Shown here: one piece after another, positions 1 through 39,308 of the stretch
How positions within the stretch are numbered: the first letter of the stretch is position 1
Layout of the letters: each line of letters begins with the position of its first letter
Virus record (IMG/VR): IMGVR_UViG_2541047861_000010
Coordinates: 1-39,308 of that record
Source of the DNA: a virus
Lineage: Duplodnaviria > Heunggongvirae > Uroviricota > Caudoviricetes
Reading direction: 5' to 3' (one strand)
Length of the DNA stretch: 39,308 nucleotides
Position numbers and translations under genes: made by a program
Notes under the pieces: generated by a model
The model's input: the letters and a program-made list of their open reading frames with translations, nothing else
What the model was told of the DNA's origin: nothing
The model's database searches: none

Positions 1-2109
1 TTACACCATACTGTTAACCTGGCCGGGTAATTCGCTAGCTGGAATACGAAAGGTATACCAGGCATAACGACAGCGTTTCCACAGGCTGGAGAAATGGAGA
101 TGATAAAGGAAATCTGCAATAATTTCGTTATCTGGATATAAAGACTCGGCAAAATGTGTCCAGCGCGCACTGAGTTTCATGTTAAACAGTTTTTCATCTT
201 CTTTGTTACCATACAGGCGCGACAAAGTAATCATTGCTTCGAGCGTACCTTTATTCGCTTCTTCTTGTACCTGTTGGAGGTGCAAATGAGCAAGTGAGAG
301 TTCTTTCACCTCAAAGATATTAAGTAAAAAAAGCCCCCATGCTTTTTCATGTCCAGCTTCATGAGCCAGAAATAAATTGTCAAGGAGATTTTTTTCATAA
401 ATAGCCCGTGTTTCTTTAGAAATTTCTTGTTTATTTAGTGCCTGGTAGCAGATAGCAATGCTAAAATAAATATTTTGTAGATCTTGTTGATGTTCGCTAT
501 AACCATAATTTTTTACCAGTGGATAAGATACCGAGCTATGGAAATTTAGGTCATCTTGAAGTATTTTAAGTGCCCGTCGAAAATACTCCAAAGCTGTAGA
601 TGGTTCATAAGGTAATTTTGTATTGTCTTCCTTATCCAAATATTCAAGAGCAACTAAATTTAATGCGGCAGGAATATTTCTTTGCTTACCAATTGTCGCA
701 AGCGGAATGAAATAATCAGAAAGGTCAAACCAACTCAAATCTTTTATTGCCGACCGCCAATTATGATTGTATTTAATGTCACTAGCTTTTTCCAGCCAAG
801 CATCGCCCTGCCCTTCATCTTTTTCAAAACCCAAAATACCCTCTCGCTGGAAAAACCCCCTATAAATAACAGGTGTAGCATAAGTTGTATTCTGTGAATT
901 TTGGCAGATAAAATTATATATCCAGAATGAATCTGGATAATAACTTAATGCAAATTTTATCGCGTACGCAGTGTAATAATTATTGAGCTTCATGTCTTCC
1001 ATCACCGCTCGCTGTATACAGCACCACAACTTATCGTGATCGTTCTGCTTGTTATAGCAGGCAAGTAACCACTCTAGGGCATTATGGCGACATTCCTGAA
1101 ATTGTGCGTACTGAGCAATATTCTCTGCTAAGTCGATTGCATATTGTTGCTCCTCGGGCGCAATGTCCTCAATGCTGACATCTCGGTAATCATCCCACCA
1201 AAGTAAGAGATCCATATAGTCATGTTCTTCGGTAGATAAGTGCTTACAGGTTACTGAATCCAGCAATTCGGAAATTTCTTTATGCGACCCTCCCCAGCGT
1301 GGCATTCGAAATGGTATATATTCAACAAAAGGATAAAAAGTGTGAGGAAAAATAGTCAGACAAACAGAAAGCCAATATTTTTGCCCACCATCATCATCAT
1401 ACTCAGGAAGTATATTGGGGCGAGGCAAAACGGGGCATATTGCATGCTCAAACGAAAGTCCGGAATACGCCATCAACGCTTCCACTTCTTGCGGGGAGCG
1501 GCGGTGATAATTTTTCAGTGCGATCATTAATGGTATTCCTGCGACACTATCACCGTTAAGGTGTGCCGCCAGCCAGGCTGGCTGACCAAATACTTTTGAG
1601 TTGGTGCTGGTAAGTAATGCAGCCATCCATTGTCGTGGGTCACAATCAATTGCTTTAAGTGTAGCGATGACCATTTGTTCATTACATGCACCAGCACAAA
1701 GCCACATTGCATGTGTGGTATCATTTGCCCAGCCATAACTGCGATATAACCATGCACGGTGATTCCAGTATTGTGCTTCGGCAAGCCAGGCATGTGTAGA
1801 ATGAGGTCTTGCTTGCTGCCAGGTTTTAATGAGTCTTAAACCTTCTGTTCCGGCATCAACTAGCGTGTTCATATCATAAAAATAGTTGCACATTTGGGTC
1901 CAGGATAAAAAATAGCGCTTTTCAGCCTGACGAGAAGTGAAACTCTCCTGTAATACCTGGTTATAAATTTCATCTAGTTCCTGATAACGTTTTTCTTGTA
2001 ACATATAAGGAATATTTGCGATTTGCCATTTTCTCTCAAGAGTATTAAGTGGCATTTTTTGGTCACACATCTTTTGCATTGCACTGAGTAAACGAGCATC
2101 CTGTTCCAT
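1..2109 (-). CDS. Hypothetical cytoplasmic protein, 702 aa, Trp/Tyr-rich; last gene of an AT-rich three-gene operon
   Basis: Full ORF 1-2148; start placed at internal ATG 2107-2109 (MEQDARLL) because AAGGA sits 6 nt upstream and this avoids overlap with the upstream gene. Stop codon is at window bases 1-3. No hydrophobic N-terminus. No family recognised from memory. Confidence 0.6.
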   Translation of the reverse strand: MEQDARLLSAMQKMCDQKMPLNTLERKWQIANIPYMLQEKRYQELDEIYNQVLQESFTSRQAEKRYFLSWTQMCNYFYDMNTLVDAGTEGLRLIKTWQQARPHSTHAWLAEAQYWNHRAWLYRSYGWANDTTHAMWLCAGACNEQMVIATLKAIDCDPRQWMAALLTSTNSKVFGQPAWLAAHLNGDSVAGIPLMIALKNYHRRSPQEVEALMAYSGLSFEHAICPVLPRPNILPEYDDDGGQKYWLSVCLTIFPHTFYPFVEYIPFRMPRWGGSHKEISELLDSVTCKHLSTEEHDYMDLLLWWDDYRDVSIEDIAPEEQQYAIDLAENIAQYAQFQECRHNALEWLLACYNKQNDHDKLWCCIQRAVMEDMKLNNYYTAYAIKFALSYYPDSFWIYNFICQNSQNTTYATPVIYRGFFQREGILGFEKDEGQGDAWLEKASDIKYNHNWRSAIKDLSWFDLSDYFIPLATIGKQRNIPAALNLVALEYLDKEDNTKLPYEPSTALEYFRRALKILQDDLNFHSSVSYPLVKNYGYSEHQQDLQNIYFSIAICYQALNKQEISKETRAIYEKNLLDNLFLAHEAGHEKAWGLFLLNIFEVKELSLAHLHLQQVQEEANKGTLEAMITLSRLYGNKEDEKLFNMKLSARWTHFAESLYPDNEIIADFLYHLHFSSLWKRCRYAWYTFRIPASELPGQVNSMV

Positions 2110-2119
2110 AGATATCCTT

Positions 2120-2836
2120 TTAATTAGGTTCAAAAATTTTAAATTCATTCCACGGCAATTTTTTCCAGTTACTGGATGGATCTTTCAACCATGCAGTGAC
2201 TTCCTTTAAATCACGGTTCGCAGTGGCGACGGGGGTATCGTATATCATTAACCATTTTTGTCGGGCGCGAACATAAGCACTGGCATAATCTTCCCATGAA
2301 GCGAAACAATCTTGTGCTCTTTGAGCATTCAGTAATAACACTATCCAGGCCTGGTTTTCATCGCACCAGCCTAAACCGGCGATGCAACGAGTTAAAAAAG
2401 CAGTGCGCATACAGTCAAACGCCAGCCCATCCAGAACCTGGCCTTGTGCTGCCAGTTGTTCGTAAAAATCATGTGGAGAATTACCAAGCCCTGTAGCCCA
2501 GCGCTGTAATATAACGCCAATTTGTTGACGGAAATCTTCGTTGCTTTGGTAAGTTTCTGTTCCTAGCTCTTGTTTAACCTGTAGTGCAAGTTGTTGACGC
2601 TTATCATCAGTCAACTTTAAATCTAACGTGAAGCCATTTACTGACAGTCCATTACGACGAGCAACTATATCACCAATTGCTAATGCCCACTTACGTCTCT
2701 TTGTTGCTCGTCTTTTGTCCTTGATTAGATCCTTTTCTTTTTCTTTAGCAATAAAAGCATCGATTTGTGGTTTGTTTTTTTTGTATCTATAGATAAAAAT
2801 AAATATTGCGACCAGGAGAACAATGATAAGACTCAT
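2120..2836 (-). CDS. Hypothetical membrane-anchored protein, 238 aa, single N-terminal hydrophobic helix
   Basis: ORF with ATG start; N-terminus SLIIVLLVAIFIFIYRY followed by KKNK looks like a signal anchor. Start overlaps stop of upstream gene (TAATG). Possibly DUF1266-like, unverified. Confidence 0.6.
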   Translation of the reverse strand: MSLIIVLLVAIFIFIYRYKKNKPQIDAFIAKEKEKDLIKDKRRATKRRKWALAIGDIVARRNGLSVNGFTLDLKLTDDKRQQLALQVKQELGTETYQSNEDFRQQIGVILQRWATGLGNSPHDFYEQLAAQGQVLDGLAFDCMRTAFLTRCIAGLGWCDENQAWIVLLLNAQRAQDCFASWEDYASAYVRARQKWLMIYDTPVATANRDLKEVTAWLKDPSSNWKKLPWNEFKIFEPN

Positions 2837-4050
2837 TATTTTTCAACCTCTGACAGGGGTAAGTAATGAGATGTCTGTAATGTCAAACTCTCTATCTCAA
2901 AGGAAATGTTGCTGATATTTTGACCTGCAAATTGCGGATGCCACTCAGCGCCAGGGAATAACATTTCCGCAGAAGTAGCAACTATAGGGTCAATAGCATT
3001 AAGATAATGTAACTTATCAGGTGCGCTGTGTAACAGTAACCACTGCAACTCCACTGAAGGATTTGTAAAATGTTCTAATAAATGAAAGTTATTATGTAGT
3101 ACGCTTAGTAAAAAACTGGTTTCGTATACTTCCGTTACATATTTCCACCCCTGATATTCAGGTGTATTTTCATAAACAATACCCATACCTTCACAATCAC
3201 TATGTCGAACTGCTTGTGGTGATAATAGTTGCAAAAGAGACAAAACATCGTCCGCATATTTTTTAACTGGATGACGATTTTGCTTACCTTTTATTTGATC
3301 AATTTCAAGTGAATCACCAACAACATTGAGAGCAATAGTAACATGAGGAATATTATTATTATCACGCAAACTGAATAACCGTAATTTATGTTGCTCAATT
3401 TGATTTGCATAATACTCACCATAACCACCGGTAAGATTTTTTCGATCATCAAACTGGCCTACGCAATGTTGCATATGCCATGATTCATAAGCCATTTCAC
3501 GACGAAGGTTCGAATGACTGGCATCAAACTCAACAATTTTTCCGTCTGGCACATCAAGTATTGACTTTACAGTATTTTGTTCACTCGGCTGCCACCCTTT
3601 CTCGCGTCGTTGAAGCATCTTTTCATGCTCTTCTTCACGCATTCTGAACGCAACGTAGCAGGTTATGCGCTGTAGTTTTGATTCCAGACGGGTACCACAT
3701 TTCCTGGAAAGAAATTCCACCAACTCCCGTTCTTTGGTTAATATTTGTTGATGATCGGTTTCGATATAATAAAGTGTCGCAGTTGATACTGAGGCAGTAT
3801 TAAACTTCGATACCAGCCATTCCGGGATTACATCATCATTTTTATTAAACAGTGAATATTCTGCAAGCGAGTTAATTTGTTGCACCATTGGAAAGTCACT
3901 AATTAGCCATCGATAAAAATGGTTGAGTAACCATTTTTGGATGGTCTCATTATCCTGGCGAAACAGACTTCTTTGCAAAATTGCTGTTTTTACTTCCGGG
4001 GCATTAATTACATCCCTTGCATTATAATTCTGGTGAATATTTCCAGTCAT
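2836..4050 (-). CDS. Hypothetical protein, 404 aa; first gene of AT-rich three-gene operon
   Basis: ORF with ATG start at 4048-4050. Hand-counted GC of a 60-nt sample in this island is about 32 percent, versus about 60 percent in a prophage structural-gene sample (23161-23220). No confident domain assignment. Confidence 0.6.
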   Translation of the reverse strand: MTGNIHQNYNARDVINAPEVKTAILQRSLFRQDNETIQKWLLNHFYRWLISDFPMVQQINSLAEYSLFNKNDDVIPEWLVSKFNTASVSTATLYYIETDHQQILTKERELVEFLSRKCGTRLESKLQRITCYVAFRMREEEHEKMLQRREKGWQPSEQNTVKSILDVPDGKIVEFDASHSNLRREMAYESWHMQHCVGQFDDRKNLTGGYGEYYANQIEQHKLRLFSLRDNNNIPHVTIALNVVGDSLEIDQIKGKQNRHPVKKYADDVLSLLQLLSPQAVRHSDCEGMGIVYENTPEYQGWKYVTEVYETSFLLSVLHNNFHLLEHFTNPSVELQWLLLHSAPDKLHYLNAIDPIVATSAEMLFPGAEWHPQFAGQNISNISFEIESLTLQTSHYLPLSEVEK

Positions 4051-4537
4051 AACATCCGCCCGTGTTTATTATATCACTCAAAGCAATAATTGTTGACTAT
4101 AGATTTTTTATCTAAATCAGCATGGTTGCAGGTACATACTCAAGTAAGCCACTCAAGAAAATAACGTAAACTCAATAGTGGCAGCGTCACAAACTTTGGA
4201 AATTATGTCTTATATTTGCAGTTTATTTTAGTGAATAATTGAGATAAATGACATTATTTTACATCCTCAATAATTCAGGCTGTAAGAGGACGGCAAATAC
4301 ATTCATAATTATCAGGGGATGAACATTCAGGAAAGTAGTCAGTATCGTCAACTTTTTCTTTTATCACTACATGAAGATTTCGTGTAGATACTCCCATCTC
4401 TGCCACTTCTCCCCTCACATTTACACTGGAGCTAAACCCGCCGATTGCGCTACAATGCCCGCCCTTAAAGTGGGGGCACTCCCCTAACCGCTTCATCAGG
4501 TGAAGCGGCTCTGACCTGTCATCAGAACGAGAGAATT

Positions 4538-5899
4538 ATGTTTAAACCGGAACTCCTTTCCCCGGCGGGAACGCTGAAAAATATGCGTTACGCTTTCGCT
4601 TATGGCGCAGATGCTGTTTATGCGGGCCAGCCGCGTTACTCCCTGCGTGTACGCAACAACGAATTCAACCACGAAAATCTTCAGCTCGGCATCAATGAAG
4701 CCCACGCGCTGGGGAAAAAGTTTTATGTCGTGGTCAACATTGCACCGCACAACGCCAAGCTGAAAACCTTTATCCGTGACCTGAAACCGGTGGTGGAAAT
4801 GGGGCCGGATGCGCTGATTATGTCCGATCCAGGGCTGATTATGCTGGTGCGTGAACACTTCCCGGAAATGCCAATCCACCTCTCGGTACAGGCTAACGCC
4901 GTAAACTGGGCGACGGTGAAATTCTGGCAGCAAATGGGTCTGACCCGCGTGATCCTCTCTCGCGAACTGTCACTGGAAGAGATTGAAGAGATCCGCAATC
5001 AGGTGCCGGATATGGAGATCGAAATCTTCGTTCACGGCGCGCTGTGCATGGCCTACTCCGGTCGCTGCCTGCTCTCTGGCTATATCAACAAGCGCGACCC
5101 GAACCAGGGCACCTGCACCAACGCCTGCCGCTGGGAGTACAATGTCCAGGAAGGGAAAGAAGATGACGTCGGCAACATCGTACACAAGTACGAGCCGATT
5201 CCGGTGCAAAATGTTGAGCCGACGCTGGGTATCGGCGCGCCAACCGACAAAGTGTTTATGATCGAAGAAGCCCAGCGTCCGGGCGAGTATATGACCGCGT
5301 TTGAAGATGAGCACGGCACTTACATCATGAACTCGAAAGATCTGCGCGCCATCGCCCATGTTGAACGCCTGACCAAAATGGGCGTGCATTCGCTGAAAAT
5401 CGAAGGCCGTACCAAATCTTTCTACTATTGCGCACGCACCGCGCAGGTTTACCGTAAAGCTATCGATGACGCCGCTGCGGGCAAACCGTTCGATACCAGC
5501 CTGCTGGAAACGCTGGAAGGTCTGGCGCATCGTGGCTATACCGAAGGTTTCCTGCGTCGTCATACCCACGACGATTATCAGAACTACGAATACGGTTATT
5601 CGGTTTCTGACCGCCAGCAGTTTGTTGGTGAGTTTACCGGTGAGCGCAAGGGGGAGCTCGCGGCGGTAGCGGTGAAAAATAAATTCTCCGTTGGCGACAG
5701 CCTTGAGCTGATGACGCCGCAAGGCAACATTAACTTTACCCTTGAGCATATGGAAAACGCCAAAGGTGAAGCGATGCCGGTCGCACCAGGCGATGGTTAT
5801 ACTGTGTGGCTCCCGGTGCCGCAGGATCTTGAGCTAAATTACGCGCTGCTGATGCGTAATTTCTCCGGGGAAACCACGCGTAACCCCCACGGTAAGTGA
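4538..5899 (+). CDS. yegQ: Peptidase U32-family protein YegQ (tRNA hydroxylation protein TrhP)
   Basis: 453-aa translation beginning MFKPELLSPAGTLKNMRYAFAYGADAVYAGQPRYSLRVRNNEF matches my recollection of E. coli YegQ in length and sequence; followed by cyaR as in E. coli K-12. Confidence 0.9.
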   Translation: MFKPELLSPAGTLKNMRYAFAYGADAVYAGQPRYSLRVRNNEFNHENLQLGINEAHALGKKFYVVVNIAPHNAKLKTFIRDLKPVVEMGPDALIMSDPGLIMLVREHFPEMPIHLSVQANAVNWATVKFWQQMGLTRVILSRELSLEEIEEIRNQVPDMEIEIFVHGALCMAYSGRCLLSGYINKRDPNQGTCTNACRWEYNVQEGKEDDVGNIVHKYEPIPVQNVEPTLGIGAPTDKVFMIEEAQRPGEYMTAFEDEHGTYIMNSKDLRAIAHVERLTKMGVHSLKIEGRTKSFYYCARTAQVYRKAIDDAAAGKPFDTSLLETLEGLAHRGYTEGFLRRHTHDDYQNYEYGYSVSDRQQFVGEFTGERKGELAAVAVKNKFSVGDSLELMTPQGNINFTLEHMENAKGEAMPVAPGDGYTVWLPVPQDLELNYALLMRNFSGETTRNPHGK

Positions 5900-5934
5900 T
5901 TAATTTCGATTATTTTTCCCGGATGGAAAATTCT

Positions 5935-5983
5935 TAGAAACCGATCACATACAGCTGCATTTATTAAGGTTATCATCCGTTTC
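5935..5983 (+). promoter_or_regulatory. Putative cyaR promoter region (candidate -10 TATCAT at 5971-5976; possible CRP half-site GATCACA upstream)
   Basis: Position immediately upstream of the cyaR 5' end; cyaR is known to be CRP-dependent. Motif match is by eye and weak. Confidence 0.35.
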
Positions 5984-6070
5984 GCTGAAAAACATAACCC
6001 ATAAAATGCTAGCTGTACCAGGAACCACCTCCTTAGCCTGTGTAATCTCCCTTACACGGGCTTATTTTTT
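5984..6070 (+). ncRNA. cyaR: Small regulatory RNA CyaR (RyeE), Hfq-dependent, with intrinsic terminator
   Basis: Sequence GCTGAAAAACATAACCCATAAAATGCTAGCTGTACCAGGAACCACCTCCTTAGCCTGTGTAATCTCCCTTACACGGGCTTATTTTTT matches recalled E. coli cyaR; ends in a hairpin (CCCTTACACGGG) plus U-tract. Confidence 0.85.
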
Positions 6071-6071
6071 A
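6044..6071. repeat. Prophage attachment-site core, ogr-proximal copy (28-bp direct repeat AATCTCCCTTACACGGGCTTATTTTTTA)
   Basis: Identical 28-mer recurs at 38636-38663. It contains the reverse complement of the 27-bp P2 att core as I recall it (AAAAAATAAGCCCGTGTAAGGGAGATT) and overlaps the cyaR terminator. Confidence 0.85.
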
Positions 6072-6134
6072 CGCGTAATACAATGAAATAAAAGGATTTA
6101 TTTCTGGTCACGTCCACACATTGACCACATCGAC

Positions 6135-6158
6135 AAAAAAGCCCCTCGACTGAGGGGC
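6135..6158 (-). terminator. Rho-independent terminator downstream of ogr
   Basis: Hairpin GCCCCTC-GACT-GAGGGGC with a T6 tract on the minus strand (A6 at 6135-6140 on plus). Confidence 0.6.
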
Positions 6159-6171
6159 TTCCTGTTTGTAA

Positions 6172-6390
6172 TTACATCCACATAATTTGCTGCCCTGACG
6201 GCAACGGGTGCGGCCTTACGGCGTGGACTTCTCCCGGCTTCACGATGTATCGCTGTACCGACTCATAAGTGATGAACGTGGCGCTGCAATTCACGTTCTG
6301 GCACTGGTGATAACGCTCTTTTGTCGTGTCAGTGATATAGCGACTTGTACGCGCATGTGCGGCATGCTGGCATAAAGGACAATGAAACAT
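6172..6390 (-). CDS. ogr: Late-gene transcription activator Ogr (zinc-finger)
   Basis: 72-aa product MFHCPLCQHAAHARTSRYITDTTKERYHQCQNVNCSATF... with a four-Cys motif, matching P2 Ogr; start at internal ATG with GGAAGAGG upstream. Confidence 0.9.
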   Translation of the reverse strand: MFHCPLCQHAAHARTSRYITDTTKERYHQCQNVNCSATFITYESVQRYIVKPGEVHAVRPHPLPSGQQIMWM

Positions 6391-6471
6391 CGCGAGCACC
6401 TCTTCCGGTTTTGTTGATGGTGCCATTTTAGTTAATTTATCCTTATAAAACAAACAGATAAATAAAACATA

Positions 6472-7635
6472 TCACTCATTATCTTCTGTTTCGTACTCCA
6501 CATCAGAAAGCCTGACCTCAAGCTCTAAGGACGTCGTGAAGCCGCTATTATTCAGAAAATGTGTCACCTTAGTGATTGTCCAGTCCTGCTCGTCTATGAC
6601 GCGCTTAAAGCCTGACACTTTAACCGGTGTTTCCGTGTAAATATCTGCCCGACCAGTAGCCAGGCTGATGGAGAACTCCGCTACACCCCGTTGCAGCTTA
6701 TCCCACTTCGCCTGAGCGGCACGCATGGCCTGTGCTTTCGTGGCATATACCGTGGTCAGGGCAAAAACGTTATCAACCTCACCGGCCATGTATTCACCTT
6801 CGCGCGCTTCCGGTACTTTTGGCGCTTTCTTCTGCGTGACTGGTTTCGCTTTCGGGTGCTCCAGTGCGCGCAGGTGTTTCTCTTTCTTTTTGCGTTTCAG
6901 TTTTACCTTCTGCTTTTGCGGCTTCGGGTCTTTGGTGTGTAACCACTTTGCCGTTACGCCGGTATAGGCTCCACGGTCAGCAATCGCAAAATGATGACGG
7001 TCGCCGTCGCTGCGGGTGATGGTAATCTGCGGGATTTTTTTACCGCTGGACGTCACCCCCTGCCCCGCTTTGAGAAACAACAGTTTTCCCATTTTTACCG
7101 ACACCTCACCGCCGTTGCGTTCTGCAAGACGGGTCAGGAATTTCGCATCAGACTCCTGCGACTGGTCGATGTGCGGGATTTTAATTCCTGCCAGTGACGG
7201 CGCGACACTGGCTTCCAGCCTGTTACGGGAGGCTATCGCCTCAACAATCGCACCGAGCGTGGTGTCATGCCAGGAGCCTTCACGGCGGGAATTGAGCGTC
7301 CCGCGAAAATCTGCACTCCGGGCGCGGATGGTGACCACATCCGGTGCGCCCCGGTGTTCAACCTCATCAACGGTAAATTTCCCTTTGCATACCAGGGCAA
7401 AACCTTTCCAGCCGATATACACCGTCAGGACAGCGCCACGAACCGGCAGTCCGACCTGCCCGTCGGCATCGTTCAGTTCAATATCAAGCTGGTCAGCCTC
7501 AAAGCCCCGGTTATCCGTCAGGGTCATGCTCATCAGACGGTCGCTGATATTGCCGGTAATATCCCTGCTGTCGAGCATCAGCATGTAATCCGGCGTCAGC
7601 GTACTGCCTGCATCAAATGTCAGCGCATCCAGCAT
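6472..7635 (-). CDS. D: P2 gpD-like tail protein (387 aa)
   Basis: Length and sequence consistent with P2 gpD; position next to ogr and U. Confidence 0.9.
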   Translation of the reverse strand: MLDALTFDAGSTLTPDYMLMLDSRDITGNISDRLMSMTLTDNRGFEADQLDIELNDADGQVGLPVRGAVLTVYIGWKGFALVCKGKFTVDEVEHRGAPDVVTIRARSADFRGTLNSRREGSWHDTTLGAIVEAIASRNRLEASVAPSLAGIKIPHIDQSQESDAKFLTRLAERNGGEVSVKMGKLLFLKAGQGVTSSGKKIPQITITRSDGDRHHFAIADRGAYTGVTAKWLHTKDPKPQKQKVKLKRKKKEKHLRALEHPKAKPVTQKKAPKVPEAREGEYMAGEVDNVFALTTVYATKAQAMRAAQAKWDKLQRGVAEFSISLATGRADIYTETPVKVSGFKRVIDEQDWTITKVTHFLNNSGFTTSLELEVRLSDVEYETEDNE

Positions 7636-8114
7636 TATCCCGCCTCCGTCATACCCGTGAATTTAGTCGCTATACTGCCAGCCTTACCGATGAGCGATTC
7701 CGCCTGTTTACCGATATCGCCATAAAGCGCGGCCAGTGATTCATCAACGCGGGTGAGCGACAGCGTAAAATCAATTTTCCGGGGTGTGCCGTCTGCAAAG
7801 AAAATACTCCCTGTTTCACTCACCTTACTGATGACATACATGCCATAAATCATGCCGGTGCCATCCAGCAACGGCCACGCCCGGCCTTCCTCTGCCATCA
7901 GCCTGAGCGTGGTCATCGTCAGCTTTCCGCCGGTCAGTTCGGGATAAAGCACACCGGCAAGCGTGATGTTTTCCTCACCCACACCGAGAAATTGAAAGGC
8001 ATCCCGTTTGCCGATACGGGAATTTGACGGCCAGCGATAATCTGATTCACGCTGCATGGTCTGGTGTGGCAGCGTCTGGCGCATAAAAACAAACATACCT
8101 AACGCGAGCATCAT
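7635..8114 (-). CDS. U: P2 gpU-like tail protein (159 aa)
   Basis: Length and synteny (between T and D) match P2 U. Confidence 0.9.
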   Translation of the reverse strand: MMLALGMFVFMRQTLPHQTMQRESDYRWPSNSRIGKRDAFQFLGVGEENITLAGVLYPELTGGKLTMTTLRLMAEEGRAWPLLDGTGMIYGMYVISKVSETGSIFFADGTPRKIDFTLSLTRVDESLAALYGDIGKQAESLIGKAGSIATKFTGMTEAG

Positions 8115-8128
8115 TTTTCGTCACCTCC

Positions 8129-10576
8129 TTAACCGTCATGCATCATGCTGGCACGGGCGCGCGCACGTTTATCCCGCTCGTATTTTTCGAGCGCATCCTG
8201 TAACTGGCGGTCAAGCTGTGTCCCCGGCGCAGTACCACCCGTCAGGCTGATGTGATATTCGTTTTTACTCTGGTCTACATAAGAGCGGCCAGCCGGTGCC
8301 GTGACCGGCTGATAAGCCTGATAGCCTGCATAAGAGCTGGTCGCCGGAATATAACCACCGCTGCCATACGTGGCGGCTTGAGTTCTGGCGGCGGTCTGGT
8401 CAAGTGTGTCTGACTCTTTGTTGATAACACCGAGTTTTTCCAGTACCCAGTCAATGCCGCTGCGCAGTTTGTTGAACGCATTAAGCGGCAGCATCAGCGC
8501 GTCAGCCAGTGCCTGCCCGAACATGACCCCCGTGTCACGGCAACGGTTCAGGGTGTCCTGAGTGGCTTTGACCGGGGCAATCAGGTTTTTAAACCACTGC
8601 CACGCGGCCTGTAACTTTTCACCCAGCCAGTCAAACACCGGCTTAAGTGGCGTGAACAGTTCCCCCACCGGCGCAAATGCCACTTTCAGCCCTTCAACCA
8701 CACCGCCAAAGAATGCGCTGACAGGCTCCCAGTATTTACGGATAAGCAACGCCCCGGCGACAATGGCGGCCACCACGGCCACAACCGGCCAGCTAATAGC
8801 CCCGATGGCGGTCATAACAGCACTGCCAACCGTCGTGAAGACTGCCCCCATTGCGCCTGCTGCCGCGATGATGGCATTGATGCCGGTGATAACCGGCCAG
8901 GCTACAAGACCAATTGCACCGATGATGCCAGTCAGCGCCAGCGCGCCACCGACAATGAGGCCGATGGTTGACGCCAGTGATTTGTTTTTCTGGATCCAGC
9001 CGTCGAGTTTTAACACATACTTTGTGGCCGTCTGCGTGAGCTTACGCAGCGCGCCTTCCTGCTGGTCAAACAGGTCAGTCCCCACCGCCTCATAAGCGGA
9101 CTGAAACTCTTTAAAGTCACCGCCTAGGTTGTCCTGCATGATATTTACCAGCTCGGCGGTCTTCCCGTCTGAGGCTTTAAACGCAGCGGTCAGTTTGTCC
9201 AGCTTTCCGGTTGAGGCGGCAGTCATCAGCACGGCGGCGGCTGAGCTGGCCTCCTCCCCGAAAATAGTTTTCATGTATTCAGCCTGCTGGGCAGTACCGA
9301 GCCGGTTTTTCTCAAAACTGGCCTGCATTTCTTTCAGAATGGTAAATACTGGCCGGGTGTTTCCCTTGCTGTCTGAGGTTTTCACACCAAGCTCTTTGAG
9401 TGCATCCCATGCTTTTCCCGTCGGTGCCTGCAGGCGGCTTAACACGGCACGGCTTCCCGTCCCCGCTATTGAACCGGTAATTTTTGCATCATGCAGCGCC
9501 CCGACCATTGCGGCGGTTTCTTCAATGCTGACACCGGCATTTTTTGCCACAGGTGCGGCATAGGTCAGCGCATCGCTCATGCCGTCAAAATCGGCGGCGG
9601 TTTTGTTCATCGTCATGGAGAGAACATCCCCGATATGAGCGACCTTATCGTTTGAAAGCTGAAAGGCGGATTTCATCCCCATCAGCAGGGCGGCGTTTTC
9701 TTCCATCGTGCGACGGTTCGCCAGCGCCATATTCAGCGTGACCGGCGTTGCCGCCTGAATGGCATCAACATCCCCACCCGCTTTCGCGATGATTATCTGT
9801 GCACCGGCCGCATCATCCGCCGAGGCGGCGGTATTGTCGCCGAGCTGGCGCGCCTGTTTGCGTAGTGCGGTCATTTCGGCGGAGTCTTTTGCCACTCCGA
9901 GCACGGCCTGCAATTCTGAGTTTTTCTGCGCAAACTCATAACCGGGCATCAGCAACTTAACTCCGGCCATCGTTCCCGCCGCCGCAATCCCCACACCGGC
10001 AGCGCCCACCGAGGCCATATTTCCGGCCAGTTCCTTTCCGGCCTGATAACGCTGTTTTACTGCATTAAGTTTTGCCTGTTGCGCACTGACACGCGCCAGC
10101 GCGTCACGCTGCCGGTTAAGCTGTGCGGTGGTTTCACTGATACGGTTTTTCAGTCCCTGCTCATCATGTGCAAGATTGCGGGTATTAATTCCCACAGCGG
10201 CCAGTTCCCGCTGCTGGCGCTTAACGGAATCCGTCAGGCGGTTATATTTCGCCTGTAAGTCCTCCGCCGCACGCTTTGCGGATTCCAGCACTTTCGCCTG
10301 AGCACGGGTCGGACGTTCAGTGTTTTTAAACTGTGTGGCAAGGGCTTCGGCTTCCTGCCGTGCCTTTTCAAGTGCATGACCAGTCACGGCAAGCTGTGCG
10401 CTGGTCTTGCGAAATCCCTCAATACGGGATGCGTGACCGTTCAGCTCGCGCAGTGATTTTTGTGTTTCCCGGATATCCCCCGACAGCGACTTACTCGCTG
10501 TGCGGATGGATTTAAACGGGCGGGATGCCTGGTCAACAGCCCTGAGCAATACCTGTAATTTTACATTGTTACTCAT
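8129..10576 (-). CDS. T: Tail tape measure protein gpT (815 aa)
   Basis: 815 aa, Ala/Gln-rich coiled-coil N-half and hydrophobic Gly/Ala-rich segment; start ATGAGTAAC overlaps the E' stop as in P2. Confidence 0.9.
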   Translation of the reverse strand: MSNNVKLQVLLRAVDQASRPFKSIRTASKSLSGDIRETQKSLRELNGHASRIEGFRKTSAQLAVTGHALEKARQEAEALATQFKNTERPTRAQAKVLESAKRAAEDLQAKYNRLTDSVKRQQRELAAVGINTRNLAHDEQGLKNRISETTAQLNRQRDALARVSAQQAKLNAVKQRYQAGKELAGNMASVGAAGVGIAAAGTMAGVKLLMPGYEFAQKNSELQAVLGVAKDSAEMTALRKQARQLGDNTAASADDAAGAQIIIAKAGGDVDAIQAATPVTLNMALANRRTMEENAALLMGMKSAFQLSNDKVAHIGDVLSMTMNKTAADFDGMSDALTYAAPVAKNAGVSIEETAAMVGALHDAKITGSIAGTGSRAVLSRLQAPTGKAWDALKELGVKTSDSKGNTRPVFTILKEMQASFEKNRLGTAQQAEYMKTIFGEEASSAAAVLMTAASTGKLDKLTAAFKASDGKTAELVNIMQDNLGGDFKEFQSAYEAVGTDLFDQQEGALRKLTQTATKYVLKLDGWIQKNKSLASTIGLIVGGALALTGIIGAIGLVAWPVITGINAIIAAAGAMGAVFTTVGSAVMTAIGAISWPVVAVVAAIVAGALLIRKYWEPVSAFFGGVVEGLKVAFAPVGELFTPLKPVFDWLGEKLQAAWQWFKNLIAPVKATQDTLNRCRDTGVMFGQALADALMLPLNAFNKLRSGIDWVLEKLGVINKESDTLDQTAARTQAATYGSGGYIPATSSYAGYQAYQPVTAPAGRSYVDQSKNEYHISLTGGTAPGTQLDRQLQDALEKYERDKRARARASMMHDG

Positions 10577-10996
10577 TCGTGTTTCCGCTTCGCCGGAGCG
10601 CCTTTTCGCGCCATGTGATGAGTTCGGTCAGGCTCATGGGATACAGTTCTGATGGCGCCCAGTGAAATATCACTGCCACATCCGCCATCAGGTCATCGAC
10701 CGAGAGATTTTTCGGAAACGTCACTGCACCGAGTTCGGCGACAAAAAACCGACCACCTTACCGGCCAGCGCCACAAGGTCAGGCAGCTCCAGCGCGGCGA
10801 CTTCCTGCTCGGTCAGCATCGGTGCCGTCATGCGCGGCAGCACTTTAATCAGTGCATCGACTTCGGAGTTTGCGACCGCAGCCAGACTGACACCGCGCAG
10901 CGTCCCGGCATTGGGTTTCATCAGCGTGACCTGTTCGATAACCTGCTCACCACGCTTGACCGGATTGTCCAGGGTAATCACATTTTCTTTGTTCAT
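10569..10996 (-). CDS. E': Tail assembly chaperone gpE+E', made by programmed -1 ribosomal frameshift at TTTTTTG (10742-10748)
   Basis: On the minus strand GGT TTT TTG lies 8 codons before the E stop. The -1 frame stays open to a TAA at 10569-10571 and translates as ...ITWREKALRRSGNTNE, matching my recollection of the P2 E' C-terminus. Confidence 0.7.
10721..10996 (-). CDS. E: Tail assembly chaperone gpE (91 aa)
   Basis: 91-aa product MNKENVITLDNPVKRGEQVIEQVTLMKPNAGTLRG... matching P2 gpE; contains slippery heptamer near its 3' end. Confidence 0.85.
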   Translation of the reverse strand: MNKENVITLDNPVKRGEQVIEQVTLMKPNAGTLRGVSLAAVANSEVDALIKVLPRMTAPMLTEQEVAALELPDLVALAGKVVGFLSPNSVQ

Positions 10997-11052
10997 GGTT
11001 TTCTCACTTCTGAATCAGGGTTAACCGGTCAGCCAGGCTGACCGGATGAAAA

Positions 11053-11571
11053 TCACAGGCCGATATTGCGGCGGTGTTGCTCCAGCCGGTCGACGCCGTT
11101 CACCTTCTCAATCATGTTGATGGTGTCAATTTCGACCAGCTCCTTACCGTCCATCGTCAGCCGGAAATAGGTGCAGACCACGGAGATTTTCGACTCGGTG
11201 TCTTCTCCCTGTTTACCCTCGCCGGTGTCGATTTCTTTCTGACGGCCACGCATGACCACTTCGACGGCCACCGTTTCGCCAGTATCGTCACGCTGGTAAG
11301 AGCCTGCAAAACGAATCGGCACGGCATCCACACCGGTTGCGGCGTAAAGTTCCCAGATAACCGAATCCGGGAAGCCCCCGAGCGACCACTCCATTGACAG
11401 CGCATCATCATCAAGGCCGAGGTCTACCGGGGCGCTGCCGTTCATCCCCGCACCGCGATAGTTTTCGAGCTTACGGGTCAGTTTTGGCAGCGTGACGGAC
11501 TTTGCAACGCCCTGATAGCTGTAGCCGTTCAGAAAGACGTTCATTAACTTGAGTTTGCGCGGCATTGCCAT
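11053..11571 (-). CDS. FII: Tail tube protein gpFII (172 aa)
   Basis: Length, sequence and position downstream of FI match P2. Confidence 0.9.
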   Translation of the reverse strand: MAMPRKLKLMNVFLNGYSYQGVAKSVTLPKLTRKLENYRGAGMNGSAPVDLGLDDDALSMEWSLGGFPDSVIWELYAATGVDAVPIRFAGSYQRDDTGETVAVEVVMRGRQKEIDTGEGKQGEDTESKISVVCTYFRLTMDGKELVEIDTINMIEKVNGVDRLEQHRRNIGL

Positions 11572-11583
11572 CGGTCAGGCTCC

Positions 11584-12774
11584 TTAATTGCTGTTAACCG
11601 AAGTGACCAGATTTGCCAGGTATTTATCGGTAATACGCTGGCGCAGGGTCAGGTTTTCGAGAGGAGGCACCGGGGTATAGTCGTAGTCGATATACAGTTT
11701 TCCGGCCTTGAGGGTTTCCGCATCGTTGGATTCTTCGCTGAACCAGCAGGTCGCATCCACGATATAGCCGTTTGTTTTCAGCTCACGGAATTTGGCATTG
11801 ATGCCGTCAACGATGTCGCGAATCAGCGTTGCGGTGATGGGCTTGTCCACCGCCCACATGTGCGCCTCAGCCATCGTGTCGGCCAGCACCTGCGCGGTGC
11901 GGGTGTAGTTTTCAAAGAGGAACAGCGGGTCATCAGAGCAGGTACGGTTACCCCAGAAGCGGAAACCGTCGCGGCGAATCAGCGTTGTGACGCCTGACTC
12001 GTTCAGCAGGTCAGCATCGGTGCCGGACTCCTGCAAATCCCAGAATACAGATGCGCTGATGCCGGTAACACCGTTCACCCCGACGTTGGACAGCGTTTTA
12101 TGCCATCCCTGCTCCTGGTCGATTTTGGCACGCAGCCCCAGCGCACGGGCGGTGGCATACGCGGTGGCGGTGGTACTGGTGACCGTATCCCATGCGAGGA
12201 AATCCGGCCAGATGACCATCAGCTCACGCTGGCTGAAATTCTGGCGGTAGGCTTTCACCTCAGAAATGGTTTTACAGCCCCATGCGCTGATATACCCGAA
12301 AGCGCGCAGCTTCTGACAGACTGATGCCAGTGCGACGGCAACCTCTTTGGTGTCCAGTCCCGGCACACCGAGAATGCGCGGCTTAACACCGGTTACCGAC
12401 TCCGCCGCCAGCAGGGCTTTCAGTCCGGTGTACTGACCGTTTTCGTCAGTGGTGCCGATGATATTGGAAACGGTCTGCGCGAGTTTCGTTTCTTCATCGT
12501 CGCCGGTGCCGTCTTCCACACGCACGACAACGGTGACCGGTTTTGACTGGTCGGCGATGGCCTGCAACGATGCCGCCAGCGTGCCTTTTTTACCGGCCTT
12601 TGCAATTGCGCTCTGCACATTGGTAATCAGCACAGGTTTATTGAGGGGGAAGGTTTCCGCATCCGCATCGCTGGCCGTGCAGACCATGCCGACAATGGCC
12701 GTGGATACGGTGGAAATGACGCGGGTGCCGTCGTTAATCTCCAGCACCTGCACGCCGTGATGATAGTCACTCAT
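11584..12774 (-). CDS. FI: Contractile tail sheath protein gpFI (396 aa)
   Basis: 396 aa, MSDYHHGVQVLEINDGTRVISTVSTAIVG... matches P2 FI. Confidence 0.9.
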   Translation of the reverse strand: MSDYHHGVQVLEINDGTRVISTVSTAIVGMVCTASDADAETFPLNKPVLITNVQSAIAKAGKKGTLAASLQAIADQSKPVTVVVRVEDGTGDDEETKLAQTVSNIIGTTDENGQYTGLKALLAAESVTGVKPRILGVPGLDTKEVAVALASVCQKLRAFGYISAWGCKTISEVKAYRQNFSQRELMVIWPDFLAWDTVTSTTATAYATARALGLRAKIDQEQGWHKTLSNVGVNGVTGISASVFWDLQESGTDADLLNESGVTTLIRRDGFRFWGNRTCSDDPLFLFENYTRTAQVLADTMAEAHMWAVDKPITATLIRDIVDGINAKFRELKTNGYIVDATCWFSEESNDAETLKAGKLYIDYDYTPVPPLENLTLRQRITDKYLANLVTSVNSN

Positions 12775-12870
12775 CCGTTTAACTCCGTGGTTAATGGGTG
12801 CAACTATTTTCTGTTGGGCAGTACATGAGACGCTATTTGACCTGGCTGGTCAGTGGATGAAACAACAGAT

Positions 12871-12897
12871 AAAGAAAAGGCGGGCAATCCGCCCGCC
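12871..12897 (-). terminator. Rho-independent terminator after tail-fibre operon gene G
   Basis: Hairpin GGCGGGC-AATCC-GCCCGCC with a T-rich tract on the minus strand (AAAGAAAA on plus). Confidence 0.5.
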
Positions 12898-12902
12898 TGT
12901 AT

Positions 12903-13430
12903 TTATTGTGGTAGCTCCGGCCATTCAGGATTTGCAGGATCCACACGACTGACCAGAACGCTGTAGCGTTCCCATGCCTCCAGTCGGCTGCGCTCCTCAT
13001 CTGTTGCCATATTCAGCCTGACAGCGCGCTCCAGCGGCAAAATCACGGATTCAGCTTCGGAAAGCAAAGCTGCCTTTTTTGACTCCGCCAGTTGCTGCTG
13101 TTCGTCTGCCGTATAAATCCGCTTAATCACGGCACCGTCCTTAAACATCCATTTACCTGAGTCATCAGCTCGTCGGTTGGCGGTAATATCAGGGACTTCA
13201 ACGACGCTGAACCCCTCTGGATTAAGCGTTGATGCATCTTTGGTAATGGCGACAATAATATTATTCTCATCGTAAACAATCTTTATTGTGTCTTCCTGAA
13301 AATGCTTTACCTCTTCATACCAGTTTTTTCCATCCTCTGAAAATAACCAGATAACGTCGAATTTTTTTGTTAGTTGATATTGTTCAATGGTTTTCGGATT
13401 TCCTGACCTTATATTTTTTAAATGCTGCAT
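12903..13430 (-). CDS. G: Tail fibre assembly protein gpG (175 aa), composition-mosaic
   Basis: 175 aa in the P2 G position; the N-terminal coding part is visibly AT-rich while the C-terminal part is GC-rich. Confidence 0.85.
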
Positions 13431-13433
13431 AAT

Positions 13434-16214
13434 TTACACCTGTGCGACGTTATACCATGTGCCATTGATGTATTTTTGTATCGGTCTGAAGATGGCTTCA
13501 TCATCGCCATCAACTTCACCAATAATTCTTAATCCGGTAAGTGTGTGTCCGGCCATCTCATAACGCCCGCCACGCGCCATCAATTGAACAACACGTGTTC
13601 CCAGGCGAACATCCATCACATAACGCCCGTCGAAATTACCGTAGTTACTTGGCACAACTTGTCCGGCAACAGTTAATCCATGGCCAATAGTGACTCCACC
13701 AGTGGAATTCTGAATATAGAATGGCCTTAAACTACTCCATCCCCCCATACTGTCACCGGAGTTGGTCAACATGAAATGGGTGAAATTACCATCATTTCGG
13801 ATAAAGAATCCATAGTTCCCACATACGATGCGATAACCGTTTGCTGACCTTGAAACAACTTCCCCATCAACAGTTAAACCGCCTGTAATAGTGCCACCGG
13901 ATATCGGTAAAGCACCAACATCACCAGCGGATGGTTTATGTGCTGTCGTATAAAGCTGTGCCCATCCAGACCACTGAGCGTCATCTGTATCCCGCCTTGA
14001 ACGAATATATGCTGGTGCATGAGCACCGCTGGTTCCACTCCAGCCGATAAGTAACTCACCTTCTCCGGTTGCGGATACCCCCGTAAGATGAAGCACATTG
14101 CCATAGGCATAAGGGTAGCCATTGTTATATGCCTCATACATCTGAATACCAGGCACCCCCTTCTCACTCCCGCTTAATGCAGCAACGCGATTCCTGGATA
14201 CCAGCGTATTAATATTGATATTGCCAGAACCATCAAATTTCACGCCGTTAATTGTCCTTGCCGTTTTCAGCTTTGTAGCTGTAGCCGCATTGCCGGACAG
14301 TTCGCCTGAAAGACCGGCGCTGAAGGTTTGTTTCGCCGCCCATGTCTGAGCTTCGTCGATAATTGGCACACGTCTTGTCGTGATCGTGCGGCTTCCCGGA
14401 TTTCCTGAAATACGCACCATAAAAAAGCGGTAGTTGGCTTTACTTACAGTGCTGCGCCATACATGCATTGAGCGCCCCGTACCGGAATCATCACTCGGAC
14501 CAACTGCGATGTTTATCAGGTTGCCATCAATGACGCCCCAGTCCATACCGTCGGGAATGTGGGTCATGTTATCAAGCCGAACGGTTATCAGACTGCCCGG
14601 CACAAAGTCGTAGGTCTGCCAGTCCAGGCTGGAGAGTTTTGCCACAGCGCCACCGATGCCCAGATTCAGAGGCAACGAAAAGGAGTTATATACTTCTCGC
14701 CATTCGGTCCATTTGCTCCCGGCGTAGACGCGCTCAAAAGTGCGTCCCTGTGTGGTTTCTGATTTCCCTGTGGTTGTGTAACGCTGCCAGACAGACACAC
14801 CATCAAAACGTCTGATTACTTCCAGTATCCCAAGTAGTGTCGCGCCAACGGTGTCCAGCATCGGACCGTTTGTTGCCTTTCCTGTAACACTGTAAATACC
14901 GGGGTCGGTTAGAACATTTAAATCACCCTCGTAATAACGACTCTCTGACTGATGACCGATTCTTAACCACGGTTCCCACTGCGGATTTGATGCATCCCAG
15001 CTTGCCGCAAGGCAGCGGACATACATATTTCCACGGCGAGTGGTATAACGTTGCGTTCTTCCATAATTCCCGCCTTCGAGGATCTCAAGCGTCCCCTGAG
15101 CAAAGCCGCCTTCCTCTGGATAATTGCGTTCATATGAAGCTATAGCCGAGCTACTGTTACGCCATAAACCAAGATGCTCGGCGGCTCCAAGCGTATTCAG
15201 GTCTATAGTCGTACTCAAAGGGCGGGTAGCAGATTGAGTGTGACGCCATACGCCCCACGGACCATCAGTGCCATTCCACTTATTGGCGAGTTTACGCATG
15301 TATACATTGCCGTCTCTCGTGGTAAAGCGTTGAGTACCTGCAAAATTGCCGGCAGCAAAAACCTCAAGCACACCGACAGCATTATCTTCCGGGAAATTTT
15401 TCTCCAGTGTTGCGTTAGTTGAGGTAGCTTTAGACCAGATCCCCAGATAAGCCTTAACGGGACCAAATGTATTCAGGTCGGCATCAACCGGCATTTCGCC
15501 ATTGTTTTTCATAAACGTCAGGCTGGTAACGCCAACATTGTCCAGAAAAGCTGATTTATCCTGGATATCTGCACCGTTCTGATTTTTCGCCAGACGTGAA
15601 TTTGCGTTGTCATTTGCTGCCTTGACCGCTTTTGGCGTTGCCGCCAATGACTCACTGGTGCTGTTTGTTGCACTGCTTAACTGAGTAAAACCTTTTTCTG
15701 TCAGCGTGGCGTCAGGATGGCGGCGGGACTGCTCATGCTCTGCGATTTTGTCATCGACATAATCCTGAGTCGCCATCACCGTGCTGGCATCAATACTCAG
15801 TTCAACGGACGCCACGTTGCTGAGAATAATAACCATGCGACAGGTCTGCGCACGCCCGGAGCCTTCAGCCAGTTCTGGCTTATAGCTTTCTGCCATGTTG
15901 GATACCGCAATCAGTGTTCCGGCATCGTCATACAGACCAAGCTCACGCATCCAGAAGCCGCCCACTTCGGGCGGTACAACCAGTTCAGCCACGATATAGT
16001 TTTTATTCTTATTATCCACGCTGACTTTATTCAGAGCGTGACGCCAGACCTCATGCACCAGTTTCGTCTGACCGGCATCCGGCACCGGCAATTTGCCATT
16101 ACCATCACCCACGGCCATTGCAGACAGGTTTACTTTTTTCCCGCCGGGGACAGTGGCGGCTGCCAGCTTTGCGGCTCCGGCAGTAGTGATAACGGTTTTA
16201 AATTTCGTGCTCAT
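13434..16214 (-). CDS. H: Tail fibre protein gpH (926 aa) with P2-like N-terminus and divergent longer C-terminal receptor-binding region
   Basis: N-terminus [25 protein letters not shown]... resembles P2 H (about 669 aa as I recall); C-terminus ends ...[17 protein letters not shown], a tail-fibre tip motif. Confidence 0.85.
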
Positions 16215-16224
16215 TGTTTCTCAC

Positions 16225-16755
16225 TTATCCGGGATAAACAGTAATAACATCACCATCACAGAGCACACCGCCTGTATACAGATAGCCGGGAATGTCCTGG
16301 ATAATGTTCAGGCCGATAAGGTGGCGACTTGCGGGTTTGGCATCGGCAATCAGCCGTTCCATTTCCAGATACATCTCCTCCGTGATGCCGCTTTCCAGTA
16401 CGCCGATATCAAGGCGGAAGGTTCCGGGCGGGTCGTTTGTCTCCCACCATTCCTTTACGTTAATGAGATAGCCGAGCGGCTCCACCACACGCCGGATTGC
16501 GCCTATCGTGCCTTTATGACAGTGGATGAAATAGGCATCGCGGATAACGGCGCGTTTTGTCGCTTCCGGCCACTTTTCATCCCAGCGGTCAACCGAAAAT
16601 GACCACGCCAGCCACGGCAGCAGATTTGCCGGACAGGTGTCCGGGTTCCACAGCTCACGAATACTGACCGGCGTTTTTTCAATTTCCGCACAGGCTTTTG
16701 CGGCAGCGACTTCAAGCGGTGATGAGCCGGTCGGCAGCAGGCGCGAATCACTCAT
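16225..16755 (-). CDS. I: Baseplate protein gpI (176 aa)
   Basis: Length and synteny match P2 I. Confidence 0.9.
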   Translation of the reverse strand: MSDSRLLPTGSSPLEVAAAKACAEIEKTPVSIRELWNPDTCPANLLPWLAWSFSVDRWDEKWPEATKRAVIRDAYFIHCHKGTIGAIRRVVEPLGYLINVKEWWETNDPPGTFRLDIGVLESGITEEMYLEMERLIADAKPASRHLIGLNIIQDIPGYLYTGGVLCDGDVITVYPG

Positions 16756-17656
16756 CCGAGCCTCCGGTCACGACGCGGTATTCGGTACAGAAAGACGCCT
16801 GCGTACTGTTGAGTACGATGTCGGCCAGTGGTGCGGCCAGTTCGACACGCTGCACGCCTTCCACATGCAAAGCGGCATAAATGGCAGAAAGACGGATGTC
16901 ACGCCCCAGCCGGTGCTGTGCCGTGATATACGCTTCCAGTTTTTTTACGGCGGCAGCGCGGATGGGTTCGCTTTCGGGACCAGGGTAAAGGTAAAGCGTG
17001 GCGTTTATCTGATATTCAACAATGGCGGCAGACTGCACGGTCACGCGGTCGGCCACCGGCCTGACGTCCTCGCCATTAAGGGCGTTACGTACCACAGCCA
17101 GCAGGTCTTCGGATGCGACACCGTTATTTTCGCGAGACAGCACGGAGATGGTGACGCAGGCCGGAGACGGACTGGTGACAGAGATATCCGCGACACGCCC
17201 GTCGGCACTGCGACCATGATACTGATAGGCACCCACCGACCCGGCGACGCTTAAGCCCTCAAACGCCTGCTGAATACGCAGACGATAATCGGTGTCAGAC
17301 TCCATCACTGCCGGTGTCGGCGGGATAGTCGAATCATCTGCCGGGGTGATAATCAGGCGCGTGGTGTTGTAATTGGCACCAATCACATCAAGGTCATTAC
17401 CGGCGGCACAGGCCAGCATTACCGCCCGTGCGGCCTCATTCACACGCTGACGCCAGATAAGCTCACGATAAGCATTTTCCTCCAGCAGTTTGACGAGAGG
17501 CTCGGATTCCAGCGTCAGGGTACGGGCAACCGCCTCCTGCTGGTCTTCCGGGTAAAGGGAAATCAGTGTCGCCTTGCGTTCGGCAAGAATGGTTTCAAAG
17601 TCCAGCTCCTCGACCACATCCGGTGCGGGTAGCTGGTTCAGGTCGATAATCGGCAT
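16748..17656 (-). CDS. J: Baseplate wedge protein gpJ (302 aa)
   Basis: Length and synteny match P2 J. Confidence 0.9.
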   Translation of the reverse strand: MPIIDLNQLPAPDVVEELDFETILAERKATLISLYPEDQQEAVARTLTLESEPLVKLLEENAYRELIWRQRVNEAARAVMLACAAGNDLDVIGANYNTTRLIITPADDSTIPPTPAVMESDTDYRLRIQQAFEGLSVAGSVGAYQYHGRSADGRVADISVTSPSPACVTISVLSRENNGVASEDLLAVVRNALNGEDVRPVADRVTVQSAAIVEYQINATLYLYPGPESEPIRAAAVKKLEAYITAQHRLGRDIRLSAIYAALHVEGVQRVELAAPLADIVLNSTQASFCTEYRVVTGGSDE

Positions 17657-17660
17657 GGTT

Positions 17661-18008
17661 TCAACTCACAGGGATGGTTAACGAAAGTGGCTGGCCGGTG
17701 TCGTTGTGCTGGCCGGTTAACGTAACTGTCATTCGCCCGTCAAAGCTGCGCGCCGTGGTGACGGATGACAGGGTGACGCGGGGTTCCCATTTCAGCACCG
17801 CCATGTAACAGGCGACCTTAATCTGCAACTCAAGCGCCGGGGTCTGCGGCTGGTCAATCATTGACGCCAGCAACGAGCCGTAATCACGCCGCATCACCCG
17901 TGAGCCGACCGGTGTGCGCAGGATATCGCCGATACTCTGGCTGATATGCTCAAGGTCAGTGACAGTCAGGCCATCACTGCGATTCATTCCGAGATAACGC
18001 GCTGTCAT
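17661..18008 (-). CDS. W: Baseplate protein gpW (115 aa)
   Basis: Length and synteny match P2 W. Confidence 0.9.
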   Translation of the reverse strand: MTARYLGMNRSDGLTVTDLEHISQSIGDILRTPVGSRVMRRDYGSLLASMIDQPQTPALELQIKVACYMAVLKWEPRVTLSSVTTARSFDGRMTVTLTGQHNDTGQPLSLTIPVS

Positions 18009-18646
18009 TTTGTCCCCTGTGTCCAGTTGTCTCCTGACTTAACACCACCGTGACCGTGGTCATCCACCTGAACGCCGTTAGACGTGAATTTCCCGTCGGT
18101 ATGCTCGATGTTGCCGTGCATCTTCCCGCCCTTCTGCACTTCCAGCGTGCCGGTAGTCAGTTTGTTAGTGCAGACCACTTCCGGTGTGTCCAGGGTGATG
18201 CGGGTTGACGCTTTCACCATGACCACCGGCACCGTGGCAGTAACAGAATCAGAAGCCGTCACGCTGGCCGTTTTAATTCCGCTTACCGTGAGTGCACTGG
18301 TTTCAGGTTCATACTCAATCACCGCCCCGTCAGGGAAACGGATATGCAGGGCATCCGCCGACGCAGACGGCGCGGGGTTATCGCCGGAATAAATCCCCGG
18401 CAGAACGAACGCCGTGTCGAGTTCACCGCCCACGGCCAGAATCAGCACCTGTTCCCCCACGGAAGGTGCCCACCATGTGCGCGAACGCCCGGCACGATGG
18501 GTCAGCCACTGAAGCCAGTCGGTGCACATGCCGCCGGTCTGCACACGGCAGCGACCGGCGTTAAGGTCGGTTTCGACGACAAGACCGGTGCGGATCATAT
18601 TGCGCAGTGCGCGCGCGAGTTCCTGGATATTTGATAGTGTGCTCAT
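18005..18646 (-). CDS. V: Baseplate spike protein gpV (213 aa)
   Basis: Start set at MSTLSNIQELARALRNMIRTG... by recalled similarity to the P2 V N-terminus; the longer upstream extension in the ORF track has no RBS. Confidence 0.85.
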   Translation of the reverse strand: MSTLSNIQELARALRNMIRTGLVVETDLNAGRCRVQTGGMCTDWLQWLTHRAGRSRTWWAPSVGEQVLILAVGGELDTAFVLPGIYSGDNPAPSASADALHIRFPDGAVIEYEPETSALTVSGIKTASVTASDSVTATVPVVMVKASTRITLDTPEVVCTNKLTTGTLEVQKGGKMHGNIEHTDGKFTSNGVQVDDHGHGGVKSGDNWTQGTK

Positions 18647-18692
18647 ATGACAATAATGGGGAACATATGCTCGAAAAACTATTGCAACCCGT

Positions 18693-18710
18693 TGTATCAT
18701 TTTCGGCACA
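18693..18710. promoter_or_regulatory. Candidate Ogr-box dyad TGT-N12-ACA in the V/moron divergent intergenic region
   Basis: TGTATCATTTTCGGCACA read directly; it has the recalled P2 late-promoter dyad form. Its spacing to the V start does not fit the canonical -55 position, so the assignment is tentative. Confidence 0.3.
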
Positions 18711-18729
18711 ACCAAGAAGGAGCCGAAGC

Positions 18730-19473
18730 ATGGATAAATATCAAATCTGGGAAAAACAAAAAGACACCATCGCCCATAAAGAATATTTAAAAATTTCCGA
18801 CACCAATTTACTTGGACATATACACATTGCCAATTATGAGGTGATTCAAAGTGAATTAAGCAAATTCAACTCTCCTGAAATTGTACTCCACTACTCACTT
18901 AATAGAAATGAATTAAAAAAAGAGAGCATAAATATATCAAGACATTTTCTCAACTATATCTCCTCAGCATTATCACTTAGAGATTCAACTCGAAATCTAC
19001 ATAAAATTAATGTGTTAAATATTGATAACATTACCAATAAATCCAGAGAAATCATCAATGAAGAATTTTTAAAAAATCCAATCATCAAATTAATGGAGGA
19101 TTTAAGAAACATCCTAACCCATCAAAAAATGATCTCCCCATTAATATCATCATTTATGCACCTCCAGAAAAAAATAAACATACACGGATTTGCATTTAAG
19201 ATTGAAACCATACTGGAGAATGACCGACTTTCTGGTAAATCAAAAGAATACCTGAAGTCAACAGAACAAAAAAATTTATTCATCTTGCCGATAATAGAGG
19301 AATACCAATACACAACTCTTAAATACCAGCACTGGCTTTTAGCTTGTATCCACAATGCTCATCAAAATACATACCCAGAATACTGGGAAGCAAGAAAAAA
19401 CATAATGGACGTCTGGGGTGGAGATATCCAACTAATACCTGAAGAGAGTGCCCTCACTTATTTGACCAGATAA
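18730..19473 (+). CDS. Hypothetical protein (247 aa), AT-rich moron at the P2 orf30 position between V and S
   Basis: ATG at 18730 with AAGGAG 10 nt upstream; hand-counted GC of a 60-nt sample is about 22 percent; opposite strand to all flanking tail genes. No recognisable domain. Confidence 0.7.
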   Translation: MDKYQIWEKQKDTIAHKEYLKISDTNLLGHIHIANYEVIQSELSKFNSPEIVLHYSLNRNELKKESINISRHFLNYISSALSLRDSTRNLHKINVLNIDNITNKSREIINEEFLKNPIIKLMEDLRNILTHQKMISPLISSFMHLQKKINIHGFAFKIETILENDRLSGKSKEYLKSTEQKNLFILPIIEEYQYTTLKYQHWLLACIHNAHQNTYPEYWEARKNIMDVWGGDIQLIPEESALTYLTR

Positions 19474-19506
19474 CAATCTAATTAGCTCACAAACATAAGA
19501 CACCTT

Positions 19507-19529
19507 GGCCACGATATTTTATCGTGGCC
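19507..19529 (+). terminator. Possible terminator hairpin after the moron
   Basis: Hairpin GGCCACGAT-ATTTTA-ATCGTGGCC; the downstream T-tract is weak (TTATAT). Confidence 0.35.
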
Positions 19530-19686
19530 TTATATGATAAAGCGACTACCTTCTATGAGCCCTTATAACTCTCATCCACTGCACATTTTCAAGTTACAAT
19601 TAAAGTTCATTTAGTTGAAATATAAAAAGGATGCCGTAAGAGGATAATGGCGATATTTCATCAATAAGGCGCAAGAAATGGCACAA

Positions 19687-20139
19687 CTAACGGTCGAGGT
19701 GAGCCAGAATAATCTCTTCAATCATCTGCACATCCTCACCGGTAAAGCCGAGCAGGGGACGCGCCGGATAATCAATTTTCTTACCGTCTTTCCGGGTTTC
19801 TTCCGACAGACCGAACTGATGCACACTGGCGATTTTCGGTGACTTCCCGCCGTAAAACTCCATTGATGCCTGCTCCGGGCTGGCGCGGATATGCAAAAAA
19901 CGACTGGTGATAAGTTTCGCAAACATTTTTCGCTTAACACGACCGGTCTTTTTTCTGGCGCTCTGCTGCTGGCGTGGCGCGTAGGGTGTGCCGTCCGGGG
20001 CTTTCTGTGCCATCACCCGACGCTGCTGACTCTGCCGCAGACGTTTCGCCAGTTCGGCACTCAGTCGCCGACGCCCTGACGGTGACAGCGATTCAATCAG
20101 TCCGGTCAGCCGGTCTTCAAAACGCTTAAACTCATTCAT
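19687..20139 (-). CDS. S: Tail completion protein gpS (150 aa)
   Basis: Length and synteny match P2 S. Confidence 0.9.
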   Translation of the reverse strand: MNEFKRFEDRLTGLIESLSPSGRRRLSAELAKRLRQSQQRRVMAQKAPDGTPYAPRQQQSARKKTGRVKRKMFAKLITSRFLHIRASPEQASMEFYGGKSPKIASVHQFGLSEETRKDGKKIDYPARPLLGFTGEDVQMIEEIILAHLDR

Positions 20140-20599
20140 CCCACTTGCTCACCAGTTCGCCATTGATATACAGCTCCATCGGGCGGGTAACCGGCTCCGG
20201 CGGCGGGGGTTCCGGGATATTCTTCACATGCAGTGCGCCGTCCACCTCACTGACCAGTGCGCGCTCGGTCAGCATCAGGCTGATGCTGATATCAAAACTG
20301 CTGTCATTGTTGATGTCTGCATAAAACGTGAAGCCCTTTTTCTGGCCTGCGTCGGTGGTCATGATGTCGGGCTGATTTTCCCGCAGCCACGCCAGCACCG
20401 GCACGATGAGCAGGTCAAAATCACCGGTAAAGTCGGTCACAATGACATTGAGCGTGTAACGCTTTTCGAATGACAGCGACGTCGCCAGTGTGGAGGCAAT
20501 ACTCCCGTTATCCACGAATATCCGCAGCATATCGGGGTTAGTTTTCAGCACCGTGACGGCATCAGTCAGCGCCCTGCGCAGGCTGTCGGGTTTGAGCAT
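20132..20599 (-). CDS. R: Tail completion protein gpR (155 aa)
   Basis: Length and synteny match P2 R. Confidence 0.9.
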   Translation of the reverse strand: MLKPDSLRRALTDAVTVLKTNPDMLRIFVDNGSIASTLATSLSFEKRYTLNVIVTDFTGDFDLLIVPVLAWLRENQPDIMTTDAGQKKGFTFYADINNDSSFDISISLMLTERALVSEVDGALHVKNIPEPPPPEPVTRPMELYINGELVSKWDE

Positions 20600-20852
20600 C
20601 GTTTTCGTCCTGACAGTGTTTAATCATTTTTATCTGGCTGGCACACCGTGCCAGCGCGTTCTCAAGCTGCCGGATATCGGCACTTAAATCGCCGTTCGTC
20701 TGCGGGTCACTGCCCGGCATCGGGCAAAGACTCACTTTCGGGCAGGCGTTGGGGACAATCACTGGCGTCAGTGCAGGCGGGGCGCTGGTGCAACCGGCGC
20801 ACAGCATCAGGCAGGTCAGCACCGTACCAGCGGCGAAAATCTTCGTTTTCAT
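20562..20852 (-). CDS. lysC: LysC, o-spanin-like lipoprotein (Rz1 equivalent), nested out of frame in lysB
   Basis: Start at MKTKIFAAGTVLTCLMLCAGC gives a lipobox (LCAGC) signal peptide; embedded in the 3' part of lysB in another frame, as in P2. Confidence 0.75.
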   Translation of the reverse strand: MKTKIFAAGTVLTCLMLCAGCTSAPPALTPVIVPNACPKVSLCPMPGSDPQTNGDLSADIRQLENALARCASQIKMIKHCQDENDAQTRQPAQGAD

Positions 20853-21132
20853 TGAGTAACCTCGTGATGGTTTTCTCGCGCTGTGCTTCACGCTTCGCGG
20901 CGTTCTCCAGCTCCTGACGCAGTGCAACCTGCGCCAGCTCGTTTTTGTCTGCCCTGGTGAGCGCAACATGAAGCTGATTTTTCAGCATGGTGATGGTCGT
21001 CTGCTGCCCGCTGGCGACATTGTTTGCCCTGTCCAGCGAGGTGCGCAGGCTGGCGTTTTCATGCTTCACCAGAAACAGACCGGCCACCGCCAGTGATAAC
21101 AACACAACCAGCACAGTCATCAGCTTTGACAT
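20707..21132 (-). CDS. lysB: LysB, i-spanin-like lysis protein (141 aa)
   Basis: N-terminal TM helix then coiled-coil region; P2 LysB length and position. Confidence 0.85.
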   Translation of the reverse strand: MSKLMTVLVVLLSLAVAGLFLVKHENASLRTSLDRANNVASGQQTTITMLKNQLHVALTRADKNELAQVALRQELENAAKREAQREKTITRLLNENEDFRRWYGADLPDAVRRLHQRPACTDASDCPQRLPESESLPDAGQ

Positions 21133-21545
21133 GGTTCCCGCCCCTCAAAACGCTGACGGCAGGCCGTACGTATCAGCCGGAAGAACACCGACGCCACGAG
21201 GTAAATCAGCGCAGTAAAAATCCACCCGGCAGCGACCAGCGAGATAAACGTCGCCACCATCACTACCAGAGCCACCGCCCGTCTGCGCCACGGCACCGGC
21301 TGCAAAAACAGCGACGTGACAATCTTCACGGCCAGCGATTCCGGCGGCAGCCCCCGCCCGTGGCGTTCCAGTACATACTCTGTGGCATACACGCCGACAC
21401 CGCCGGCAACCACACAGATAACCGTCGCCAGAATCGCCCAGGCGGCGACAAAATTGACGGCCACGCTCTGCGGGTAAATCAGGGACAGTGCCAGCATCAG
21501 CGCCAGCGACACGTTCAGCATCAGTGAAAGGGATAATTTCTTCAT
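21120..21545 (-). CDS. lysA: LysA lysis-timing membrane protein (141 aa)
   Basis: Multi-pass hydrophobic protein of P2 LysA length between K and lysB. Confidence 0.85.
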   Translation of the reverse strand: MKKLSLSLMLNVSLALMLALSLIYPQSVAVNFVAAWAILATVICVVAGGVGVYATEYVLERHGRGLPPESLAVKIVTSLFLQPVPWRRRAVALVVMVATFISLVAAGWIFTALIYLVASVFFRLIRTACRQRFEGREPCQS

Positions 21546-21559
21546 GGTGTTTACTCCGT

Positions 21560-22057
21560 TTAAGCCGGTACGCCGCCAGCGGTACGCCAGACGGTGACCA
21601 GTTTTTCCAGTGAATGCTCACGCTGACCGTAACCGGCTCCCGGCAGGGACGCCCAGATATTGCGACAGCGTGAAATGGCGCGCTCAATGCGTCCCGCCCG
21701 GATGTCATCCAGTGCACCGCGTTCGCGGATCAACTGAATGGCGAGTCTGTCCTGTGACAACGGACTGAAATCCGGCAGGGCAAGCTGTTTGCGGTAATGC
21801 GGCCAGAACAGGTAAAGCTGCTGATAGCGACCGGAGGCCGTGGATTTTTCACCGCGACGGTTAAACACCTTCGCCGGTCGGCCATGCGCGAACGGGTGGT
21901 CACTGTAGTCGGTGAAAATTTCCGGCTTTCCGTCCACTCCGGTGACTATCACGTCATAGCCCCGGTTTTTCGTCAGCGGATGGTTCGCCGTCCCTTCGGA
22001 CACGGCCAGCATGTCGAGAAAGGCCGCGATATTCTGATGCGTGTTAATTACCGGCAT
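21560..22057 (-). CDS. K: Endolysin gpK (165 aa)
   Basis: 165 aa beginning MPVINTHQNIAAFLDMLAVSEGT, a lambda R-like transglycosylase signature; P2 K position. Confidence 0.9.
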   Translation of the reverse strand: MPVINTHQNIAAFLDMLAVSEGTANHPLTKNRGYDVIVTGVDGKPEIFTDYSDHPFAHGRPAKVFNRRGEKSTASGRYQQLYLFWPHYRKQLALPDFSPLSQDRLAIQLIRERGALDDIRAGRIERAISRCRNIWASLPGAGYGQREHSLEKLVTVWRTAGGVPA

Positions 22058-22338
22058 TACGGTTTCCCCCTGCCCTTAAAACGGCGCTGAATGGCAATCT
22101 CAATCACCTGATAACCGGCGATACCCAGCATGGAGCCGATGCCGCACACCGCAGGCAGTGACAGGTCAGGAAACTGCACCAGAACAACACCGGCAACCAT
22201 CGAGACAAAACCACCGAGCAACATGCGCCCGATAAACAGACGCGGGGTGATGGGTTCACCACCGGCAAGCACCTTGCCGACAACAATCAGCACCCCAATC
22301 ATGAAAAGCGACAGGACGCTTTTTTCTTCTGCTGTCAT
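22057..22338 (-). CDS. Y: Holin gpY (93 aa)
   Basis: Small protein with multiple TM segments and charged C-terminus; P2 Y length and position. Confidence 0.9.
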   Translation of the reverse strand: MTAEEKSVLSLFMIGVLIVVGKVLAGGEPITPRLFIGRMLLGGFVSMVAGVVLVQFPDLSLPAVCGIGSMLGIAGYQVIEIAIQRRFKGRGKP

Positions 22339-22341
22339 GCG

Positions 22342-22545
22342 TTACTCCCACAGATTGACAGTTTCAGCCACGGGCGCGGTCTGAACGTCGGGCAGTTCGA
22401 CGGCGGTGCCGTGCGGCAGCACCGCACCCAGTTCAGCCAGTCCCGGATTTGCGGCGAGCACAGTCTCGACCACGCCCTCAGTGCGCCCGTAATACCGGAC
22501 ACAAATGGCGTCGAGCGTGTCGCCCTGTAGCGCAAAGGTCTTCAT
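22342..22545 (-). CDS. X: Tail protein gpX (67 aa)
   Basis: Start at MKTFALQGDTLDAICVRYYGRTEG; start overlaps the L stop (TGATG). Confidence 0.85.
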   Translation of the reverse strand: MKTFALQGDTLDAICVRYYGRTEGVVETVLAANPGLAELGAVLPHGTAVELPDVQTAPVAETVNLWE

Positions 22546-23054
22546 CAGATTTGACTCACGATGCAGCGTGGCTTGTCCTGGATGCGCGCCACTGCCCAGC
22601 GCATATCCCGCCACAGTTCATCAATGGTGCTGTCAATGCTGTCGGCCTTCTTGTCGCCTTTCGCACTGGCATCCACGCCGCGATAACGCTCATAAAGCGA
22701 CGCGGTCGCCATCGCACACACGGCGCGCTCGTAGTAAAAAACTTTGATACTTTCACCGTCGATGTCGTCCGCCGGAACGTCCGCCAGACGCGTAAAACCG
22801 GCGGCAATTTTCTGTTCGCGGTACTCGTACAGCTCCGCATTTGTTTCCGCCATGCCTGACTTGATGGCCTCACGCAGACGGGCGGGGGCGACGGTCTGCT
22901 CAAGGCGCATACGTTCCCGGACGCGCTTCGGGTCGATATCGGGAAAAAAGAACGTGTTTTTAATCACCGGCTCGTCGCCTGCCGGTTGCGGGATGACCAC
23001 CGTACCCTCACCGGACACGGGAGCCTCCTTTCGCGGAATAATCAGCGTCATCAT
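22545..23054 (-). CDS. L: Head completion protein gpL (169 aa)
   Basis: Start at MMTLIIPRKEAP with GAGG 7 nt upstream; matches P2 L. Confidence 0.85.
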   Translation of the reverse strand: MMTLIIPRKEAPVSGEGTVVIPQPAGDEPVIKNTFFFPDIDPKRVRERMRLEQTVAPARLREAIKSGMAETNAELYEYREQKIAAGFTRLADVPADDIDGESIKVFYYERAVCAMATASLYERYRGVDASAKGDKKADSIDSTIDELWRDMRWAVARIQDKPRCIVSQI

Positions 23055-23153
23055 GACTACCTCTGAAAAGTCGGGCGGTGGACGCCGGTGCAGTGTCAGG
23101 TGATTCACCCTCACTGACCGGCGTGCCGCCCTGGCGCGGGGCGCATTCGGTTG

Positions 23154-23897
23154 TTAACTGGCTTTCTTTTTCGGGCGTCCACGTTTTGCCGGTGTCACGC
23201 TCCGGGTCTTACGCGGGGTACGGGTGGCCGCTTTTGGCTGCGGCTCCGGCTTCGGTTTCAGCTCCCGCTCCAGTCGTTCAATCTCTTTTTTGACGCCTGC
23301 CTGACAGTCGAGCTGTGTCGCACGTTGCAGATGCGCCAGCGCCCCTGCGGCATCACCAGCGTCACGCAGAAACAGACCGGTGATTTTGTGCAGCTTTGCG
23401 CGCACTTCATCAGGCATGTCAGCTGTGGCGGTCAGTTCAAGGGTGTCCGTCAGCAGGCGGGGATCCACAGACTCACCGGCAGCGTGGGCGCGCATGGCCG
23501 CGAGCGCGACCTCCTCGGTGAACATGTACGGCGGGGTACGGCGGTGTTTACCCGGCATGGTCAGACCGTACTTCAGGGCATAACGGACAATCTCCAGCGC
23601 ACCGGCAATATCGCCGGTATCCAGACGCCACAGCATGACCGTCATCAGAATGTCATCCTGTGCGCCTTTGCCCTGCTCCAGCACGCCGTTCACCCACGGC
23701 AACCAGAACGGCAGCAGTTCGCGCTTTTTCGCGGCCTTCAGCTCTTTTGAATAAATCGCTTTCAGTGTGCGCTGGTCTGCGGCCAGCTTGACCAGCATCT
23801 GCTCATAGACAGTTGCATGTCGCAGCGGGGCGGCTTCCCGCTGCGCGGTCATCGCTGCCGAGACCCGCATCATGTGGCGCTGTGCGGGACTCGTCAT
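23154..23897 (-). CDS. M: Terminase small subunit gpM (247 aa)
   Basis: 247 aa with a basic C-terminal tail; P2 M position. Confidence 0.9.
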   Translation of the reverse strand: MTSPAQRHMMRVSAAMTAQREAAPLRHATVYEQMLVKLAADQRTLKAIYSKELKAAKKRELLPFWLPWVNGVLEQGKGAQDDILMTVMLWRLDTGDIAGALEIVRYALKYGLTMPGKHRRTPPYMFTEEVALAAMRAHAAGESVDPRLLTDTLELTATADMPDEVRAKLHKITGLFLRDAGDAAGALAHLQRATQLDCQAGVKKEIERLERELKPKPEPQPKAATRTPRKTRSVTPAKRGRPKKKAS

Positions 23898-23900
23898 CGG

Positions 23901-24974
23901 TTACGCTCCCGGCTCTGCGGTCGCCTTAGCCGGTGTGGAGAAGTCACCGACCTTAATTTTTTCCACCAGACAACCGGCGGCGTAGTCTTCCACCACGTAA
24001 TCAATGTTCATTGACTCGTAGTTCTCCACGCGATCAAGTTTCGGGTTTTCCTCAATCACGCGGCGATGGCTGTCATCCATGTAGTAGATGGACAGGTTTT
24101 CCAGCTTCGTGATGAGCATCGCATCCGCCGGGAAGTACGGAACACGTACCGCCGGCAGATTACCGATGCGTTTCTGGCTGATGATGACGTCAGCGGCCAG
24201 CATTTCGCTGTTGTCCTGCTCCTTGTTGACGATGGGGAAATACTTGTCTGCCAGTAGCTGACGTCCCACAATCACCACAAGGTCAGGGTCTTCCTGATAC
24301 CACGGCTCAATCAGGTTGTTGGTCGCATCCATCACCAGTGCATCAAGGCTGGCATAATCACCGCCCTTGCCCACGCGGATAACCTCAGAGGTGGTGTGGC
24401 CTTCCTCGTCAGTGACCTTGCTCATCACGCGCGCCGGGGCTTCATTGCGGTATTTCTGCAGCCAGCCGACCGCCACATCCTGCAACATCGGATTGCTGCT
24501 GCGGTCAGAGGTTTCGGCACGCTTCACGCCGTTAAAACCGGCCATGATTAAATCAAGGGACTGGCGTTTGATAATGGCGTTACGGACACGGAGCTGGAAA
24601 TCCTGATAACGCGCCCACAGGTCAAGCGTTTTGTAGCGGATATAAAAATCGAAGTTAATCTGGTCGCATTCGTACTTGTTTGACGCCAGCTTCGAGAAGT
24701 CCTTCGGCTGACGCTCGGTGCCACCGGCGGTGTCGGTGGTGCTGGCGATGGAGCCGGTGACACCAATACCAATTTTTTCCCCTTTCATTTCGCTGACCGG
24801 CACAATGTTGATGCGGGTCAGAAAGTCAGAGGACTCCTGCATGGTGTTCATCAGGGTCTGGGTGACCGACGGTTCAACGGTGAATTTTTTCGACACATCA
24901 CCGGCGTCGATGCCGTTCAGTTCGGCAACACGGGACAGGTAGGCATTAAATTTAAAGCGGGTTTCCTGGCGCAT
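23901..24974 (-). CDS. N: Major capsid protein gpN (357 aa)
   Basis: 357 aa; P2 N length and position between O and M. Confidence 0.9.
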   Translation of the reverse strand: MRQETRFKFNAYLSRVAELNGIDAGDVSKKFTVEPSVTQTLMNTMQESSDFLTRINIVPVSEMKGEKIGIGVTGSIASTTDTAGGTERQPKDFSKLASNKYECDQINFDFYIRYKTLDLWARYQDFQLRVRNAIIKRQSLDLIMAGFNGVKRAETSDRSSNPMLQDVAVGWLQKYRNEAPARVMSKVTDEEGHTTSEVIRVGKGGDYASLDALVMDATNNLIEPWYQEDPDLVVIVGRQLLADKYFPIVNKEQDNSEMLAADVIISQKRIGNLPAVRVPYFPADAMLITKLENLSIYYMDDSHRRVIEENPKLDRVENYESMNIDYVVEDYAAGCLVEKIKVGDFSTPAKATAEPGA

Positions 24975-25031
24975 AGTTTTTCCTGAAATTAAGGGTTAAT
25001 CGTGAAGGTTTTCCCGGATGACTGATGCCGG

Positions 25032-25886
25032 TCAGCAGTTCGTCATCAGGGCGTCACCGCCACCGCCGGTGGCCTTGCTGCGGCGCTGCTGGGTCAGACT
25101 TTCGGTGTGGTCGAGACTGTTTTTCAGGCGGGTGAATGCCTGACTGGTTTCATCCGCCCTGTCAGTCACCTCCTGCTTAAGTGCGGAAAAGGCGGTTTCC
25201 ATCTCTGCGAGGCGCTGCTCAGTGGCGCTCAGTTTTTCCTGCACATGTTCAGCAACAGCGGTCACCGCTTCATGCACATCATTCAGGCGGGCGTCATCGC
25301 TGGCCTGTTTGCGGCCAAAAATGGATTTCACCTTTTCGGTCAGGGCGGTGAACACGGTTTCAGGCAGGTCTTCAAATTCCAGCTCAACAGGCGTTGCCAC
25401 TGAAATCAGGTTTTCAGGGCTTAATTTGAAGCGGTTCAGGGGGTTGTGTTTTGCCGTGCGGCAGAATTCCAGGTATTCCGTGCCGAGGCTTGCCGGGTCA
25501 TCGGTGACGGCCAGACCCACCAGATAACATTTGCCGGTGTTGGCAAAATTCGGCTGAATTTCCATTGAGGTATAGACCTTCTGCGCGGCCTTGTTCATCG
25601 CGATAAGGTCATCGGTCGGGGTGATTTTCGCAAACAGCGCCCATTTGCCTTTCAGCGCCGAATCGTCGTCAATCTTTTCGGCCTTCAGTTCGACCACATC
25701 GCCATAACGCTTAAAAATACCGTCAGGCAGGATGCCGCGCAGATGTTCCAGGTTAATGCGGCAACCATAGACTCGCGGGTCAAAGGTTTCGGCCATTTCC
25801 TGAATATCCTGCGCACTGATGACACGCCCGTCACAGGTGTCACCCTCAACACCGATACGAAAGAATTTTGAGACTTTTTTTGCCAT
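25032..25886 (-). CDS. O: Capsid scaffolding protein gpO (284 aa)
   Basis: Start set at MAKKVSKFFRIGVEGDTCDGR to match the P2 O N-terminus. Confidence 0.85.
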   Translation of the reverse strand: MAKKVSKFFRIGVEGDTCDGRVISAQDIQEMAETFDPRVYGCRINLEHLRGILPDGIFKRYGDVVELKAEKIDDDSALKGKWALFAKITPTDDLIAMNKAAQKVYTSMEIQPNFANTGKCYLVGLAVTDDPASLGTEYLEFCRTAKHNPLNRFKLSPENLISVATPVELEFEDLPETVFTALTEKVKSIFGRKQASDDARLNDVHEAVTAVAEHVQEKLSATEQRLAEMETAFSALKQEVTDRADETSQAFTRLKNSLDHTESLTQQRRSKATGGGGDALMTNC

Positions 25887-26059
25887 TGTCAGGAGTCCTG
25901 AATAGTGATTAGAGGAGTCAAATGTCGGCATCAGTTTCCCGACGATGCGCATCCTCCGCCATCAGTCCCGGATGGCTTATCACTGACACAACAGCACCTT
26001 AGCGAATCGCGGGGCGCGACTCAGTAGCCTTGCCGTGTATTCATCACGGCGAGGTATTC
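25887..26059. promoter_or_regulatory. Divergent late-promoter region for the O-side and P-Q operons
   Basis: Intergenic region between divergently oriented O and P, where P2 late promoters lie. No perfect TGT-N12-ACA dyad found; an inverted repeat CCGTG-N7-CACGG is present at 26033-26049. Confidence 0.4.
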
Positions 26060-27832
26060 ATGACCATCACCACAGACACCACTCTTTTACACGACCCGCG
26101 TCGTCAGGCGGCGCTGCTGTACTGGCAGGGATTTTCCGTGCCGCAGATTGCCGCCATGTTGCAGATGAAACGCCCGACGGTGCAGAGCTGGAAACAGCGC
26201 GACGGCTGGGACAGTGTTGCCCCCATCAGCCGTGTCGAAATGAGTCTGGAAGCGCGGCTGACCCAGCTCATCATCAAACCGCAGAAAACCGGCGGTGACT
26301 TCAAGGAAATTGACCTGCTCGGACGCCAGATTGAACGACTGGCACGGGTAAACCGCTACAGCCAGACCGGCAACGAGGCAGACCTTAATCCGAACATCGC
26401 TAACCGCAACAAAGGCGGGCGTCGCAAACCGAAAAAGAATTTTTTCAGTGACGAGGCCATCGAAAAGCTGGAGCAGATTTTCTTTGAGCAGTCTTTCGAA
26501 TATCAGTTGCACTGGTATCGCGCCGGGCTTGAGCACCGCATCCGCGATATCCTGAAATCCCGCCAGATTGGCGCGACGTTTTATTTTTCCCGCGAGGCGC
26601 TGCTGCGCGCCCTGAAAACCGGTCATAACCAGATTTTTCTGTCGGCCAGTAAAACGCAGGCGTATGTGTTCCGCGAATACATCATCGCCTTTGCCCGGCT
26701 GGTTGACGTTGACCTGACCGGTGACCCGATTGTCCTGGGCAATAACGGCGCAAAACTGATTTTTCTCGGCACCAACTCCAACACCGCACAGAGCCATAAC
26801 GGCGACCTGTACGTCGATGAGATTTTCTGGATCCCGAATTTTCAGGTACTGCGTAAGGTGGCATCAGGTATGGCCTCACAGAGTCACCTGCGCTCGACCT
26901 ATTTCTCCACCCCGTCCACGCTGGCGCACGACGCCTACCCGTTCTGGTCGGGTGAACTGTTCAACCGGGGACGCGCCAGCGCCGCCGAACGCGTGGAAAT
27001 CGACGTCAGTCATAACGCCCTTGCCGGTGGGCTTCTCTGTGCGGACGGCCAGTGGCGGCAGATTGTCACCATTGAGGACGCGCTGAAAGGCGGCTGCACA
27101 TTGTTCGACATTGAGCAGCTTAAACGTGAAAACAGCGCCGACGATTTTAAAAACCTGTTCATGTGTGAATTTGTTGACGACAAGGCGTCGGTGTTCCCGT
27201 TCGAGGAGCTGCAACGCTGCATGGTCGACACGCTGGAAGAATGGGAAGACTATGCGCCGTTTGCCGCGAATCCGTTCGGCTCCCGCCCGGTATGGATTGG
27301 TTACGACCCGTCACACCGTGGCGACAGTGCCGGATGCGTGGTGCTGGCACCGCCGGTGGTGGCCGGTGGCAAATTCAGAATACTTGAGCGTCACCAGTGG
27401 AAAGGCATGGACTTTGCCACTCAGGCTGAATCCATCCGCAAACTCACCGAAAAATACAACGTCGAATACATCGGTATTGATGCCACCGGCCTCGGTGTCG
27501 GCGTGTTCCAGCTCGTGCGCTCGTTCTATCCCGCCGCGCGCGACATCCGCTACACGCCGGAAATGAAAACCGCAATGGTGCTCAAGGCAAAAGACGTTAT
27601 CCGCCGTGGCTGTCTGGAATATGACGTCAGCGCCACCGACATCACCAGCTCGTTTATGGCTATCCGCAAGACCATGACCAGCAGCGGACGCAGTGCCACC
27701 TATGAGGCCAGCCGCAGCGAGGAAGCCAGCCACGCCGACCTCGCCTGGGCGACCATGCACGCCCTGTTAAATGAGCCACTCACCGCCGGTATCAGCACCC
27801 CGCTGACATCCACCATTCTGGAGTTTTACTGA
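26060..27832 (+). CDS. P: Terminase large subunit (ATPase/endonuclease) gpP (590 aa)
   Basis: Start at MTITTDTTLLHDPRRQAALLYWQGF (GAGG 7 nt upstream) matches P2 P; stop overlaps Q start (TGATG). Confidence 0.9.
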   Translation: MTITTDTTLLHDPRRQAALLYWQGFSVPQIAAMLQMKRPTVQSWKQRDGWDSVAPISRVEMSLEARLTQLIIKPQKTGGDFKEIDLLGRQIERLARVNRYSQTGNEADLNPNIANRNKGGRRKPKKNFFSDEAIEKLEQIFFEQSFEYQLHWYRAGLEHRIRDILKSRQIGATFYFSREALLRALKTGHNQIFLSASKTQAYVFREYIIAFARLVDVDLTGDPIVLGNNGAKLIFLGTNSNTAQSHNGDLYVDEIFWIPNFQVLRKVASGMASQSHLRSTYFSTPSTLAHDAYPFWSGELFNRGRASAAERVEIDVSHNALAGGLLCADGQWRQIVTIEDALKGGCTLFDIEQLKRENSADDFKNLFMCEFVDDKASVFPFEELQRCMVDTLEEWEDYAPFAANPFGSRPVWIGYDPSHRGDSAGCVVLAPPVVAGGKFRILERHQWKGMDFATQAESIRKLTEKYNVEYIGIDATGLGVGVFQLVRSFYPAARDIRYTPEMKTAMVLKAKDVIRRGCLEYDVSATDITSSFMAIRKTMTSSGRSATYEASRSEEASHADLAWATMHALLNEPLTAGISTPLTSTILEFY

Positions 27833-28866
27833 TGAGCAAGAAAAAAGGGAAAACACCGCAACCTGCGGCAAAAAAAATGACCGCCAGCGCCCCGAAAATG
27901 GAGGCATTCACCTTTGGTGAGCCGGTGCCGGTACTCGACCGCCGTGACATTCTGGATTACGTCGAGTGCATCAGTAACGGCAGATGGTATGAGCCGCCGG
28001 TCAGCTTTACCGGTCTGGCAAAAAGCCTGCGTGCTGCCGTGCATCACAGCTCGCCGATTTACGTTAAACGCAATATTCTGGCCTCGACATTTATCCCGCA
28101 TCCGTGGCTTTCACAGCAGAATTTCAGCCGCTTTGTGCTGGACTTTCTGGTGTTCGGTAATGCGTTTCTGGAAAAGCGTTACAGCACCACCGGCAAGGTC
28201 ATCAGACTGGAAACCTCACCGGCAAAATATACCCGCCGTGGTGTGGAGGAGGATGTTTACTGGTGGGTGCCTTCCTTCAACGAGCCGACAGCCTTCGCAC
28301 CTGGCTCCGTGTTTCATCTGCTGGAGCCGGATATTAATCAGGAGCTGTACGGCCTGCCGGAATATCTCAGCGCCCTTAACTCTGCCTGGCTGAATGAGTC
28401 GGCCACGCTGTTCCGCCGCAAGTATTACGAAAACGGCGCACATGCCGGATACATCATGTATATCACCGACGCATTGCAGGACCGCGATTACATTGACTCA
28501 CTTCGCGAAAACATGGCCAGGTCGAAAGGCCGCAATAACTTTAATAATCTGTTTCTCTATGCACCGCAGGGAAAGCCAGACGGCATCAAAATTATCCCGC
28601 TCAGTGAAGTGGCGACAAAGGACGATTTTTTTAATATCAAAAAATCCAGCGCCGCTGACCTGCTGGACGCGCACCGCATCCCCTTTCAGTTGATGGGCGG
28701 CAAGCCGGAGAACGTCGGGTCGCTGGGCGATATTGAGAAAGTGGCAAAGGTCTTTGTCCGCAATGAGCTTATCCCGTTACAGGACAGGATTCGGGAAATA
28801 AACGGCTGGCTCGGTCAGGAGGTCATCCGCTTTAAAAACTACTCACTGGACACTGACAACGGCTGA
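27832..28866 (+). CDS. Q: Portal protein gpQ (344 aa)
   Basis: 344 aa; P2 Q length and position next to cos. Confidence 0.9.
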   Translation: MSKKKGKTPQPAAKKMTASAPKMEAFTFGEPVPVLDRRDILDYVECISNGRWYEPPVSFTGLAKSLRAAVHHSSPIYVKRNILASTFIPHPWLSQQNFSRFVLDFLVFGNAFLEKRYSTTGKVIRLETSPAKYTRRGVEEDVYWWVPSFNEPTAFAPGSVFHLLEPDINQELYGLPEYLSALNSAWLNESATLFRRKYYENGAHAGYIMYITDALQDRDYIDSLRENMARSKGRNNFNNLFLYAPQGKPDGIKIIPLSEVATKDDFFNIKKSSAADLLDAHRIPFQLMGGKPENVGSLGDIEKVAKVFVRNELIPLQDRIREINGWLGQEVIRFKNYSLDTDNG

Positions 28867-28871
28867 ACATC

Positions 28872-28893
28872 GCCGCCTGCGGGCGGCTTTTTT
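28872..28893 (+). terminator. Rho-independent terminator after Q
   Basis: Hairpin GCCGCC-TGCG-GGCGGC followed by T6. Confidence 0.6.
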
Positions 28894-29035
28894 ACACCCC
28901 GTCATCACGCCCTCACACGCTCACCACCGCACAAAACACCCCGCAGACACACCAACGCCTCAACGGGCAGACTAAGCGCGGTCACGACGCGCTCAGGCGC
29001 TGAAAAAATAAAATCAGCACCACCGCCTGCGCGCA

Positions 29036-29054
29036 GTGCTTTCCCCGCCTCGCC
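29036..29054. other. cos site (19-nt cohesive-end sequence)
   Basis: GTGCTTTCCCCGCCTCGCC is the reverse complement of the P2 cohesive end as I recall it (GGCGAGGCGGGGAAAGCAC); located next to Q as in P2. Confidence 0.75.
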
Positions 29055-29095
29055 CGCCCGCTTCATGGGTCGGTTTTAATGCAGTTGTATTTAAT

Positions 29096-29128
29096 GGAAA
29101 AAGCCCTCCAGGACTGGAGGGCTTTTCT
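29096..29128. terminator. Bidirectional rho-independent terminator between cos and the cargo operon
   Basis: Hairpin GCCCTCC-AGGACT-GGAGGGC flanked by A5 upstream and TTTTCTATT downstream, so T-tracts on both strands; about 60 nt past the stop of the last cargo gene. Confidence 0.55.
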
Positions 29129-29182
29129 ATTAGAGTTCGTAAAATGCTCATGCAAATTCACGCGTTATGCTGCAAAAAACAA

Positions 29183-30250
29183 TCATTTCTTAGCTTTCAC
29201 AACCGGATGCGCGCGATCATGTCCACCGCCACGATGCTTAGAAAATATAACCTTTTCATTAGTAAAAGGTTTTTGGCCATAGACACTATCATAGTGGAAA
29301 AAGACGTTCGGAAGATGAGGCACACGGATGAATCCATACTTCACTCTAGTATCACCGATGACCCCAAAAACCCTTGTACTTACTGGGTAGCATAGTTCAC
29401 CACAACGCATCACTAATTCATCTGCTGTTGGGCGTTCAGAAGGTTCCAATTTTAAACAATCTTCTATAAGTTTAATTATTTCATTTGCCAATGGCGCATA
29501 CTGTCTATTTGAAAATATAAAGTCAGGGTAAGGAACATGCGTGCCAGAAAGTATTTTTGGTATAGCCATATAACCAATACCAAAAGGGTATTTTCCAGTA
29601 AGAATCCTGAACATCATCGCACCCAATGCCCAAATATCTGTAGGTTTCGAAACCTTACCTTGACTCTGTATGATTTCCGGTGCCATATATGGCAAAGCCC
29701 CGATAGCCGTTTGCGAAGAACTAATTGAATCTTGACCATTTCTTGCAGCCTCATCAATTTCATCTCCGGCCATCTTTGAAATGCCGAAATCCGTAATTTT
29801 TATCTCTGTAGCATTGATACCACCGCCTACCATTATATTTGAAGGTTTGAGGTCCCGGTGTATGACGTCAACATGATGCGAAGCAGACAGAGCTTTAGCT
29901 AAATTATGAAATATTTTAGCAGTTAAATATGGATCAACACTTGAATAAGTGTCTAAAATAGCCTTATCCAAGTCAACTCCATCAATAAATTCCTCCGTTA
30001 AAAACTCTCTACCCTCATCATCAATGAAGTAATCTAAGGTTTTAGCCACATTAGGATGATTAACCCTTGATGCTAATATTGCACTTCTATGAAACCTTTT
30101 TTCAGCAGATTTATTTTTGGGAGTTTTGAGAGCCACATGCCTCGAGAGAATATTATCCATTGCCAAATAAACTTTTTGCATACCGCCTTCACCAATCTCC
30201 CTCAATATTGTATATCTGCTAACTTGAATTCCTGGAGTCAGATTTATCAT
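29183..30250 (-). CDS. Hanks-type Ser/Thr protein kinase with C-terminal cold-shock-like (OB-fold) domain (355 aa)
   Basis: Kinase motifs present: G-loop GEGGMQKV, VALK lysine, HRDLKPSN, DFG, APE. C-terminal 60 aa (VFGVIGDTRVKYGFIRVPHLPNVFFHYDSVYG...EKVIF) aligns by eye to the CspA pattern. AT-rich; start overlaps upstream stop (ATGA). Confidence 0.85.
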   Translation of the reverse strand: MINLTPGIQVSRYTILREIGEGGMQKVYLAMDNILSRHVALKTPKNKSAEKRFHRSAILASRVNHPNVAKTLDYFIDDEGREFLTEEFIDGVDLDKAILDTYSSVDPYLTAKIFHNLAKALSASHHVDVIHRDLKPSNIMVGGGINATEIKITDFGISKMAGDEIDEAARNGQDSISSSQTAIGALPYMAPEIIQSQGKVSKPTDIWALGAMMFRILTGKYPFGIGYMAIPKILSGTHVPYPDFIFSNRQYAPLANEIIKLIEDCLKLEPSERPTADELVMRCGELCYPVSTRVFGVIGDTRVKYGFIRVPHLPNVFFHYDSVYGQKPFTNEKVIFSKHRGGGHDRAHPVVKAKK

Positions 30251-31311
30251 AACACCACCTCCGGATGGGAAAGGTCAAATGTAATGAAGACCCGCTCTTT
30301 TCTTGGCCGAGAAGTCTCTCCCAGAATAATAACACATGAATCAGGCAAAATATTATATTGCTTTGCAGCTATATTATTCACATACACCTCACCACTTAAA
30401 CTCGATATATAAAACTCTGAACCAGAATATTTCACCTCAATAGTCCCGACCCCTGAATTATTAAAAGCCGCAGATTTATTTGTTGAAGAAATGATGACGG
30501 GTGGAGTGTTATCAGAGATTAACAATGCTCTATGAGAGTTGTAGAGAACGAATTTTTTTAGAGTCTGACACACATCAGCCATATCAGGTCTCTCACAAGG
30601 ATTCGTATCTAAACATTGGAAAAGCAATTCTTTTACCTGAGTTGGTAACTGTATATTAGAATTATCAAAAGGATTAGACAATAATTTTTTGGGTAAAACT
30701 CTCATTTCCGGTGGTAGTGGGGTCTTAGCCAAAAACATGGCCGTTACAGCAAAAGCATATGTATCTATGGATTTTGTAAACGCTACTTGATGTAAAAATA
30801 ATTCAGGTGCAGCATATGTTGGGGTTCCTTTAAAACCTATTGTATTAGCTTCATCAACATTTCTAGATAGTCCGAAGTCATAAATCTTCACTACTCCCTC
30901 AGAATCAATTTTCATGTTCCCAGGCTTGATATCCCTATGAATAATATCATGAGAATGTATCTCAGAAATACCCGAAGATATTTGCCACAAAATTTTAATC
31001 AGATCTTCAGAATTTAATATGCGATCCTCTACTTCCAATAATGAAGGTCCGTCAACATACTCTTCGACTATAGCAATTCCTTTACCTTGATAATTAATAA
31101 CATCATAAAGCTCTACTACATGTTTTGATCTTAATTTCATCAATGCTGATAACTCATCCATCATTCGAGGAGAATCATCAGGATTACTTATGGACTTTAT
31201 AGCGACAAATCTTTCGAGGTGAGTATCCAAGCATTTGATCACGCAACCAAATCCTCCCGAAGCCTCTTCTTCAGTCCTCTTATATCTTGCAGGGAGAGTA
31301 AAATTAGTCAT
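30247..31311 (-). CDS. Hanks-type Ser/Thr protein kinase with C-terminal FHA-like domain (354 aa)
   Basis: Kinase motifs present: GGFGCV, VAIK, HRDIKPGN, DFG, APE. C-terminal segment (SSLSGEVYVNNIAAKQYNILPDSCVIILGE) resembles the FHA signature. RBS AAGGAG 7 nt upstream. Confidence 0.85.
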   Translation of the reverse strand: MTNFTLPARYKRTEEEASGGFGCVIKCLDTHLERFVAIKSISNPDDSPRMMDELSALMKLRSKHVVELYDVINYQGKGIAIVEEYVDGPSLLEVEDRILNSEDLIKILWQISSGISEIHSHDIIHRDIKPGNMKIDSEGVVKIYDFGLSRNVDEANTIGFKGTPTYAAPELFLHQVAFTKSIDTYAFAVTAMFLAKTPLPPEMRVLPKKLLSNPFDNSNIQLPTQVKELLFQCLDTNPCERPDMADVCQTLKKFVLYNSHRALLISDNTPPVIISSTNKSAAFNNSGVGTIEVKYSGSEFYISSLSGEVYVNNIAAKQYNILPDSCVIILGETSRPRKERVFITFDLSHPEVVL

Positions 31312-32470
31312 CTTTATCTCCTTTAGTGGAGTTTTTCTCAGAGAATGAAATATCTAACTGTGAAATATTATCTAACTTATCATTATTGTTAGCTTCGATA
31401 ACATTCCTTCCCTCATCACTCTTTATATTACTATTTTTTTTCTTTGTACGTGATTTCCTTTTCGATACATTTTTTTTGTTAGAAATTTCATTACTGCATT
31501 CTAACTCAGTAACTTTTCTATCAATAACATTTTCAACCGTAGCTGAGTTAGGTATATCTAACGGCGCAGGTTGCACGCTAATTACTTTCATCTCACCAAA
31601 AGGATCCCATAAATTAATTACATCCCCAGATGATACATCCAAAGCACTTAGGATGTTCGAAATCTCAACTACCGCAATCGACGCATTATCAAATCCACCA
31701 AACCAACTAGCTAGATCTATAACTCTTTTAGCGAACACTCCAGTATTATTGGAGTGAGCATATAATTTTCTCAAATTATTACTGTCAATGGTATGAGCAC
31801 CATCTGAAGTTAATGCAACCACCCCAGGTACGAGCCGAATATCGTGAAAATGTATCTCAAGAACACCATCAAGACCTATAAACTGTACTAACTCGCCACC
31901 TAACCTAGAATCAATAACACCTGAGTCACTACCAAGATGCTCATTATATTTCTTTGCCAATACAGCTAATGTATCATCCTCACTAATTTGTTTTATGTGT
32001 TCAGCATTAATGGAATATATGCGACTATCCCCGACATTTATTGCTGTAATGTTATCGGAGTCATCTACAGCTAAGGCAGATAACGTAGCCCCACCGTTCC
32101 CATTATATACTTTCAAAACCGATTCATTTGCTTTTAAAACGGCGATTTCAAGACATTGTCTAATTGGCAAGCCTGAGTGTTTAATTATCTCGGTAAAAAA
32201 AGATGATACGGTCAATGAAGCAGCATTCGCTCCCCCTTCCATCCCCCCCATACCATCTGCTAAAGCGATGACAATCATGTCCTTATTCTTACTAAAAGGA
32301 CGAAATTTTAATACAGCTACCCGGTCTTGGTTCTCTTTCCTAACTAAACCTATGTCTGTAGCAATAGCTGCAGGTAGCATAGATACTCTTCGTACAGATG
32401 AAGAGATATTTTTTCTATGCAGCCAAGCGTGTATCTGTTCATGAAGGATCTCGTAAGAGTCTCGACTCAC
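31304..32470 (-). CDS. PP2C-family Ser/Thr protein phosphatase with Lys-rich disordered C-terminal tail (388 aa)
   Basis: PP2C motifs ALADGMGG, VGDSR and TSDG read in the translation. GTG start with GAGGAGG 4 nt upstream; 3' end overlaps the downstream kinase start by 8 nt (ATGACTAA). Confidence 0.8.
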   Translation of the reverse strand: MSRDSYEILHEQIHAWLHRKNISSSVRRVSMLPAAIATDIGLVRKENQDRVAVLKFRPFSKNKDMIVIALADGMGGMEGGANAASLTVSSFFTEIIKHSGLPIRQCLEIAVLKANESVLKVYNGNGGATLSALAVDDSDNITAINVGDSRIYSINAEHIKQISEDDTLAVLAKKYNEHLGSDSGVIDSRLGGELVQFIGLDGVLEIHFHDIRLVPGVVALTSDGAHTIDSNNLRKLYAHSNNTGVFAKRVIDLASWFGGFDNASIAVVEISNILSALDVSSGDVINLWDPFGEMKVISVQPAPLDIPNSATVENVIDRKVTELECSNEISNKKNVSKRKSRTKKKNSNIKSDEGRNVIEANNNDKLDNISQLDISFSEKNSTKGDKDD

Positions 32471-32691
32471 AGCGCCTCCTCAAGCAAGCATTTCTCCGAA
32501 GCTATAGATTACAAAACACTAACGGCAATTCCTAGCATTACCCACTCAATTCCATTAGAAAACTGACGTAGTACAGTTAGTTGAATATTATTGTGATGAC
32601 GAATGCCAATCCTCTGATCACGCTGATTACAATATCACAACTCCCCGCTCTCCGATTCACAGTATTCAGTGATACAGAATATCACCTCGTA
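32471..32691 (-). promoter_or_regulatory. Probable promoter/leader region of the phosphatase-kinase-kinase cargo operon
   Basis: AT-rich 221-bp non-coding gap between the stop of gene A and the start of the phosphatase gene; no specific -10/-35 assigned. Confidence 0.3.
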
Positions 32692-34977
32692 CTATATACA
32701 TCGTTGATTTATTGGAAGCCCCGGCCACTCATCAACAACCGGATATGTAAATTTTTTCTCGCCATATGCCACCCTCGCACCTCGTGCTAGTACATCCAGC
32801 TCCCACCGTTCCGGCGTGATGCCATGCTGTGCGAGGTCAAACCGGATACGCGATATCTGGTCGCGCTGCGATTTAGTCAGCCTTGCCGATGGCGCAATTT
32901 CATTAGGTTTTAACGGGCCTCCGTTTCTCTGCTGACGATTTGGTGTTCTCAGGCCGTGTTTTAATGCGCCCCTGAGCGCCCTCACTACATCCGGGTCATT
33001 CCATTCGATAACACCTTCATCAACCAGATTAAGTACTGCTGCGGCGTGCTCAGAAGGTGTGGGAGCCGGTAACGAAGTATCACCACCAGTGAGCTTTCCA
33101 CAGTTATTGACAGGACTCCGAGGCGCGGCGATGCCGCTTTTTAAAGTCAAAGGCTCAACGACCGGAACTTTCGGCACAATGCGCCAGTCCGTCGTTCTGG
33201 TGATATGAATATGACGCGCGCCGAGATGCGGCGCGTAAATGCCGACCACCCTCTCGACCTCTTCCTCGTACTCGTTAACGTCATCCGACGGGCTACGGGC
33301 GACTCTGACAGTCTGACAATCGCGCGGGACATTTGCCCCACCCTGCGCGCTGATATACAACGCAAAATCACCACTGTCTGCGGCGGCGCGTGCAGCCTCG
33401 ACGCGCTCGTCAAACTCATCAGCAATGCTGACGCCGCGCGGCAATTTGCGTAGTTCACGGTAAGCCCCCATTGTCGGCAGACCAACCGTTTTAAATTGCG
33501 GGATGCGCCACGTTGACGCCCATGCGGTAACAGCCGCAGCAGTGTCTTTCAGCGGCCTGCCGGTATCGTTATCGAGCTGACCATCCAGTGCATAGCCGTC
33601 GATGTTTTTTGAGATGTATTTCGCGATATACCCCGCAGCACCGCCCCGGTTAAGGTGTTTTGCCTGAAAACGGTTTCGCGCGGCTCCTCTTTCATCGCCA
33701 TCCTCTTTGAGCGCATAGCGACGCATGATTTCGATAATCTGGTTACGCTGGCGCGGATTACAAAAAAGCATCATATGCCAGTGCGGCGTTCCGTCGTGGT
33801 GTGGCTCGACGACACGCAAACCGTAGACCTGTAAATCATTATCCTTGAATGCCGTGCGCATCAGGCTCCAGATACGGCAGAGATAACGCTGCGCATCCTT
33901 TGGATTAAATGCCTCATCGTTCCAGCCGTGATTTAGCTGGACGGTTTTACTTTCGCCTTTTCTGACCTGACGTGTCGGGTGATACTTTGACGGCGCGGTC
34001 AGCGTGATAAACATCCCCACATCACCCTCTGCTGCGGCGTAACGCTCAATACCGGCAATGGTGTTCATCAGCTCCATCCGGCGAATTTCAGGATTAGAAA
34101 TACTGCCCATCACCTTACTGATAAGGTCGATGCGCTCGCCGGTTTCCCTGTTTTCGAGATCACACGATTTAAGAAATTCCAGATTTGCCTGGCGGCGTGC
34201 ACGCACATCACGAATGGCATGTTTACTGGCATAAGGAGAACGGTCTTTATTGACCTCCCCGACAGCAATCAGTAACGCCTCATGCCAGCGCATACGCTGG
34301 CCTTTAAGCTGATGGGTCCACCACTCATCGTTAAACAGACGGGCAATGGCAGAATATGCCTGCCTCGTGGTCATCTGCCCTTTACGGTATTTTTTCCAGT
34401 AGAGCGGGGAAATATTGAAAGCACGTGCAGCACCAGCAACATGACCATAGAGGTGAGCCTGCGCCTCATCCGTAAACAGCGATTCTTTTTCGCCATGCGC
34501 ATCCCCCCAGGCATCGCAGAGTTCCTCATACATCATGAAAAGCTGCGATGAGATACGGGCGGCAAACTTTTTCAGCTCCTTGTCATTCATCCCCGGCAGA
34601 CGCGCATAATGGTCACGCTCTGCCAGAAACAGCAACGACGCGTCGGTGTTCATTTCATGGCGCTGATTCACACGCTCAATGCGCGGCCATAAACGACGCT
34701 GAAAAGTGGATGTGAGAAAATAAAACCCGTGCACCGGGCTTTTATTGCGCCGGATGTAGTCATAGCGTGACGTAAACAGCGAGCGCAAAAAGTAAGGCAG
34801 GCGGTTAATCGTGGATAAAACACCTTGCACCTGACGCATCTCGTCACGTGTAAGGGGTCTTTCGCGCCCGACAGCCTCGCGTGGCGCGTTCCATGCATAA
34901 GCACCGGTAAACGCCTTACCGGTGCCTGCGGCAAATGCTGACGGAGGGACAAAACGCCCGGAGGCTTTAACGGCCAT
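32692..34977 (-). CDS. A: Replication initiation endonuclease gpA (761 aa)
   Basis: Start set at MAVKASGRFVPPSAFAAGTGK to match the recalled P2 A N-terminus and length; sequence closely resembles P2 A. Confidence 0.9.
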   Translation of the reverse strand: MAVKASGRFVPPSAFAAGTGKAFTGAYAWNAPREAVGRERPLTRDEMRQVQGVLSTINRLPYFLRSLFTSRYDYIRRNKSPVHGFYFLTSTFQRRLWPRIERVNQRHEMNTDASLLFLAERDHYARLPGMNDKELKKFAARISSQLFMMYEELCDAWGDAHGEKESLFTDEAQAHLYGHVAGAARAFNISPLYWKKYRKGQMTTRQAYSAIARLFNDEWWTHQLKGQRMRWHEALLIAVGEVNKDRSPYASKHAIRDVRARRQANLEFLKSCDLENRETGERIDLISKVMGSISNPEIRRMELMNTIAGIERYAAAEGDVGMFITLTAPSKYHPTRQVRKGESKTVQLNHGWNDEAFNPKDAQRYLCRIWSLMRTAFKDNDLQVYGLRVVEPHHDGTPHWHMMLFCNPRQRNQIIEIMRRYALKEDGDERGAARNRFQAKHLNRGGAAGYIAKYISKNIDGYALDGQLDNDTGRPLKDTAAAVTAWASTWRIPQFKTVGLPTMGAYRELRKLPRGVSIADEFDERVEAARAAADSGDFALYISAQGGANVPRDCQTVRVARSPSDDVNEYEEEVERVVGIYAPHLGARHIHITRTTDWRIVPKVPVVEPLTLKSGIAAPRSPVNNCGKLTGGDTSLPAPTPSEHAAAVLNLVDEGVIEWNDPDVVRALRGALKHGLRTPNRQQRNGGPLKPNEIAPSARLTKSQRDQISRIRFDLAQHGITPERWELDVLARGARVAYGEKKFTYPVVDEWPGLPINQRCI

Positions 34978-35242
34978 ATGAGCCAAAAGCCTCTGAACAA
35001 CGCTTGCTGAGTTGCTCAACCTGCACGTTTAAATCAGCAAAAGACTTTGCGCTTCCGGTCAGAATATCGTGATGCATCAGGCCGGAAACGAGCTGGCTTA
35101 ATTTCGGGTAATAACCAACCACCGACAGCCATTCCTGACCGGCGTTTTTACCGCTTTCCGCTCTCTTTTTCTCGTGGAGAATAAACTGAAAGCTGTCACT
35201 GGTAACGACATAACGTTCGCCAATTTCAATACGAATACTCAT
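34967..35242 (-). CDS. P2 orf83-like early protein (91 aa)
   Basis: Position between orf82 and A; ATGA overlap with orf82 stop. Confidence 0.7.
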   Translation of the reverse strand: MSIRIEIGERYVVTSDSFQFILHEKKRAESGKNAGQEWLSVVGYYPKLSQLVSGLMHHDILTGSAKSFADLNVQVEQLSKRCSEAFGSYGR

Positions 35243-35463
35243 GCCGTTCTCCGGTAATGTTTGTTTTTTGCTTCAAAGACTGACTGACAGGAAACACAAC
35301 GCGTGGCTGACGGATAAGCCGCACGACGGGCAGCAGGTATTGGCGCGTCACACTCTTCGCAAACCAGCGCAGAAGCACCGCAATGTTTTACCCTTGCCGC
35401 GTTAATCTGGCGCTCCAGTAATTCAGCCTGTTGCTCCTGAATAAAATCTACGTTGTCCGGCAT
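35239..35463 (-). CDS. TraR/DksA-family C4 zinc-finger protein (P2 orf82-like, 74 aa)
   Basis: Motif CxxC-N17-CxxC (CEECDAPIPAARRAAYPSATRCVSC) typical of TraR/DksA; P2 early-operon position. Confidence 0.75.
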   Translation of the reverse strand: MPDNVDFIQEQQAELLERQINAARVKHCGASALVCEECDAPIPAARRAAYPSATRCVSCQSVFEAKNKHYRRTA

Positions 35464-35465
35464 TA

Positions 35466-35768
35466 TCAGCTCCTTTTATCGTTAAGTTTCCTGGATACAT
35501 CAGCGCAATAACTGGCAAGTTCTGTCGTTAATTTTGTCAGTTCATCCACTGAGGAAATTTGCTTGTGGAATACAGCGCGTTTAACAAGTAAATTGACCAC
35601 ATCAGACAGGAGGTTTAATTCATTCTGATAAATCGCGATAACAGATTCAGTGATGTCGCGTTTTTCTTTATCAAGACAAAGTTGAATAAGAGACAAATCA
35701 CCATTTTCCATAACGGCGATTTTTAAGGCGTTATTCAGTAATACAACTGAATGAGAACAGGACATCAA
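35466..35768 (-). CDS. P2 orf81-like early protein (100 aa)
   Basis: Synteny in the early operon; ATGA overlap with orf80 stop. Confidence 0.7.
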
Positions 35769-35989
35769 AGCACCTCCCCGCGAGACAATCCGATATTGTG
35801 AAATTTTTCCGACTCCTGACTGAGCAGCTCGACTATCTCCACGCGGGATAACTCCGCCTTTGTGATGTGGCGAATCATGGCGTCAAGATGAGAAGAAAAG
35901 CGCGTCGCTGCGTCGGCCTGTGCTTCGGTTCTGGCCTGTTGCAGCAGTAATGCGTATTTACCGCACTGATTTTCAGAAACTGTATGCAT
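35765..35989 (-). CDS. P2 orf80-like early protein (74 aa)
   Basis: Start at internal ATG (MHTVSENQ) with GGAGAAAG upstream. Confidence 0.7.
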
Positions 35990-36052
35990 GACTTTCTCCA
36001 GGCAAAAAGAAGCCCCGCACAATTAAGTGCGTTAAAAACTCTGGTTAATTAC

Positions 36053-36553
36053 TTAATGCAGATATTGCTCTGGTTTTACCGACGTCAGAATTGTCGGTGC
36101 ATACTCAAACAGGCTGAATAATTCACGTAATGCACGGAATAAGGCATCACGCCAGTAACATGATTCTTCATTAATTCGCCAGTATGGCTGGTTGAATTCT
36201 TTTTCAGTCAATCCGGCATGCATAAATAAAGTACGGCGCTGACTGACAGTTAAAAAGCTAATATATGCATACTCACTTGCACCGACCTGACGGCGTTTTG
36301 AGAATGCCCCACGCAGTTCATCAATTGCACAAACCAGCCGTTCACGTTCGACGTCGTTCATTTCTTCAAAACGCATCGTTGCGTGACGCTGTTTTAACTG
36401 CGCATGGAAGCAAACCGTTAGCCGTTCGCGTTCCATCATCTGATTATAATAATCGCATGTCTCCTGCCAGCGAGGGACGGCCAGATGCTTACCAATTATC
36501 CGGCGCATAGCTGCTGGCTGTTTTTCAACGAGATTGAGCGTCATCACTGTCAT
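36053..36553 (-). CDS. B: Replication protein gpB (166 aa)
   Basis: 166 aa; P2 B length and position between cox and A. Confidence 0.9.
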   Translation of the reverse strand: MTVMTLNLVEKQPAAMRRIIGKHLAVPRWQETCDYYNQMMERERLTVCFHAQLKQRHATMRFEEMNDVERERLVCAIDELRGAFSKRRQVGASEYAYISFLTVSQRRTLFMHAGLTEKEFNQPYWRINEESCYWRDALFRALRELFSLFEYAPTILTSVKPEQYLH

Positions 36554-36720
36554 TTCCAGACCCTCCGGCTTTTCAGAAAGGTCAGAGCCTTTTTTAACGG
36601 ACTCTGTTTTTTGGTGCGGATAATGATTCCCTTACGCCCCTTACCGTGGGTGATGGTGAAGTCAATCGCCCTAGGGCTTTCGTTACGCAATAACTGAGCA
36701 ATACAACGAGGCTCATTCAT
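36550..36720 (-). CDS. Small basic protein at the P2 orf78 position (56 aa)
   Basis: Start at ATG 36718-36720 with AAGGAG 7 nt upstream, directly after the cox stop; stop overlaps B start (ATGA). Confidence 0.55.
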   Translation of the reverse strand: MNEPRCIAQLLRNESPRAIDFTITHGKGRKGIIIRTKKQSPLKKALTFLKSRRVWK

Positions 36721-36730
36721 ACGGTTCTCC

Positions 36731-37006
36731 TTAACGTGGTTCACCGAGACCTAACCACATCAACCAGCCGTCACGAATCTCTTTAGGACGGCTTTCATAA
36801 GCCAGTTTTAGTCCGTTATTCCATGCCGGAAGGTATACCCAATATTCACCAGCACGCCCCGATACTGACTGAGGGTCAGTAATCTCAATAACTGGTAATT
36901 TCCCTTTCTCAATCATGCCCCTTACAGCTCTTGGAGTTTTACCAATGAGTTTTGCAAACTCCTGATAAGGCACGGCATCAGTCACGCTTACAAGCTGTCT
37001 ATTCAT
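36731..37006 (-). CDS. cox: Cox excisionase / early-operon regulator (91 aa)
   Basis: 91 aa; divergent from C across the switch region; P2 Cox length and position. Confidence 0.9.
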   Translation of the reverse strand: MNRQLVSVTDAVPYQEFAKLIGKTPRAVRGMIEKGKLPVIEITDPQSVSGRAGEYWVYLPAWNNGLKLAYESRPKEIRDGWLMWLGLGEPR

Positions 37007-37127
37007 CTGCTACGATTCTCCCTTAGTGCTTCTAATGGCTCCTAATGGCTAATTATTGCCTAAAAGGATAACTCCAGAAGCACAATATTTCACACTATCA
37101 GCAAGAAATTACGCAATCGGAGTAATT
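37007..37127. promoter_or_regulatory. Lysis/lysogeny switch region (Pe/Pc) with tandem direct repeat CTAATGGCT x2 as candidate C operators
   Basis: Intergenic region between divergent cox and C; CTAATGGCT occurs at 37032-37040 and 37042-37050 (10-bp period). P2 C is known to bind direct repeats near Pe. Confidence 0.5.
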
Positions 37128-37427
37128 ATGTCAATAGACGTTTCGGAGAAGTTGAAGCTAATCCGTGAATCTGAAAGGTTAAACCGTAAAGAATTCAGTG
37201 AATTAACTGGTGTAGCCTACAGCTCACTTTCGAGCTATGAGAGCCGGTCAAAAAACGCTGGAGTTGAAGCCATAATGAAGGTCTTACAACATCCCAGATT
37301 TACTAAATATACTTTGTGGTTCATGACTGATCAGGTAGCTCCAGAAGCCGGGCAAATTGCGCCCGCTCTCGCACACTTTGGGCAAAACGAAACAACGTCG
37401 CCCCACTCCGGTCAAAAGACTGGTTAA
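37128..37427 (+). CDS. C: Immunity repressor C (99 aa)
   Basis: Start at MSIDVSEKLKLIRESERL with GGAG 8 nt upstream; the C-terminal half is close to P2 C as I recall it (FTKYTLWFMT...QIAPALAHFGQNETTSPHSGQKTG). Confidence 0.85.
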   Translation: MSIDVSEKLKLIRESERLNRKEFSELTGVAYSSLSSYESRSKNAGVEAIMKVLQHPRFTKYTLWFMTDQVAPEAGQIAPALAHFGQNETTSPHSGQKTG

Positions 37428-37542
37428 CAATTTATCGTGAATATATTCATCACAAGTGCCTACTATTGGTGGCTAAATTTCAGCCACCACGAAAAAAGCG
37501 ATTAGTAGTAGCAAAAAAAAGTACCACTCGGAGGGTTTTCTG

Positions 37543-38556
37543 ATGGCAATCAAAAAACTCGATGATGGTCGATATGAAGTGGACATCCGCCCTACTGGAC
37601 GTAACGGAAAACGCATCCGTAGGAAGTTTGATAAGAAAAGCGAAGCTGTCGCTTTCGAAAAATACACGTTGTACAACCACCACAATAAAGAATGGCTATC
37701 AAAACCAACAGACAAACGACGTCTGTCGGAACTGACACAGATCTGGTGGGATTTAAAGGGTAAACACGAAGAGCATGGGAAATCTAATCTTGGAAAAATT
37801 GAAATCTTCACAAAAATAACGAATGACCCATGCGCATTTCAAATCACGAAATCCCTTATCAGCCAGTACTGCGCCACCCGAAGAAGTCAGGGTATTAAAC
37901 CTTCGAGTATCAATCGTGATTTAACATGTATTAGCGGCATGTTTACAGCCCTGATTGAAGCGGAGTTATTCTTTGGTGAGCACCCTATCAGAGGGACAAA
38001 GAGGCTTAAGGAGGAAAAACCAGAAACAGGCTATCTCACACAGGAAGAAATTGCCTTACTGCTTGCAGCACTTGACGGCGACAACAAAAAGATTGCGATT
38101 CTTTGCCTGAGTACAGGAGCACGTTGGGGAGAAGCAGCTCGTTTGAAAGCAGAAAATATCATCCATAACCGCGTCACGTTTGTTAAAACGAAAACAAACA
38201 AACCACGCACCGTCCCGATCTCAGAGGCTGTTGCCAAAATGATCGCGGATAACAAACGAGGTTTTTTATTCCCTGATGCTGATTACCCTCGCTTCAGACG
38301 AACAATGAAAGCAATAAAACCGGATTTGCCAACGGGGCAAGCCACACATGCACTAAGGCACAGCTTTGCCACTCATTTCATGATTAATGGAGGAAGTATT
38401 ATCACGCTACAACGGATACTAGGTCACACGCGGATTGAGCAAACTATGGTTTACGCTCATTTTGCGCCAGAGTACCTTCAGGACGCCATTTCTCTTAATC
38501 CGCTAAGAGGTGGTACTGAAGCCGAGAGTGTCCACACAGTGTCCACAGTAGAGTAA
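37543..38556 (+). CDS. int: Tyrosine integrase (337 aa)
   Basis: 337 aa with the tyrosine-recombinase C-terminal signature (HALRHSFATHF...LGH...YAH); GGAGGG RBS; adjacent to the att core. Confidence 0.95.
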   Translation: MAIKKLDDGRYEVDIRPTGRNGKRIRRKFDKKSEAVAFEKYTLYNHHNKEWLSKPTDKRRLSELTQIWWDLKGKHEEHGKSNLGKIEIFTKITNDPCAFQITKSLISQYCATRRSQGIKPSSINRDLTCISGMFTALIEAELFFGEHPIRGTKRLKEEKPETGYLTQEEIALLLAALDGDNKKIAILCLSTGARWGEAARLKAENIIHNRVTFVKTKTNKPRTVPISEAVAKMIADNKRGFLFPDADYPRFRRTMKAIKPDLPTGQATHALRHSFATHFMINGGSIITLQRILGHTRIEQTMVYAHFAPEYLQDAISLNPLRGGTEAESVHTVSTVE

Positions 38557-38635
38557 CGTTTAAGGGCTTTCAGTGGTAATTTATGCCGCTCAAACCCGCA
38601 TTGTACCGTTGAAAGCCCCTACTGGTGACACCCTA

Positions 38636-38663
38636 AATCTCCCTTACACGGGCTTATTTTTTA
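38636..38663. repeat. Prophage attachment-site core, int-proximal copy (28-bp direct repeat)
   Basis: AATCTCCCTTACACGGGCTTATTTTTTA identical to 6044-6071. Confidence 0.85.
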
Positions 38664-38990
38664 TGCATAAGCCCTATCCCTGGTCACCGTCTTCCATTGA
38701 CCACATCGATAGAATCCTCCTTCATAGCACGATGCTTTTCACTTATCGACATCGTGCTCGCACAGGTTCCGGTTACGCACAGCCAGAACGCGCATGTTTG
38801 ACGCTTACCAAAAAATGAACCTAAAGCATTGGAACATTTTTGACATCATTTTCTGATGGCTGCATAAAATAAAAATTCTGCTTTAGTTTCATCTATCTGT
38901 TTGTCATTATTACTCACATTCAATAATGGTGTTGAAGAATATCCCATCACAGATAAAATAAATATGTGCATGGTAGTCTTGAATCTATTC

Positions 38991-39308
38991 TCACTCTCCA
39001 CATTTGAATGTCAGACGAGCGACGCCATGTAATCCTGCACCTTCTGTCTTCAGGTCAACTATCTGCATTTTTTTGCCCTGAGTAACACAGAAATGAACTG
39101 CATCATTTTTTACTATATTTTCTGCACCAGATATTCTACCCCTGGCTAAAGAAGCTTCGGCTTCGGTGTAGTATTGGTTATCGAGTTTACGCTGAATATT
39201 ACTTTTATATGCAAGACCAAATTTACCGATACTTGTCTCATCATTATGTACAGCACACCCAGACATAAGAAAAACACTAATTAATGATATAGCAGCTATC
39301 TTTTTCAT
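38991..39308 (-). CDS. yegR: Lipoprotein YegR (105 aa)
   Basis: MKKIAAISLISVFLMSGCAVHNDETSIGKF... has a signal peptide with lipobox; matches recalled E. coli YegR in length and sequence. Start codon is at the window edge. Confidence 0.8.
   Translation of the reverse strand: MKKIAAISLISVFLMSGCAVHNDETSIGKFGLAYKSNIQRKLDNQYYTEAEASLARGRISGAENIVKNDAVHFCVTQGKKMQIVDLKTEGAGLHGVARLTFKCGE

Follow-up and report, generated by a model that had tools for sequence, protein, structure and literature searches.

The leader of the tRNA-modification gene trhP (yegQ) of Escherichia coli consists of two helices of variable sequence (P1 and P2) followed by an almost invariant 17-nt hairpin (P3), which adjoins the ribosome-binding site and resembles the anticodon arm of tRNA-Thr(UGU), a tRNA on which the gene product acts. 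The arrangement recalls the thrS operator, through which ThrRS reportedly controls its own synthesis by mimicry of the tRNA-Thr anticodon arm (Springer, Romby and colleagues), and by this analogy it suggests an undescribed feedback switch at trhP. The leader was studied in the window, the whole 39,308-nt stretch of DNA that was analysed, which is E. coli DNA; positions 4200–4600 (401 bases compared) were 100% identical to strain ATCC 11775. The coordinates of all features are collected in Table 1.

Table 1. Features of the trhP promoter, leader and surroundings, in window positions
Feature	Positions	Strand	Remarks
Right-hand junction of the variable region	4447	.	start of the sequence common to all E. 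coli
-10 hexamer TACAAT, trhP promoter	4451-4456	+	in 81/81 Enterobacteriaceae leaders (one with TATAAT)
GC-rich CCCGCCC, discriminator to TSS	4458-4464	+	follows the -10 hexamer
TSS of the trhP-cyaR transcript	4464	+	SMRT-Cappable-seq, PMC6131387 supplement; 8 nt after -10
P1 (hairpin 1), GGGG/CACT/CCCC	4473-4484	+	arms 4473-4476 and 4481-4484; G-run from 4472
P2 (hairpin 2), CCGCTTCA / TCAGG / TGAAGCGG	4488-4508	+	arms 4488-4495 and 4501-4508; loop 4496-4500
P2-P3 linker, one base	4509	+	C in the window; A in K-12 and most E. coli
P3, UCUGA/CCUGUCA/UCAGA, anticodon-arm-like	4510-4526	+	loop 4515-4521; anticodon-like UGU 4517-4519
Shine-Dalgarno-like GAGAG	4529-4533	+	2 nt after P3, 4 nt before AUG; GAG conserved in the alignment
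trhP (yegQ) CDS	4538-5899	+	peptidase-U32 family; prephenate-dependent tRNA U34 hydroxylation factor; function from PMC6599085
CyaR sRNA gene	5982-6067	+	Rfam RF00112, 100.7 bits; co-transcribed with trhP

The trhP leader is transcribed from a conserved sigma-70 promoter of the form TTTACY-17 nt-TACAAT. In an alignment of 81 Enterobacteriaceae leaders (the window type and 80 other species), TTTAC(T/C) was found 17 nt upstream of the -10 hexamer in almost all sequences, with a C-rich spacer between the two elements. The transcription start site was carried from MG1655 onto the window via an ungapped alignment: the SMRT-Cappable-seq operon table of that strain lists a transcript with its TSS at 2165594 and its TTS at 2167196, which covers genes b2081 and b4438 (PMC6131387), and the MG1655 trhP ATG is located at 2165668. 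The trhP 5'UTR is thus 74 nt long (4464–4537), and the trhP-cyaR transcript ends at the CyaR terminator. Since the start site lies upstream of the hairpins, P1, P2 and everything that follows up to the AUG belong to the transcribed leader. The tables of Adams 2021, ROSE and Shigella M90T yielded nothing on a trhP TSS. A leader peptide (from ATG 4455 or GTG 4470 to TAA 4485) was considered and rejected, as the ATG precedes the TSS and both start and frame are unconserved, with TACAATT in many genera.

Both hairpins of the original prediction lie where it had placed them, 30–66 nt upstream of the yegQ ATG (4538) and separated from each other by TAA, with P2 reading CCGCUUCA / UCAGG / UGAAGCGG as RNA. 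The reported lack of a T-tract was likewise borne out, as CTCTGACC comes after hairpin 2 and a terminator scan of positions 3900–4700 returned 0 sites. The third hairpin and the promoter, which hold most of the interest, were absent from that description. The 86-nt segment folds at -28.1 kcal/mol, with z = -2.41 compared to dinucleotide shuffles. Perfect 8-bp stems with loops of 3–8 nt occur about four times per shuffled window, against about 16 distinct sites in the real one, and since such stems are common by chance the two hairpins are correct but unremarkable taken alone. The comparative data, on the other hand, show P1 and P2 to be more than chance.

A comparison with the yegQ upstream regions of other strains, which had been named as the check to make, supported the hairpins, the leader being present and structured in E. 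coli and 80 other Enterobacteriaceae species. For P1, P2 and P3 together, 91.6% of the cells in the unfitted MAFFT alignment were paired, compared to 37.6–58.8% when the partners were slid, and after covariance-model realignment the corresponding values were 95.5% and at most 57.6%. The support was strongest for P2, where 94.5% of the cells in the 81 leaders were paired and compensatory double changes were seen in seven of the eight pairs (MAFFT) or all eight (model-based, where as many as five pair types occur at one position). None of 500 shuffles matched the observed pairing and covariation measures on the model-based alignment. For P1, 87–92% of the cells were paired and the compensatory changes were weaker, affecting two of the four pairs (covarying forms GAGG/CCUC and GUGG/CCAC), while in four leaders (L032, L033, L035 and L041) its loop carries 17–18 extra bases that extend the helix. 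From the MAFFT alignment before refitting, RNAalifold recovered P3 alone, P2 being out of register there, a fault mended by the covariance-model realignment.

Beyond these leaders, the P1/P2 sequences are unrelated in ten further genera (Mixta, Erwinia, Pectobacterium, Morganella, Yersinia, Providencia, Photorhabdus, Limnobaculum, Sodalis and Leminorella), and yet a stable hairpin still precedes P3, usually 0–2 nt off, or 8–10 nt in the Erwiniaceae. Helices with compensatory changes across species, as expected of a conserved structured cis-regulatory RNA, were found for P2 and, more weakly, for P1. Comparison across species thus identifies P1 and P2 as conserved helices of the trhP leader, of which the shape is kept while the sequence varies, and in themselves they are ordinary conserved scaffold helices. 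An alternative hairpin, GCCCUUA/UGGGGGC, which belongs to the minimum free energy fold of the 86-nt segment, was rejected. With transcription starting at 4464, most of its 5' arm lies outside the transcript, and in C. amalonaticus a G-to-A change finds its compensating partner in the GGGG/CCCC helix instead.

Three explanations had originally been offered for the hairpins. A 5'-leader regulatory structure agrees with the location between TSS 4464 and the start codon as well as with the structural conservation, and its regulatory role is proposed here by analogy. A REP-like element, in contrast, is not compatible with the copy number, as 5424 of the 5426 complete E. coli genomes searched have just one copy of the 91-nt leader, 4447–4537 (median one and maximum two copies per genome, counted at ≥95% identity with a word size of 11 and E up to 10); the leader is also unlike the REP consensus. 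The scar of an island insertion likewise had to be given up, since the core sequence starts at 4447, 25 nt upstream of hairpin 1, whether the island is present or absent, and hairpins located at least 25 nt inside the common core are not a by-product of insertion. In island-free K-12 and in ParDE-type strains the leader is 98.9% identical to that of the window, with one mismatch (A/C at 4509), and it is found in other genera as well. An intrinsic terminator of the upstream gene was also rejected, as neither stem is followed by a T-run and transcription of the next gene starts, according to the mapped TSS, upstream of the hairpins. Although the leader adjoins a known islet hotspot and has a GC-rich, palindromic look, the chance that it is a REP-like repeat, a terminator or an island scar or att site is thus negligible. 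No family was found at the leader in a scan with Rfam 15, where the best overlapping hit was PhotoRC-I (12.8 bits compared to a gathering threshold of 45, E = 6.4).

The site next to the hairpins has indeed received different insertions. In ATCC 11775, yegP and trhP are separated by four genes, which encode a hypothetical protein, DUF4034, DUF1266 and PcfJ, whereas the same site is empty in K-12 and holds a ParD/ParE module in other strains. Alignment with K-12-type genomes begins at query position 248, corresponding to window position 4447, while alignment with ParDE-type genomes begins at 4417, the 30 nt preceding 4447 being common to ParDE-type and island-type strains. All three junction types (island, ParDE and K-12) converge at GCGCTACAAT from 4447 onward, and the window-type sequence upstream of this point was found in only 298 genomes. 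The DNA left of 4447 in the window is island DNA, which replaces the ancestral -35 element TTTACC; in the window and the ParDE type, the -35 position is occupied by GGAGCT, and a TTTACA is found shifted 8 bp upstream. The mobile islets thus repeatedly cut the trhP unit at its -35 element, and trhP expression may be changed in island-bearing lineages, including that of the window. As regards genome annotation, promoter, TSS and leader of trhP make up a single conserved unit.

P3, the third hairpin of this unit, is almost invariant in sequence. The motif N-CUGA-N7-UCAG-A was found in 171 of 171 Enterobacterales loci, including metagenomic ones, ending 11–24 nt (mode 12) before the ATG, and the only partial exception was an Erwinia locus (L085) with CUGC in the 5' arm, corresponding to one mismatch. 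The loop occurs in 13 variants among these 171 loci, all of the form YYUGNNN. Over the 81 Enterobacteriaceae leaders, the mean entropy of the 17 P3 positions was 0.042 bits, compared to 0.08, 0.03 and 0.77 bits for the first, second and third codon positions of trhP, with 11% of the third positions invariant. By this measure of sequence variation, P3 is as conserved as the first and second codon positions of the gene that it precedes.

Of the 110 distinct leaders, 93 had P3 in their minimum free energy fold, and the median probability of its pairs was 0.73. The four core pairs are constant, and position 27 varies while position 43 stays A, so that no covariation is seen; as the stem is invariant, the covariation test is uninformative for P3, and the hairpin rests only on energy prediction and analogy. 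Its placement is of the thrS type, the stem ending at 4526 and thereby abutting the ribosome-binding site (SD 4529–4533, AUG 4538). Alternative folds in which the SD is paired, either as CUCU-GAGAG or with codons 6–9, lie within approximately 0.5 kcal/mol of the P3 fold. The balance between these folds is sensitive to the linker base: with C4509, as in the window, the predicted probability of P3 is 0.18 and the CUCU-SD pairing is favoured instead, compared to 0.83 with A.

P3 has the form of an anticodon arm, with a 5-bp stem and a 7-nt loop that carries, at loop positions 3–5, the anticodon of a tRNA handled by the gene product. Among 19 tRNAs (genes taken from MG1655), the closest match to E. 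coli P3 was the anticodon arm of thrU (UGU), ACUGA-CUUGUAA-UCAGU, with 13 of 17 positions identical compared to 9 of 17 for the runner-up. The shared positions comprise four identical stem pairs, C32, U34-G35-U36 and A38. The likeness increases to 15 of 17 in two other loci, L101 (ACUGA-CUUGUGA-UCAGA) and L122 (ACUGA-CUUGAAA-UCAGA), and the best tRNA match of all 21 full P3 variants is Thr4. A random perfect hairpin with a 5-bp stem and a 7-nt loop would reach 13 of 17 against one of the six substrate arms with P = 0.0025 (approximately 1 in 400) and 15 of 17 with P = 7.5e-5, values which are optimistic, as the tRNA likeness was noticed after the hairpin had been seen. In 748 kb of compared DNA, CTGAYYTGNNNTCAG occurred only in 174 trhP leaders and in thrU, against approximately 0.36 matches expected by chance, though the count is not independent because thrU was deliberately included.

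The variation within the loop is also of interest. U34 and G35 are constant in P3, while position 36 varies between U, A and C, so that the triplet reads UGU, UGA or UGC; A or C is found in Yersinia, Morganella, Mixta, Providencia, Leminorella and others. In real tRNAs, position 33 is U and position 37 a purine. The E. coli P3 loop, CCUGUCA, has C33 and C37 instead, which speaks against mimicry, while in other families P3 does carry U33 (CUUGUGA, CUUGAAC and CUUGAAA) and in some cases a purine at 37. The three triplets seen in P3 are the anticodons of Thr4, Ser1 and Ala1, all of them xo5U tRNAs (PMC6599085), and TrhP is needed for the prephenate-dependent hydroxylation of U34 in tRNA-Ala1, Ser1, Pro3, Thr4, Leu3 and Val1 (PMC6599085).

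As in thrS, an anticodon-like hairpin stands beside the SD, and the tRNA that it resembles is one on which the encoded protein acts; feedback control is therefore proposed. Our preferred reading, held tentatively, is that P3 may be a thrS-like translational operator, a substrate mimic bound by TrhP or another wobble-U enzyme. It starts from what was observed, namely that the hairpins are conserved and lie in the 5'UTR, that P2 covaries (P1 weakly) and that P3 is invariant and similar to a tRNA, while we infer by analogy that a protein binds, which protein this is and how translation is affected. In such a model, P3 would be presented on the long P2 helix and act as the operator, to which TrhP, or another U34-reading xo5U enzyme, would bind when in excess over its unmodified tRNA substrates. 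The bound protein would block access of the 30S subunit to the adjoining ribosome-binding site, and unmodified substrate tRNAs would compete for the protein and thereby relieve the repression. P1 and P2 could also insulate P3 from misfolding and would probably shield the 5' end from decay.

The identity of the partner is suggested by the loop. The ThrRS identity bases are G35 and U36, whereas in P3 it is U34 that is invariant and position 36 that is free, which points to a wobble-uridine enzyme rather than ThrRS. The six TrhP tRNAs have different stems, however, and two of them have A35, so that it is not obvious why TrhP should require an invariant Thr4-type stem and an invariant G35. According to Sakai et al. 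(PMC6599085), who described its function, it has yet to be demonstrated that TrhP binds RNA directly or acts as the catalyst. Two further observations speak against mimicry, namely the low predicted P3 probability of the C4509 variant carried by the window itself, and the fact that the P3 motif is missing from 63%-identical orthologs as well as from the sequences upstream of cmoA/B, trhO and cmoM. Alternatively, P3 could be a real substrate, in which U4517 (+54) would be hydroxylated by TrhP/TrhO and perhaps converted further to (m)cmo5U via CmoB and CmoM; we consider this quite improbable. CmoM methylates four tRNAs (Ala1, Ser1, Pro3 and Thr4), the anticodons of which are all UGN, and the invariant G35 would fit these four in the substrate reading. 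If true, the modification state of the mRNA would set its own translation, and the leader would be an mRNA-borne sensor of the capacity for wobble-U modification and hence of the supply of prephenate and oxygen.

The proposed operator has to be weighed against other explanations. One of these, which we find unlikely, is that the leader is purely structural and engages no trans factor, the likeness to tRNA-Thr being coincidental; P1 and P2 would then stabilise the transcript against RNase E/RppH decay, and P3 would set access to the weak SD through a standby or competing fold. P1 and P2 do covary like plain structural helices, the SD-pairing folds come within approximately 0.5 kcal/mol of the P3 fold, and a 13 of 17 match arises by chance in about one of 400 random hairpins. 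What this leaves unexplained is that P2 tolerates compensation whereas P3, with U34 and G35, is invariant throughout the order at an evolutionary distance where third codon positions are nearly saturated, and that Thr4 is the best tRNA match for every one of the 21 P3 variants. Rather unlikely, too, is that P3 together with P2 serves as operator for another factor, such as ThrRS, a ribosomal protein, ProQ, Hfq, CsrA or an sRNA. A hairpin beside the SD is found in other translational operators too, the stem corresponds specifically to tRNA-Thr(UGU), and the Enterobacteriaceae retain G35-U36, the ThrRS identity bases; but A or C at position 36 in several genera should abolish recognition by ThrRS, which does not read the invariant U34. 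Regarding the other candidates, a GGA motif for CsrA is absent, CyaR pairs no better with the leader than with shuffled leaders, and the single-copy motif gives no sign of a regulon.

The constraint on P3 could also act on the DNA, in which case TCTGA-N7-TCAGA would be an inverted repeat at which a dimeric transcription factor, bound at +47 to +63, blocks elongation or initiation. Perfect, invariant palindrome arms without covariation are as expected of such a site, but the conservation of the spacer is asymmetric (5' C, Y, T and G fixed, 3' part free), which is unexpected for a symmetric dimer, and RNA operators typically lie where P3 does, far inside the transcribed leader and up against the SD. 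Moreover, it is the distance to the ATG that is kept and not that to the promoter, as P1 insertions of 17–18 nt are tolerated. We know of no E. coli regulator with a TCTGA-N7-TCAGA consensus, and consider a DNA site improbable. A small riboswitch sensing prephenate or a related shikimate-pathway metabolite would agree with the prephenate dependence of TrhP activity (PMC6599085) and with a structured, conserved leader whose alternative folds involve the SD. It is nevertheless very improbable, given that only about 20 nt are conserved in sequence, that P1 and P2 differ freely in length and sequence and give way to unrelated hairpins in other families, leaving no conserved ligand pocket, and that there is no Rfam match.

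The distribution of P3 was assessed outside the Enterobacterales and at related genes. The motif was not found in 63%-identical, marine Oceanospirillales-like trhP orthologs (two lineages examined, the nearest non-Enterobacterales cluster); upstream of trhP, both of these lineages carry instead a perfect TTGAT-N4-ATCAA, an FNR-type box. Similarly, CTGAYYTGNNNTCAG was not found in 80 kb around cmoA/cmoB, trhO and cmoM of K-12, and no such hairpin is located upstream of these genes. All matches in a metagenome scan for trhP loci beyond the Enterobacterales proved to be Enterobacterales, and a viral-contig scan returned prophage-flank contigs, which mostly start at the trhP start codon and therefore come without the leader. 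As judged from these sequences, the element is specific to trhP and, as sampled, to the Enterobacterales.

In the literature searched, nothing was found on a yegQ/trhP leader, promoter or autoregulation, the gene being encountered as the neighbour of CyaR, as a landmark of the Salmonella SAIDI-1 islet, or in connection with the enzyme itself. Regulation of trhP is mentioned neither in the founding paper (PMC6599085) nor in a 2026 review. A 17-nt look-alike of an anticodon arm at the trhP ribosome-binding site makes both the regulation of the gene and the contact of TrhP with RNA directly testable, and P3 offers a minimal RNA ligand for TrhP binding and reconstitution assays. Should the model be true, substrate mimicry of the thrS type would be extended from synthetases to a tRNA-modification enzyme, and the load of unmodified tRNA would be linked homeostatically to the synthesis of an anaerobic hydroxylation pathway. 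To our knowledge, an anticodon-arm mimic has not been described in the leader of any bacterial gene for a tRNA-modification enzyme, and a literature search found no such case.

The individual parts of the leader can be compared to several known systems. REP/BIME elements are likewise GC-rich, imperfect palindromes in E. coli intergenic regions, but they exist in hundreds of copies located mostly at 3' gene ends, whereas the trhP leader is single-copy and lies in a 5'UTR. The 5' stem-loop of ompA is a hairpin that stabilises the transcript from its 5'-UTR, and P1 and P2 resemble it as stable 5'-proximal hairpins in which shape rather than sequence is kept; P1, however, starts only at +10, leaving a 9-nt single-stranded 5' end, and the trhP helices are tied to the invariant P3. 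The closest likeness is to thrS, where a hairpin with a 7-nt, anticodon-like loop likewise immediately precedes the SD, the encoded protein being one that handles the tRNA in question, and where this tRNA and the operator compete for binding of the protein. In E. coli thrS, which was read for comparison, the domain 2 loop is UUCGUGU and lies upstream of UAAGGA. The thrS operator has two mimic domains and a linker, whereas the trhP leader has one mimic hairpin on a generic helix; the conserved loop bases are U34-G35, on the wobble side, in the trhP leader and G35-U36 in thrS, and E. coli P3 has neither U33 nor R37. The protein encoded here is, moreover, a tRNA-modification factor and not a synthetase, for which binding and repression are proposed.

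Autoregulation through a substrate mimic is also known for the ribosomal proteins S8, S15, L1 and L20 and for the ErmC methyltransferase, which binds its own mRNA. In these cases, as proposed here, negative feedback arises when excess protein occupies a copy of its substrate in its own leader, although the mimics copy rRNA sites and not a tRNA. Finally, tRNA-modifying enzymes do use anticodon-arm-like sites in mRNAs, as do TadA on hokB, Tgt on virF mRNA and RluA on mRNAs, and such enzymes accept minimal hairpins that look like an anticodon stem-loop. Those sites are located in unrelated target genes and become modified, whereas P3 lies beside the SD in the enzyme's own leader, as a putative ligand.

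The base at 4509, which links the second leader hairpin (P2) to the anticodon-arm-like hairpin P3, is C in the window; K-12 and most E. coli have A there. In the C variant, the predicted fold moves to one in which CUCU is paired with the trhP Shine–Dalgarno sequence GAGAG (4529-4533), and the predicted probability of P3 falls from 0.83 to 0.18, the energies of the two predicted folds lying within 0.5 kcal/mol of each other. A second predicted partner of GAGAG is CUCCUUUCC (about 4553-4561) in trhP codons 6-8, a pairing that may be incidental, since the conserved PELLSPAG peptide fixes this stretch.

In the Erwinia amylovora locus (L085), the leader hairpin, together with the UCUCG that follows it, looks weakly terminator-like. 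The loop-closing pair of P3 is mismatched there (UCUGC...UCAGA), and on this ground the Erwiniaceae version of the leader may work differently. The anticodon-like hairpin is absent upstream of trhP in the marine Oceanospirillales-type orthologs (L181-L185), where a perfect FNR/ANR-type box (TTGATGCAGATCAA and TTGATCTGCATCAA) takes its place; this box suggests that the O2-independent pathway is under anaerobic transcriptional activation in these lineages.

Features of the trhP region and of comparison loci (window coordinates unless a locus is named)
Feature	Position	Details
PcfJ-domain ORF of the islet	2836-4050	minus strand
Perfect 10-bp inverted repeat AAAAATGGTT-GAGT-AACCATTTTT	3915-3938	inside the PcfJ-domain ORF
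Invariant GC-rich stretch CCCGCCC	4458-4464	between the -10 and the transcription start
CyaR sRNA	5982-6067	Rfam RF00112, 100.7 bits
E. amylovora trhP leader hairpin AAGGCCGUC-UUCUG-GACGGCCUU, then UCUCG	L085, about 930-965	
FNR/ANR-type box	L181-L184, about 526-541; L185, about 528-541	lies ahead of trhP, which is at 601

Downstream, SMRT-Cappable-seq places cyaR and trhP on one transcript. A P2-like (Peduovirus) prophage begins directly after CyaR (about 6100-16000 or beyond). Bases 6100-16000 share 96% identity with phages vB_EcoM-720R8 and P24E6b; in K-12, only an ogrK/yegZ remnant of the prophage is left.

The gap between yegP and trhP is a hotspot for inserted DNA, as seen in the window (1-4446, junction at 4446/4447) and in the comparison loci L002 and L003. 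It can hold a four-gene islet (hypothetical protein, DUF4034, DUF1266 and PcfJ), part of which lies in the window, and the sequence directly left of the junction is common to 298 of 5426 genomes. In other E. coli, parDE occupies the identical insertion point, and these strains have the last 30 nt (4417-4446) in common with the window; in Salmonella the SAIDI-1 islet lies upstream of yegQ, the same gene as trhP (PMC7400221).

These insertions have cost the trhP promoter its ancestral -35, TTTACC, and trhP transcription may therefore differ in insertion-bearing lineages: their promoter has GGAGCT at -35, with TTTACA displaced 8 bp too far upstream. Transcription begins at a C that lies 8 nt past the -10. 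Together, CCCGCCC and the C start resemble the promoters of translation-apparatus genes that are under stringent (ppGpp/DksA-sensitive) control, and may point to such control here.

Follow-up and report, generated by a model that had tools for sequence, protein, structure and literature searches.

A P2-like prophage at the locI site overlapping the terminator of the small-RNA gene cyaR of Escherichia coli

In the stretch of DNA analysed here, a window of 39,308 nt in total, a 28-bp sequence occurs both at the 3′ end of the small-RNA gene cyaR and just beyond a phage integrase gene. This arrangement raises the question of whether the two copies mark the crossover by which a prophage entered the locus, and of what that event has left of the small-RNA gene. 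The original prediction held that they do mark it, and that the phage supplies the 3′ end of the gene it has entered.

The cyaR gene and the repeat in its terminator

The cyaR gene (ryeE) is present in full length at 5984–6070 on the plus strand. The Rfam family CyaR_RyeE (RF00112) matches positions 5982–6067 (+) with 100.7 bits against a gathering score of 47 (E-value 3.8e-19), the match covers model positions 1–85 of 85, and no other Rfam family is matched in the window. Likewise, no tRNA or tmRNA gene that might serve as an alternative integration target is found in the window. The gene is identical to its counterpart at the K-12 locus and lies, as is conserved, immediately downstream of yegQ/trhP, a 453-aa reading frame at 4538–5899 (+) in the left host flank, which is named trhP/yegQ in E. 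coli FY26. Putative CRP half-sites, TTAGA-N6-TCACA with 8 of 10 matches to TGTGA-N6-TCACA, can be read at 5934–5949 (+), some 42 nt before cyaR begins. Further upstream of yegQ, positions 1–4050 (minus strand) harbor a low-GC (36–45%) block of three genes encoding DUF4034, DUF1266 and PcfJ-domain proteins; this strain-variable island stands where K-12 has baeR–yegP, and PADLOC gives no match within it.

The intrinsic terminator of cyaR extends over 6035–6070 (+) and consists, according to the terminator scan, of an 11-bp stem (6035–6045 paired with 6052–6062), a 6-nt loop and the U-tract. Its fold has a free energy of −15.9 kcal/mol (z −6.06), and none of 200 shuffled sequences is as stable. 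As the left repeat copy begins at position 6044, it contributes the final two bases of the 5′ stem and everything that follows, from the loop through the whole 3′ stem to the U-tract, while the remainder of the 5′ stem, 6035–6043, is host-only DNA outside the repeat. The scan, the fold and the full-length Rfam match thus agree with the predicted location of the left copy inside the cyaR terminator. The right copy, examined as a possible terminator, for instance of the integrase gene, lacks the partner 5′ stem and forms no stable hairpin (−3.5 kcal/mol, z +0.81).

Throughout the 39,308-nt window the 28-mer AATCTCCCTTACACGGGCTTATTTTTTA is present in two exact copies, both on the plus strand, at 6044–6071 and at 38636–38663, precisely where they had been placed beforehand. 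No further copy with up to two mismatches is found in the window, and none of 100 dinucleotide-preserving shuffles contains a chance match. Exact identity between the two junctions ends at both edges of the 28-mer. An independent repeat search recovered the same pair and extended it to 35 nt at 94% identity; in that search no other or longer direct repeat brackets the element, so that the 28-mer is the sole exact long repeat spanning it.

Of the 28 repeated bases, 27 correspond to the published core of the P2 attachment site, AAAAAATAAGCCCGTGTAAGGGAGATT, whose exact reverse complement is held by both copies, namely at 6044–6070 on the cyaR side (attL) and at 38636–38662 on the integrase side (attR). 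The same 27 nt constitute the attP feature of the P2 GenBank record AF063097, and attP and locI, the site preferred in E. coli C, are stated to share an identical core (PMC3931495); in K-12, locI is occupied by a P2 remnant (PMC3931495). Compared with P2 the identity is one base longer here, 28 instead of 27 nt, because the T-run is followed by an A in phage and host alike.

The prophage and its reconstructed parental sites

The 32.56 kb between the repeats (6072–38635) constitute a P2-like (Peduovirus) prophage with the full gene set from D to int. A 24-kb query (6072–30000) is 95–96.5% identical to Peduovirus genomes over 88–89% of its length. The gene order is that of P2, with ogr, D, U, T, E, FII, FI, G, H, I, J, W, V, S, R and the lysis genes followed by X, L, M, N, O, P, Q, a cargo region, A, small genes, cox, C and int. 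Gene assignments draw on Pfam matches and on the annotation of E. coli FY26 (NZ_CP101741.1, 210295–249602), which differs from the window by a single base at position 110.

At the cyaR end the first gene is ogr (6172–6390, minus strand), encoding the 72-aa late-gene activator (PF04606, 1.1e-21; designated ogrK by PGAP). At the opposite end are found cox (36731–37006, minus strand; PF10743, 1.7e-42), encoding the excision directionality factor and Pc repressor, the gene of the 99-aa helix-turn-helix immunity repressor C (37128–37427, plus strand; PF01381), positioned as in P2, and int (37543–38556, plus strand), encoding a P2-type tyrosine integrase of 337 aa (PF24624 and PF00589). The 3′ end of int falls within a 98.6% match to P2, and the gene stops 79 nt short of the right repeat copy, which is accordingly located just past int, as anticipated. 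The right host flank follows with yegR (38991–39308, minus strand). The genes int, cox, C and ogr all read as intact, and the prophage is apparently complete.

Between the portal gene Q and the replication gene A, an accessory hotspot in P2, a low-GC (34–40%) cargo of three genes is inserted at 29183–32470 (minus strand), comprising two Ser/Thr protein kinases (Pfam Pkinase) and a PP2C-family phosphatase. The best PADLOC matches are mad6 and PD-T4-6, the corresponding PHROGs are phrog_2361 and phrog_17277, and this kinase-kinase-phosphatase cargo is a candidate for a role in anti-phage defence. Another low-GC (33%) island separates the baseplate gene V from gene S at 18730–19473 (+), opposed to the late genes and at the position of P2 orf30; its 247-aa reading frame matches phrog_12680 (unknown function) over the full length, and neither Pfam nor PADLOC gives a match to it. 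The tail-fibre gene H is a single uninterrupted reading frame of 926 aa at 13434–16214 (minus strand), whereas in the RefSeq (PGAP) annotation of FY26 a short CDS and two pseudogene fragments take its place; the mosaic nature of the tail fibre has probably misled the annotation here.

If the repeat is the crossover, both parental sites should exist outside this lysogen. The excised attP was built in silico from the int-side and ogr-side flanks of the core, and the empty attB from the two host flanks, and both are found in nature; this comparison is a computational counterpart of the PCRs across the junctions and the excised circle that accompanied the original prediction. The predicted attP is contiguous and gap-free in P2 (AF063097; 98.6% over 628 nt) and is also contiguous in nine other phage records with up to 99.5% identity. 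The predicted attB is uninterrupted and 100% identical in E. coli ZJ3920, where yegQ is directly followed by yegR, and 882 of the 5,426 complete E. coli genomes match this query with a coverage of at least 80%. A four-way alignment of attL, attR, the P2 attP and the empty attB depicts a reciprocal-recombinant pattern with the switch exactly at the core: attL equals the left part of attB joined to the right part of attP, and attR the left part of attP joined to the right part of attB. Together with the published core and the two parental sites, this alignment identifies the 28-mer pair as the crossover that had been proposed. Among the same 5,426 complete genomes, the junction of cyaR, core and ogr is present with at least 80% coverage in 1,129 (about 21%) and the junction of int, core and host in 811 (about 15%).

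Direct repeats flanking an element would also be left by transposition, and the 28-bp repeat could then be the target-site duplication of a Mu-like phage or transposon instead of a shared attachment core. Such a duplication is made from host DNA only, yet free phages hold the core between int and ogr, and its presence in the attP of P2 refutes this origin. Furthermore, the genes of the element include those of a tyrosine integrase and of Cox and none for a transposase, known target duplications are much shorter than 28 bp, and a single site is used across the 811–1,129 genomes counted above. The probability of a transpositional origin is therefore vanishingly small.

The repeat, the integrity of cyaR, the identity of the prophage and the existence of both parental sites are matters of direct observation, and from them it follows almost certainly that a P2-type Peduovirus has been integrated by Int/IHF site-specific recombination at locI, the primary P2 site of E. 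coli; no contradicting evidence was encountered. The locI core corresponds to the distal half of the cyaR terminator, i.e. the loop, the 3′ stem and the U-tract, and Int and IHF, to judge from P2 biology and the record annotation, would recombine attP with locI inside the shared core. Since attP holds the same 27–28 nt, strand exchange within the core would leave two copies. At attL, the host 5′ stem would be joined to a core whose distal part is phage-derived, restoring cyaR base for base, and attR would retain an orphan half-terminator downstream of int. The original statement that the cyaR 3′ end comes from the phage thus holds in principle, with the restriction that the 5′ stem at 6035–6043 is host DNA and that, within the core, the sequence distal to the strand exchange alone is physically of phage origin.

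Attachment-site arms and the surroundings of cyaR

Because the match to P2 is free of insertions and deletions, the binding sites annotated in AF063097 can be transferred one-to-one to the window. On the P arm, next to cyaR, an IHF site is thereby predicted at 6069–6102 and a region of Int arm-type sites at 6106–6133, including CGTCCACA (6111–6118) and TGACCACA (6122–6129). On the P′ arm, the predicted Int arm-type sites span 38522–38548 with TGTCCACA occurring twice (38529–38536 and 38540–38547), followed by the predicted Cox-binding region of attP/attR at 38546–38619. The arm repeats on both arms coincide with protein_bind features of AF063097 and fit the consensus tgTGGaCa given for arm sites of P2-type integrases (PMC3448106). 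For excision, Int, IHF and Cox would have to act at the arm sites kept at attL and attR, and the prophage may still be capable of it.

The Rho-independent terminator of ogr and the F operon, as annotated in the P2 record, maps to 6138–6161 (minus strand; scan match 6139–6160), i.e. between ogr and cyaR and 66 nt from the cyaR end. The scan also rates this hairpin as terminator-like on the plus strand. The two genes are indeed convergent, as had been noted, with cyaR on the plus strand and ogr on the minus strand. Transcription from ogr and the late operon towards cyaR would be halted by the phage terminator 66 nt away, and the ogr terminator thus probably insulates cyaR from it.

In this setting the insertion might damage cyaR function, either by altered termination or by interference from convergent ogr and late-gene transcription. 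The orientation of ogr is in keeping with this, and a reporter assay has found 41% readthrough at the CyaR terminator (PMC9765468), a leakiness by which the downstream context could matter. On the other hand, up to and including the U-tract the transcribed sequence is the same as that of the empty site and of K-12, which bears out the claim that the cyaR sequence is intact in the lysogen, and ogr possesses a terminator of its own. The ogr and late genes of P2 are silent in the lysogen, as is established in P2 biology. Moreover, K-12 itself has the same junction of cyaR, core, P arm and ogrK (97.5% over 988 nt) and expresses active CyaR. CyaR was discovered and characterised in K-12, so that its function in exactly such a downstream context is already established. 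Damage to cyaR is accordingly very improbable. Given integration at locI by a phage that carries the host's 27–28 nt, the cyaR transcript should be unchanged through the U-tract, and the gene would continue to be expressed as a functional CRP-dependent small RNA. The original remark that the downstream context of cyaR is now phage DNA is true, yet this context is not unusual, being shared by K-12 and about 21% of the genomes.

In K-12 a truncated D gene comes after this junction. At the right end of the ogr-D′ remnant, as seen in E. coli K-12 GM4792 (locus 1500–1560), the truncated D is joined directly to what is left of the attR core, TACACGGGCTTATTTTTTT, so that the remnant must have arisen by a deletion with one end inside D and the other inside the core.

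Past attR, the host flank contains at 38675–38714 a sequence which resembles the P arm of the phage (6099–6138) with 75% identity over 40 nt. The two share an exact 15-mer, CATTGACCACATCGA, and an 8-mer, CTGGTCAC, offset by a 16-nt deletion in the host copy relative to the phage, and their local alignment score of 38 compares with 14.0 ± 2.0 for shuffled sequences (maximum 23). One predicted Int arm-type site is retained in this fossil P arm. The flank bearing it is also present at the empty site of ZJ3920 and is matched by 5,412 of 5,426 complete E. coli genomes; the fossil itself is found in most “empty” sites of E. coli and also in Shigella. One cryptic-clade Escherichia harbors a longer relic including the IHF region (score 50), while in the flanks of Kluyvera, Enterobacter and E. 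ruysiae nothing scores above shuffles.

The fossil also bears on how the present prophage was acquired, since a resident P2 remnant, either the fossil P arm or an ogr-D′ segment as in K-12, could have served RecA-dependent homologous recombination, with the core repeat inherited and not produced by a fresh Int crossover. The fossil beyond attR and the K-12-type remnants known at this locus would be compatible with such an entry. Against it, the identity of attL and attR breaks cleanly at the core, and about 40 nt with 75% identity and a 16-nt deletion make a poor substrate for homologous recombination. In addition, ZJ3920 possesses an intact empty site together with the same fossil, so that the junctions are as Int recombination at the core predicts. 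An origin by RecA is hence most unlikely, and Int/IHF recombination at locI is retained as the explanation.

As a degenerate P arm flanks the core in almost every E. coli and Shigella genome, the supposedly “empty” locI of E. coli looks like an attL, and this suggests that it is the fossil attL of a much older P2-like prophage. If so, the flank of the cyaR terminator would have been phage-derived since before E. coli diversified, and the relic arm site might contribute to the strong preference of P2 for locI. One may further speculate that CRP-driven readthrough of CyaR, running antisense into ogr, could couple carbon status to the control of P2 late genes; the bidirectional ogr terminator may in turn block such readthrough. 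Taken as a linked pair, a fossil attL at locI and CRP-driven antisense readthrough into ogr, this proposal is rather unlikely to hold.

Occurrence and relation to known integration systems

What is described here is locI, the classical attachment site of P2, in its overlap with the terminator of cyaR, an arrangement both already known and common in E. coli. For the biology of P2 or CyaR it holds nothing new, as the site, the core sequence and the overlap with cyaR have all been published; it does provide a clean case of a temperate phage landing in the 3′ hairpin of a small RNA without harming the gene. For the annotation of the record it means that attL and attR should be marked, cyaR kept intact, and a complete-looking prophage with candidate defence cargo noted.

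Literature on CyaR includes De Lay and Gottesman 2009, cited in PMC3333887. PMC3603311, citing Wassarman 2001, names ryeE of E. coli as an earlier known phage target, and “cyaR RNA” is given as the insertion site of Wphi2 (P2) in E. coli W, of ogr-D′ in K-12 and of P2*B in E. coli B (PMC3032704).

Beyond E. coli, the exact 27-mer adjoins cyaR in Shigella, E. ruysiae, Kluyvera species and Enterobacter hormaechei, and P2-like prophages occupy the cyaR site in E. ruysiae and Kluyvera intermedia. The record CP178308.1, labelled E. coli ECDA1023, contains a cyaR gene and an adjoining P2-like arm that look Kluyvera-like when compared with Kluyvera intermedia; it may be a mislabelled record or hold a transferred segment. 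In the E. coli type strain ATCC 11775 the cyaR site is occupied by another, different P2-like prophage (1853205–1888820 of its record). In its cargo, an AAA ATPase gene is split by an IS21-family insertion (ISEc12), and additional cargo genes, for a DUF5677 protein and a recombinase fragment, are located between the tail-fibre and sheath genes.

The closest known system is P2 itself at locI of E. coli C, together with ogr-D′ of K-12 (Barreiro and Haggard-Ljungquist 1992, as summarised in PMC3931495), which has the same 27-nt core flanked by int and ogr. The arm, IHF and Cox sites of the P2/locI system are the same as well, as is the position between yegQ/cyaR and yegR. The present prophage differs in being a relative, about 96% identical in the late genes and with different cargo genes, and not P2 itself. 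Wphi2 in E. coli W and P2*B in E. coli B share insertion site and phage type, as judged from their listing in PMC3032704, and differ from it in the strain and in the accessory genes. Comparable in their mode of integration are the phages which enter genes at their 3′ ends and duplicate that end, such as phage 186 in tRNA-Ile and Fels-2/SopEPhi in ssrA, as well as integration at ryeB in Salmonella (PMC3448106, PMC3603311). In phages and islands targeting tRNA, tmRNA or small-RNA genes, as in the case reported here, the attachment core overlaps a 3′ hairpin and the phage copy restores the gene. In contrast to the tRNA and tmRNA targets, the element entered here is not a tRNA-like T-arm or acceptor stem; it is the terminator of an Hfq-dependent small RNA, of whose hairpin one half is contained in the core.

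Follow-up and report, generated by a model that had tools for sequence, protein, structure and literature searches.

The window analysed here, the full 39,308-nucleotide stretch of the viral record IMGVR_UViG_2541047861_000010, contains a complete P2-like prophage (roughly 6.1–38.9 kb) lying in an Escherichia coli chromosome. The gene order of the prophage, as seen from its open reading frames and their Pfam matches, is ogr-D-U-T-E-FII-FI-G-H-I-J-W-V ... S-R ... L-M-N-O / P-Q ... A ... B-cox-C-int, with the late genes encoded on the minus strand. Just outside the ogr end there is a CyaR/RyeE small RNA gene at 5982–6067 on the plus strand (Rfam RF00112, 100.7 bits, E 4e-19), adjoined by a U32-peptidase gene (4538–5899); because CyaR/RyeE lies directly beyond the ogr end, the prophage is seen to sit at the cyaR-adjacent P2 attachment locus. 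The chromosomal flank past the U32-peptidase gene (positions 1–4400) has a GC content of 0.33–0.44, with minus-strand genes for DUF4034, DUF1266 and PcfJ-like proteins, and this AT-rich segment looks like a separate horizontally acquired island.

An overview of the features at and around the junction between genes G and FI is given in Table 1. The local synteny is H-G-gap-FI-FII-E-T-U-D-ogr, with G and FI both on the minus strand, and the interval between the TAA stop codon of G (12903–12905) and the ATG start codon of FI (12772–12774) is exactly 128 bp long (12775–12902). The G protein shares 90–91% amino acid identity with the G proteins of P2, P2_AC1 and Yersinia phage P37. The GC content at 12801–13200 is 0.515 in the composition profile, i.e. 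the G-FI region contains no AT-rich island. A 2,901-nt stretch around the gap is 100% identical to E. coli FY26, whose RefSeq annotation places no gene in the G-FI gap. We note that gene H, to the right of G (13434–16214, minus strand), is one unbroken 926-aa tail-fibre reading frame with a tail-collar N-terminus, a fibre repeat and a Gp34_trimer domain; in the 100%-identical FY26 RefSeq record (L086 160–867) the 3′ part of H is broken up, being annotated as a 156-aa 'phage tail protein' plus a pseudogene fragment, which is probably an annotation artefact.

Table 1. Positions of the features at the G-FI junction, of the putative late activator gene and of the cargo found elsewhere in the prophage.
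Feature	Position	Strand	Basis
Ogr_Delta zinc-finger gene	6172–6453	-	Pfam Ogr_Delta, E 2e-21
FI, tail sheath (396 aa), first gene of the F operon	11584–12774	-	Pfam Phage_sheath_1, Phage_sheath_1C, Gp18_domIII_N
FI 5′ UTR with Shine-Dalgarno GGAG (12786–12783), 8 nt before the ATG	12775–12797	-	sequence
-10-like GAAAAT (12811–12806) and predicted PF start CAC (12800–12798)	12798–12811	-	alignment to the P2 start, 17626–17628
Predicted activator (Ogr) binding region of PF, TGTTGTTTCATCCACTGACCAGCCAG	12842–12867	-	alignment to P2
Predicted Rho-independent terminator of the V operon: hairpin (12898–12878) and T tract TTTCTTT (12877–12871)	12871–12898	-	
Spacer ATAC (4 nt) from the G stop to the hairpin; cargo cassettes are inserted here in relatives	12899–12902	-	sequence
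G, tail-fibre assembly (175 aa), last gene of the V-W-J-I-H-G late operon	12903–13430	-	Pfam Caudo_TAP, E 2.4e-34
orf30-position cargo (between S and V), 247-aa protein of unknown function	18730–19473	+	phrog_12680, E 3e-158
tin/old-position cargo (between A and Q), two Ser/Thr kinases and a PP2C-like phosphatase	29183–32470	-	

The G-proximal part of the gap is occupied by a hairpin, AGGCGGGCGGATTGCCCGCCT on the minus strand, with nine base pairs (seven of them G-C) and a 3-nt loop, directly followed by TTTCTTT; the sequence-only reading had placed a 128-bp gap with a terminator hairpin between the two genes, and both the coordinates and a terminator scan agree with it. The structure has the makings of an intrinsic terminator, being a GC-rich stem-loop with a U tract after the last gene of an operon, and it is retained in both the MFE and the centroid folds; on the plus strand it shows a weak resemblance to a terminator too. 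The scan returned three overlapping calls against 1.4 +/- 1.2 in shuffled sequences, and because this count is not significant on its own, better evidence for a terminator comes from the conserved position of hairpins of different sequence: a GC-rich hairpin and T run also directly follow the G stop codon in the divergent relatives L077, L078, L080 and L081, where the hairpin sequence differs. A hairpin lies immediately upstream of the late promoter PF in all 61 of the 61 non-invertase relatives examined, with 84% of the cells paired. A covariation analysis of 28 distinct sequences found little variation, with only two pairs changing on both sides and with shuffled alignments often matching this, and in the MAFFT alignment used for it four divergent sequences are displaced by one column. 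We take it as likely from these features that the hairpin terminates V-operon transcription.

The sequence-only reading was correct about the terminator hairpin but overlooked both the PF late promoter and the FI ribosome binding site. When the gap is read on the minus strand and aligned to the P2 record with its annotated PF activator site, F-operon transcription start and FI gene, nearly every base can be assigned, and about 100 of the 128 bp correspond to PF and the FI 5′ UTR. A spacer of 3 nt separates the T tract of the hairpin from the activator region, which matches column for column the P2 feature annotated as 'activator binding site; activation of pF promoter' (17555–17583), also of the form TGT-N12-CCA; in the window the TGT-N12-CCA core is at 12864–12847, with its dyad centre 56.5 nt upstream of the predicted start. 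Next are a conserved CAAATAGC at 12839–12832 and the -10-like hexamer, and there is no -35 hexamer. Promoters of the P2 late family have an activator element of partial dyad symmetry, of the TGT-N12-ACA type, near -55, together with a weak -10 and no -35. The putative PF of the window lies upstream of FI and downstream of G, combines an activator element with a weak -10 and no -35, and is carried on the same element as a gene for a cognate Ogr/Delta activator. A scan for the sigma-70 consensus found no complete promoter on either strand of the gap, as would be expected of an activator-dependent promoter. The leader of FI is 24 nt long and includes CACCCATTAACCACGGAGTTAAACGG, which is invariant or nearly so among P2-type relatives.

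By this alignment PF would start at about 12799 and would be activated by Ogr; the assignments of termination, start site and Ogr dependence all rest on homology to the annotated features of P2. A GTTGT-N12-(A/C)CA motif is also found upstream of V (18693–18710, GGTTGTGCCGAAAATGATACAAC) and upstream of O (25973–25990, CTGTTGTGTCAGTGATAAGCCATCC), and these sites presumably mark the late promoters PV and PO, while PP has no counterpart among the window matches listed. The TGT-N12-MCA pattern is not enriched across the window (30 matches versus 40.5 expected), and it is therefore position and homology that make the case for the PF activator site, and not statistics.

Several patterns emerge when the junction is compared with those of relatives. 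In 80 IMG/VR loci with an FI 86–100% identical to that of the window, the positions of G and FI were determined, and each locus was assigned to a class by the 170 nt upstream of FI. Among the 79 classifiable loci, 46 have a cassette flanked by inverted repeats with a conserved right flank, 16 have an invertase, ten are empty, with the hairpin and PF directly after the G stop codon, and seven are of other types. The empty-site relatives read CAATAA-A(T/C)A-CAGGCGGGC, and those with cassettes read CAATAA/GTTGTATGA ... CAGGA/CAGGCGGGC. One of the IMG/VR contigs (L010) has a junction near-identical to that of the window, with a 128-bp gap and a G protein that is 100% identical in amino acid sequence. 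The cassettes are 1.1–4.4 kb long with 32–47% GC and inverted-repeat flanks, and the close relatives that carry them have FI identities of 96–100%. Their proteins form 59 clusters, most of which were seen only once; those that PADLOC recognises as defence components include a type I-B retron reverse transcriptase and ATPase-Toprim protein (E 3e-106 and 2e-210), PARIS AriA/AriB, PD-T7-1 (E 2e-156), PDC-S15, a TIR protein and a DpdB-like protein.

Every cassette-bearing locus still has the hairpin, and the cassette ends at its first base. In a further locus, L007 (about 2.26 kb from G to FI), the cassette lacks the standard right inverted repeat, yet it too ends at the first base of the hairpin; in the stem of this hairpin a G-C pair has become A-T by a compensatory change. 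Either selection or targeting of the hairpin could account for the recurrent breakpoint. In alignment, the right flank of the cassettes shows a resemblance to the G 3′ end (CAATAAA versus CAAATCA) that might be a relic of it but is too weak to use. Neither of the two common occupied arrangements applies to the window itself: the repeats of P2-EC67 compared with the window by blastn-short match just 15–17 nt of the G 3′ end, there is no recombinase reading frame between H/G and FI, and the invertase probe sequence (see below) is absent from the gap.

The prevalence of these arrangements in E. coli was estimated by searching 5,426 complete E. coli genomes with junction probes of 80–86 nt (blastn, sensitive mode); a genome was counted when at least 80% of the probe was covered. 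The FI start and leader were found in 1,693 genomes, the cassette flank with the hairpin in about 963, the invertase 3′ end with PF in 603, and the empty junction (the G 3′ end with the hairpin) in 73. The empty state thus makes up about 4% of E. coli P2-type loci, which is a lower bound because the count of 73 comes from a probe that depends on similarity to the 3′ end of this particular G allele; about 54 of the FI-bearing genomes fall in no junction class, and one genome can hold several prophages. The comparison with P2-like prophages of the same species, by which it had been proposed to check the claim of an empty site, shows an empty allele that is real and in the minority. Deposited phages with the empty junction are Yersinia phages P37 and GMS190 and Salmonella phage STYP1, and matches to the junction probe at 78% coverage suggest that the Salmonella PSP3, SEN1, SW9 and FSL SP-004 group has it too, as judged by that probe only. 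The cassette junction is found in 61 deposited phage records, including Wphi.

With no cargo at G-FI, the accessory genes of this prophage are found at the orf30 and tin/old positions only, the slot between G and PF being unoccupied here. The composition profile reveals two strongly AT-rich islands in the prophage, at 18.8–19.6 kb and 29.2–32.8 kb, and none at G-FI, which bears out the proposal of the sequence-only reading that the accessory load is concentrated at these two positions. The reading frame at the orf30 position is on the strand opposite to the late genes, has a GC content of 0.29–0.38, and gave no Pfam or PADLOC match. The tin/old island, at a hotspot described previously (PMC9122126), has a GC content of 0.34–0.41, and its two kinases (Pkinase, E 5e-45 and 2e-42) match the PADLOC mad6 and PD-T4-6 models at E 1e-54 to 1e-50; the phosphatase (PP2C_2, E 5e-6) has no PADLOC model and corresponds to phrog_17277. 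The three-gene module is a candidate kinase/phosphatase defence system.

We conclude, with a probability of about 0.9, that the interval is a cargo-free G-FI junction of the P2 family, reduced to a compact regulatory joint. Transcription of V-W-J-I-H-G would end at the hairpin and T tract, 4 nt past the G stop codon, and the activator-dependent PF would begin 3 nt beyond the terminator. Activation of PF is expected to come from the Ogr zinc-finger protein that the prophage itself encodes; the resulting FI-FII-E-T-U-D tail mRNA would have a GGAG ribosome binding site in a leader of 24 nt. Between G and PF, most relatives have either a tail-fibre invertase module or an accessory cassette, the latter lying between the G stop codon and the hairpin.

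The history of the site is a separate matter, and the present role of the 128 bp is the same whichever way it came about. One possibility is that an ancestor carried a Z-region cassette with inverted-repeat flanks that was later precisely removed, such that the site is secondarily empty. The state of the site changes between near relatives, as prophages with G 77–93% and FI 99–100% identical in amino acid sequence carry many different cassettes, and cassette-bearing and empty loci are intermixed among near-identical FI/G backgrounds; cargo at P2 hotspots has also been reported to swap rapidly (PMC13586616). However, there is no trace in the window of either the 113-nt left or the 91-nt right inverted repeat, and no scar: the match to P2-EC67 breaks off at the G 3′ end and picks up again at 12900, which is two bases 5′ of the hairpin stem. 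Moreover, the compact order of G stop codon, hairpin and PF occurs with two PF alleles and several G alleles, in divergent lineages whose FI is only 87–91% identical (L077, L078, L080 and L081), and seemingly in Salmonella PSP3-type phages too. Secondary loss is therefore somewhat unlikely, and we favour the view that the compact order, seen across alleles and lineages and with no scar, is the ancestral arrangement.

A more speculative proposal is that the hairpin, besides its probable role as a terminator, is the target of a hairpin-directed insertion or recombination process that loads and unloads cassettes. Its basis is that every cassette examined, including that of L007, abuts the first base of the stem, and if it were true then the scar-free junction of the window would be either a naive target site or a precisely restored one. 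Selection accounts for the recurrent breakpoint equally well, since an insertion is tolerated nowhere but in the short stretch that separates the G stop codon from the terminator and PF. We regard hairpin targeting as improbable.

The sequence-only reading had named expression of a small unannotated gene or small RNA from the gap as what would overturn its claim, and the sequence lends such expression no support. Three mechanically called reading frames do overlap the gap, at 12794–12952 (plus strand, 52 aa), 12833–13000 (minus strand, 55 aa) and 12853–12966 (plus strand, 37 aa), and the plus-strand fold of the gap is slightly better than those of shuffled sequences (z = -2.0). However, all of the gap-overlapping reading frames of at least 30 aa extend into G, in another frame or antisense, and the short frames are not conserved across 11 other empty-site loci, where their frame, length or sequence changes or breaks; in L010, for example, one substitution cuts the 52-aa frame to 31 aa, and in cassette-bearing relatives the two halves of these frames are kilobases apart. 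No sigma-70-like promoter is present on either strand of the gap. The sense-strand fold gives a z of only -1.3, and when the flanks are folded with the gap there is nothing beyond the terminator hairpin that is clearly better than shuffled sequences on either strand. Searches with Rfam 15 at gathering thresholds over the whole window gave no match in the gap, and at E<=10 over 12600–13100 the best score was 22 bits against thresholds of 44–60, with none reaching half of its gathering score. Known elements account for nearly every base of the gap, and because the terminator, PF and ribosome binding site fill almost all of the 128 bp there is no room for a gene. A concealed protein or RNA gene on either strand is thus very improbable, and with no conserved reading frame, no Rfam match and no inverted-repeat remnant of a cassette, the statement that the Z/fun site is empty holds up well. 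An assembly or collapse artefact can be dismissed almost outright, as we found no evidence for one and the 501-nt junction is identical in two independent complete genomes (FY26 and NCTC11151), is near-identical in L010, and has comparable counterparts in 73 E. coli genomes and in isolated phages.

The compact G-FI junction is an ordinary finding and an already known one: the Z/fun site is a published hotspot of P2-like phages, described by Nilsson et al. 2004 as cited in bioRxiv 10.1101/2024.10.15.618418 and in PMC13586616, and sequenced phages display the empty state, which is uncommon but documented. The use made of the site is mixed, with defence genes, tail-fibre swaps and invertases all described (bioRxiv 10.1101/2024.10.15.618418; PMC13586616). 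The sequence-only reading was silent both on the published hotspot and on the empty state being a minority allele (about 4% of E. coli P2-like loci) that sequenced phages already show. Of the two classical P2 hotspots, this prophage leaves one without cargo, which matters little in itself. What it offers is a minimal G-FI junction mapped base by base, with terminator, PF and leader in 128 bp, and a cassette insertion point fixed to the 4-nt spacer that follows the G stop codon and precedes the hairpin. The empty junction can serve as a baseline allele for studying the gain and loss of hotspot cargo, and as a natural permissive site for engineering P2-like phages.

Comparison with known systems begins with P2 itself (NC_001895), which has the same flanking genes, with G about 91% and FI about 96–99% identical in amino acid sequence to those of the window. 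The two PF regions share the TGT-N12-CCA site, the -10 GAAAAT(A), the CAC start, and an identical leader and Shine-Dalgarno sequence; they differ in the spacer of the activator site (TTCATCCACTGA in the window versus GCTGTCGATTAG in P2) and in a 1-nt deletion between the -10 and the start. P2 retains a degenerate relic of the window's hairpin (GGCAGGTGAGCGAATTGCCCGCCTTTTCTTT) directly upstream of PF. The G-FI interval of P2 is 2,377 bp long, compared to 128 bp here, and contains fun(Z), as the sequence-only reading had stated and as is seen in NC_001895; this gene encodes 528 aa on the opposite strand, with its own terminator adjoining G and conserved cassette flanks, none of which is present in the window. 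In P2_AC1 the interval is 1,144 bp with another gene between the same left and right flanks as in P2.

The Z-region cassettes of the P2-like coliphages P2-EC30 to P2-EC67 (GenBank AJ512676–AJ512685), deposited in the original survey of the site, occupy the same locus as the gap, and the records AJ512676 and AJ512685 annotate the left and right inverted repeats of the Z region. The left repeat, of 113 nt, begins in the 3′ end of G, and the right repeat, of 91 nt, ends where homology to the window's hairpin begins. These occupied records consist of left repeat, promoter, open reading frame and right repeat, whereas the window has neither repeats nor cargo.

The invertase-type junctions, in which a Gin/Cin/Pin-like recombinase lies by an invertible tail-fibre segment, share FI, the PF core, the leader and the genome position with the window. 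They differ from it in having a serine recombinase gene of 197–199 aa, whose end lies 59 nt upstream of the FI ATG, and beside this gene a second tail-fibre/tfa segment in inverted orientation. At these loci (L005, L019, L032, L038 and similar, about 660–60 nt upstream of FI) the terminator hairpin is absent, and the 3′ end of the recombinase gene runs into the PF activator region.

The closest counterparts to the window are the deposited phages with the empty junction, whose recorded hosts are Yersinia pestis (P37 and GMS190) and Salmonella (STYP1). GMS190 and STYP1 match the empty-junction probe over 80–98% of its length. In P37 the G stop codon is followed by 5–6 nt, the terminator hairpin, PF and FI in a gap of 133 bp, with a PF activator-site sequence of the P2 type and a hairpin slightly different from that of the window (GGCGGGCTTATTGTCCGC).

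What the first reader, a model, noticed from the sequence alone, without database searches (positions are those of the whole stretch)
13434..14500. Enlarged tail fibre H with a replaced C-terminal receptor-binding region and a composition-mosaic G
H is 926 aa, about 250 aa longer than P2 H as I recall it. The N-terminus is P2-like but the C-terminal part is different and ends in the ...[12 protein letters not shown] tip motif. The adjacent assembly gene G switches from AT-rich (N-terminal part) to GC-rich (C-terminal part). Together these indicate a swapped host-range cassette. The boundary at 14500 is approximate.
Basis: partly seen in the sequence, partly recalled or inferred. Interest (0 to 1): 0.35.

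Follow-up and report, generated by a model that had tools for sequence, protein, structure and literature searches.

The report
Mosaic long P2-type tail fibre
This is the tail-fibre gene H and its chaperone gene G of a P2-like prophage of E. coli; H is a patchwork of domains known from other phage fibres, but its receptor-binding tip and chaperone are the ordinary P2/P1 type, so the finding is real but unremarkable.

Summary
The measurements hold. H (13434-16214, minus strand) is an intact 926-aa ORF, 257 aa longer than P2 H (669 aa). Its N-terminus is P2-like. G switches from about 33% to about 54% GC.

The extra and non-P2 sequence is the middle of the fibre (aa 208-831), not the tip. The last 69 aa, including [12 protein letters not shown], are 93% identical to P2 H and 91% to P1 S. 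They match 29 of 31 residues of the host-range region mapped experimentally in phage P88. G is 91% identical to P2 G over its full length and 92% to P1 U, and P2 shows the same GC switch.

The middle holds three knob-like repeats, with pyocin fibres as the best fold match, shared with Yersinia phage L-413C and many coliphages. This long form occurs in 276 of 5426 complete E. coli genomes, against 104 for the P2-type middle.

What is specific to this allele is a block from about aa 663 to 913. It resembles P1 Sv, Mu S and T4 gp34, and replaces the block found in the closest long-H phages. Its right edge seems to lie inside G, near the GC switch.

The identical protein is already in nr. The mosaic architecture was described for L-413C in 2008. 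Interest is low.

The parts
13434..16214 (-). Gene H, tail fibre, 926 aa, intact ORF
   Evidence: ORF list. Pfam PF12571, PF03406 and PF21446 all match. The identical 926-aa protein is in nr as P0001. It lies between I (16225-16755) and G in a V-W-J-I-H-G operon.
15762..16214 (-). H aa 1-151: tail-collar fibre N-terminal domain, inferred baseplate attachment
   Evidence: PF12571, E 2.5e-57. aa 1-207 are 84% identical to P2 H and 98-100% to vB_YpM_50 and L-413C.
15582..15707 (-). H aa 170-211: phage tail fibre repeat
   Evidence: PF03406, E 6e-21. Aligns with Mu S 111-172 at 63% identity.
15528..15551 (-). H aa 222-229 (SAFLDNVG): end of the constant N-terminal part. This is the position equivalent to the Mu gix site and the 186 'Mu-like inversion crossover site', which is degenerate here.
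   Evidence: Homology to 186 K (1-273) and to Mu S (111-172) ends at aa 229. 186 has an annotated crossover site at that point. No gix/cix match at up to 3 mismatches, and the best match to the 186 site has 9 of 26 mismatches.
14655..15521 (-). H aa 232-520: three tandem knob-like repeats of about 95 aa (pyocin-knob-like)
   Evidence: Repeats 1 and 2 are 44% identical, E 2e-24; repeat 3 is weaker. The AF2 model has pLDDT 70-89 over this stretch. The best Foldseek hits are R1/R2 pyocin fibres 6CL5/6CL6, E 1e-6. NCBI names close homologues 'pyocin knob domain-containing protein'.
14229..14654 (-). H aa 521-662: beta-rich shaft segment shared by long-H fibres, ending in the [13 protein letters not shown] junction motif
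   Evidence: 95-99% identical in other long-H alleles and 77% in L-413C. The model is low-confidence here. The 96% nucleotide identity to vB_YpM_50 stops at H nt 1985.
13911..14228 (-). H aa 663-768: allele-specific distal shaft domain, P1 Sv-like, ending in the [11 protein letters not shown] junction motif
   Evidence: 68% identical to P1 S but only 32% to vB_YpM_50 and L-413C. H 614-757 is 69% identical to P1 S 464-607. The EC556-type H shares everything up to aa 768 and then carries a different tip.
13644..13910 (-). H aa 769-857: T4 gp34 / Mu S-type trimerisation domain
   Evidence: PF21446, E 5.5e-26, 91.8 bits against a cutoff of 27. PDB sequence matches: 5YVQ Mu S 262-344 and 4UXE T4 gp34. 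H 782-858 is 60% identical to Mu S 268-344.
13434..13643 (-). H aa 858-926 plus stop: distal tip of the P2 H / P1 S / P88 type, the inferred receptor-binding and Tfa-binding end
   Evidence: 93% identical to P2 H, 91% to P1 S and 93% to P88, but 77-80% to vB_YpM_50 and L-413C and 35% to the EC556 type. Aligns with the C-terminus of Mu S in 5YVQ.
13491..13583 (-). H aa 878-908: equivalent of the P88 host-range region HR2
   Evidence: 29/31 identical to P88 716-746, with L730 and E744 both conserved. The host-range experiments are in PMC5285337.
12903..13430 (-). Gene G, tail fibre assembly protein (Tfa), 175 aa
   Evidence: PF02413, E 2.4e-34. 91% identical to P2 G, 92% to P1 U and 89% to Mu U, each over the full length.
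13152..13430 (-). G aa 1-93: N-terminal domain; the AT-rich stretch (32-36% GC) covers window 13221-13490
   Evidence: phrog_24494 matches aa 1-93 only. This stretch is 75-92% identical to all comparators, with no close donor.
12903..13130 (-). G aa 101-175: C-terminal Tfa domain shared with other Tfa families, 48-61% GC
   Evidence: phrog_3792, phrog_188 and phrog_105 match only aa 101-175. 87-97% nucleotide identity to vB_YpM_50 G.
12878..12898 (-). Terminator-like hairpin directly after G, the likely end of the V-G operon
   Evidence: 9-bp stem with 7 GC pairs followed by a T run. Three overlapping terminator-like calls at this one hairpin (two on the - strand, one on the + strand), against 0.3 expected in shuffles. 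P2 has an annotated V-operon terminator after G.

Best explanation
H and G are the tail-fibre gene and fibre-chaperone gene of an intact P2-like (Peduovirus) prophage, integrated between yegR and yegQ in E. coli NCTC11151.

H is a long, L-413C-type mosaic fibre made of seven parts:
1. A P2-family N-terminal collar domain that docks on the baseplate.
2. A fibre repeat that ends where Mu and 186 have their inversion crossover site.
3. Three pyocin-knob-like domains.
4. A shared beta-rich shaft.
5. A P1 Sv-like domain.
6. A T4 gp34 / Mu S-type trimerisation domain.
7. A distal tip of the P2 H / P1 S / P88 type.

G is the matching P2 G / P1 U / Mu U-type assembly protein.

Inferred mechanism: G binds the C-terminal tip and starts trimerisation there. 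The tip then recognises an LPS-core sugar, as in P2, P1 and Mu G(+). The knob and shaft modules set reach and possibly add weak glycan contacts.

The mosaic arose by homologous exchange at short conserved junction motifs ([23 protein letters not shown], GNFDxRYV). The AT-rich stretch that spans the end of H and the first ~70 codons of G marks the horizontally mobile tip-plus-chaperone unit. P2 itself carries the same unit.
For: Shown directly:
- Gene order and identity of the prophage.
- Domain matches PF12571, PF03406, PF21446 and PF02413.
- Sequence matches to solved Mu S (5YVQ) and T4 gp34 (4UXE).
- Segment identities against 14 fibres.
- The tip is 93% identical to P2 H and G is 91% identical to P2 G.
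- The equivalent of P88 HR2 is 29/31 identical (with PMC5285337).
- P2 has the same GC dip.
- H is 65% identical to L-413C H and 82% to vB_YpM_50 H, collinear over the full length.
- Breakpoints fall at H nt 1985/1986 and at about 2572-2740. G's 3' half is 87-97% identical to vB_YpM_50.
- The sister allele in EC556 is identical up to aa 768 and then has a Mu S'-type tip.
- The knob fold has pLDDT 70-89 and its top hits are pyocin fibres.
- The knob module is present in 276 of 5426 genomes.

From the literature:
- L-413C H has a P2-like N-terminus (207 aa) and C-terminus with a mosaic middle (PMC7460101).
- The Mu Tfa N-domain binds the fibre tip and its C-domain is conserved (PMC9608196).
- An engineered P2(1-370)-P1 S(446-987) fibre with U works in P2 particles (PMC9942202).
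- Pyocin-knob and gp34 distal domains are recognised mobile fibre domains (bioRxiv 10.1101/2024.10.28.620165).
Against: - No experiment bears on this particular allele. The receptor, the binding of G and the role of the knobs are all inferred.
- The tip plus G is only 86% identical to P2 at the nucleotide level, against 96-98% for the backbone genes W, J, FI and FII. It is the same type as P2's, not the same allele, and 5 of the last 69 residues differ.
- The knob assignment rests on a monomer model with low global TM (0.18-0.24) and has no sequence-level match in Pfam, NCBIfam or PDB.
- Between U and U', the C-terminal half of Tfa is the more divergent one (30/80 identical against 68/95). This does not fit a simple 'variable N, conserved C' rule.
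- RefSeq annotates H as three pseudogene fragments.
Confidence: 0.85

Rival explanations
1. One reading: relative to P2, the C-terminal receptor-binding region of H and the adjoining part of G were replaced as one host-range cassette, giving a new receptor specificity.
For: H differs from P2 H over aa 208-831 and is 257 aa longer. The whole H-G region is less similar to P2 (78-86% nt) than the backbone is (96-98%). Against vB_YpM_50-type relatives, a distal block has indeed been exchanged, with an edge inside G.
Against: The last 69 aa are 93% identical to P2 H, and G is 91% identical to P2 G over its full length. The quoted tip motif is P2's own. P2 has the same GC mosaic. The residues shown to set host range in P88 are conserved here.
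Confidence: 0.1
2. The knob-bearing middle, rather than the tip, is the main specificity determinant. On this reading the three lectin-like knobs bind a surface glycan, so this fibre has a different or dual receptor despite its P2-type tip.
For: The knob alleles vary independently between otherwise near-identical fibres; the third knob ranges from 46% to 100% identity. That pattern is expected for surfaces under host-range selection. The best fold matches are the pyocin fibres, and several lower-ranked Foldseek matches are sugar-binding Photorhabdus lectins.
Against: No binding data exist. The lectin hits are weak (E around 1e-3, TM around 0.15). In P88, host range maps to the tip (PMC5285337). 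In Mu, the Tfa-bound distal end is the part implicated in receptor recognition (PMC9608196).
Confidence: 0.2
3. H is a decayed, non-functional gene, as the RefSeq annotation (three partial pseudogene fragments) implies.
For: PGAP annotates three incomplete fragments over this ORF in NCTC11151.
Against: The 2781-nt ORF is uninterrupted and every domain is complete and collinear with functional phage fibres from L-413C and vB_YpM_50. The identical protein and 97-100% identical variants occur on many contigs, and a 91% sister type occurs on dozens. The rest of the prophage looks complete. The fragments look like an artefact of partial protein-evidence hits.
Confidence: 0.03

Closest known systems
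Yersinia phage L-413C gpH / gpG (913 aa; Garcia et al. 2008, as summarised in PMC7460101)
   Same: Same operon position and same architecture: a P2-like N-terminal 207 aa, a mosaic middle with three knob repeats, a P2-like C-terminus, and a 175-aa G. Collinear at 65% identity over the full length; G is 93% identical.
   Different: The knob alleles are 46-68% identical. aa 663-857 is only 27-32% identical, and L-413C lacks the PF21446 match. The tip is 78% identical, and the HR2-equivalent region differs at many positions.
Yersinia/Escherichia Peduovirus vB_YpM_50-type H (911 aa), the commonest long-H allele
   Same: 96% nucleotide identity over H nt 1-1985 (aa 1-662). G's 3' half is 87-97% identical.
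   Different: H nt 1986 to about 2740 (aa 663 to about 913) is replaced. Here that stretch is P1 Sv-like, then gp34 / Mu S-like, then a P2/P1-type tip.
Phage P2 gpH (669 aa) and gpG
   Same: N-terminal 207 aa are 84% identical, the last 69 aa 93%, and G 91%. The AT-rich stretch across the H tip and the 5' part of G is the same.
   Different: P2 lacks the knob module and the P1 Sv-like and PF21446 segments. Its middle (aa 208-577) has no detectable similarity to this H. P2 carries fun(Z) between G and FI, where this window has only 128 bp.
Phage P1 S (Sv) / U and phage Mu S / U (solved complex 5YVQ)
   Same: H 614-757 is 69% identical to P1 S 464-607. The tip is 91% identical to P1 S. H 782-858 is 60% identical to Mu S 268-344. 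G is 92% identical to P1 U and 89% to Mu U.
   Different: There is no invertible segment, no invertase and no functional gix/cix site. The N-terminal part is P2-family. The Mu S tip itself is only 48% identical.
Engineered P2(1-370)-P1 S/S'(446-987) chimeric fibres (PMC9942202)
   Same: A P2-family N-terminus joined to a P1 Sv-type distal part with a U-type chaperone, shown to work on P2 particles. The window's H is a natural analogue.
   Different: The natural junctions differ, and the knob module is absent from the engineered fibre.

Membership tests
P2-family tail fibre gpH (Peduovirus H) | N-terminal tail-collar fibre domain (PF12571) | tested here: met
   E 2.5e-57 over aa 1-151. aa 1-207 are 84% identical to P2 H.
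P2-family tail fibre gpH (Peduovirus H) | Position in the V-W-J-I-H-G late operon, directly upstream of a Tfa gene | tested here: met
   ORFs and RefSeq annotation; terminator-like hairpin after G.
P2-family tail fibre gpH (Peduovirus H) | Full-length collinearity with P2 H | tested here: not met
   Only aa 1-207 and 832-926 align with P2 H.
L-413C-type long mosaic H | P2-like N- and C-termini flanking a non-P2 mosaic middle, and collinear with L-413C H | tested here: met
   65% identity over 1-926 against 1-913 in a single HSP. The architecture is as described in PMC7460101.
Caudovirales tail fibre assembly protein (Tfa; P2 G / Mu U / P1 U) | PF02413 domain and near full-length identity to G/U | tested here: met
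   E 2.4e-34. 91% identical to P2 G, 92% to P1 U and 89% to Mu U.
Caudovirales tail fibre assembly protein (Tfa; P2 G / Mu U / P1 U) | Binds the fibre's C-terminal tip and is needed for trimer assembly | not testable with these tools
   Inferred from the Mu S-U complex 5YVQ and from PMC9608196.
T4 gp34 C-terminal trimerisation domain (PF21446) | Profile match above the gathering score | tested here: met
   91.8 bits against a cutoff of 27, over aa 757-834. PDB 4UXE and 5NXF match at E about 1e-21.
Pyocin knob domain | Knob fold as in the R1/R2 pyocin fibres | tested here: inconclusive
   The top Foldseek hits are 6CL5 and 6CL6 (E 1e-6, probability 1.0), but TM is 0.18-0.24 for a monomer model with pLDDT 70-89 over the knobs. 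There is no Pfam, NCBIfam or PDB sequence match. NCBI names close homologues 'pyocin knob domain-containing'.
Invertible host-range switch (Mu G / P1 C segment type) | DNA invertase gene and inverted gix/cix sites flanking alternative Sv-U sets | tested here: not met
   No invertase is annotated in the prophage. No gix match at up to 3 mismatches. Best matches to the 186 and P1 sites have 6-9 mismatches. There is a single H-G set.

The most novel reading that the evidence does not exclude
The three independently varying knob domains may be functional lectins that give this fibre a second receptor-binding site. Together with a P1/P2-type LPS-core-binding tip, that would make it a two-step or dual-receptor fibre. 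On this reading the rare combination with a P1 Sv / gp34-like distal shaft, seen in 2 of 5426 complete genomes, is an adaptation to particular O-antigen-bearing hosts such as avian pathogenic strains.
Probability: 0.15. Interest if true: 0.35.

Novelty: new member of a known kind. Interest (0 to 1): 0.12.

Why it matters
Its value is mainly practical. The allele is one more natural example of where P2-family fibres tolerate domain exchange. The junction motifs are [23 protein letters not shown] and GNFDxRYV, and there is a further break inside the chaperone gene. These junctions could guide design of retargeted P2/P4 delivery particles and pyocins.

It also corrects two easy misreadings:
- A longer H does not imply a new receptor-binding tip.
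- The GC mosaic of G is also present in P2 itself, not specific to this allele.

RefSeq currently mis-annotates this intact gene as three pseudogene fragments.

Tried and rejected
- A Mu gix consensus search (up to 3 mismatches) and searches with the 186 and P1 crossover sites found no functional inversion site. An invertible-segment explanation is rejected.
- NCBIfam gave no hit for H, G or the AT-rich ORF.
- A profile search of PDB with the middle-module alignment matched only Mu S and gp34 through the flanking columns and found nothing for the knobs.
- The AF2 monomer model of aa 208-662 was usable only for the knobs. aa 508-662 had pLDDT below 50.
- A first protein query was out of frame.
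- The 'variable N-domain, conserved C-domain' rule for Tfa did not hold between U and U', so I did not use it as an explanation of the GC switch. I report only that other Tfa PHROG families match just aa 101-175.
- The pseudogene reading from RefSeq is rejected, because the ORF is intact and conserved.
- Lambda Stf shares only the 40-aa fibre repeat with this H.
Full report
**What is there.** The window is a P2-like prophage of E. coli, 100% identical to NCTC11151 (NZ_LR134031.1, between yegR and yegQ) and to strain FY26. On the minus strand the late operon reads V, W, J, I (16225-16755), H (13434-16214, 926 aa) and G (12903-13430, 175 aa). A terminator-like hairpin follows at 12878-12898, then the sheath gene FI. 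Pfam places three domains in H: a tail-collar fibre N-terminal domain (aa 1-151), a fibre repeat (170-211) and a T4 gp34-type trimerisation domain (757-834). It places a Caudo_TAP domain in G.

**Checking the observation.** The numbers are right.
- P2 H is 669 aa, so this H is 257 aa longer.
- aa 1-207 are 84% identical to P2 H.
- G has a compositional step: window 13221-13490 is 32-36% GC, and the rest of G is 48-61%.

The statement that the C-terminal part differs from P2 is wrong for the part that matters.
- H 832-926 aligns with P2 H 578-669 at 79%.
- The last 69 aa are 93% identical to P2 H, 91% to P1 S and 93% to P88.
- The motif [12 protein letters not shown] is identical in P2, L-413C and vB_YpM_50, and differs by one residue in P1 S and P88.
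- G is 91% identical to P2 G, 92% to P1 U and 89% to Mu U over all 175 residues.
- P2's own H-G shows the same drop to 37-46% GC and the same recovery within G.

Position 14500 is not a boundary of anything.

**Anatomy of H.** I scored segment identities against 14 fibres.
- aa 1-207 is the P2-family constant part. Homology to 186 K and to Mu S runs on to aa 229 and stops there. At that point Mu has its G-segment crossover and 186 has an annotated 'Mu-like inversion crossover site'. The site is degenerate here and the prophage has no invertase.
- aa 232-520 are three tandem repeats of about 95 aa. Repeats 1 and 2 are 44% identical (E 2e-24); repeat 3 is more distant.
- An AlphaFold2 model of aa 208-662 is confident only over these repeats (pLDDT 70-89). 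Its best structural matches are the R1 and R2 pyocin fibres, 6CL5 and 6CL6 (E 1e-6). The global TM-score is low, as expected for a monomer model of a trimeric fibre.
- NCBI names many close homologues 'pyocin knob domain-containing protein'. I found no sequence-level match to any library, so I treat the knob assignment as likely but not proven.
- aa 521-662 is a shaft segment shared by all long-H alleles.
- aa 663-768 is 68% identical to P1 S in its variable part. aa 769-857 matches Mu S 262-344 and T4 gp34.
- aa 858-926 is the tip.

**How unusual is it?** Not very. L-413C H (913 aa) and vB_YpM_50 H (911 aa) are collinear with this H at 65% and 82% identity. The L-413C architecture was described by Garcia et al. 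2008, as summarised in PMC7460101: a P2-like N-terminal 207 aa and C-terminus around a mosaic middle.

Among 5426 complete E. coli genomes, the knob module is present at 80% coverage or more in 276. The P2-type middle is present in 104. The 'enlarged' form is therefore the commoner one.

The identical 926-aa protein is already in nr. A 924-aa sister type, 91% identical overall and 99-100% identical over aa 521-926, is seen on dozens of contigs.

What is rare is this allele's distal block. Only 2 of 5426 complete genomes carry it whole.

**The real exchange.** Against vB_YpM_50, nucleotide identity is 96% for H nt 1-1985, then nothing alignable until nt 2572. A 60-nt identity scan shows three things:
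- H nt 2620-2739, the equivalent of P88 HR2, is 85-95% identical to P2, P1 and P88 but only 58-72% to vB_YpM_50 and L-413C.
- The 5' 255 nt of G are 75-92% identical to every comparator.
- The 3' half of G is 87-97% identical to vB_YpM_50.

So, relative to its nearest relatives, this allele carries a replaced block from window 14229 to at least about 13476, and perhaps to about 13176 inside G. That lies close to the GC step. The cassette it brought in is of the P2/P1 type.

A sister allele in strain EC556 (840 aa) is 97.7% identical up to aa 768. It then switches to a Mu S'-type tip with a diverged G. This shows that [10 protein letters not shown] is a natural exchange point. The other junctions fall at [13 protein letters not shown] (aa about 650-662) and GNFDxRYV (aa about 860).

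Relative to P2, the backbone genes W, J, FI and FII are 96-98% identical. H nt 1-606 is 78% identical and tip plus G is 86%. The whole H-G region is therefore a divergent allele of the same kind, not P2's own copy.

**How it most likely works.** What is shown is the domain content and homologies above. The rest is inferred from established work on these families:
- The N-terminal domain docks on the baseplate, as seen for Mu gp49 on its wedge protein (PMC11915804).
- G binds the distal C-terminus and nucleates trimer folding, as in the Mu S-U complex 5YVQ (PMC9608196).
- The tip binds an LPS-core sugar. This is the receptor class of P2, P1 and Mu G(+) (partly from my own knowledge; Mu is cited).

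Support for the tip as specificity determinant comes from P88. Swapping aa 716-746 changed its host range, and the abstract of PMC5285337 reports that, among the single substitutions, only those at L730 and E744 altered host range (its Table 2 lists the E744 mutant as unable to infect the original host). The window has 29 of those 31 residues, including both key ones.

Engineered P2(1-370)-P1 S(446-987) fibres with U are functional (PMC9942202). A natural P2-family / P1 Sv-like hybrid is therefore plausible as a working fibre. The role of the knobs is unknown, and their allele-by-allele variation keeps a secondary-binding role open.

On the GC step in G, other Tfa PHROG families match only aa 101-175, and a separate family matches aa 1-93. 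That fits a two-domain chaperone. However, U and U' differ more in the C-terminal half, so I do not claim that the step equals a functional boundary.

**Verdict.** This is a real, intact, mosaic tail-fibre and chaperone pair of a well-known kind. It is a new member of a known kind, already present in databases, and of low interest.

Noticed in passing
window 29183-32470 (-): Three cargo genes sit between the replication gene A and the portal gene Q. Two are Ser/Thr kinases (29183-30250 and 30247-31311) that hit the PADLOC PD-T4-6 and mad6 models at E 1e-50 to 1e-55. The third is a PP2C phosphatase by its RefSeq name (31304-32470), with no PADLOC hit. This is a candidate kinase/phosphatase anti-phage system in a P2 cargo hotspot.
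   Followed up: partly
window 18607-19473 (+): An AT-rich (39% GC) ORF lies opposite to the late genes, between S and V, at the position of P2 orf30. It matches only phrog_12680 (unknown function) and has no Pfam, NCBIfam or PADLOC hit. RefSeq calls a 247-aa hypothetical protein here.
   Followed up: partly
window 13434-16214; L003/L008 (NZ_LR134031.1 1890565-1893345): RefSeq/PGAP annotates the intact 926-aa H ORF as three partial pseudogene fragments ('phage tail protein', 's domain protein', 'phage tail protein'). The identical full-length protein is in nr. This is probably an annotation artefact of the mosaic.
   Followed up: yes
window 15528-15551 (H aa 222-229): Homology to 186 K and to the Mu S constant part ends exactly where Mu has its G-segment crossover and 186 an annotated 'Mu-like inversion crossover site'. 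The DNA site is degenerate here and no invertase is present.
   Followed up: yes
L009 2501-5553 (E. coli EC556, NZ_AP027440.1): A sister H allele (840 aa) is 97.7% identical to the window's H up to aa 768. It then carries a Mu S'-type tip (71% identical to Mu Sv') and a G that is only 75% identical. This is a natural tip-plus-chaperone swap at the KPSxGDxGA motif.
   Followed up: partly
window 12775-12902: Only 128 bp, including a terminator-like hairpin at 12878-12898, separate G from FI. P2 carries the fun(Z) cargo gene at this position, and L-413C and vB_YpM_50 carry other ORFs there.
   Followed up: partly
window 1-4050 (-): Beyond yegQ, the host flank encodes a PcfJ-domain protein, a DUF1266 protein and a DUF4034 protein (RefSeq names). 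This may be a separate small island.
   Followed up: no
H aa 426-520 (window 14655-14937) across alleles: The third knob repeat is the most variable module among otherwise near-identical long-H alleles: 100%, 99%, 75-77%, 59% or 46% identity. This hints at independent exchange or selection on single knobs.
   Followed up: no

Follow-up and report, generated by a model that had tools for sequence, protein, structure and literature searches.

The locus is the two-component spanin gene pair, lysB and lysC, of a P2-like prophage of E. coli, on the minus strand of the 39,308-nt stretch of DNA that was analysed as a whole (hereafter the window). Judging from sequence comparison, we put at about 95% the probability that lysB and lysC are orthologues of P2 lysB and lysC in a P2-like (Peduovirus) prophage and have the overlapped architecture, with an o-spanin gene that begins out of frame within the i-spanin gene and continues past the stop of the latter. 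Such a pair is very common, fully described and already known. It stands in the gene series X-Y-K-lysA-lysB-lysC-R-S, all on the minus strand at about 19.7–22.6 kb of the window, whose order is that of P2 gene for gene:

22342..22545, minus strand: X (Phage_tail_X)
22057..22338, minus strand: Y, holin, 93 aa (PF04550 Phage_holin_3_2, 2.6e-42, full length; length as P2 Y)
21560..22057, minus strand: K, endolysin, 165 aa (PHROG 17029 and PHROG 90 'endolysin'; length as P2 K)
21120..21545, minus strand: lysA, accessory lysis gene for a multi-TMD membrane protein, 141 aa (PHROG 162, NF038378)
20707..21132, minus strand: lysB, i-spanin (Rz-like), 141 aa, ATG start (ORF and family matches)
20562..20852, minus strand: lysC, o-spanin (Rz1-like outer-membrane lipoprotein precursor), 96 aa, ATG start, +1 frame of lysB
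20132..20599, minus strand: R, tail-completion gene (PF06891 P2_Phage_GpR, 5e-45)
19687..20139, minus strand: S, tail gene (Phage_tail_S)

The two spanin genes are adjacent and form the distal end of the lysis cassette, which runs Y, K, lysA, lysB, lysC and is followed by the tail genes R and S. Each of these cassette genes has exactly the P2 length and a full-length family match. Pfam gave no match for K or LysA and only a sub-threshold DUF5937 hit for LysB; the families of these proteins were resolved by NCBIfam and PHROGs after Pfam fell short. LysA has hydrophobic segments and matches PHROG 162 over its full length (1.4e-68) and NF038378 with 127 bits; its gene, equal in length to P2 lysA, overlaps the lysB start by 13 nt at its 3′ end. 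The RefSeq label of K is 'glycoside hydrolase family 24'. A preliminary description of this DNA had taken the spanin pair as a sign of an intact lysis cassette, and at the sequence level this is borne out, with Y, K, lysA, lysB and lysC all full length. The lysis cassette of the prophage is complete and apparently functional, as would suit a prophage that can be induced and can lyse its host.

A 901-bp segment around lysB and lysC recurs with 100% identity in the complete chromosomes of E. coli FY26 and NCTC11151, finds matches in 1608 of 5426 complete E. coli genomes, and is 96–97% identical in DNA sequence to P2, pro483, Wphi, L-413C and others. The FY26 copy belongs to a complete P2-like prophage situated between yegR and ogrK/trhP, and RefSeq calls its 100%-identical genes lysB and lysC. 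The use of these names in the preliminary description is upheld by the P2 orthology and by the NCBI equivalog models that both proteins pass, and the spanin function it proposed is likewise supported by family models and P2 orthology.

Both ORFs were found on the minus strand with exactly the coordinates first given for them, and lysC does lie in a frame other than that of lysB, the +1 frame, and encodes a protein with a lipoprotein signal. The arrangement is not, however, the nested or embedded one that had been described. From its start at nt 281 of lysB, lysC covers the last 146 nt of that gene and a further 145 nt beyond the stop, ending 38 nt inside R. The stop of the lysC frame is at 20564–20562; there is none earlier, so none before the lysB stop at 20707. 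Placing lysC within the 3′ half of lysB was thus correct for 146 of its 291 nt, which occupy the last third of lysB, but not for the other 145 nt, which lie outside. Because half of lysC falls outside lysB, the pair is overlapped, not embedded. The features within the pair are as follows:

21067..21123, minus strand: single N-terminal transmembrane segment of LysB, codons 4–22, LMTVLVVLLSLAVAGLFLV (Kyte-Doolittle)
20859..20863, minus strand: Shine-Dalgarno (SD) sequence GAGGT of lysC, inside lysB codons, 7 nt (from GAGG) upstream of the ATG
20790..20852, minus strand: predicted signal peptide of LysC, MKTKIFAAGTVLTCLMLCAG, then Cys21 (lipobox LCAG↓C) and Thr at +2, read directly
20707..20852, minus strand: dual-coding stretch, 146 nt, encoding LysB residues 94–141 and LysC residues 1–48 with part of codon 49
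20562..20599, minus strand: 38 nt shared by the lysC 3′ end and the beginning of R, an overlap of the same length as in P2 and 186

This geometry agrees base for base with that of P2 (NC_001895: lysB 7922–8347, lysC 8202–8492, R 8455–8922). The 146/145-nt division of lysC is identical in P2, pro483, 186, PSP3, EtG, SEN1 and MHG38. Its overlap with R is 38 nt in P2, pro483, 186, EtG, SEN1 and MHG38 and 47 nt in PSP3; other lysC overlap lengths are found in Kp4852-2, YenM_06.16-2 and Burkholderia phage Milagro. The overlap of lysB and lysC saves 146 nt. A mutation in the distal half of lysC spares lysB, but one in the last 38 nt hits the tail gene R.

A lambda-type embedded spanin would have lysC wholly inside lysB. 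It shares with the observed layout a lysC start that falls inside lysB in another frame, but the lysC end, past the lysB stop and overlapping R, contradicts it, and the same layout recurs in P2 and nine other relatives. The literature also classes the pair as overlapped: the class was defined with P2 LysB/LysC as its type example (Table S1, 'ovl') and with lambda as an example of the embedded kind (Kongari et al. 2018, PMC6139136), and the P2 layout was stated explicitly to be overlapped by Lynch et al. 2010 (PMC3091744). The RefSeq note on an identical gene reads 'substantially overlapping although not fully embedded'. We give the embedded arrangement practically no chance. The word 'embedded' in the preliminary description disagreed with the coordinates printed beside it.

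The open +1 frame was rejected as evidence that lysC is a gene, because 96% of synonymous recodings of lysB, in which the LysB protein is held fixed, keep that frame stop-free over the overlap; the 145 nt downstream of the lysB stop stay open in 15% of shuffles. These figures speak for the idea that lysC is no gene, just an alternative-frame ORF that the composition of lysB and R happens to leave free of stops. So does its patchy annotation: lysC is unannotated in several genomes, e.g. L-413C, fiAA91-ss and vB_YenM_06.16-2 (among ten relatives, it is absent from one record and given only as a 159-nt fragment in four). Several lines of evidence nevertheless make this idea hardly conceivable. 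In a six-frame scan of the whole window, lysC was the only ORF with a lipoprotein-type signal. Its product matches the NCBIfam equivalog model NF038368 P2_Rz1 with 125.2 bits (cut-off 27), the profile spanning residues 4–88, and Pfam PF23793 LysC with 63 bits (cut-off 27; 2.5e-17), in both cases far above the cut-off, and it falls over its full length into a PHROG lysis family. A lipoprotein ORF is present at the same site in all ten P2/186-like relatives, and Cys21, Thr22, Cys37, Cys43, Cys70, Cys80 and the NGDLS motif of LysC are invariant in relatives down to 43% identity.

Divergence by codon position points the same way. Mean pairwise divergence in a ten-sequence nucleotide alignment was 0.32, 0.26 and 0.45 at codon positions 1, 2 and 3 of the part that is lysB only, a third-position excess. 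Over the overlap, divergence falls to 0.184, as against 0.341 in the lysB-only part, and the wobble excess of the lysB frame is gone. Past the lysB stop, it peaks at the lysC wobble position (0.384, as against 0.165 and 0.124 at the others), so that the periodicity there tracks the lysC frame. For P2 itself, gor mutations reportedly map to lysC, and lysBC is said to complement lambda Rz/Rz1 nulls (Markov et al. 2004, as cited by Lynch et al. 2010). Detection of P2 LysC as a lipoprotein and a lysC-specific mutant phenotype have both been reported. The ribosome-binding site is conserved as well: the sequence up to the lysC start is CACGAGGTTACTCA-ATG, and GAGGTTACT recurs in P2-, 186- and Klebsiella-phage relatives (P2, 186, PSP3, EtG, SEN1, MHG38 and Kp4852-2). 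The same SD is marked for P2 in Table S1 of Kongari et al. 2018 (PMC6139136).

The 96-aa form of lysC, which the preliminary description had adopted, is the right one. It is also the form in the P2 reference record and, for P2 lysC, in the curated spanin table (Kongari et al. 2018, PMC6139136). A longer ORF of 135 aa, from the ATG at 20969, was rejected; it is without an SD, and in 186-like phages stop codons interrupt its extra upstream part. In those phages only 0–4 codons are open upstream of the conserved lysC ATG, so the 135-aa ORF cannot be the conserved product. Shorter forms have some currency in public records. Initiation at Met16 (20807) would give the 81 aa of RefSeq WP_171875677, and a start just upstream of the lysB stop would give the 52 aa (159 nt) annotated in pro483, EtG, SEN1 and MHG38; the Pfam LysC profile, moreover, begins at residue 16. 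Yet a Met16 start would leave 'MLCAGC' with no n-region or h-region, hence no signal peptide, and has no SD (upstream sequence GGTGCTGACCTGCCTG), while the 52-aa form loses the signal peptide together with the Cys that would carry the lipid. Alignment to the NCBIfam profile begins at residue 4, and the signal-peptide character of residues 1–21 is conserved, M1, A7, G9, L12, L15 and C21 being invariant. Taken together, this makes it very improbable that lysC is real but shorter than 96 aa.

Wrong or missing o-spanin starts are a common annotation error (Kongari et al. 2018, PMC6139136). Automatic annotation often mishandles lysC: public records begin it at any of three positions (giving 96, 81 or 52 aa) or leave it out, and only the 96-aa LysC has the needed signal peptide and lipid-attachment cysteine. 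Beyond correct annotation, the finding matters little.

LysB passes the equivalog model TIGR03495 phage_LysB with 172.2 bits (cut-off 92.75), residues 7–140 aligning with positions 2–135 of the 135-position profile. It matches PHROG 89 'Rz-like spanin' (4e-60) and is 96% identical to P2 LysB. The maximum of its 19-residue Kyte-Doolittle profile, 2.84, falls at residues 4–22 and no other hydrophobic segment was found; outside this segment 30% of residues are charged. The predicted topology, a single N-terminal TMD with the rest of the protein in the periplasm, is that of a spanin, and P2 LysB is listed with a 22-residue TMD in Table S1 of Kongari et al. 2018 (PMC6139136). A single-sequence AF2 model (pTM 0.35; block-mean pLDDT 79–94 over residues 1–100) has helices at 2–104 and 107–115 and a low-confidence tail, 116–141, that holds Cys120 and Cys126. 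According to this model, the periplasmic domain would be largely alpha-helical, as in an i-spanin. The most conserved block of LysB, residues 91–115 (RLLNENExFRxW..LPD.V.RLH), shares its DNA with the start, signal peptide and lipobox of LysC. Cys120 and Cys126 are absent as conserved residues in Yersinia enterocolitica phage vB_YenM_06.16-2 and in the Burkholderia relative Milagro, so that any disulfide role they have is not universal.

LysC is 97% identical to P2 LysC (NP_757382). Its N-terminus has a positively charged n-region, MKTK, a hydrophobic core and LCAG↓C21, and is predicted to be a signal-peptidase-II signal with Cys21 as the lipobox cysteine, as in an o-spanin. Signal-peptide and lipobox prediction had been suggested earlier as a check. 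Signal and Cys21 are recognized by reading the sequence, but a PROSITE-style lipobox pattern did not match LysC, whose −3 residue is Cys and not L, V or I. We do not count this miss against the lipoprotein, because P2 LysC fares the same in the spanin table of Kongari et al. 2018 (PMC6139136; 'LipoP finds cleavage site at 20 and 17 ... No hit by Prosite') and non-canonical lipoboxes have been demonstrated to be functional in spanins. Residue +2 is Thr22, invariant in ten relatives, none of which has Asp there. With Thr at +2 LysC has no inner-membrane retention signal, and sorting to the outer membrane is predicted.

The mature LysC has 76 residues, of which 11.8% are proline, and its N-terminal half is proline-rich. 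Its four periplasmic cysteines (C37, C43, C70 and C80) are all invariant among the ten relatives, and together with C120 and C126 of LysB they would be available for putative intermolecular disulfides. AF2, again from the single sequence, gave a low-confidence model (mean pLDDT 51), in which the proline-rich half looks disordered and a helix at 56–88 comes after it; we take from it no more than a hint that there is a C-terminal helix. PDB sequence searches with LysB and LysC returned nothing useful and no solved structure of a relative for comparison.

The closest known system is P2 LysB/LysC (P2p11/P2p12; NP_046767, NP_757382), with the same 426- and 291-nt genes, +1 frame and 146-nt overlap, the same 38-nt R overlap, GAGGT ribosome-binding site and LCAG↓C lipobox, and the same neighbouring genes. 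The proteins differ from those of P2 by point substitutions only: R2K, P28L and V74I in LysC, and R3K, I6T, K25E, A31T, M130L and P135S in LysB. Orf27/Orf28 of 186 and gp11/gp12 of PSP3 (Eganvirus) have the same overlapped layout, with 146 nt within and 145 nt beyond, and conserve all five LysC cysteines. Identity to these is about 61–63% for LysB and 70–71% for LysC. Unlike the present genes, theirs include a LysB that is 4 residues shorter, and no lysA lies between the endolysin gene and lysB.

Lambda Rz/Rz1 is a two-component spanin of the same class, and both pairs come last in their lysis cassettes. Its i-spanin resembles LysB in combining an N-terminal TMD with a helical periplasmic domain. 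Its o-spanin, like LysC, is a small proline-containing outer-membrane lipoprotein, and the gene for it begins within that of the i-spanin in the +1 frame. Rz1 is, however, entirely embedded in Rz, whereas lysC overruns lysB, and there is no detectable sequence homology to Rz/Rz1 (the match to PHROG 214 is weak, 8e-4). Mature Rz1 has about 40 aa, and C29 is the sole Cys of Rz1; mature LysC, in contrast, has 76 aa, a predicted helix and four periplasmic Cys. T4 PseT.3/PseT.2 belongs to the two-component spanins as well; a helix is predicted at the C-terminus of its o-spanin, whose cysteines are essential. Its architecture, however, is separated, the genes lie at a distance from those for holin and endolysin, and there is no sequence similarity to LysB/LysC.

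The lambda Rz/Rz1 model and the complementation by P2 lysBC suggest, by analogy, how lipoylation, localisation, complex formation and membrane fusion might proceed here. LysB would be anchored in the inner membrane by its N-terminal helix and extend a long, helical, charged periplasmic domain. LysC, which has its own GAGG site and ATG within lysB in the +1 frame, would receive its lipid at Cys21 and be sorted to the outer membrane, where it would sit in the inner leaflet. The periplasmic domains of the two proteins would bind each other, and the resulting complex would reach across the periplasm through the meshwork of the peptidoglycan, with disulfide bonds that depend on Dsb to stabilise it. 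Destruction of the cell wall by holin Y and endolysin K would come first; the LysB–LysC complexes would then fuse the two membranes and release the phage.

An older reading makes LysB and LysC regulators of lysis timing, not disruptors of the outer membrane. It survives in the P2 record and in many phage annotations, which carry 'lysis regulatory protein' and 'nonessential; affects timing of lysis'. An effect on timing only is nevertheless what spanin mutants show in shaken low-Mg2+ cultures: in lambda Rz/Rz1 mutants grown in this way the outer membrane breaks mechanically. The membrane topology signals of LysB and LysC are those of a spanin pair, and in current papers P2 LysB/LysC serves as a paradigm of the two-component spanins (PMC6139136, PMC3091744). 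To the regulator reading we assign only a very small probability, and the spanin function is preferred.

Together with the 38-nt lysC/R overlap, a hairpin inside lysC (8 bp, 20637–20655) could conceivably couple or throttle expression between the lysis genes and R and S, in which case lysC translation would set the amount of tail-completion protein. We think this very unlikely; the one observation that points to it is the retention of the hairpin within the P2 group. As a significant element the hairpin was set aside: it has no U-run, its stability relative to shuffles is not significant (z = −1.6), and it is not conserved outside the P2 group, being absent in 186 and PSP3. In P2 it is annotated as a 'putative transcription attenuator', and its loop reads GGU here and GCU in P2.

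The same o-spanin gene, lysC, is annotated inconsistently among public records. It was left out of some, such as the vB_YenM_06.16-2 record (L008), where it is unannotated; the other forms are listed here for the E. coli FY26 region in RefSeq (L011) and for four phage records that as a group comprise pro483, EtG, SEN1 and MHG38.

Annotated forms of lysC in public records
L011:20494-20739, RefSeq/PGAP: start at Met16; 81 aa, without signal peptide
L001:2081-2239, phage record: start shortly before the lysB stop; 52 aa, without lipobox
L006:909-1067, phage record: start shortly before the lysB stop; 52 aa, without lipobox
L007:986-1144, phage record: start shortly before the lysB stop; 52 aa, without lipobox
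L010:909-1067, phage record: start shortly before the lysB stop; 52 aa, without lipobox

PHROG 952, with 62 positions, appears to have been derived from such truncated versions.

Inside lysC lies a perfect 8-bp hairpin (20637-20655, minus strand; GCUGGCAC-GGU-GUGCCAGC) of about -14 kcal/mol, with z = -1.6 relative to shuffled sequences. The P2 annotation marks this site as a 'putative transcription attenuator; O operon'. The hairpin lacks a U-run, and it is not conserved in the relatives 186, PSP3 and Kp4852-2.

Between portal gene Q and replication gene A, at the position occupied in P2 by old/tin, the window carries an AT-rich block of three genes (29183-32470, minus strand; GC 0.36-0.41).

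Genes of the AT-rich block
31304-32470, minus strand: PP2C-like phosphatase
30247-31311, minus strand: Ser/Thr protein kinase
29183-30250, minus strand: Ser/Thr protein kinase

In PADLOC, the two kinases matched the defence models PD-T4-6 and mad6, with values reaching 1e-54. At megablast level the block was not found in any of 50,697 phage records, which gave only flank matches of ~190 bp. The block is probably anti-phage defence cargo.

An AT-rich ORF, named hypothetical protein in RefSeq, sits between tail genes S and V on the strand opposite to them (18730-19473, plus strand), where P2 has the nonessential orf30. It encodes 247 aa, or 288 aa when the start is taken at an upstream GTG, and searches of Pfam and PADLOC returned no match.

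Host genes flank the prophage at window positions 1-6000 and about 38600-39308, as assigned from the annotated identical region of E. coli FY26. One flank holds trhP (yegQ) as well as a low-GC block, which codes for proteins with PcfJ, DUF1266 and DUF4034 domains; in the other, the integrase is followed by yegR/yegS. The tail-fibre gene is broken into pseudogenes in the FY26 assembly, whereas in the window it is an uninterrupted ORF of 926 aa (13434-16214).

Follow-up and report, generated by a model that had tools for sequence, protein, structure and literature searches.

We conclude that the DNA analysed in the present study (39,308 nucleotides, referred to here as the window) very probably contains an intact P2-like (Peduovirus) prophage in which the cos site is flanked by two converging operons. 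One is the late P-Q operon of the phage. The other is a cargo operon located in a known hotspot, and its predicted terminator occupies the position at which related elements carry a dyad in the flank of cos. The features on which this account is based are as follows, in the order of their coordinates.

27832-28866, + strand: portal gene Q, which closes the late P-Q operon and reads towards cos (Phage_portal Pfam match; 97% identical stretch to P2 1-9369; P2 Q is annotated at 187-1221).
28872-28893, + strand: tQ, the intrinsic terminator of the P-Q operon, with the stem GCCGCC/GGCGGC followed by TTTTTT (terminator scan; aligns with the annotated P2 tQ, 160-181).
28894-29035, no strand: non-coding left cos flank, conserved among P2-like phages (alignments with P2, P4, and 186).
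29036-29054, - strand: cohesive-end sequence (cos nick region) GGCGAGGCGGGGAAAGCAC, 19 nt (exact and unique match; identical to P2 cosL/cosR).
29055-29090, - strand: right cos core TGCATTAAAACCGaCCCatgAAGcGGGCg, common to P2, P4, and 186, together with the adjoining ATACAAC (family consensus ATGCAAC) (alignment).
29099-29126, no strand: perfect 13-bp inverted repeat AAAAGCCCTCCAG-tc-CTGGAGGGCTTTT, located where the family carries its cos-flank dyad (fold and repeat search).
29150-29174, - strand: degenerate phased TGCAT repeats, with TGCAT at -71 (29150-29154), TGCAG at -91 (29170-29174), and the middle repeat lost.
29183-30250, - strand: Ser/Thr kinase 2, 355 aa, encoded by the final gene of the cargo operon (Pkinase E = 5e-45; PD-T4-6-type models E = 5e-50; VALK, HRD, DFG, and APE motifs).
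30247-31311, - strand: Ser/Thr kinase 1, 354 aa, with a 4-nt overlap with kinase 2 (Pkinase E = 2e-42; VAIK, HRD, DFG, and APE motifs).
31304-32470, - strand: PP2C-like phosphatase, 388 aa, with an 8-nt overlap with kinase 1 (PP2C_2 E = 5e-6; RefSeq "PP2C family protein-serine/threonine phosphatase").
32692-35019, - strand: replication gene A, the inner border of the variable region (Phage_GPA E = 5e-123; P2 homology restarts at window position 32720).

The first-pass annotation of this DNA placed a 19-nt cos at 29036-29054, and this assignment proved to be exact, unique, and that of a genuine P2-type cos. In a pattern scan of the window, GGCGAGGCGGGGAAAGCAC matched at 19 of 19 positions on the - strand without a mismatch, and it was the single match even when up to three mismatches were allowed (chance expectation, 0.01). 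These 19 nt aligned base for base with cosL/cosR of P2 (NC_001895), and P2 position 1 corresponded exactly to window position 29054; the conserved flanks aligned on both sides. When the junction of the right and left ends of P2 was compared with the reverse complement of the window, homology was unbroken from gene Q through tQ and cos to approximately 31-36 nt to the right of the nick, where the similarity ended. Megablast homology to 75 phage records stopped at 29084-29091. The cos of 186 differs at 2 of the 19 positions. The cos of these phages is described as approximately 55 bp and strongly conserved between P2 and P4 (Ziermann and Calendar 1990, as cited in PMC9594776). The window matches the pattern of this ~55-bp core common to P2 and P4 to the right of the nick, TGCATTAAAACCG.CCC...AAG.GGGC. 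On the left, the flank is common to P4 only in the 7 nt abutting cos, GCGCGCA on the + strand (TGCGCGC in the P2 orientation). Moreover, cos and the core are identical to working P2 sequences, and cos sits between the gene A side and portal gene Q/tQ in an element that encodes the terminase genes P and M. We concluded that 29036-29054 is the cos of the prophage, at which a staggered cut by terminase is predicted to generate 19-nt cohesive ends.

Judging from its base composition and its distribution, the cargo is a horizontally acquired, low-GC operon in the classic variable TO region, the defence hotspot between gene A and cos. It reads on the - strand from 32470 down to 29183 in the order PP2C-like phosphatase, kinase, and kinase. 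The phosphatase gene has a GTG start with GAGGAGG upstream, and the TGA stop of kinase 2 is at 29183-29185. The GC content falls from 50-60% in the phage backbone to 33-41% over 29100-32700, and P2 homology breaks at 32720 and approximately 29090, which bound the variable gene set. The identical cargo was present in 14 of 5426 complete E. coli genomes, in which the Q-cos side had 2153 matching genomes, and it was absent from 50,697 phage records. Both kinases matched the PADLOC models of the PD-T4-6 and mad6 kinases. Kinase 2 aligned with profile positions 6-265 of 311 of the PD-T4-6 model with its catalytic motifs intact, which is membership at the sequence level only. PD-T4-6 is a single-gene system, whereas the cargo in the window comprises two kinases and a phosphatase.

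The cargo had been described as lying at the extreme end of the genome, and our results support this description. It would form the right end of linear virion DNA, the place of old/tin in P2 and of tum/orf97 in 186, and after cutting it would lie within 130 bp of that end. A search for a sigma-70 promoter upstream of the cargo on the - strand found none with at least 9 of 12 consensus positions; the best candidate was TTGCCG-16-TATAGC with 8 of 12 (32471-32691). Furthermore, the terminator scan found no terminator-like site on the - strand in the 221-bp gap (32471-32691) between the stop of gene A (32692) and the cargo. Therefore, transcripts of the early operon may continue into the cargo, and in lytic growth they may also be ended by the hairpin (29099-29126). 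Expression of the cargo through this read-through during lytic growth is possible.

A bidirectional terminator had been assigned to 29096-29128. The span was right, and both strands have the anatomy of a terminator. The arms of the hairpin (29099-29111 and 29114-29126) are 13 nt each and 100% complementary, with a spacer of 2 nt. The RNA fold had z-scores of -3.9 (- strand) and -5.4 (+ strand), and shuffled sequences never folded equally well. On the - strand, which is the sense of the cargo, the stem GCCCUCCAG/CUGGAGGGC (13 bp with an A-U extension) is followed by UUUUUCC and begins 56 nt past the TGA stop. On the + strand, this stem precedes UUUUCUAUU; this version is weaker, with four uninterrupted U against five on the - strand. 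Simple terminator scans miss the hairpin on the + strand because the A-T extension of the stem consumes the T-tract, and bidirectionality was judged from the fold and the sequence. An Rfam search of the hairpin region returned sub-threshold matches only, to the terminator parts of leader and sRNA models, and no known RNA family. We concluded that 29099-29126 is a predicted bidirectional intrinsic terminator that is stronger on the - strand. The distances between the nick and the hairpin (44 nt), the hairpin and the stop (56 nt), and the nick and the stop (128 nt) are all within the 150 bp given earlier for the distance of cos from the cargo operon terminator.

The surroundings of the hairpin were compared across P2-, 186-, and P4-like elements. 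The core common to P2, P4, and 186 was used as a pattern and retrieved at least 120 IMG/VR loci, which were anchored on the core and reduced to 57 representatives with less than 85% identity over the 100 nt to the right; distances were counted from the start of the core. TGCA was found at -6 in 49 of the 57 flanks. Position -72 was occupied by TGCAT in 48 flanks and position -82 likewise in 48, and approximately 33 of the 57 had it at -92/-95, against a background expectation for TTGCAT of 0.04 occurrences per position in this set. P2, P4, and 186 each carry three phased TGCAT repeats. The consensus, TGCAT-N5-TGCAT-N3-TTTGCATGCG, has a period of approximately 10 bp, close to one turn of the helix, and lies at a fixed distance from the core in approximately 84% of the 57 flanks, while the surrounding sequence is variable. 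The repeats are located 100-125 bp to the right of the nick in loci L006-L125, at approximately 33450-33480 in P2 (NC_001895), and at the right ends of P4 and 186. We found no description of TGCAT repeats beside the cos of P2, P4, or 186 in the literature searched.

Between these repeats and the core lies a GC-rich dyad with the consensus gcCAG..cTGgcg. The dyad was analysed in an alignment (A1) built from the pattern-selected loci, in which the selection itself makes the specified core positions invariant, and the TGCA next to the core shows at least 90% conservation. The 13 pairs of the window hairpin were formed in 59% of the cells of A1, against 33-47% when the partners were slid by 1-3 columns. 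The covariation score was 0.295, against 0.19 or less in controls, and none of 500 shuffles reached it; the structure tested was taken from the window itself, which favours the dyad, and the sequences are related. Perfect stems of at least 5 bp were found at the dyad position in 31% of cases and in 25% in control windows. Since this enrichment is slight, the claim of a family-wide dyad is based on the pair counts in A1, and we regard it with moderate confidence. P2 itself has no dyad at this position of the flank, which indicates that the dyad is not needed for packaging.

The genes beside the flank appear to respect its outer limit. At the 29 loci in which the nearest open reading frame points to cos, most of these frames stop 94-137 nt from the core, just beyond the repeats. 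Kinase 2 of the window stops at -99 from the core, 9 nt outside the ~125-bp right flank. The median folding energy of the flank was -13.1 kcal/mol when the gene pointed towards cos and -8.3 kcal/mol when it pointed away (p = 0.001), and this link between orientation and stability weakened to p = 0.05 once composition was controlled, among loci that are phylogenetically non-independent. These comparisons suggest that the right cos flank is a module of approximately 125 bp with a constrained layout (core, ATGCAAC, dyad, and phased TGCAT repeats), which the cargo genes abut. In the lineage of the window, the flank dyad appears to have become a full predicted intrinsic terminator that serves the cargo operon.

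A different reading builds on the first-pass annotation: the hairpin belongs to the cassette simply as its terminator and has nothing to do with cos, and the cargo enters the head last and is thus injected first. The hairpin is strictly linked to the cargo in E. coli: it lies within a 97-nt stretch (29086-29182) that was found only alongside this cargo (14 of 5426 complete genomes). This flank variant is therefore linked to the cassette and not to the phage backbone. The hairpin also has the canonical anatomy of a terminator and lies in variable DNA past the end of megablast homology. However, TTTGCATG (29150-29157) has been kept between the hairpin and the gene, and its distance to the centre of the dyad is equal, by eye, to that in the 186-like flank L084. 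The centre of the hairpin, CCAG-NN-CTGG, is common to the family dyad. Moreover, the 186-like locus L113, whose cargo is different and encodes a 107-aa protein that resembles S24 peptidases at its N-terminus, carries a related terminator, GCCCGCCAGTCCCGACGGGCTTTTT, at the same place. The stem in the window was by far the strongest among the flanks compared. From these alignments, we conclude that the hairpin is not simply the terminator of the cargo; it lies at a family-wide dyad position inside the conserved right cos flank. The reading as a terminator unrelated to cos, with the cargo packaged last, is a serious alternative that we nevertheless consider somewhat unlikely.

The order of packaging bears on the second half of that reading. 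The claim that the cargo is the last DNA packaged was not supported, because position alone gives no order and nearly all that P2 and P4 have in common is to the cargo side of the nick. The literature searched did not yield the packaging polarity of P2, and many of the matches concerned P22. P2 and P4 rely on one and the same terminase for packaging (PMC9122126). All of the sequence that they share is to the right of the nick, on the cargo side, except approximately 7 nt on the left. In lambda, the end bearing the terminase-binding site (cosB) enters first. If this rule is applied to a recognition sequence shared by P2 and P4 on the cargo side, the cargo end would be the first packaged; this is an argument by analogy and not proof. 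In P4, cos has the hotspot genes gop-beta-cII on its left and the core gene psu on its right. Since this hotspot is on the opposite side of cos, last packaging of the cargo cannot be a general rule.

We tentatively propose a broader interpretation of the flank, although we rate it as unlikely. The ~125 bp to the right of the nick in P2, P4, and 186 might be an accessory part of cos, a cosB-like site at which the small terminase subunit or a host factor assembles, and the dyad might have been turned into a cargo terminator in the present case. If so, the 3' UTR of the cargo mRNA would carry the TGCAT repeats, and cassettes would be swapped with their own copy of the flank. If terminase assembles on the right flank, the cargo end would be packaged first and not last. 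The conservation of the ~125-bp flank suggests a packaging signal that is longer than the 55-bp core and from which cargo genes are kept out. This extended layout is the sole part of the present results that might be new. It may be of use in building P2/P4 cosmids or transducing particles and in defining the boundaries of the hotspot.

A related alternative is that the inverted repeat is mainly a packaging element, either a dyad-symmetric site for protein binding or a cruciform in an extended cos, and that termination is incidental. The position of the dyad is fixed between cos-flank motifs in P2-, 186-, and P4-like elements, and its arms covary. Furthermore, a cosmid with longer cos flanks was transduced better, and its authors suggested the flanks as a possible cause (PMC9594776). 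However, the type phage P2 is without the dyad, and the published description of cos gives it a length of approximately 55 bp (Ziermann and Calendar 1990, as cited in PMC9594776). U-tracts are present only in the versions of the window and L113, and the window version also has a flanking A-tract; these are needs of a terminator and not of a binding site. Flanks beside genes that point to cos also fold more stably, which fits a role in transcription. We consider a primary function in packaging to be improbable and retain the interpretation of the hairpin as a terminator at the dyad position.

The cargo operon (- strand) and the late P-Q operon (+ strand) converge on cos, and each has one terminator. 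The tQ hairpin has its U-tract on the + strand only. The interval between tQ and the cargo hairpin measures 205 bp and includes the left flank, the nick, and the core. Insulation of the cargo from Q, which the first-pass annotation asserted, is therefore a reasonable inference from the sequence, and we regard it as plausible. In our reading, late transcription of P-Q on the + strand stops at tQ (28872-28893), and the cargo transcript most likely ends at the 13-bp hairpin (29099-29126). The A and T tracts of this hairpin could also stop leftover late transcription arriving from the other side. The two terminators would leave approximately 205 bp around the nick without transcription, and keeping RNA polymerase off cos may be of benefit. 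The hairpin would itself be derived from the family dyad.

The window is a segment of the E. coli chromosome, of which a tested 3.85 kb was 100% identical to strains FY26 and NCTC11151. A complete P2-like prophage extends from attL at 6044 to attR at 38663. In a blastn comparison with the whole P2 genome, it was collinear with P2 at 86-98% identity. Unmatched P2 segments were confined to the orf30 and Z/fun loci, part of the tail-fibre gene H, a small stretch of the immunity region, and the gene A-cos (TO) region. The P2 attP core (24355-24382) was present at both ends of the prophage. The open reading frames of P, Q, O, N, M, L, and the tail genes are near the length of their P2 counterparts; the terminase genes are P at 26030-27832 and M at 23154-23897, the latter inside a block with 97% identity to P2. 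Prophages of the P2 type frequently cannot be induced, and cos might be a relic in a defective prophage from which nothing is packaged, so that its proximity to the cargo would have no functional meaning, but the full synteny with P2, the lengths of these frames, the functional P2 sequence of cos and its core, and the two att cores make this very improbable.

Several other loci of the prophage and its surroundings were observed. The prophage lacks the second of the known cargo sites, the Z/fun locus (P2 15275-17522); the P2 blocks that flank it abut at approximately 12899-12903, between the tail-fibre assembly gene G (12903-13430) and the F operon, and the site is free of cargo here. The orf30 locus of P2, the third known variable site, is replaced at 18647-19684 by unrelated DNA. 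An open reading frame at this site (18607-19473, + strand, 288 aa) has no Pfam match. Outside the prophage, which adjoins the host gene yegQ (peptidase U32), this gene lies at 4538-5899, to the left of attL. Three open reading frames at 1-4050 on the - strand have DUF4034, DUF1266, and PcfJ-like domains and may belong to another island. We also considered whether the "plasmid unnamed3" of strain NDM2 (L127 = NZ_CP083887.1, 43,140 bp, labelled circular) represents an excised phage circle. This record contains the chromosomal genes asmA, dcd, udk, alkA, and yegQ in addition to most of the prophage, has many frameshifted genes, and duplicates a region of the NDM2 chromosome. The candidate was rejected, and an assembly artefact is the most likely origin of the record.

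The right end of P2, called the TO region (tin-old), is one of three loci of horizontally acquired genes in P2-like phages (PMC3091744). Rousset et al. (2022; PMC9122126) defined the gpA-cos-gpQ locus as a defence hotspot and reported that the hotspots of P2 and P4 directly adjoin cos. Their Table S5A lists a P2 locus with the kinases WP_021546119 and WP_000181134 (PMC9122126). These are the RefSeq accessions of the NDM2 cargo, which is 99.6% identical to that of the window. Furthermore, pFR102, entitled "Phoshatase + kinase + kinase", was cloned from E. coli E1167 with its native upstream region, and it is listed among the "additional tested systems" of Table S2B and not among the validated systems of Table S2A (PMC9122126). 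The insert of pFR102 begins at approximately 32573 on the - strand of the window (CTAACTGTACTACGTCAG...), and the reverse primer terminates within the final codons of gene Q. Therefore, the clone spans the cargo, the hairpin, cos, and tQ. The terminator and the extended flank layout are not mentioned in the main text or in the searched portion of the supplement text of Rousset et al. (PMC9122126). Table S1B of the same study lists a similar "Pkinase | Pkinase | PP2C" system, no. 67, with 10 occurrences, in the P4 hotspot (PMC9122126).

For the phage family as a whole, the arrangement described here was known before, and the literature already includes this very locus. The value of the present analysis is mainly one of annotation: it defines the predicted termini of the virion DNA of this prophage, assigns the phosphatase/kinase/kinase operon to a known hotspot adjacent to cos, and identifies a strong predicted terminator embedded in the cos flank.

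Comparisons with known phages place this arrangement as follows. P2 (NC_001895) has the same gene A-cos locus, in which non-essential, acquired, low-GC genes lie within approximately 150 bp of the cohesive end, and its 19-nt cos, right core, and tQ are identical or nearly identical to those of the window. However, old and tin of P2 read away from cos, with a transcript start approximately 150 nt from cosR, so that the neighbour of cos is a promoter and not a terminator. The cargo also differs (the OLD nuclease and Tin in P2, and a phosphatase and two kinases in the window), and the P2 flank is without the dyad. Phage 186 (NC_001317) resembles the window in that its accessory tum-orf97 SOS operon reads towards cos and has an annotated intrinsic terminator, t95b, near the right cohesive end; its right flank similarly consists of the core, ATGCAAC, the dyad, and TGCAT repeats. 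In contrast, t95b is 161-188 nt from the right end, outside the TGCAT repeats, whereas the terminator in the window is 45-72 nt from the end, inside the flank and at the dyad position. The cos of lambda (cosQ-cosN-cosB) also combines a staggered nick with asymmetric recognition elements, and the TGCAT repeats recall the R sites of cosB. By this analogy, the repeats might be the terminase-binding counterpart of the R sites, which we offer as a lead only. The two types of cos share no sequence similarity, and their overhangs differ, with 12 nt in lambda and 19 nt in the P2-type cos of this prophage.

Follow-up and report, generated by a model that had tools for sequence, protein, structure and literature searches.

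What does a protein phosphatase with two protein kinases do in a P2-like prophage of Escherichia coli, and could such a trio be a defence system that still lacks a name? The question is raised by a minus-strand set of tightly coupled genes, a PP2C phosphatase and two Hanks-type kinases, in the open reading frame (ORF) list of a 39,308-nt stretch of DNA (here called the window, meaning the whole stretch analysed). The initial annotation regarded the trio as a candidate anti-phage signalling system and did not recognise it as a named one. Our analysis indicates that the trio is very probably a KKP (kinase-kinase-phosphatase) module, carried as defence hotspot 1 cargo of a P2-like E. coli prophage. 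This three-gene system has already been published, named and mechanistically described, in a 2022 preprint and a 2024 paper (Guo et al., Nat Commun 2024, PMC11341870), and was known earlier as prpZ-prkY-prkX of S. Typhi. The finding at this locus is thus correct and not new, and the high interest first attached to it, which came from its supposed novelty, is not supported.

Gene content and domain architecture

The ORFs and the RefSeq annotation of identical DNA contain the same three genes and confirm the coordinates first given for them.

31304-32470, minus strand: pfpC-like gene, PP2C Ser/Thr phosphatase (388 aa, 1167 bp, GTG start)
30247-31311, minus strand: pfkB-like gene, Hanks-type Ser/Thr kinase (354 aa, 1065 bp)
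29183-30250, minus strand: pfkA-like gene, Hanks-type Ser/Thr kinase (355 aa, 1068 bp)

The 8-nt and 4-nt overlaps claimed for them can both be read off the sequence, as ATGACTAA between the pfpC-like and pfkB-like genes and as ATGA between the pfkB-like and pfkA-like genes. The encoded proteins divide into the following parts.

31667-32359, minus strand: PP2C domain of the phosphatase (about aa 38-268; Stp1/IreP model)
31307-31666, minus strand: C-terminal tail of the phosphatase (aa 269-388), made up of a conserved LDVSSGDVINLWDPFGE.KVISV block and, after it, a low-complexity stretch rich in Lys
30565-31260, minus strand: kinase domain of the pfkB-like protein (aa 18-249)
30271-30528, minus strand: C-terminal FHA-fold beta-sandwich of the pfkB-like protein (about aa 262-347; fold comparison)
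29411-30214, minus strand: kinase domain of the pfkA-like protein (aa 13-280)
29195-29374, minus strand: C-terminal cold-shock domain of the pfkA-like protein (about aa 293-352; GFI motif at aa 306-308)

Both profile searches that had been proposed for the catalytic domains, Pkinase and PP2C, gave matches above cut-off. The phosphatase scores 26.7 bits against Pfam PP2C_2 (cut-off 24), and it matches the NCBIfam Stp1/IreP PP2C model with an E-value of 1.5e-29 over aa 38-268 and phrog_17277 with 2e-194. Against the Pkinase profile (cut-off 31.7), the pfkB-like protein reaches 146.1 bits (E 1.7e-42) and the pfkA-like protein 154.5 bits (E 4.7e-45). The catalytic motifs could all be located, in keeping with the earlier statement that they are intact: the metal-binding and catalytic motifs ENQD46, DGMGG72, GDSR147, SDG222 and FDN260 in the phosphatase; GGFG19 (not GGM), VAIK36, HRDIKPGN125, DFG145 and APE168 in the pfkB-like kinase; and GGM22, VALK39, HRDLKPSN131, DFG154 and APE190 in the pfkA-like kinase.

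The C-terminal domains are less visible to profiles. At the C-terminus of the pfkA-like protein the Pfam cold-shock (CSD) profile stays sub-threshold (18 bits against a cut-off of 27, E 0.0026). In Foldseek comparisons this region finds cold-shock domains in all of at least the top 30 matches (TM 0.65-0.78, E down to 3.8e-5), the AF2 model of the protein having a pLDDT of 90, and full-length homologues carry precomputed PF00313 or PF14444 matches. The C-terminus of the pfkB-like protein is probably an FHA domain, judging from its predicted fold. When isolated, it has no Pfam match to FHA, and no FHA profile signal was found in 23 family members, either with each member against Pfam or with a 23-domain profile against the PDB. 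A conserved Arg or Ser-x-x-His in canonical order is not evident in the alignment of the FHA-fold family. Of the two suggested checks, FHA thus gave no profile hit and CSD only a sub-threshold one, so it was fold comparison that settled the C-terminal domains of both kinases.

Assignment to the KKP family

The published definition of KKP asks for adjacent PP2C, Pkinase and Pkinase genes on the same strand, each of 900-1300 bp, with PF13672 followed twice by PF00069 (PMC11341870). In the window the order is PP2C, Pkinase, Pkinase, all on the minus strand; the genes measure 1167, 1065 and 1068 bp; and the phosphatase gene has PF13672 (PP2C_2), while both kinase genes have PF00069 (Pkinase). As expected of PfkA, the last protein ends in a cold-shock domain with the GFI/GFA motif, and, as expected of PfkB, the middle one ends in an FHA domain by predicted fold. 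The G-loop, HRD, DFG and phosphatase motifs are present, the G-loop of the pfkB-like kinase being GGFG rather than GGM, and the module sits on a mobile element, a P2-like prophage, between cos/portal and gene A. The trio therefore shares with Pf6 KKP and its homologues the combination of a PP2C phosphatase, a kinase with FHA and a kinase with a GFI-containing cold-shock domain. The C-terminal peptides of Pf6 PfkB and PfkA that can be taken from published primers (FDLSHPE..L and RAHPV) are also conserved in the window proteins.

The KKP catalogue has an entry for E. coli S40 that gives gene IDs for PfkA, PfkB and PfpC and places them in a predicted prophage (PMC11341870). S40 contains exactly one matching locus, and its DNA is 100% identical to that of the window; the window locus is thus itself a member of the catalogue.

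The closest studied relative is KKP-EC039 of E. coli 15EC039, which resembles the window trio in gene order, gene sizes and the ATGA start/stop overlap and sits in the same P2 hotspot, from portal/cos to gene A. An E. coli P2-like prophage with the trio in this hotspot has a PP2C gene whose ends are matched exactly by both published pfpC-EC039 primers. The proteins of this EC039-type allele are, over their full length, 66% (PfpC), 68% (PfkB) and 81% (PfkA) identical to those of the window. We rejected the idea that the window carries the tested EC039 allele itself, as the EC039 pfpC primers find no match in it within 3 mismatches, whereas they match exactly the 71%-identical E. coli allele. 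The two alleles differ in the length and sequence of the phosphatase tail, and the intergenic DNA upstream measures 221 nt in the window and about 130 nt in the EC039-type allele.

Among 5426 complete E. coli genomes, the window allele is carried by 14 (0.3%) and the EC039-type allele, in the same P2 hotspot, by 4. Several of the strains that carry the window allele were isolated from clinical or avian sources. A Megablast search of sequenced phage genomes gave no match to the locus, and a protein search of the same set found one full-length PfkA-like gene, at 45% identity, in Klebsiella phage Kp4865-2.

Position, composition and borders of the cassette

The trio had been placed between cos and gene A, and both landmarks were found where this placement needs them. 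For the cos search we used a 19-nt cohesive-end query that we take to be the phage P2 sequence.

27832-28866, plus strand: P2 portal gene Q, beyond cos as seen from the trio (ORF; RefSeq annotation)
29036-29054, minus strand: P2 cos, 19-nt cohesive end GGCGAGGCGGGGAAAGCAC (exact match; 0.01 expected by chance)
29084-32691, minus strand: variable cargo cassette of P2 hotspot 1 (alignments of the window, S40 and VG12A2; GC drop)
about 29098-29127, no strand assigned: hairpin terminator AAAAAGCCCTCCAGGACTGGAGGGCTTTTC downstream of the pfkA-like gene (sequence; scan match on the minus strand at 29115-29102)
32471-32691, minus strand: intergenic region from the gene A stop to the pfpC-like start (221 nt)
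32692-35019, minus strand: P2 gene A, coding for the replication endonuclease; in transcription order it flanks the hotspot on the left (ORF; RefSeq annotation of identical DNA)

The near-identity of the backbone between prophages with different KKP alleles has two limits: towards cos it stops at about 29083, and at the opposite end it stops at the gene A stop codon (32692-32694). The GC content over 29183-32470 is 37.6%, falling to 20% in the poorest 60-nt segment, against 54.3% in the structural genes, 53.6% in gene A and 52.9% in the portal gene. The operon is thus AT-rich as first described, but the capsid sample of about 60% GC with which it had been compared is near the top of the local range, and the backbone averages about 54%.

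P2 itself carries tin and old here, and to our knowledge neither Tin nor Old is a kinase or a phosphatase. They occupy the same slot, from gene A to cos, in the same role, as exclusion cargo expressed from the lysogen (Vassallo 2022). The view that this position is a hotspot for defence cargo agrees with two published surveys (Vassallo 2022; Rousset 2022). The trio is absent from the main text of Rousset 2022 and from that of a 2026 preprint on P2/P4 hotspots.

The G+C-rich hairpin downstream of the pfkA-like gene has the stem GCCCTCCAG/CTGGAGGGC, an A-run flanking one end and a T-run the opposite end. It looks bidirectional, as had been claimed; the hairpin and both runs are there, and the bidirectionality is a reading of the sequence. 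The terminator is part of the cargo cassette and not of the P2 backbone; in the EC039-type cassette its place is taken by another hairpin.

Upstream of the phosphatase gene, the 221-nt intergenic region holds a ribosome-binding site, GAGGAGG, at 32475-32481. A block at about 32504-32535 (CTAGGAATTGCCGTTAGTGTTTTGTAATCTA), of which part is preserved in the diverged EC039-type allele as well, is a candidate promoter or operator. A consensus scan of the minus strand upstream of the pfpC-like gene returned no sigma-70 match of at least 9/12, and the number of sites in the promoter scan was no higher than in shuffled sequence. Since no clear sigma-70 promoter lies upstream, expression of the trio in the lysogen is assumed.

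Comparison with other kinase systems

[quoted passage not shown] Typhi SPI-10, with which we compared the trio by its architecture in the literature. The S. Typhi cluster lies on a P4-like satellite, whereas the window trio lies on P2, and the S. Typhi literature has centred on macrophage survival. Tested as a KKP module, prpZ-prkY-prkX gave defence against T4 and a T-odd phage (PMC11341870).

Stk2 of Staphylococcus epidermidis and PD-T4-6 of E. coli are likewise Hanks-type kinases that sense a phage and phosphorylate host proteins, leading to growth arrest or abortive infection. Unlike the trio, each of them consists of one gene and has neither a second kinase beside it nor a phosphatase of its own as antitoxin, and C-termini of the FHA and cold-shock types are peculiar to KKP. 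PD-T4-6 profiles match the two kinases of the window (E down to 4.5e-50), over the generic kinase domain only.

Models of some other systems were rejected. The MADS kinase MAD6 matches the kinase domain only and, where NCBIfam demands 460, scores 128 and 112; the BREX kinase PglW scores 30 and 69 against 990. The PASTA-kinase/Stp1 and lanthipeptide-synthetase kinase models are generic kinase-domain matches far below their cut-offs. In the suggested PADLOC check, PADLOC 2.0, which has no KKP model, returned generic kinase matches to PD-T4-6 and to mad6 (the best matches, E 1e-54 and 2e-52), found nothing for the phosphatase and did not name KKP. The window kinases would probably receive the PD-T4-6 label from automated tools whose models date from 2023.

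Mechanism and alternative explanations

In KKP, the two kinases jointly act as the toxin and the PP2C phosphatase as the antitoxin (PMC11341870). Joint kinase toxicity, its neutralisation by the phosphatase and reduced production of lytic phage have been shown for the Pf6, Shewanella and E. coli EC039 modules, and KKP-EC039 protects against T4 and T-odd phages; its phosphatase is inhibited by T4 Gp59, and the growth arrest driven by the kinases blocks phage production (PMC11341870). The initial annotation had proposed a phosphatase that restrains the kinases until infection, which is essentially this published mechanism (PMC11341870).

By homology with the characterised modules, the phosphatase of the window is predicted to be the antitoxin and the two kinases the halves of the toxin. 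Acting together, the kinases would phosphorylate many host proteins for replication, translation and division, and, as long as the lysogen is not infected, the co-translated phosphatase would hold both the kinases and their targets in the dephosphorylated state. When a lytic phage infects, one of its proteins (Gp59 of T4, its helicase loader, in the case of the related E. coli allele) would then bind and inhibit the phosphatase. Kinase activity would rise, growth and division would halt, and phage production would be blocked. For the window allele, we infer phage defence from the 66-81% identical allele in the same hotspot, and toxicity, antitoxin action, defence spectrum and trigger are likewise put forward by homology.

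With PfpC only 66% identical between the two alleles, the trigger and the range of blocked phages may differ from those of EC039. It is tempting to speculate, although we hold it only as a tentative possibility, that the phosphatase of the window senses a protein other than T4 Gp59 and blocks other phages, that the FHA fold serves as a phospho-independent docking site for PfkA or for substrates, and that, in a P2 lysogen, the module also phosphorylates H-NS/StpA with an effect on P2 or P4 induction. The docking proposal follows from the lack of a sequence-level FHA signal and of an evident canonical phosphothreonine-binding signature.

Defence is perhaps not the sole role of KKP, since KKP also controls lysogeny in Pseudomonas (PMC11341870) and the homologous S. 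Typhi cluster has been linked to macrophage survival. In P. aeruginosa, KKP of Pf6 controls Pf4/Pf6 lysogeny through phosphorylation of MvaU, and KKP has been noted in P2 and P4 elements of strains with interacting prophages (PMC11341870). Prophage regulation could thus be the main role here too, the kinases phosphorylating an H-NS-family silencer or a phage regulator and so tuning P2-like or P4-like satellite induction. The trio lies directly downstream of the early operon, and a scan found no minus-strand terminator after gene A, so that it could be co-transcribed on induction. We nevertheless consider this unlikely as the main role: four non-filamentous KKP modules, including the E. coli P2-hotspot allele, defend E. 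coli K-12 without a resident prophage (PMC11341870), and the slot otherwise holds defence genes. Prophage regulation and defence are, moreover, not mutually exclusive. The tight translational coupling, typical of toxin-antitoxin operons, would also suit a pure addiction module that stabilises the prophage by post-segregational killing and gives no benefit against other phages. This is quite improbable in view of the defence phenotypes and the specific phage trigger of the related allele (PMC11341870), and the classical form needs an unstable antitoxin, of which none is known here.

A role in virulence or host interaction, with one kinase acting on or delivered to eukaryotic cells like PrkX (T4519) of S. 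Typhi, appears very doubtful. The same phosphatase-kinase-kinase layout in SPI-10 reportedly promotes macrophage survival, and the clinical or avian origin of several carriers would fit such a role; but the S. Typhi cluster, when assayed, did defend against phage (PMC11341870), and carriage that is sporadic (14 genomes out of 5426 complete ones) and linked to a cargo hotspot of phages fits phage-phage conflict. That the genes are ordinary Stk1/Stp1 housekeeping Ser/Thr signalling genes, present in a prophage by chance, is effectively refuted by scores and distribution. Their best NCBIfam matches are indeed the Stp1 and PknB/Stk1 models, but the scores fall far under the curated cut-offs (Stp1, 103 against 230; PknB_PASTA_kin, 113 and 168 against 450). 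Pfam scans of the trio found no PASTA domain, and a housekeeping function does not suit AT-rich cargo of foreign origin that 0.3% of genomes carry.

Together, these comparisons favour a KKP module as the identity of the trio. As the system is published and named, its mechanism described and this very locus catalogued, the discovery value is small. The practical value lies in annotation: 2023-era defence annotation (PADLOC 2.0) misses KKP, reporting its kinases as PD-T4-6 or mad6 and leaving the phosphatase unlabelled. For the family, two diverged KKP alleles in one hotspot offer a natural start for studying the evolution of trigger specificity in the phosphatase.

A phosphatase and two kinases between cos and gene A

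The initial annotation placed a tightly coupled, AT-rich trio of a phosphatase and two kinases between cos and gene A of the P2-like prophage. Open reading frames, profiles, GC content and the cos match bear out its main points on coordinates, strand, coupling, GC drop and placement.

Features of the trio and its slot
28866, end of the portal gene, bounding the cos side of the slot
29036-29054, exact match of the 19-nt P2 cohesive-end sequence
~29098-29127, G+C-rich hairpin between an A-run and a T-run, directly after the last gene
29183-30250, minus strand, second Hanks-type kinase ORF (PfkA-like), 355 aa
30247-31311, minus strand, first Hanks-type kinase ORF (PfkB-like), 354 aa
31304-32470, minus strand, PP2C phosphatase ORF (PfpC-like), 388 aa, GTG start
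32692-35019, gene A, replication endonuclease, the other flank

The phosphatase and first-kinase genes overlap by 8 nt (GAT GAC TAA over ATG ACT AA) and the two kinase genes by 4 nt (TTA TGA over ATG A). Profile searches for Pkinase and PP2C, as the initial annotation had proposed, matched all three proteins: the phosphatase lies above the Pfam PP2C_2 threshold and matches a Stp1-type PP2C model (E 1.5e-29), and the first and second kinases match Pkinase (E 1.7e-42 and 4.7e-45). The usual catalytic motifs are complete in 3/3 proteins. The GC content of the block is 37.6%, against 54.3% in the phage structural genes and 53.6% in gene A. The cohesive-end sequence has a chance expectation of 0.01 matches, and we take its match to be the P2 cos. 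Ahead of the phosphatase GTG start lies the Shine-Dalgarno sequence GAGGAGG (32475-32481); further upstream, a block at ~32504-32535 is partially conserved in alignment with the EC039-type allele, a diverged trio of other E. coli, and a consensus scan found no clear promoter upstream of the phosphatase gene.

The trio is a KKP module

The three-gene architecture, which the initial annotation did not recognise as a named system, already has a name: KKP, for kinase-kinase-phosphatase (Guo et al., Nat Commun 2024, PMC11341870; preprint 2022). A KKP module consists, by definition, of a PP2C gene and, after it, two kinase genes of 900-1300 bp; the first kinase (PfkB) has a terminal FHA domain and the second (PfkA) a terminal cold-shock domain (CSD) carrying GFI or GFA. 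More than 1200 clusters were found, and temperate phages, P2 and P4 included, account for over 90% (PMC11341870). The window trio has the KKP gene order, sizes and Pfam matches. Of the two terminal domains, for which searches had also been suggested, the CSD was recovered by fold. An AlphaFold model of second-kinase residues 283-355 (pLDDT 90) gave only cold-shock domains as top Foldseek matches (TM 0.65-0.78, E down to 3.8e-5), a GFI motif lies at aa 306, and several full-length homologues have precomputed CSD or S1-like matches. The FHA domain was not recovered by sequence: Pfam gave no FHA match for the first-kinase C-terminus of the window or for any of 23 family members, nor did a profile built from these C-termini retrieve an FHA chain from the PDB. 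The FHA feature thus holds at the level of fold only, because a sequence-level signal is absent.

Peptides deduced from primers for the KKP of the Pseudomonas prophage Pf6 are kept in the window proteins: PfkB ...FDLSHPEINL as ...FDLSHPEVVL, and PfkA ...RAHPV... as ...DRAHPVV.... Even a sensitive blastn search of E. coli S40 found a single locus, and its DNA agrees with that of the window at 100% identity. As the S40 locus, this exact locus is already in the KKP catalogue of Guo et al.

PADLOC gave no match for the phosphatase, and its mad6 and PD-T4-6 matches covered the generic kinase domain alone. Housekeeping Ser/Thr signalling, the MADS kinase and the BREX kinase were excluded by scores far under the curated cut-offs.

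Distribution and cassette borders

Of 5426 complete E. coli genomes, 14 carry DNA that matches 29100-32700 at 99.9-100% identity. In 13 of these 14 the annotation puts gene A directly beside the trio; in NDM2 it puts gene A beside the chromosomal copy. The S40 carrier prophage is complete, P2-like and, by its annotated neighbourhood, integrated by yegR/yegQ. The exact proteins occur in hundreds of public contigs, and relatives of at least 90% identity in Klebsiella, Citrobacter and Enterobacter. Between prophages with different alleles, backbone near-identity ends at ~29083 towards cos and, at the opposite border, with the stop codon of gene A; the exchangeable cassette is therefore about 29084-32691 and includes its own terminator.

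NDM2 carries a second copy of the window allele on "plasmid unnamed3" (NZ_CP083887.1, 43,140 bp), a 43-kb circular record of almost entirely P2-like phage genes; the record represents the phage genome in excised form or else a duplicate of the chromosomal prophage made in assembly. A 1-nt difference splits the phosphatase gene in both copies. Several further phage genes of this record bear frameshift marks, which points to sequencing error as the likely origin of the split; a genuine disruption of the antitoxin would be surprising. Of 50,697 sequenced phage records, a single one encodes a full-length PfkA-like kinase (Klebsiella phage Kp4865-2, OK490418.1, 8633-9664; 45% identity, 96% coverage), and KKP is thus common in prophages and almost absent from the isolated phage genomes there.

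Other variable regions in the window

An AT-rich insert of ~1 kb (18640-19690, 33-41% GC) separates P2 baseplate gene V from virion-morphogenesis gene S. Its one ORF (18607-19473, on the opposite, plus strand) encodes 288 aa from a GTG or, more likely, 247 aa from Met42; it matches phrog_12680, whose function is unannotated (E 6e-158), and had no match in Pfam or PADLOC. Of 5426 complete E. coli genomes, only 18 carry the insert at a coverage of at least 80%; it is lacking from the S40 prophage and may mark another place where P2-like phages carry cargo (morons). The Z/fun position, the second P2 hotspot for cargo, lies between the genes for tail-fibre assembly and tail sheath and appears empty in this prophage (12775-12902), with ~130 nt between 175-aa and 396-aa ORFs identified by length and order alone; S40 has three small genes there.

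To the left of yegQ (4538-5899), beyond the prophage, an AT-rich three-gene block (1-4050, minus strand, 35-44% GC) encodes DUF4034 (715 aa), DUF1266 (238 aa) and PcfJ-like (404 aa) proteins, none matched in PADLOC. The corresponding side in S40 carries instead yegP and a toxin-antitoxin pair of the ParD/ParE family (RelE/ParE toxin), and this flank is therefore variable too.

Proposed mechanism and relation to KKP-EC039

In Pf6, toxicity needs both kinases together and requires their HRD/DFG motifs, CSD and FHA domains; neutralisation by the phosphatase depends on its catalytic activity, and the targets of the kinases include many replication, translation and division proteins (PMC11341870). 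Four modules outside filamentous phages, among them KKP-EC039 of E. coli and the S. Typhi module, conferred phage defence when tested in E. coli K-12. For KKP-EC039, T4 escape mutations led to the helicase loader Gp59, a protein that binds PfpC-EC039, lowers its activity modestly and triggers toxicity (PMC11341870). By analogy with these characterised modules, the kinases of the window allele would act as toxin and the phosphatase as antitoxin, and the initial proposal of a phosphatase restraining kinases fired by infection was essentially right. Structure, domains, motifs, position and homology are observed for the window allele; its toxicity, antitoxin action, trigger and phage range are inferred from its relatives.

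Other roles have been described or can be conceived. The module could control lysogeny by phosphorylating an H-NS-family silencer, as documented in Pf6 (PMC11341870), and in P2 such a role could go together with defence. For the homologous prpZ-prkY-prkX cluster in S. Typhi a part in virulence has been claimed, and a pure addiction module is possible, as for any toxin-antitoxin system.

The toxin-antitoxin defence reading draws on KKP-EC039, which is a different allele, since the two pfpC-EC039 primers fail to match the window. Both match exactly at the two PP2C gene ends of a 71%-identical trio, which four other complete E. coli genomes carry in the same P2-like prophage slot; the full-length proteins of that trio share 66% (PfpC), 68% (PfkB) and 81% (PfkA) identity with those of the window. 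The phosphatase extends ~120 aa past its PP2C domain (PfpC aa 269-388, window 31307-31666; 8113-8500 in L002, the aligned EC039-type locus), without a Pfam match. A block of this tail, LDVSSGDVINLWDPFGE.KVISV, is nearly identical in the two E. coli alleles; after it come a Lys-rich low-complexity stretch that varies and an acidic end that is conserved, ISQLD.SF.E.NS.KGD.DD. The extension could dock onto the kinases or onto the phage trigger. Because its phosphatase has diverged, the window allele could respond to a trigger different from that of KKP-EC039.

What the first reader, a model, noticed from the sequence alone, without database searches (positions are those of the whole stretch)
29183..30250. 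Ser/Thr kinase fused to a cold-shock (OB-fold) nucleic-acid-binding domain
The last 60 residues of the 355-aa kinase follow the CspA pattern (G-I-V, KGFGFI-like YGFIRV, aromatic RNP-like NVFFHYDSV, EKVIF). A cold-shock domain binds single-stranded nucleic acid, so this fusion could couple detection of phage ssDNA or RNA to kinase activation. Such a fusion is uncommon among bacterial Hanks kinases.
Basis: partly seen in the sequence, partly recalled or inferred. Interest (0 to 1): 0.65.

Follow-up and report, generated by a model that had tools for sequence, protein, structure and literature searches.

The report
Known KKP kinase with cold-shock domain
This gene does encode a protein kinase with a cold-shock domain at its end, but it is the PfkA kinase of the published kinase-kinase-phosphatase (KKP) anti-phage module carried by P2-like prophages, so it is a correct observation of something already described.

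Summary
ORF 29183-30250 (minus strand, 355 aa) has an intact Hanks-type kinase domain (residues 13-280) followed by a five-stranded beta-barrel (293-353). A profile of homologues and a fold search of the predicted structure both identify that barrel as a cold-shock domain (CSD). The window's own sequence alone is only borderline for this (Pfam CSD E=0.003, below the curated cut-off).

The fusion is not novel. The gene is the last of a low-GC, three-gene operon: PP2C phosphatase, kinase, kinase-CSD. The operon sits in the cos-proximal hotspot of an E. coli P2-like prophage, between gpA and the portal gene. This is the KKP module (PfpC-PfkB-PfkA) of Guo et al. 2024, reported in more than 1200 clusters, mostly in prophages including P2.

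Published primers for the tested E. coli module KKP-EC039 match exactly a sister allele at the same locus. The window's proteins are 68-81% identical to that allele.

In tested homologues the two kinases together are toxic, the phosphatase is the antitoxin, and phage proteins trigger the system through the phosphatase. The CSD GFI motif is required for toxicity. Nucleic-acid binding or sensing by the CSD has not been shown. Verdict: already known, low interest.

The parts
29183..30250 (-). pfkA-like gene: Ser/Thr kinase with C-terminal cold-shock domain (355 aa)
   Evidence: ORF. Pkinase E=4.7e-45. The product is 80.8% identical to the PfkA of the KKP-EC039-type allele in L005. Its C-terminal motif RAHPV matches Pf6 PfkA as read from the published primers.
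29411..30214 (-). Hanks-type kinase domain (residues 13-280), with catalytic motifs GGM22, K42, HRD131, DFG154 and APE190 intact
   Evidence: AF2 pLDDT is mostly above 90, except in the activation loop at residues 157-177.
29372..29404 (-). Conserved linker C283-x-x-L-C-Y288-x4-R293 between kinase and CSD. Y288 and R293 are invariant in 119 homologues.
   Evidence: The published Pf6 CSD construct starts at the equivalent Y (YAKNPR).
29192..29374 (-). Cold-shock domain (residues 293-353): a five-stranded beta-barrel
   Evidence: Profile against PDB finds almost only CSDs. 52 of 56 homologues hit PF00313. AF2 strands are 293-301, 305-309, 316-319, 333-339 and 346-353, with pLDDT 93-97. The top Foldseek hits are all CSD-type barrels.
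29327..29335 (-). G306-F307-I308: the 'GFI' motif (RNP1 equivalent), which Guo et al. showed is required for toxicity and defence in homologues
   Evidence: G is 100%, F 95% and I 98% conserved. Mutational evidence in homologues is in PMC11341870.
30247..31311 (-). pfkB-like gene: second Ser/Thr kinase (354 aa), with a conserved ~100-aa C-terminal beta-rich domain that the KKP paper calls FHA
   Evidence: Pkinase E=1.7e-42. There is a 4-bp ATGA overlap with pfkA. The C-terminus DLSHPEVVL matches Pf6 PfkB DLSHPEINL. An FHA domain is not detectable by sequence here.
31304..32470 (-). pfpC-like gene: PP2C phosphatase (388 aa) with a Lys/Asn/Ser-rich C-terminal tail. It is the presumed antitoxin and trigger receptor.
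   Evidence: PP2C_2 E=4.7e-6, 26.7 bits, above the cut-off of 24. There is an 8-bp overlap with pfkB. The product is 67.8% identical to the PfpC of the EC039-type allele.
29103..29122 (-). Terminator-like hairpin GCCCTCCAG-TC-CTGGAGGGC followed by a T run, 60 nt downstream of pfkA
32692..35019 (-). P2 gpA replication endonuclease: one boundary of the cos-proximal hotspot
   Evidence: RefSeq annotates it as 'replication endonuclease'. GC is 0.536, against 0.376 for the cassette.
27832..28866 (+). P2 gpQ-like portal gene: the other boundary of the hotspot
   Evidence: ORF. The same GPA-KKP-portal arrangement is seen in L005 and L003 with Pfam Phage_portal. The hotspot is defined in PMC9122126.

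Best explanation
The gene is the pfkA component of a KKP (kinase-kinase-phosphatase) module. [quoted passage not shown] Here it is carried as cargo in the cos-proximal hotspot (gpA to gpQ) of an E. coli P2-like prophage.

Shown here:
- The operon structure pfpC-pfkB-pfkA, with overlapping genes.
- Intact catalytic motifs in the kinase.
- A genuine cold-shock fold at the PfkA C-terminus.
- Conservation of the triplet in distant bacteria.
- 68-81% protein identity to the experimentally tested E. coli allele at the same locus.

Inferred from the tested homologues (Guo et al. 2024):
- PfkA and PfkB act together. Each alone is inactive.
- Together they autophosphorylate and phosphorylate many host proteins of replication, translation, transcription and division, which arrests growth.
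- PfpC continuously reverses this phosphorylation.
- An infecting phage protein disables PfpC. T4 Gp59, the helicase loader, does so for the E. coli allele.
- Loss of PfpC activity releases kinase toxicity and aborts phage production.

The CSD is required for kinase output: GFI mutants are inert. The most likely reason is that it holds the PfkA-PfkB pair together and/or directs it to nucleic-acid-associated substrates. It is probably not the primary phage sensor.
For: Gene order, overlaps and low GC.

Domains.

Triplet conserved next to integrases or in P2-like prophages in Pseudoalteromonas, Caballeronia, Providencia and E. coli.

Published description of KKP (the PfkA-CSD with its GFI motif, more than 1200 clusters, P2/P4/Mu/Pf prophages, GPA and portal as neighbours): PMC11341870.

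Published mechanism.

The published pfpC-EC039 primers match L005 exactly at both gene ends, and the window's proteins are 67.8%, 67.5% and 80.8% identical to L005's.

The termini of Pf6 PfkA and PfkB, read from published primers, match the window's motifs.

The hotspot is defined in PMC9122126.
Against: This particular allele has not been tested. PfpC, the trigger receptor, is only 68% identical to the tested one, so the trigger and the range of phages blocked may differ.

The FHA assignment of the PfkB C-terminal domain, part of the published definition, could not be reproduced by sequence. None of 40 homologues hits PF00498, and hhalign against an FHA alignment gives probability 6.6%.

PADLOC v2.0.0 has no model that matches the phosphatase, and it files both kinases under mad6 or PD-T4-6.

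The role of the CSD within the mechanism is inferred, not measured.
Confidence: 0.92

Rival explanations
1. One reading: the CSD is the sensor. It binds phage single-stranded DNA or RNA, and this binding switches the kinase on.
For: The domain has a true CSD fold. The RNP1/RNP2 core is conserved: the position equivalent to F15 is aromatic in 118 of 119 sequences, F307 is 95%, F317 100% and H319 93% conserved. The CSD carries net charge +8 in the window protein, with a family mean of +2.8, against -1 and -2 for CspA and Bc-Csp. The GFI motif is essential in homologues. The known trigger Gp59 works at ssDNA and replication forks.
Against: PfkA+PfkB co-expression is toxic without phage. Both known triggers act on the phosphatase: Gp59 inhibits it and RepG4 triggers its degradation. 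T4 escape mutations map to gp59, not to anything affecting nucleic acid. The position equivalent to the base-stacking W8 of Csp proteins is not aromatic (D, E or N), and the F30 equivalent is variable. No binding data exist.
Confidence: 0.15
2. The CSD is a protein-protein module. Its barrel (GFI face) docks onto PfkB to form the active heterodimer and has lost nucleic-acid binding, like the non-canonical CSDs of Unr/CSDE1.
For: [quoted passage not shown] Truncation of either C-terminal domain abolishes joint toxicity. Family-specific invariant residues lie outside the RNP motifs (Y288, R293, Y324, G325, R346, P349). The closest CSD relatives by profile are Unr/CSDE1-type domains.
Against: The conserved aromatic RNP core and the basic charge are not needed for a purely protein-binding role. 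I could not inspect model coordinates or run a complex prediction.
Confidence: 0.4
3. The CSD is a targeting module. It tethers the kinase pair to RNA or ssDNA so that nucleic-acid-associated proteins become substrates.
For: Reported substrates are enriched in nucleic-acid-bound proteins: TopA, PolA, DnaG, InfB, RpoD, MvaU and PfiA. The RNP core is conserved and the domain is basic.
Against: This is entirely inferential. Substrates also include FtsZ and MinCE. It is compatible with, and not exclusive of, the protein-docking model.
Confidence: 0.3
4. The resemblance to a CSD is chance, and the tail is an unrelated small beta domain.
For: Single-sequence statistics are not significant.
Against: The profile, the homologue scans and the structure comparison all converge on CSD.
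Confidence: 0.01

Closest known systems
KKP module PfpC-PfkB-PfkA (Guo et al. 2024, Nat Commun 15:7244, PMC11341870). Tested examples are KKP-MP (Pf6 prophage, P. aeruginosa), KKP-EC039 (E. coli), KKP-SW (Shewanella P4-like), and the V. tasmaniensis and S. Typhi modules.
   Same: Same gene order, same strand and overlapping genes. Gene lengths fall within 900-1300 bp. PfkA is a kinase plus CSD with the GFI motif. The PfkB C-terminal domain is homologous. The first gene is a PP2C phosphatase. The location is the P2 prophage hotspot between GPA and the portal gene. Proteins are 68-81% identical to the EC039-type allele.
   Different: This is a distinct allele, and the phosphatase and PfkB are only ~68% identical to the tested ones. 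It is more frequent than the tested allele in complete E. coli genomes (14 against 4 of 5426). It has not been tested experimentally, so its trigger and phage range are unknown.
Stk2 of Staphylococcus (Depardieu et al. 2016)
   Same: A Hanks-type Ser/Thr kinase that aborts phage infection by phosphorylating many host proteins. This comparison comes from the discussion in PMC11341870.
   Different: Stk2 is a single gene, host-encoded and Gram-positive. It has no partner kinase, no phosphatase antitoxin and no CSD.
PD-T4-6 (single-gene kinase defence, PADLOC models) and mad6
   Same: The kinase domain scores strongly against these PADLOC models (1.1e-54 for mad6, 4.5e-50 for PD-T4-6).
   Different: The matches cover only the kinase domain (residues ~5-292) and do not include the CSD. 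PD-T4-6 is defined as a single gene. No PADLOC model matches the phosphatase.
Bacterial cold-shock proteins (CspA/CspB) and eukaryotic Unr/CSDE1 cold-shock domains
   Same: Five-stranded OB barrel with TM 0.64-0.77 to solved CSDs. The RNP1 'GFI' and RNP2 'VFFH' cores are conserved.
   Different: The domain is fused to a kinase. It lacks the aromatic equivalent of W8. It has family-specific invariant residues (Y324-G325, R346, P349, a GGG loop) and is basic rather than acidic. By profile it is closer to Unr/CSDE1-type domains than to Csp proteins.

Membership tests
KKP module (Guo et al. 2024) | Three adjacent co-oriented genes in the order PP2C phosphatase, kinase, kinase | tested here: met
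   Genes at 31304-32470, 30247-31311 and 29183-30250, all on the minus strand, with 8-bp and 4-bp overlaps.
KKP module (Guo et al. 2024) | Gene lengths between 900 and 1300 bp (the paper's filter) | tested here: met
   The genes are 1167, 1065 and 1068 bp. The criterion is quoted.
KKP module (Guo et al. 2024) | PfkA-type kinase with a C-terminal CSD carrying the GFI/GFA motif | tested here: met
   CSD shown by family profile and by predicted fold. The motif G306-F307-I308 is present.
KKP module (Guo et al. 2024) | PfkB-type kinase with a C-terminal FHA domain (PF00498) | tested here: inconclusive
   The C-terminal domain is homologous to that of Pf6 PfkB (DLSHPEVVL against DLSHPEINL). However, none of 40 homologues hits PF00498, the profile finds no FHA in PDB, and hhalign against a Pfam-validated FHA alignment gives probability 6.6%.
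KKP module (Guo et al. 2024) | Sequence homology to an experimentally tested module | tested here: met
   The published pfpC-EC039 primers match L005 exactly. Window against L005: PfpC 67.8%, PfkB 67.5% and PfkA 80.8% identity.
KKP module (Guo et al. 2024) | Joint kinase toxicity neutralised by the phosphatase, and protection against lytic phages | not testable with these tools
   These are experimental properties, shown only for homologues.
KKP module (Guo et al. 2024) | Location in a temperate prophage or other mobile element | tested here: met
   The cassette lies between P2 gpA and the portal gene. Cassette GC is 0.376 against 0.54-0.56 in the flanks.
Cold-shock domain (Pfam PF00313, OB fold) | Score above the Pfam gathering threshold for this sequence | tested here: not met
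   The tail alone scores 17.9 bits against a cut-off of 27. The full-length scan gives no hit at E<=1.
Cold-shock domain (Pfam PF00313, OB fold) | Homology detectable at family (profile) level | tested here: met
   52 of 56 homologues hit PF00313 (best E=2.8e-9). The profile against PDB gives Unr 4.6e-9 and CspB 6e-6.
Cold-shock domain (Pfam PF00313, OB fold) | Five-stranded antiparallel beta-barrel superposable on solved CSDs | tested here: met
   AF2 pLDDT is 89-97. Foldseek TM scores are 0.64-0.77, and CspA aligns with rmsd 1.7 A.
Cold-shock domain (Pfam PF00313, OB fold) | RNP1/RNP2 aromatic nucleic-acid-binding surface, and actual ssDNA/RNA binding | tested here: inconclusive
   The equivalents of F15, F17, F27 and H29 are conserved. 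The W8 and F30 equivalents are not. Binding itself cannot be tested here and has not been reported.
PD-T4-6 (single-gene kinase defence) | A stand-alone kinase gene sufficient for defence | tested here: not met
   The kinase is embedded in a conserved three-gene operon. In homologues a single kinase is inactive.

The most novel reading that the evidence does not exclude
The PfkA cold-shock domain may be a functional single-stranded nucleic-acid binder. If so, it would give the KKP kinase pair a second input or a targeting function, for example recruitment to replication forks or gp32/Gp59-type ssDNA intermediates, or to RNA. Phosphatase inhibition alone would then not be the whole trigger. No published work tests this, and the conserved RNP core and basic charge leave it open.
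Probability: 0.3. Interest if true: 0.5.

Novelty: already known. Interest (0 to 1): 0.15.

Why it matters
The finding matters little as a discovery. The kinase-CSD fusion, its operon partners, its prophage location and its defence role were published in 2024.

There are three residual points of value:
- Current annotation does not name the system. RefSeq labels the gene 'serine/threonine-protein kinase', and PADLOC files the kinases under PD-T4-6 or mad6, with no model matching the phosphatase. Scans will therefore keep 'rediscovering' it.
- The window carries an untested allele that is more common in complete E. coli genomes than the tested one, and its phosphatase is only 68% identical. It may recognise a different phage trigger.
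- The biochemical role of the CSD is still open.

Tried and rejected
Homologue search with the tail alone: the search for homologous proteins with the 88-aa tail returned only 3 fragments, a limitation of the word index. The full-length search was needed.

Single-sequence CSD tests: phmmer against PDB, BLASTP against CspA and the full-length Pfam scan were all non-significant, so I did not rely on them.

Identity with the tested construct: I looked for the window's own gene ends among the published primers and found no match. I therefore rejected 'identical to KKP-EC039'. The primers match the sister allele in L005 instead.

Deposited phage genomes: a megablast of the cassette found only the P2 flank, and tblastn found a single full-length relative at 45% identity (Klebsiella phage Kp4865-2).

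No significant signal was found.

Short CSD-bearing proteins: I considered that the 210-225-aa CSD-bearing proteins in the representative search might be a new architecture. They are N-terminally truncated kinases.

P2 hotspot paper: the main text of Rousset et al. 2022 does not describe this cassette.

Filing under PD-T4-6 or Stk2: rejected, because those are single-gene systems.

Full report
**1. What is at the coordinates**

ORF 29183-30250 on the minus strand encodes 355 aa from an ATG preceded by GGAGG. Residues 13-280 are a Hanks-type protein kinase domain (Pfam Pkinase E=4.7e-45). The catalytic signatures GGM22, K42, HRD131, DFG154 and APE190 are all present.

**2. Is the tail a cold-shock domain?**

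On the single sequence the evidence is only suggestive:
- The full-length Pfam scan gives no PF00313 hit at E<=1, only S1-like (another OB family) at E=0.084.
- The tail alone gives CSD E=0.0029 at 17.9 bits, below the curated cut-off of 27.
- phmmer against all PDB sequences gives just two hits below E=10, both cold-shock domains, at E=0.15 and 0.29.

With relatives the picture becomes clear. The full-length protein has a very large family. The 120 best clusters are all 347-364 aa, cover 96-100% of the query, and all end in the same conserved tail.

A 56-sequence alignment of the tail (A2) was tested two ways. Scanned member by member, 52 of 56 hit PF00313 (best E=2.8e-9) and 53 of 56 hit S1-like. 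Used as a profile against PDB sequences, it retrieves almost exclusively cold-shock domains: Drosophila Unr 4.6e-9, Bacillus CspB 6e-6 and human CSDE1 1.3e-5.

AlphaFold2 on the full-length alignment gives mean pLDDT 90.2 and pTM 0.89. It shows five strands at 293-301, 305-309, 316-319, 333-339 and 346-353, with pLDDT 93-97. A domain-only model has pLDDT 89. Foldseek against PDB with that model returns 34 hits at E<=1e-3, all cold-shock or S1-like (CSD-type) OB barrels. E. coli CspA (1mjc) aligns at TM 0.76/0.81 and rmsd 1.7 A over 69 columns.

**3. Context**

The gene is the last of three co-oriented genes. Upstream are a second kinase (30247-31311, 354 aa, 4-bp ATGA overlap) and a PP2C phosphatase (31304-32470, 388 aa, 8-bp overlap). 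A terminator-like hairpin follows at 29103-29122.

The cassette has 37.6% GC, against 54-56% for its neighbours. Those neighbours are the P2 replication gene A (32692-35019) and the P2 portal and terminase genes (27832-28866 and 26030-27832). The rest of the window is a P2-like prophage, from the tail genes to the integrase at 37543-38556, inserted next to a peptidase U32 gene.

The gpA-gpQ interval next to cos is the P2 defence hotspot that holds old and tin in P2 itself (Rousset et al. 2022, PMC9122126). The cassette is present at >=99.8% identity in 14 of 5426 complete E. coli genomes, annotated only as 'PP2C family phosphatase' and 'serine/threonine-protein kinase'.

The same triplet, phosphatase then kinase then kinase-CSD, recurs elsewhere. 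It sits next to integrases in Pseudoalteromonas and Caballeronia, and in the same P2 position in Providencia and in another E. coli lineage.

**4. What it is**

A literature search for kinase, cold-shock domain, phage defence and PP2C led directly to Guo et al. 2024 (Nat Commun 15:7244, PMC11341870). [quoted passage not shown]

The paper reports more than 1200 clusters in Gram-negative bacteria. Over 90% are in temperate prophages, including P2, P4, Mu-like and Pf6-like. It states that kinase-CSD fusions are essentially confined to these modules. Its Figure 3g legend lists Phage_GPA and Phage_portal among the neighbours.

I tied the window to the tested material in two ways.

First, the published primers for pfpC of E. 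coli 15EC039 (AGCCGTGATTCTTACGAA, and the reverse complement of TCACTCATCATCACCATCTCC; supplement) match locus L005 exactly at the start and end of its phosphatase gene. L005 is an E. coli contig carrying GPA-PP2C-kinase-kinase-portal. The primers do not match the window. The window's proteins are 67.8% (PfpC), 67.5% (PfkB) and 80.8% (PfkA) identical to L005's. The window therefore carries a sister allele of the tested KKP-EC039, at the same locus. The EC039-type allele occurs in 4 of 5426 complete E. coli genomes.

Second, primers for the Pseudomonas Pf6 proteins translate to matching termini. PfkA ends ...RAHPVMILDE, against the window's ...RAHPVVKAKK. PfkB ends ...DLSHPEINL, against the window's ...DLSHPEVVL. 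The Pf6 CSD construct starts at YAKNPR, against the window's Y288-PVST-R293, where Y288 and R293 are invariant in 119 homologues.

**5. How it most likely works**

All of the following is shown only for homologues:
- Neither kinase alone is toxic or active, but PfkA+PfkB together arrest growth.
- Toxicity needs HRD/DFG in at least one kinase, both C-terminal domains, and the GFI motif.
- The pair autophosphorylates and phosphorylates many proteins, including PolA, TopA, DnaG, InfB, Tsf, FtsZ, MinCE, RpoD and MvaU.
- PfpC catalytic activity neutralises this.
[quoted passage not shown] Defence by the Shewanella module needs the GFA motif.
- T4 escape mutants map to gp59 (G32E). Gp59 binds PfpC-EC039, modestly lowers its activity, and triggers toxicity.
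- In Pseudomonas, the Pf4 protein RepG4 triggers PfpC degradation (PMC12328805).

For the window's allele I infer the same logic: a phosphatase-guarded pair of toxic kinases, released when a phage protein disables the phosphatase. The trigger may differ, because the phosphatase is only 68% identical to the tested one.

**6. The role of the CSD**

This is the one open point. Mapping onto Bacillus Csp through the HMMER alignment gives mixed results:
- Conserved: the RNP1 and RNP2 core. The F15 equivalent is aromatic in 118 of 119 sequences, G306 is 100%, F307 95%, I308 98%, F317 100% and H319 93% conserved.
- Not conserved: the base-stacking W8 equivalent is D, E or N, and the F30 equivalent is variable.
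- Family-specific: invariant residues lie outside the RNP motifs (Y288, R293, Y324, G325, R346, P349, and a GGG loop).

The domain is basic, with net charge +8 here and a family mean of +2.8.

These features are compatible with nucleic-acid binding, with docking to PfkB (as Guo et al.'s pulldowns and modelling suggest), or with both. Neither the 2024 paper nor the two follow-ups report a nucleic-acid-binding test.

**7. Family tests that failed or were inconclusive**

The PfkB C-terminal domain (about 100 aa, consensus ...GEVxINN...LPGSCVVxLG...FITFDxSHPEVVL) is homologous to the Pf6 domain called FHA. I could not detect FHA by sequence:
- None of 40 homologues hits PF00498.
- No precomputed FHA hit appears in 120 clusters.
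- The profile finds no FHA chain in PDB.
- hhalign against a five-member FHA alignment gives probability 6.6% over 26 columns.

From my own reading of the alignment, the canonical GR and SxxH phosphothreonine-binding signatures are not apparent.

PADLOC v2.0.0 files both kinases under mad6 or PD-T4-6 through the kinase domain only, and no PADLOC model matches the phosphatase.

**8. Verdict**

The mechanistic reading is only partly right, and the claim of rarity is wrong. The feature is the PfkA kinase of a KKP module, already described with its CSD, its operon partners, its P2 location and its defence function. Interest is low. The residual open questions are what the CSD binds and what this untested allele senses.

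Noticed in passing
window 30247-31311 (residues ~255-354 of the second kinase): The conserved C-terminal domain of the PfkB-like kinase, published as an FHA domain, shows no FHA signal by sequence: 0 of 40 homologues hit PF00498, and hhalign gives probability 6.6%. It also seems to lack the canonical GR and SxxH phosphothreonine-binding residues. It may be a highly diverged or degenerate FHA, or a different beta fold.
   Followed up: partly
protein P0002 (99 aa, on 4 contigs up to 295 kb): This protein is an in-frame fusion of the first ~47 residues of the EC039-type PfpC (MSRDSYEILHEHIHGW...) to the last ~52 residues of the PfkA CSD (AYGFIRIPNQPQVFFHYDSVYG...). It looks like a deletion remnant of a KKP cassette that removed most of the phosphatase, all of PfkB and the PfkA kinase domain.
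   Followed up: no
protein P0356 (404 aa): This protein has a PP2C_2 phosphatase domain (33-238) followed by a PfkA-type CSD at 327-401. It is either a phosphatase-CSD architecture or another deletion fusion. Its context could not be looked up.
   Followed up: no
window 18607-19473 (+), in the low-GC stretch 19001-20000: A 288-aa ORF lies on the opposite strand between the P2 tail genes V-like (18005-18715) and S (19687-20139), which I recall as the position of P2 orf30. It has no Pfam hit. It matches PHROG 12680 (unknown function) at E=5.9e-158. It may be a second cargo slot.
   Followed up: partly
window 1-4050 (-): Three co-oriented low-GC genes lie outside the prophage, beyond the peptidase U32 gene at 4538-5899. 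They encode DUF4034 (715 aa; the ORF starts at the window edge, coordinate 1), DUF1266 (238 aa) and a PcfJ-like protein (404 aa). Function is unknown, and this may be another accessory island.
   Followed up: partly
window 29183-32470; PADLOC result: PADLOC v2.0.0 scores both KKP kinases best as mad6 (E=1e-54 and 2e-52) and PD-T4-6, and no PADLOC model matches the phosphatase. Automated defence annotation would therefore mislabel KKP as single-gene kinase systems.
   Followed up: partly
alignment A2; By profile, the nearest relatives of the PfkA CSD outside the family are multi-CSD Unr/CSDE1-type proteins (4-8 domains, 400-1100 aa), not bacterial single-domain Csp proteins. A few homologues also touch the S1/CSD domain of TOTE conflict systems (PF22707).
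   Followed up: no
hit H8, NZ_CP083887.1 (43,140-bp record of E. coli NDM2): The same KKP cassette is present both in the chromosome of strain NDM2 (H9) and in a separate 43-kb record of the same assembly. This suggests an excised or episomal copy of the P2-like element, or an assembly duplicate.
   Followed up: no
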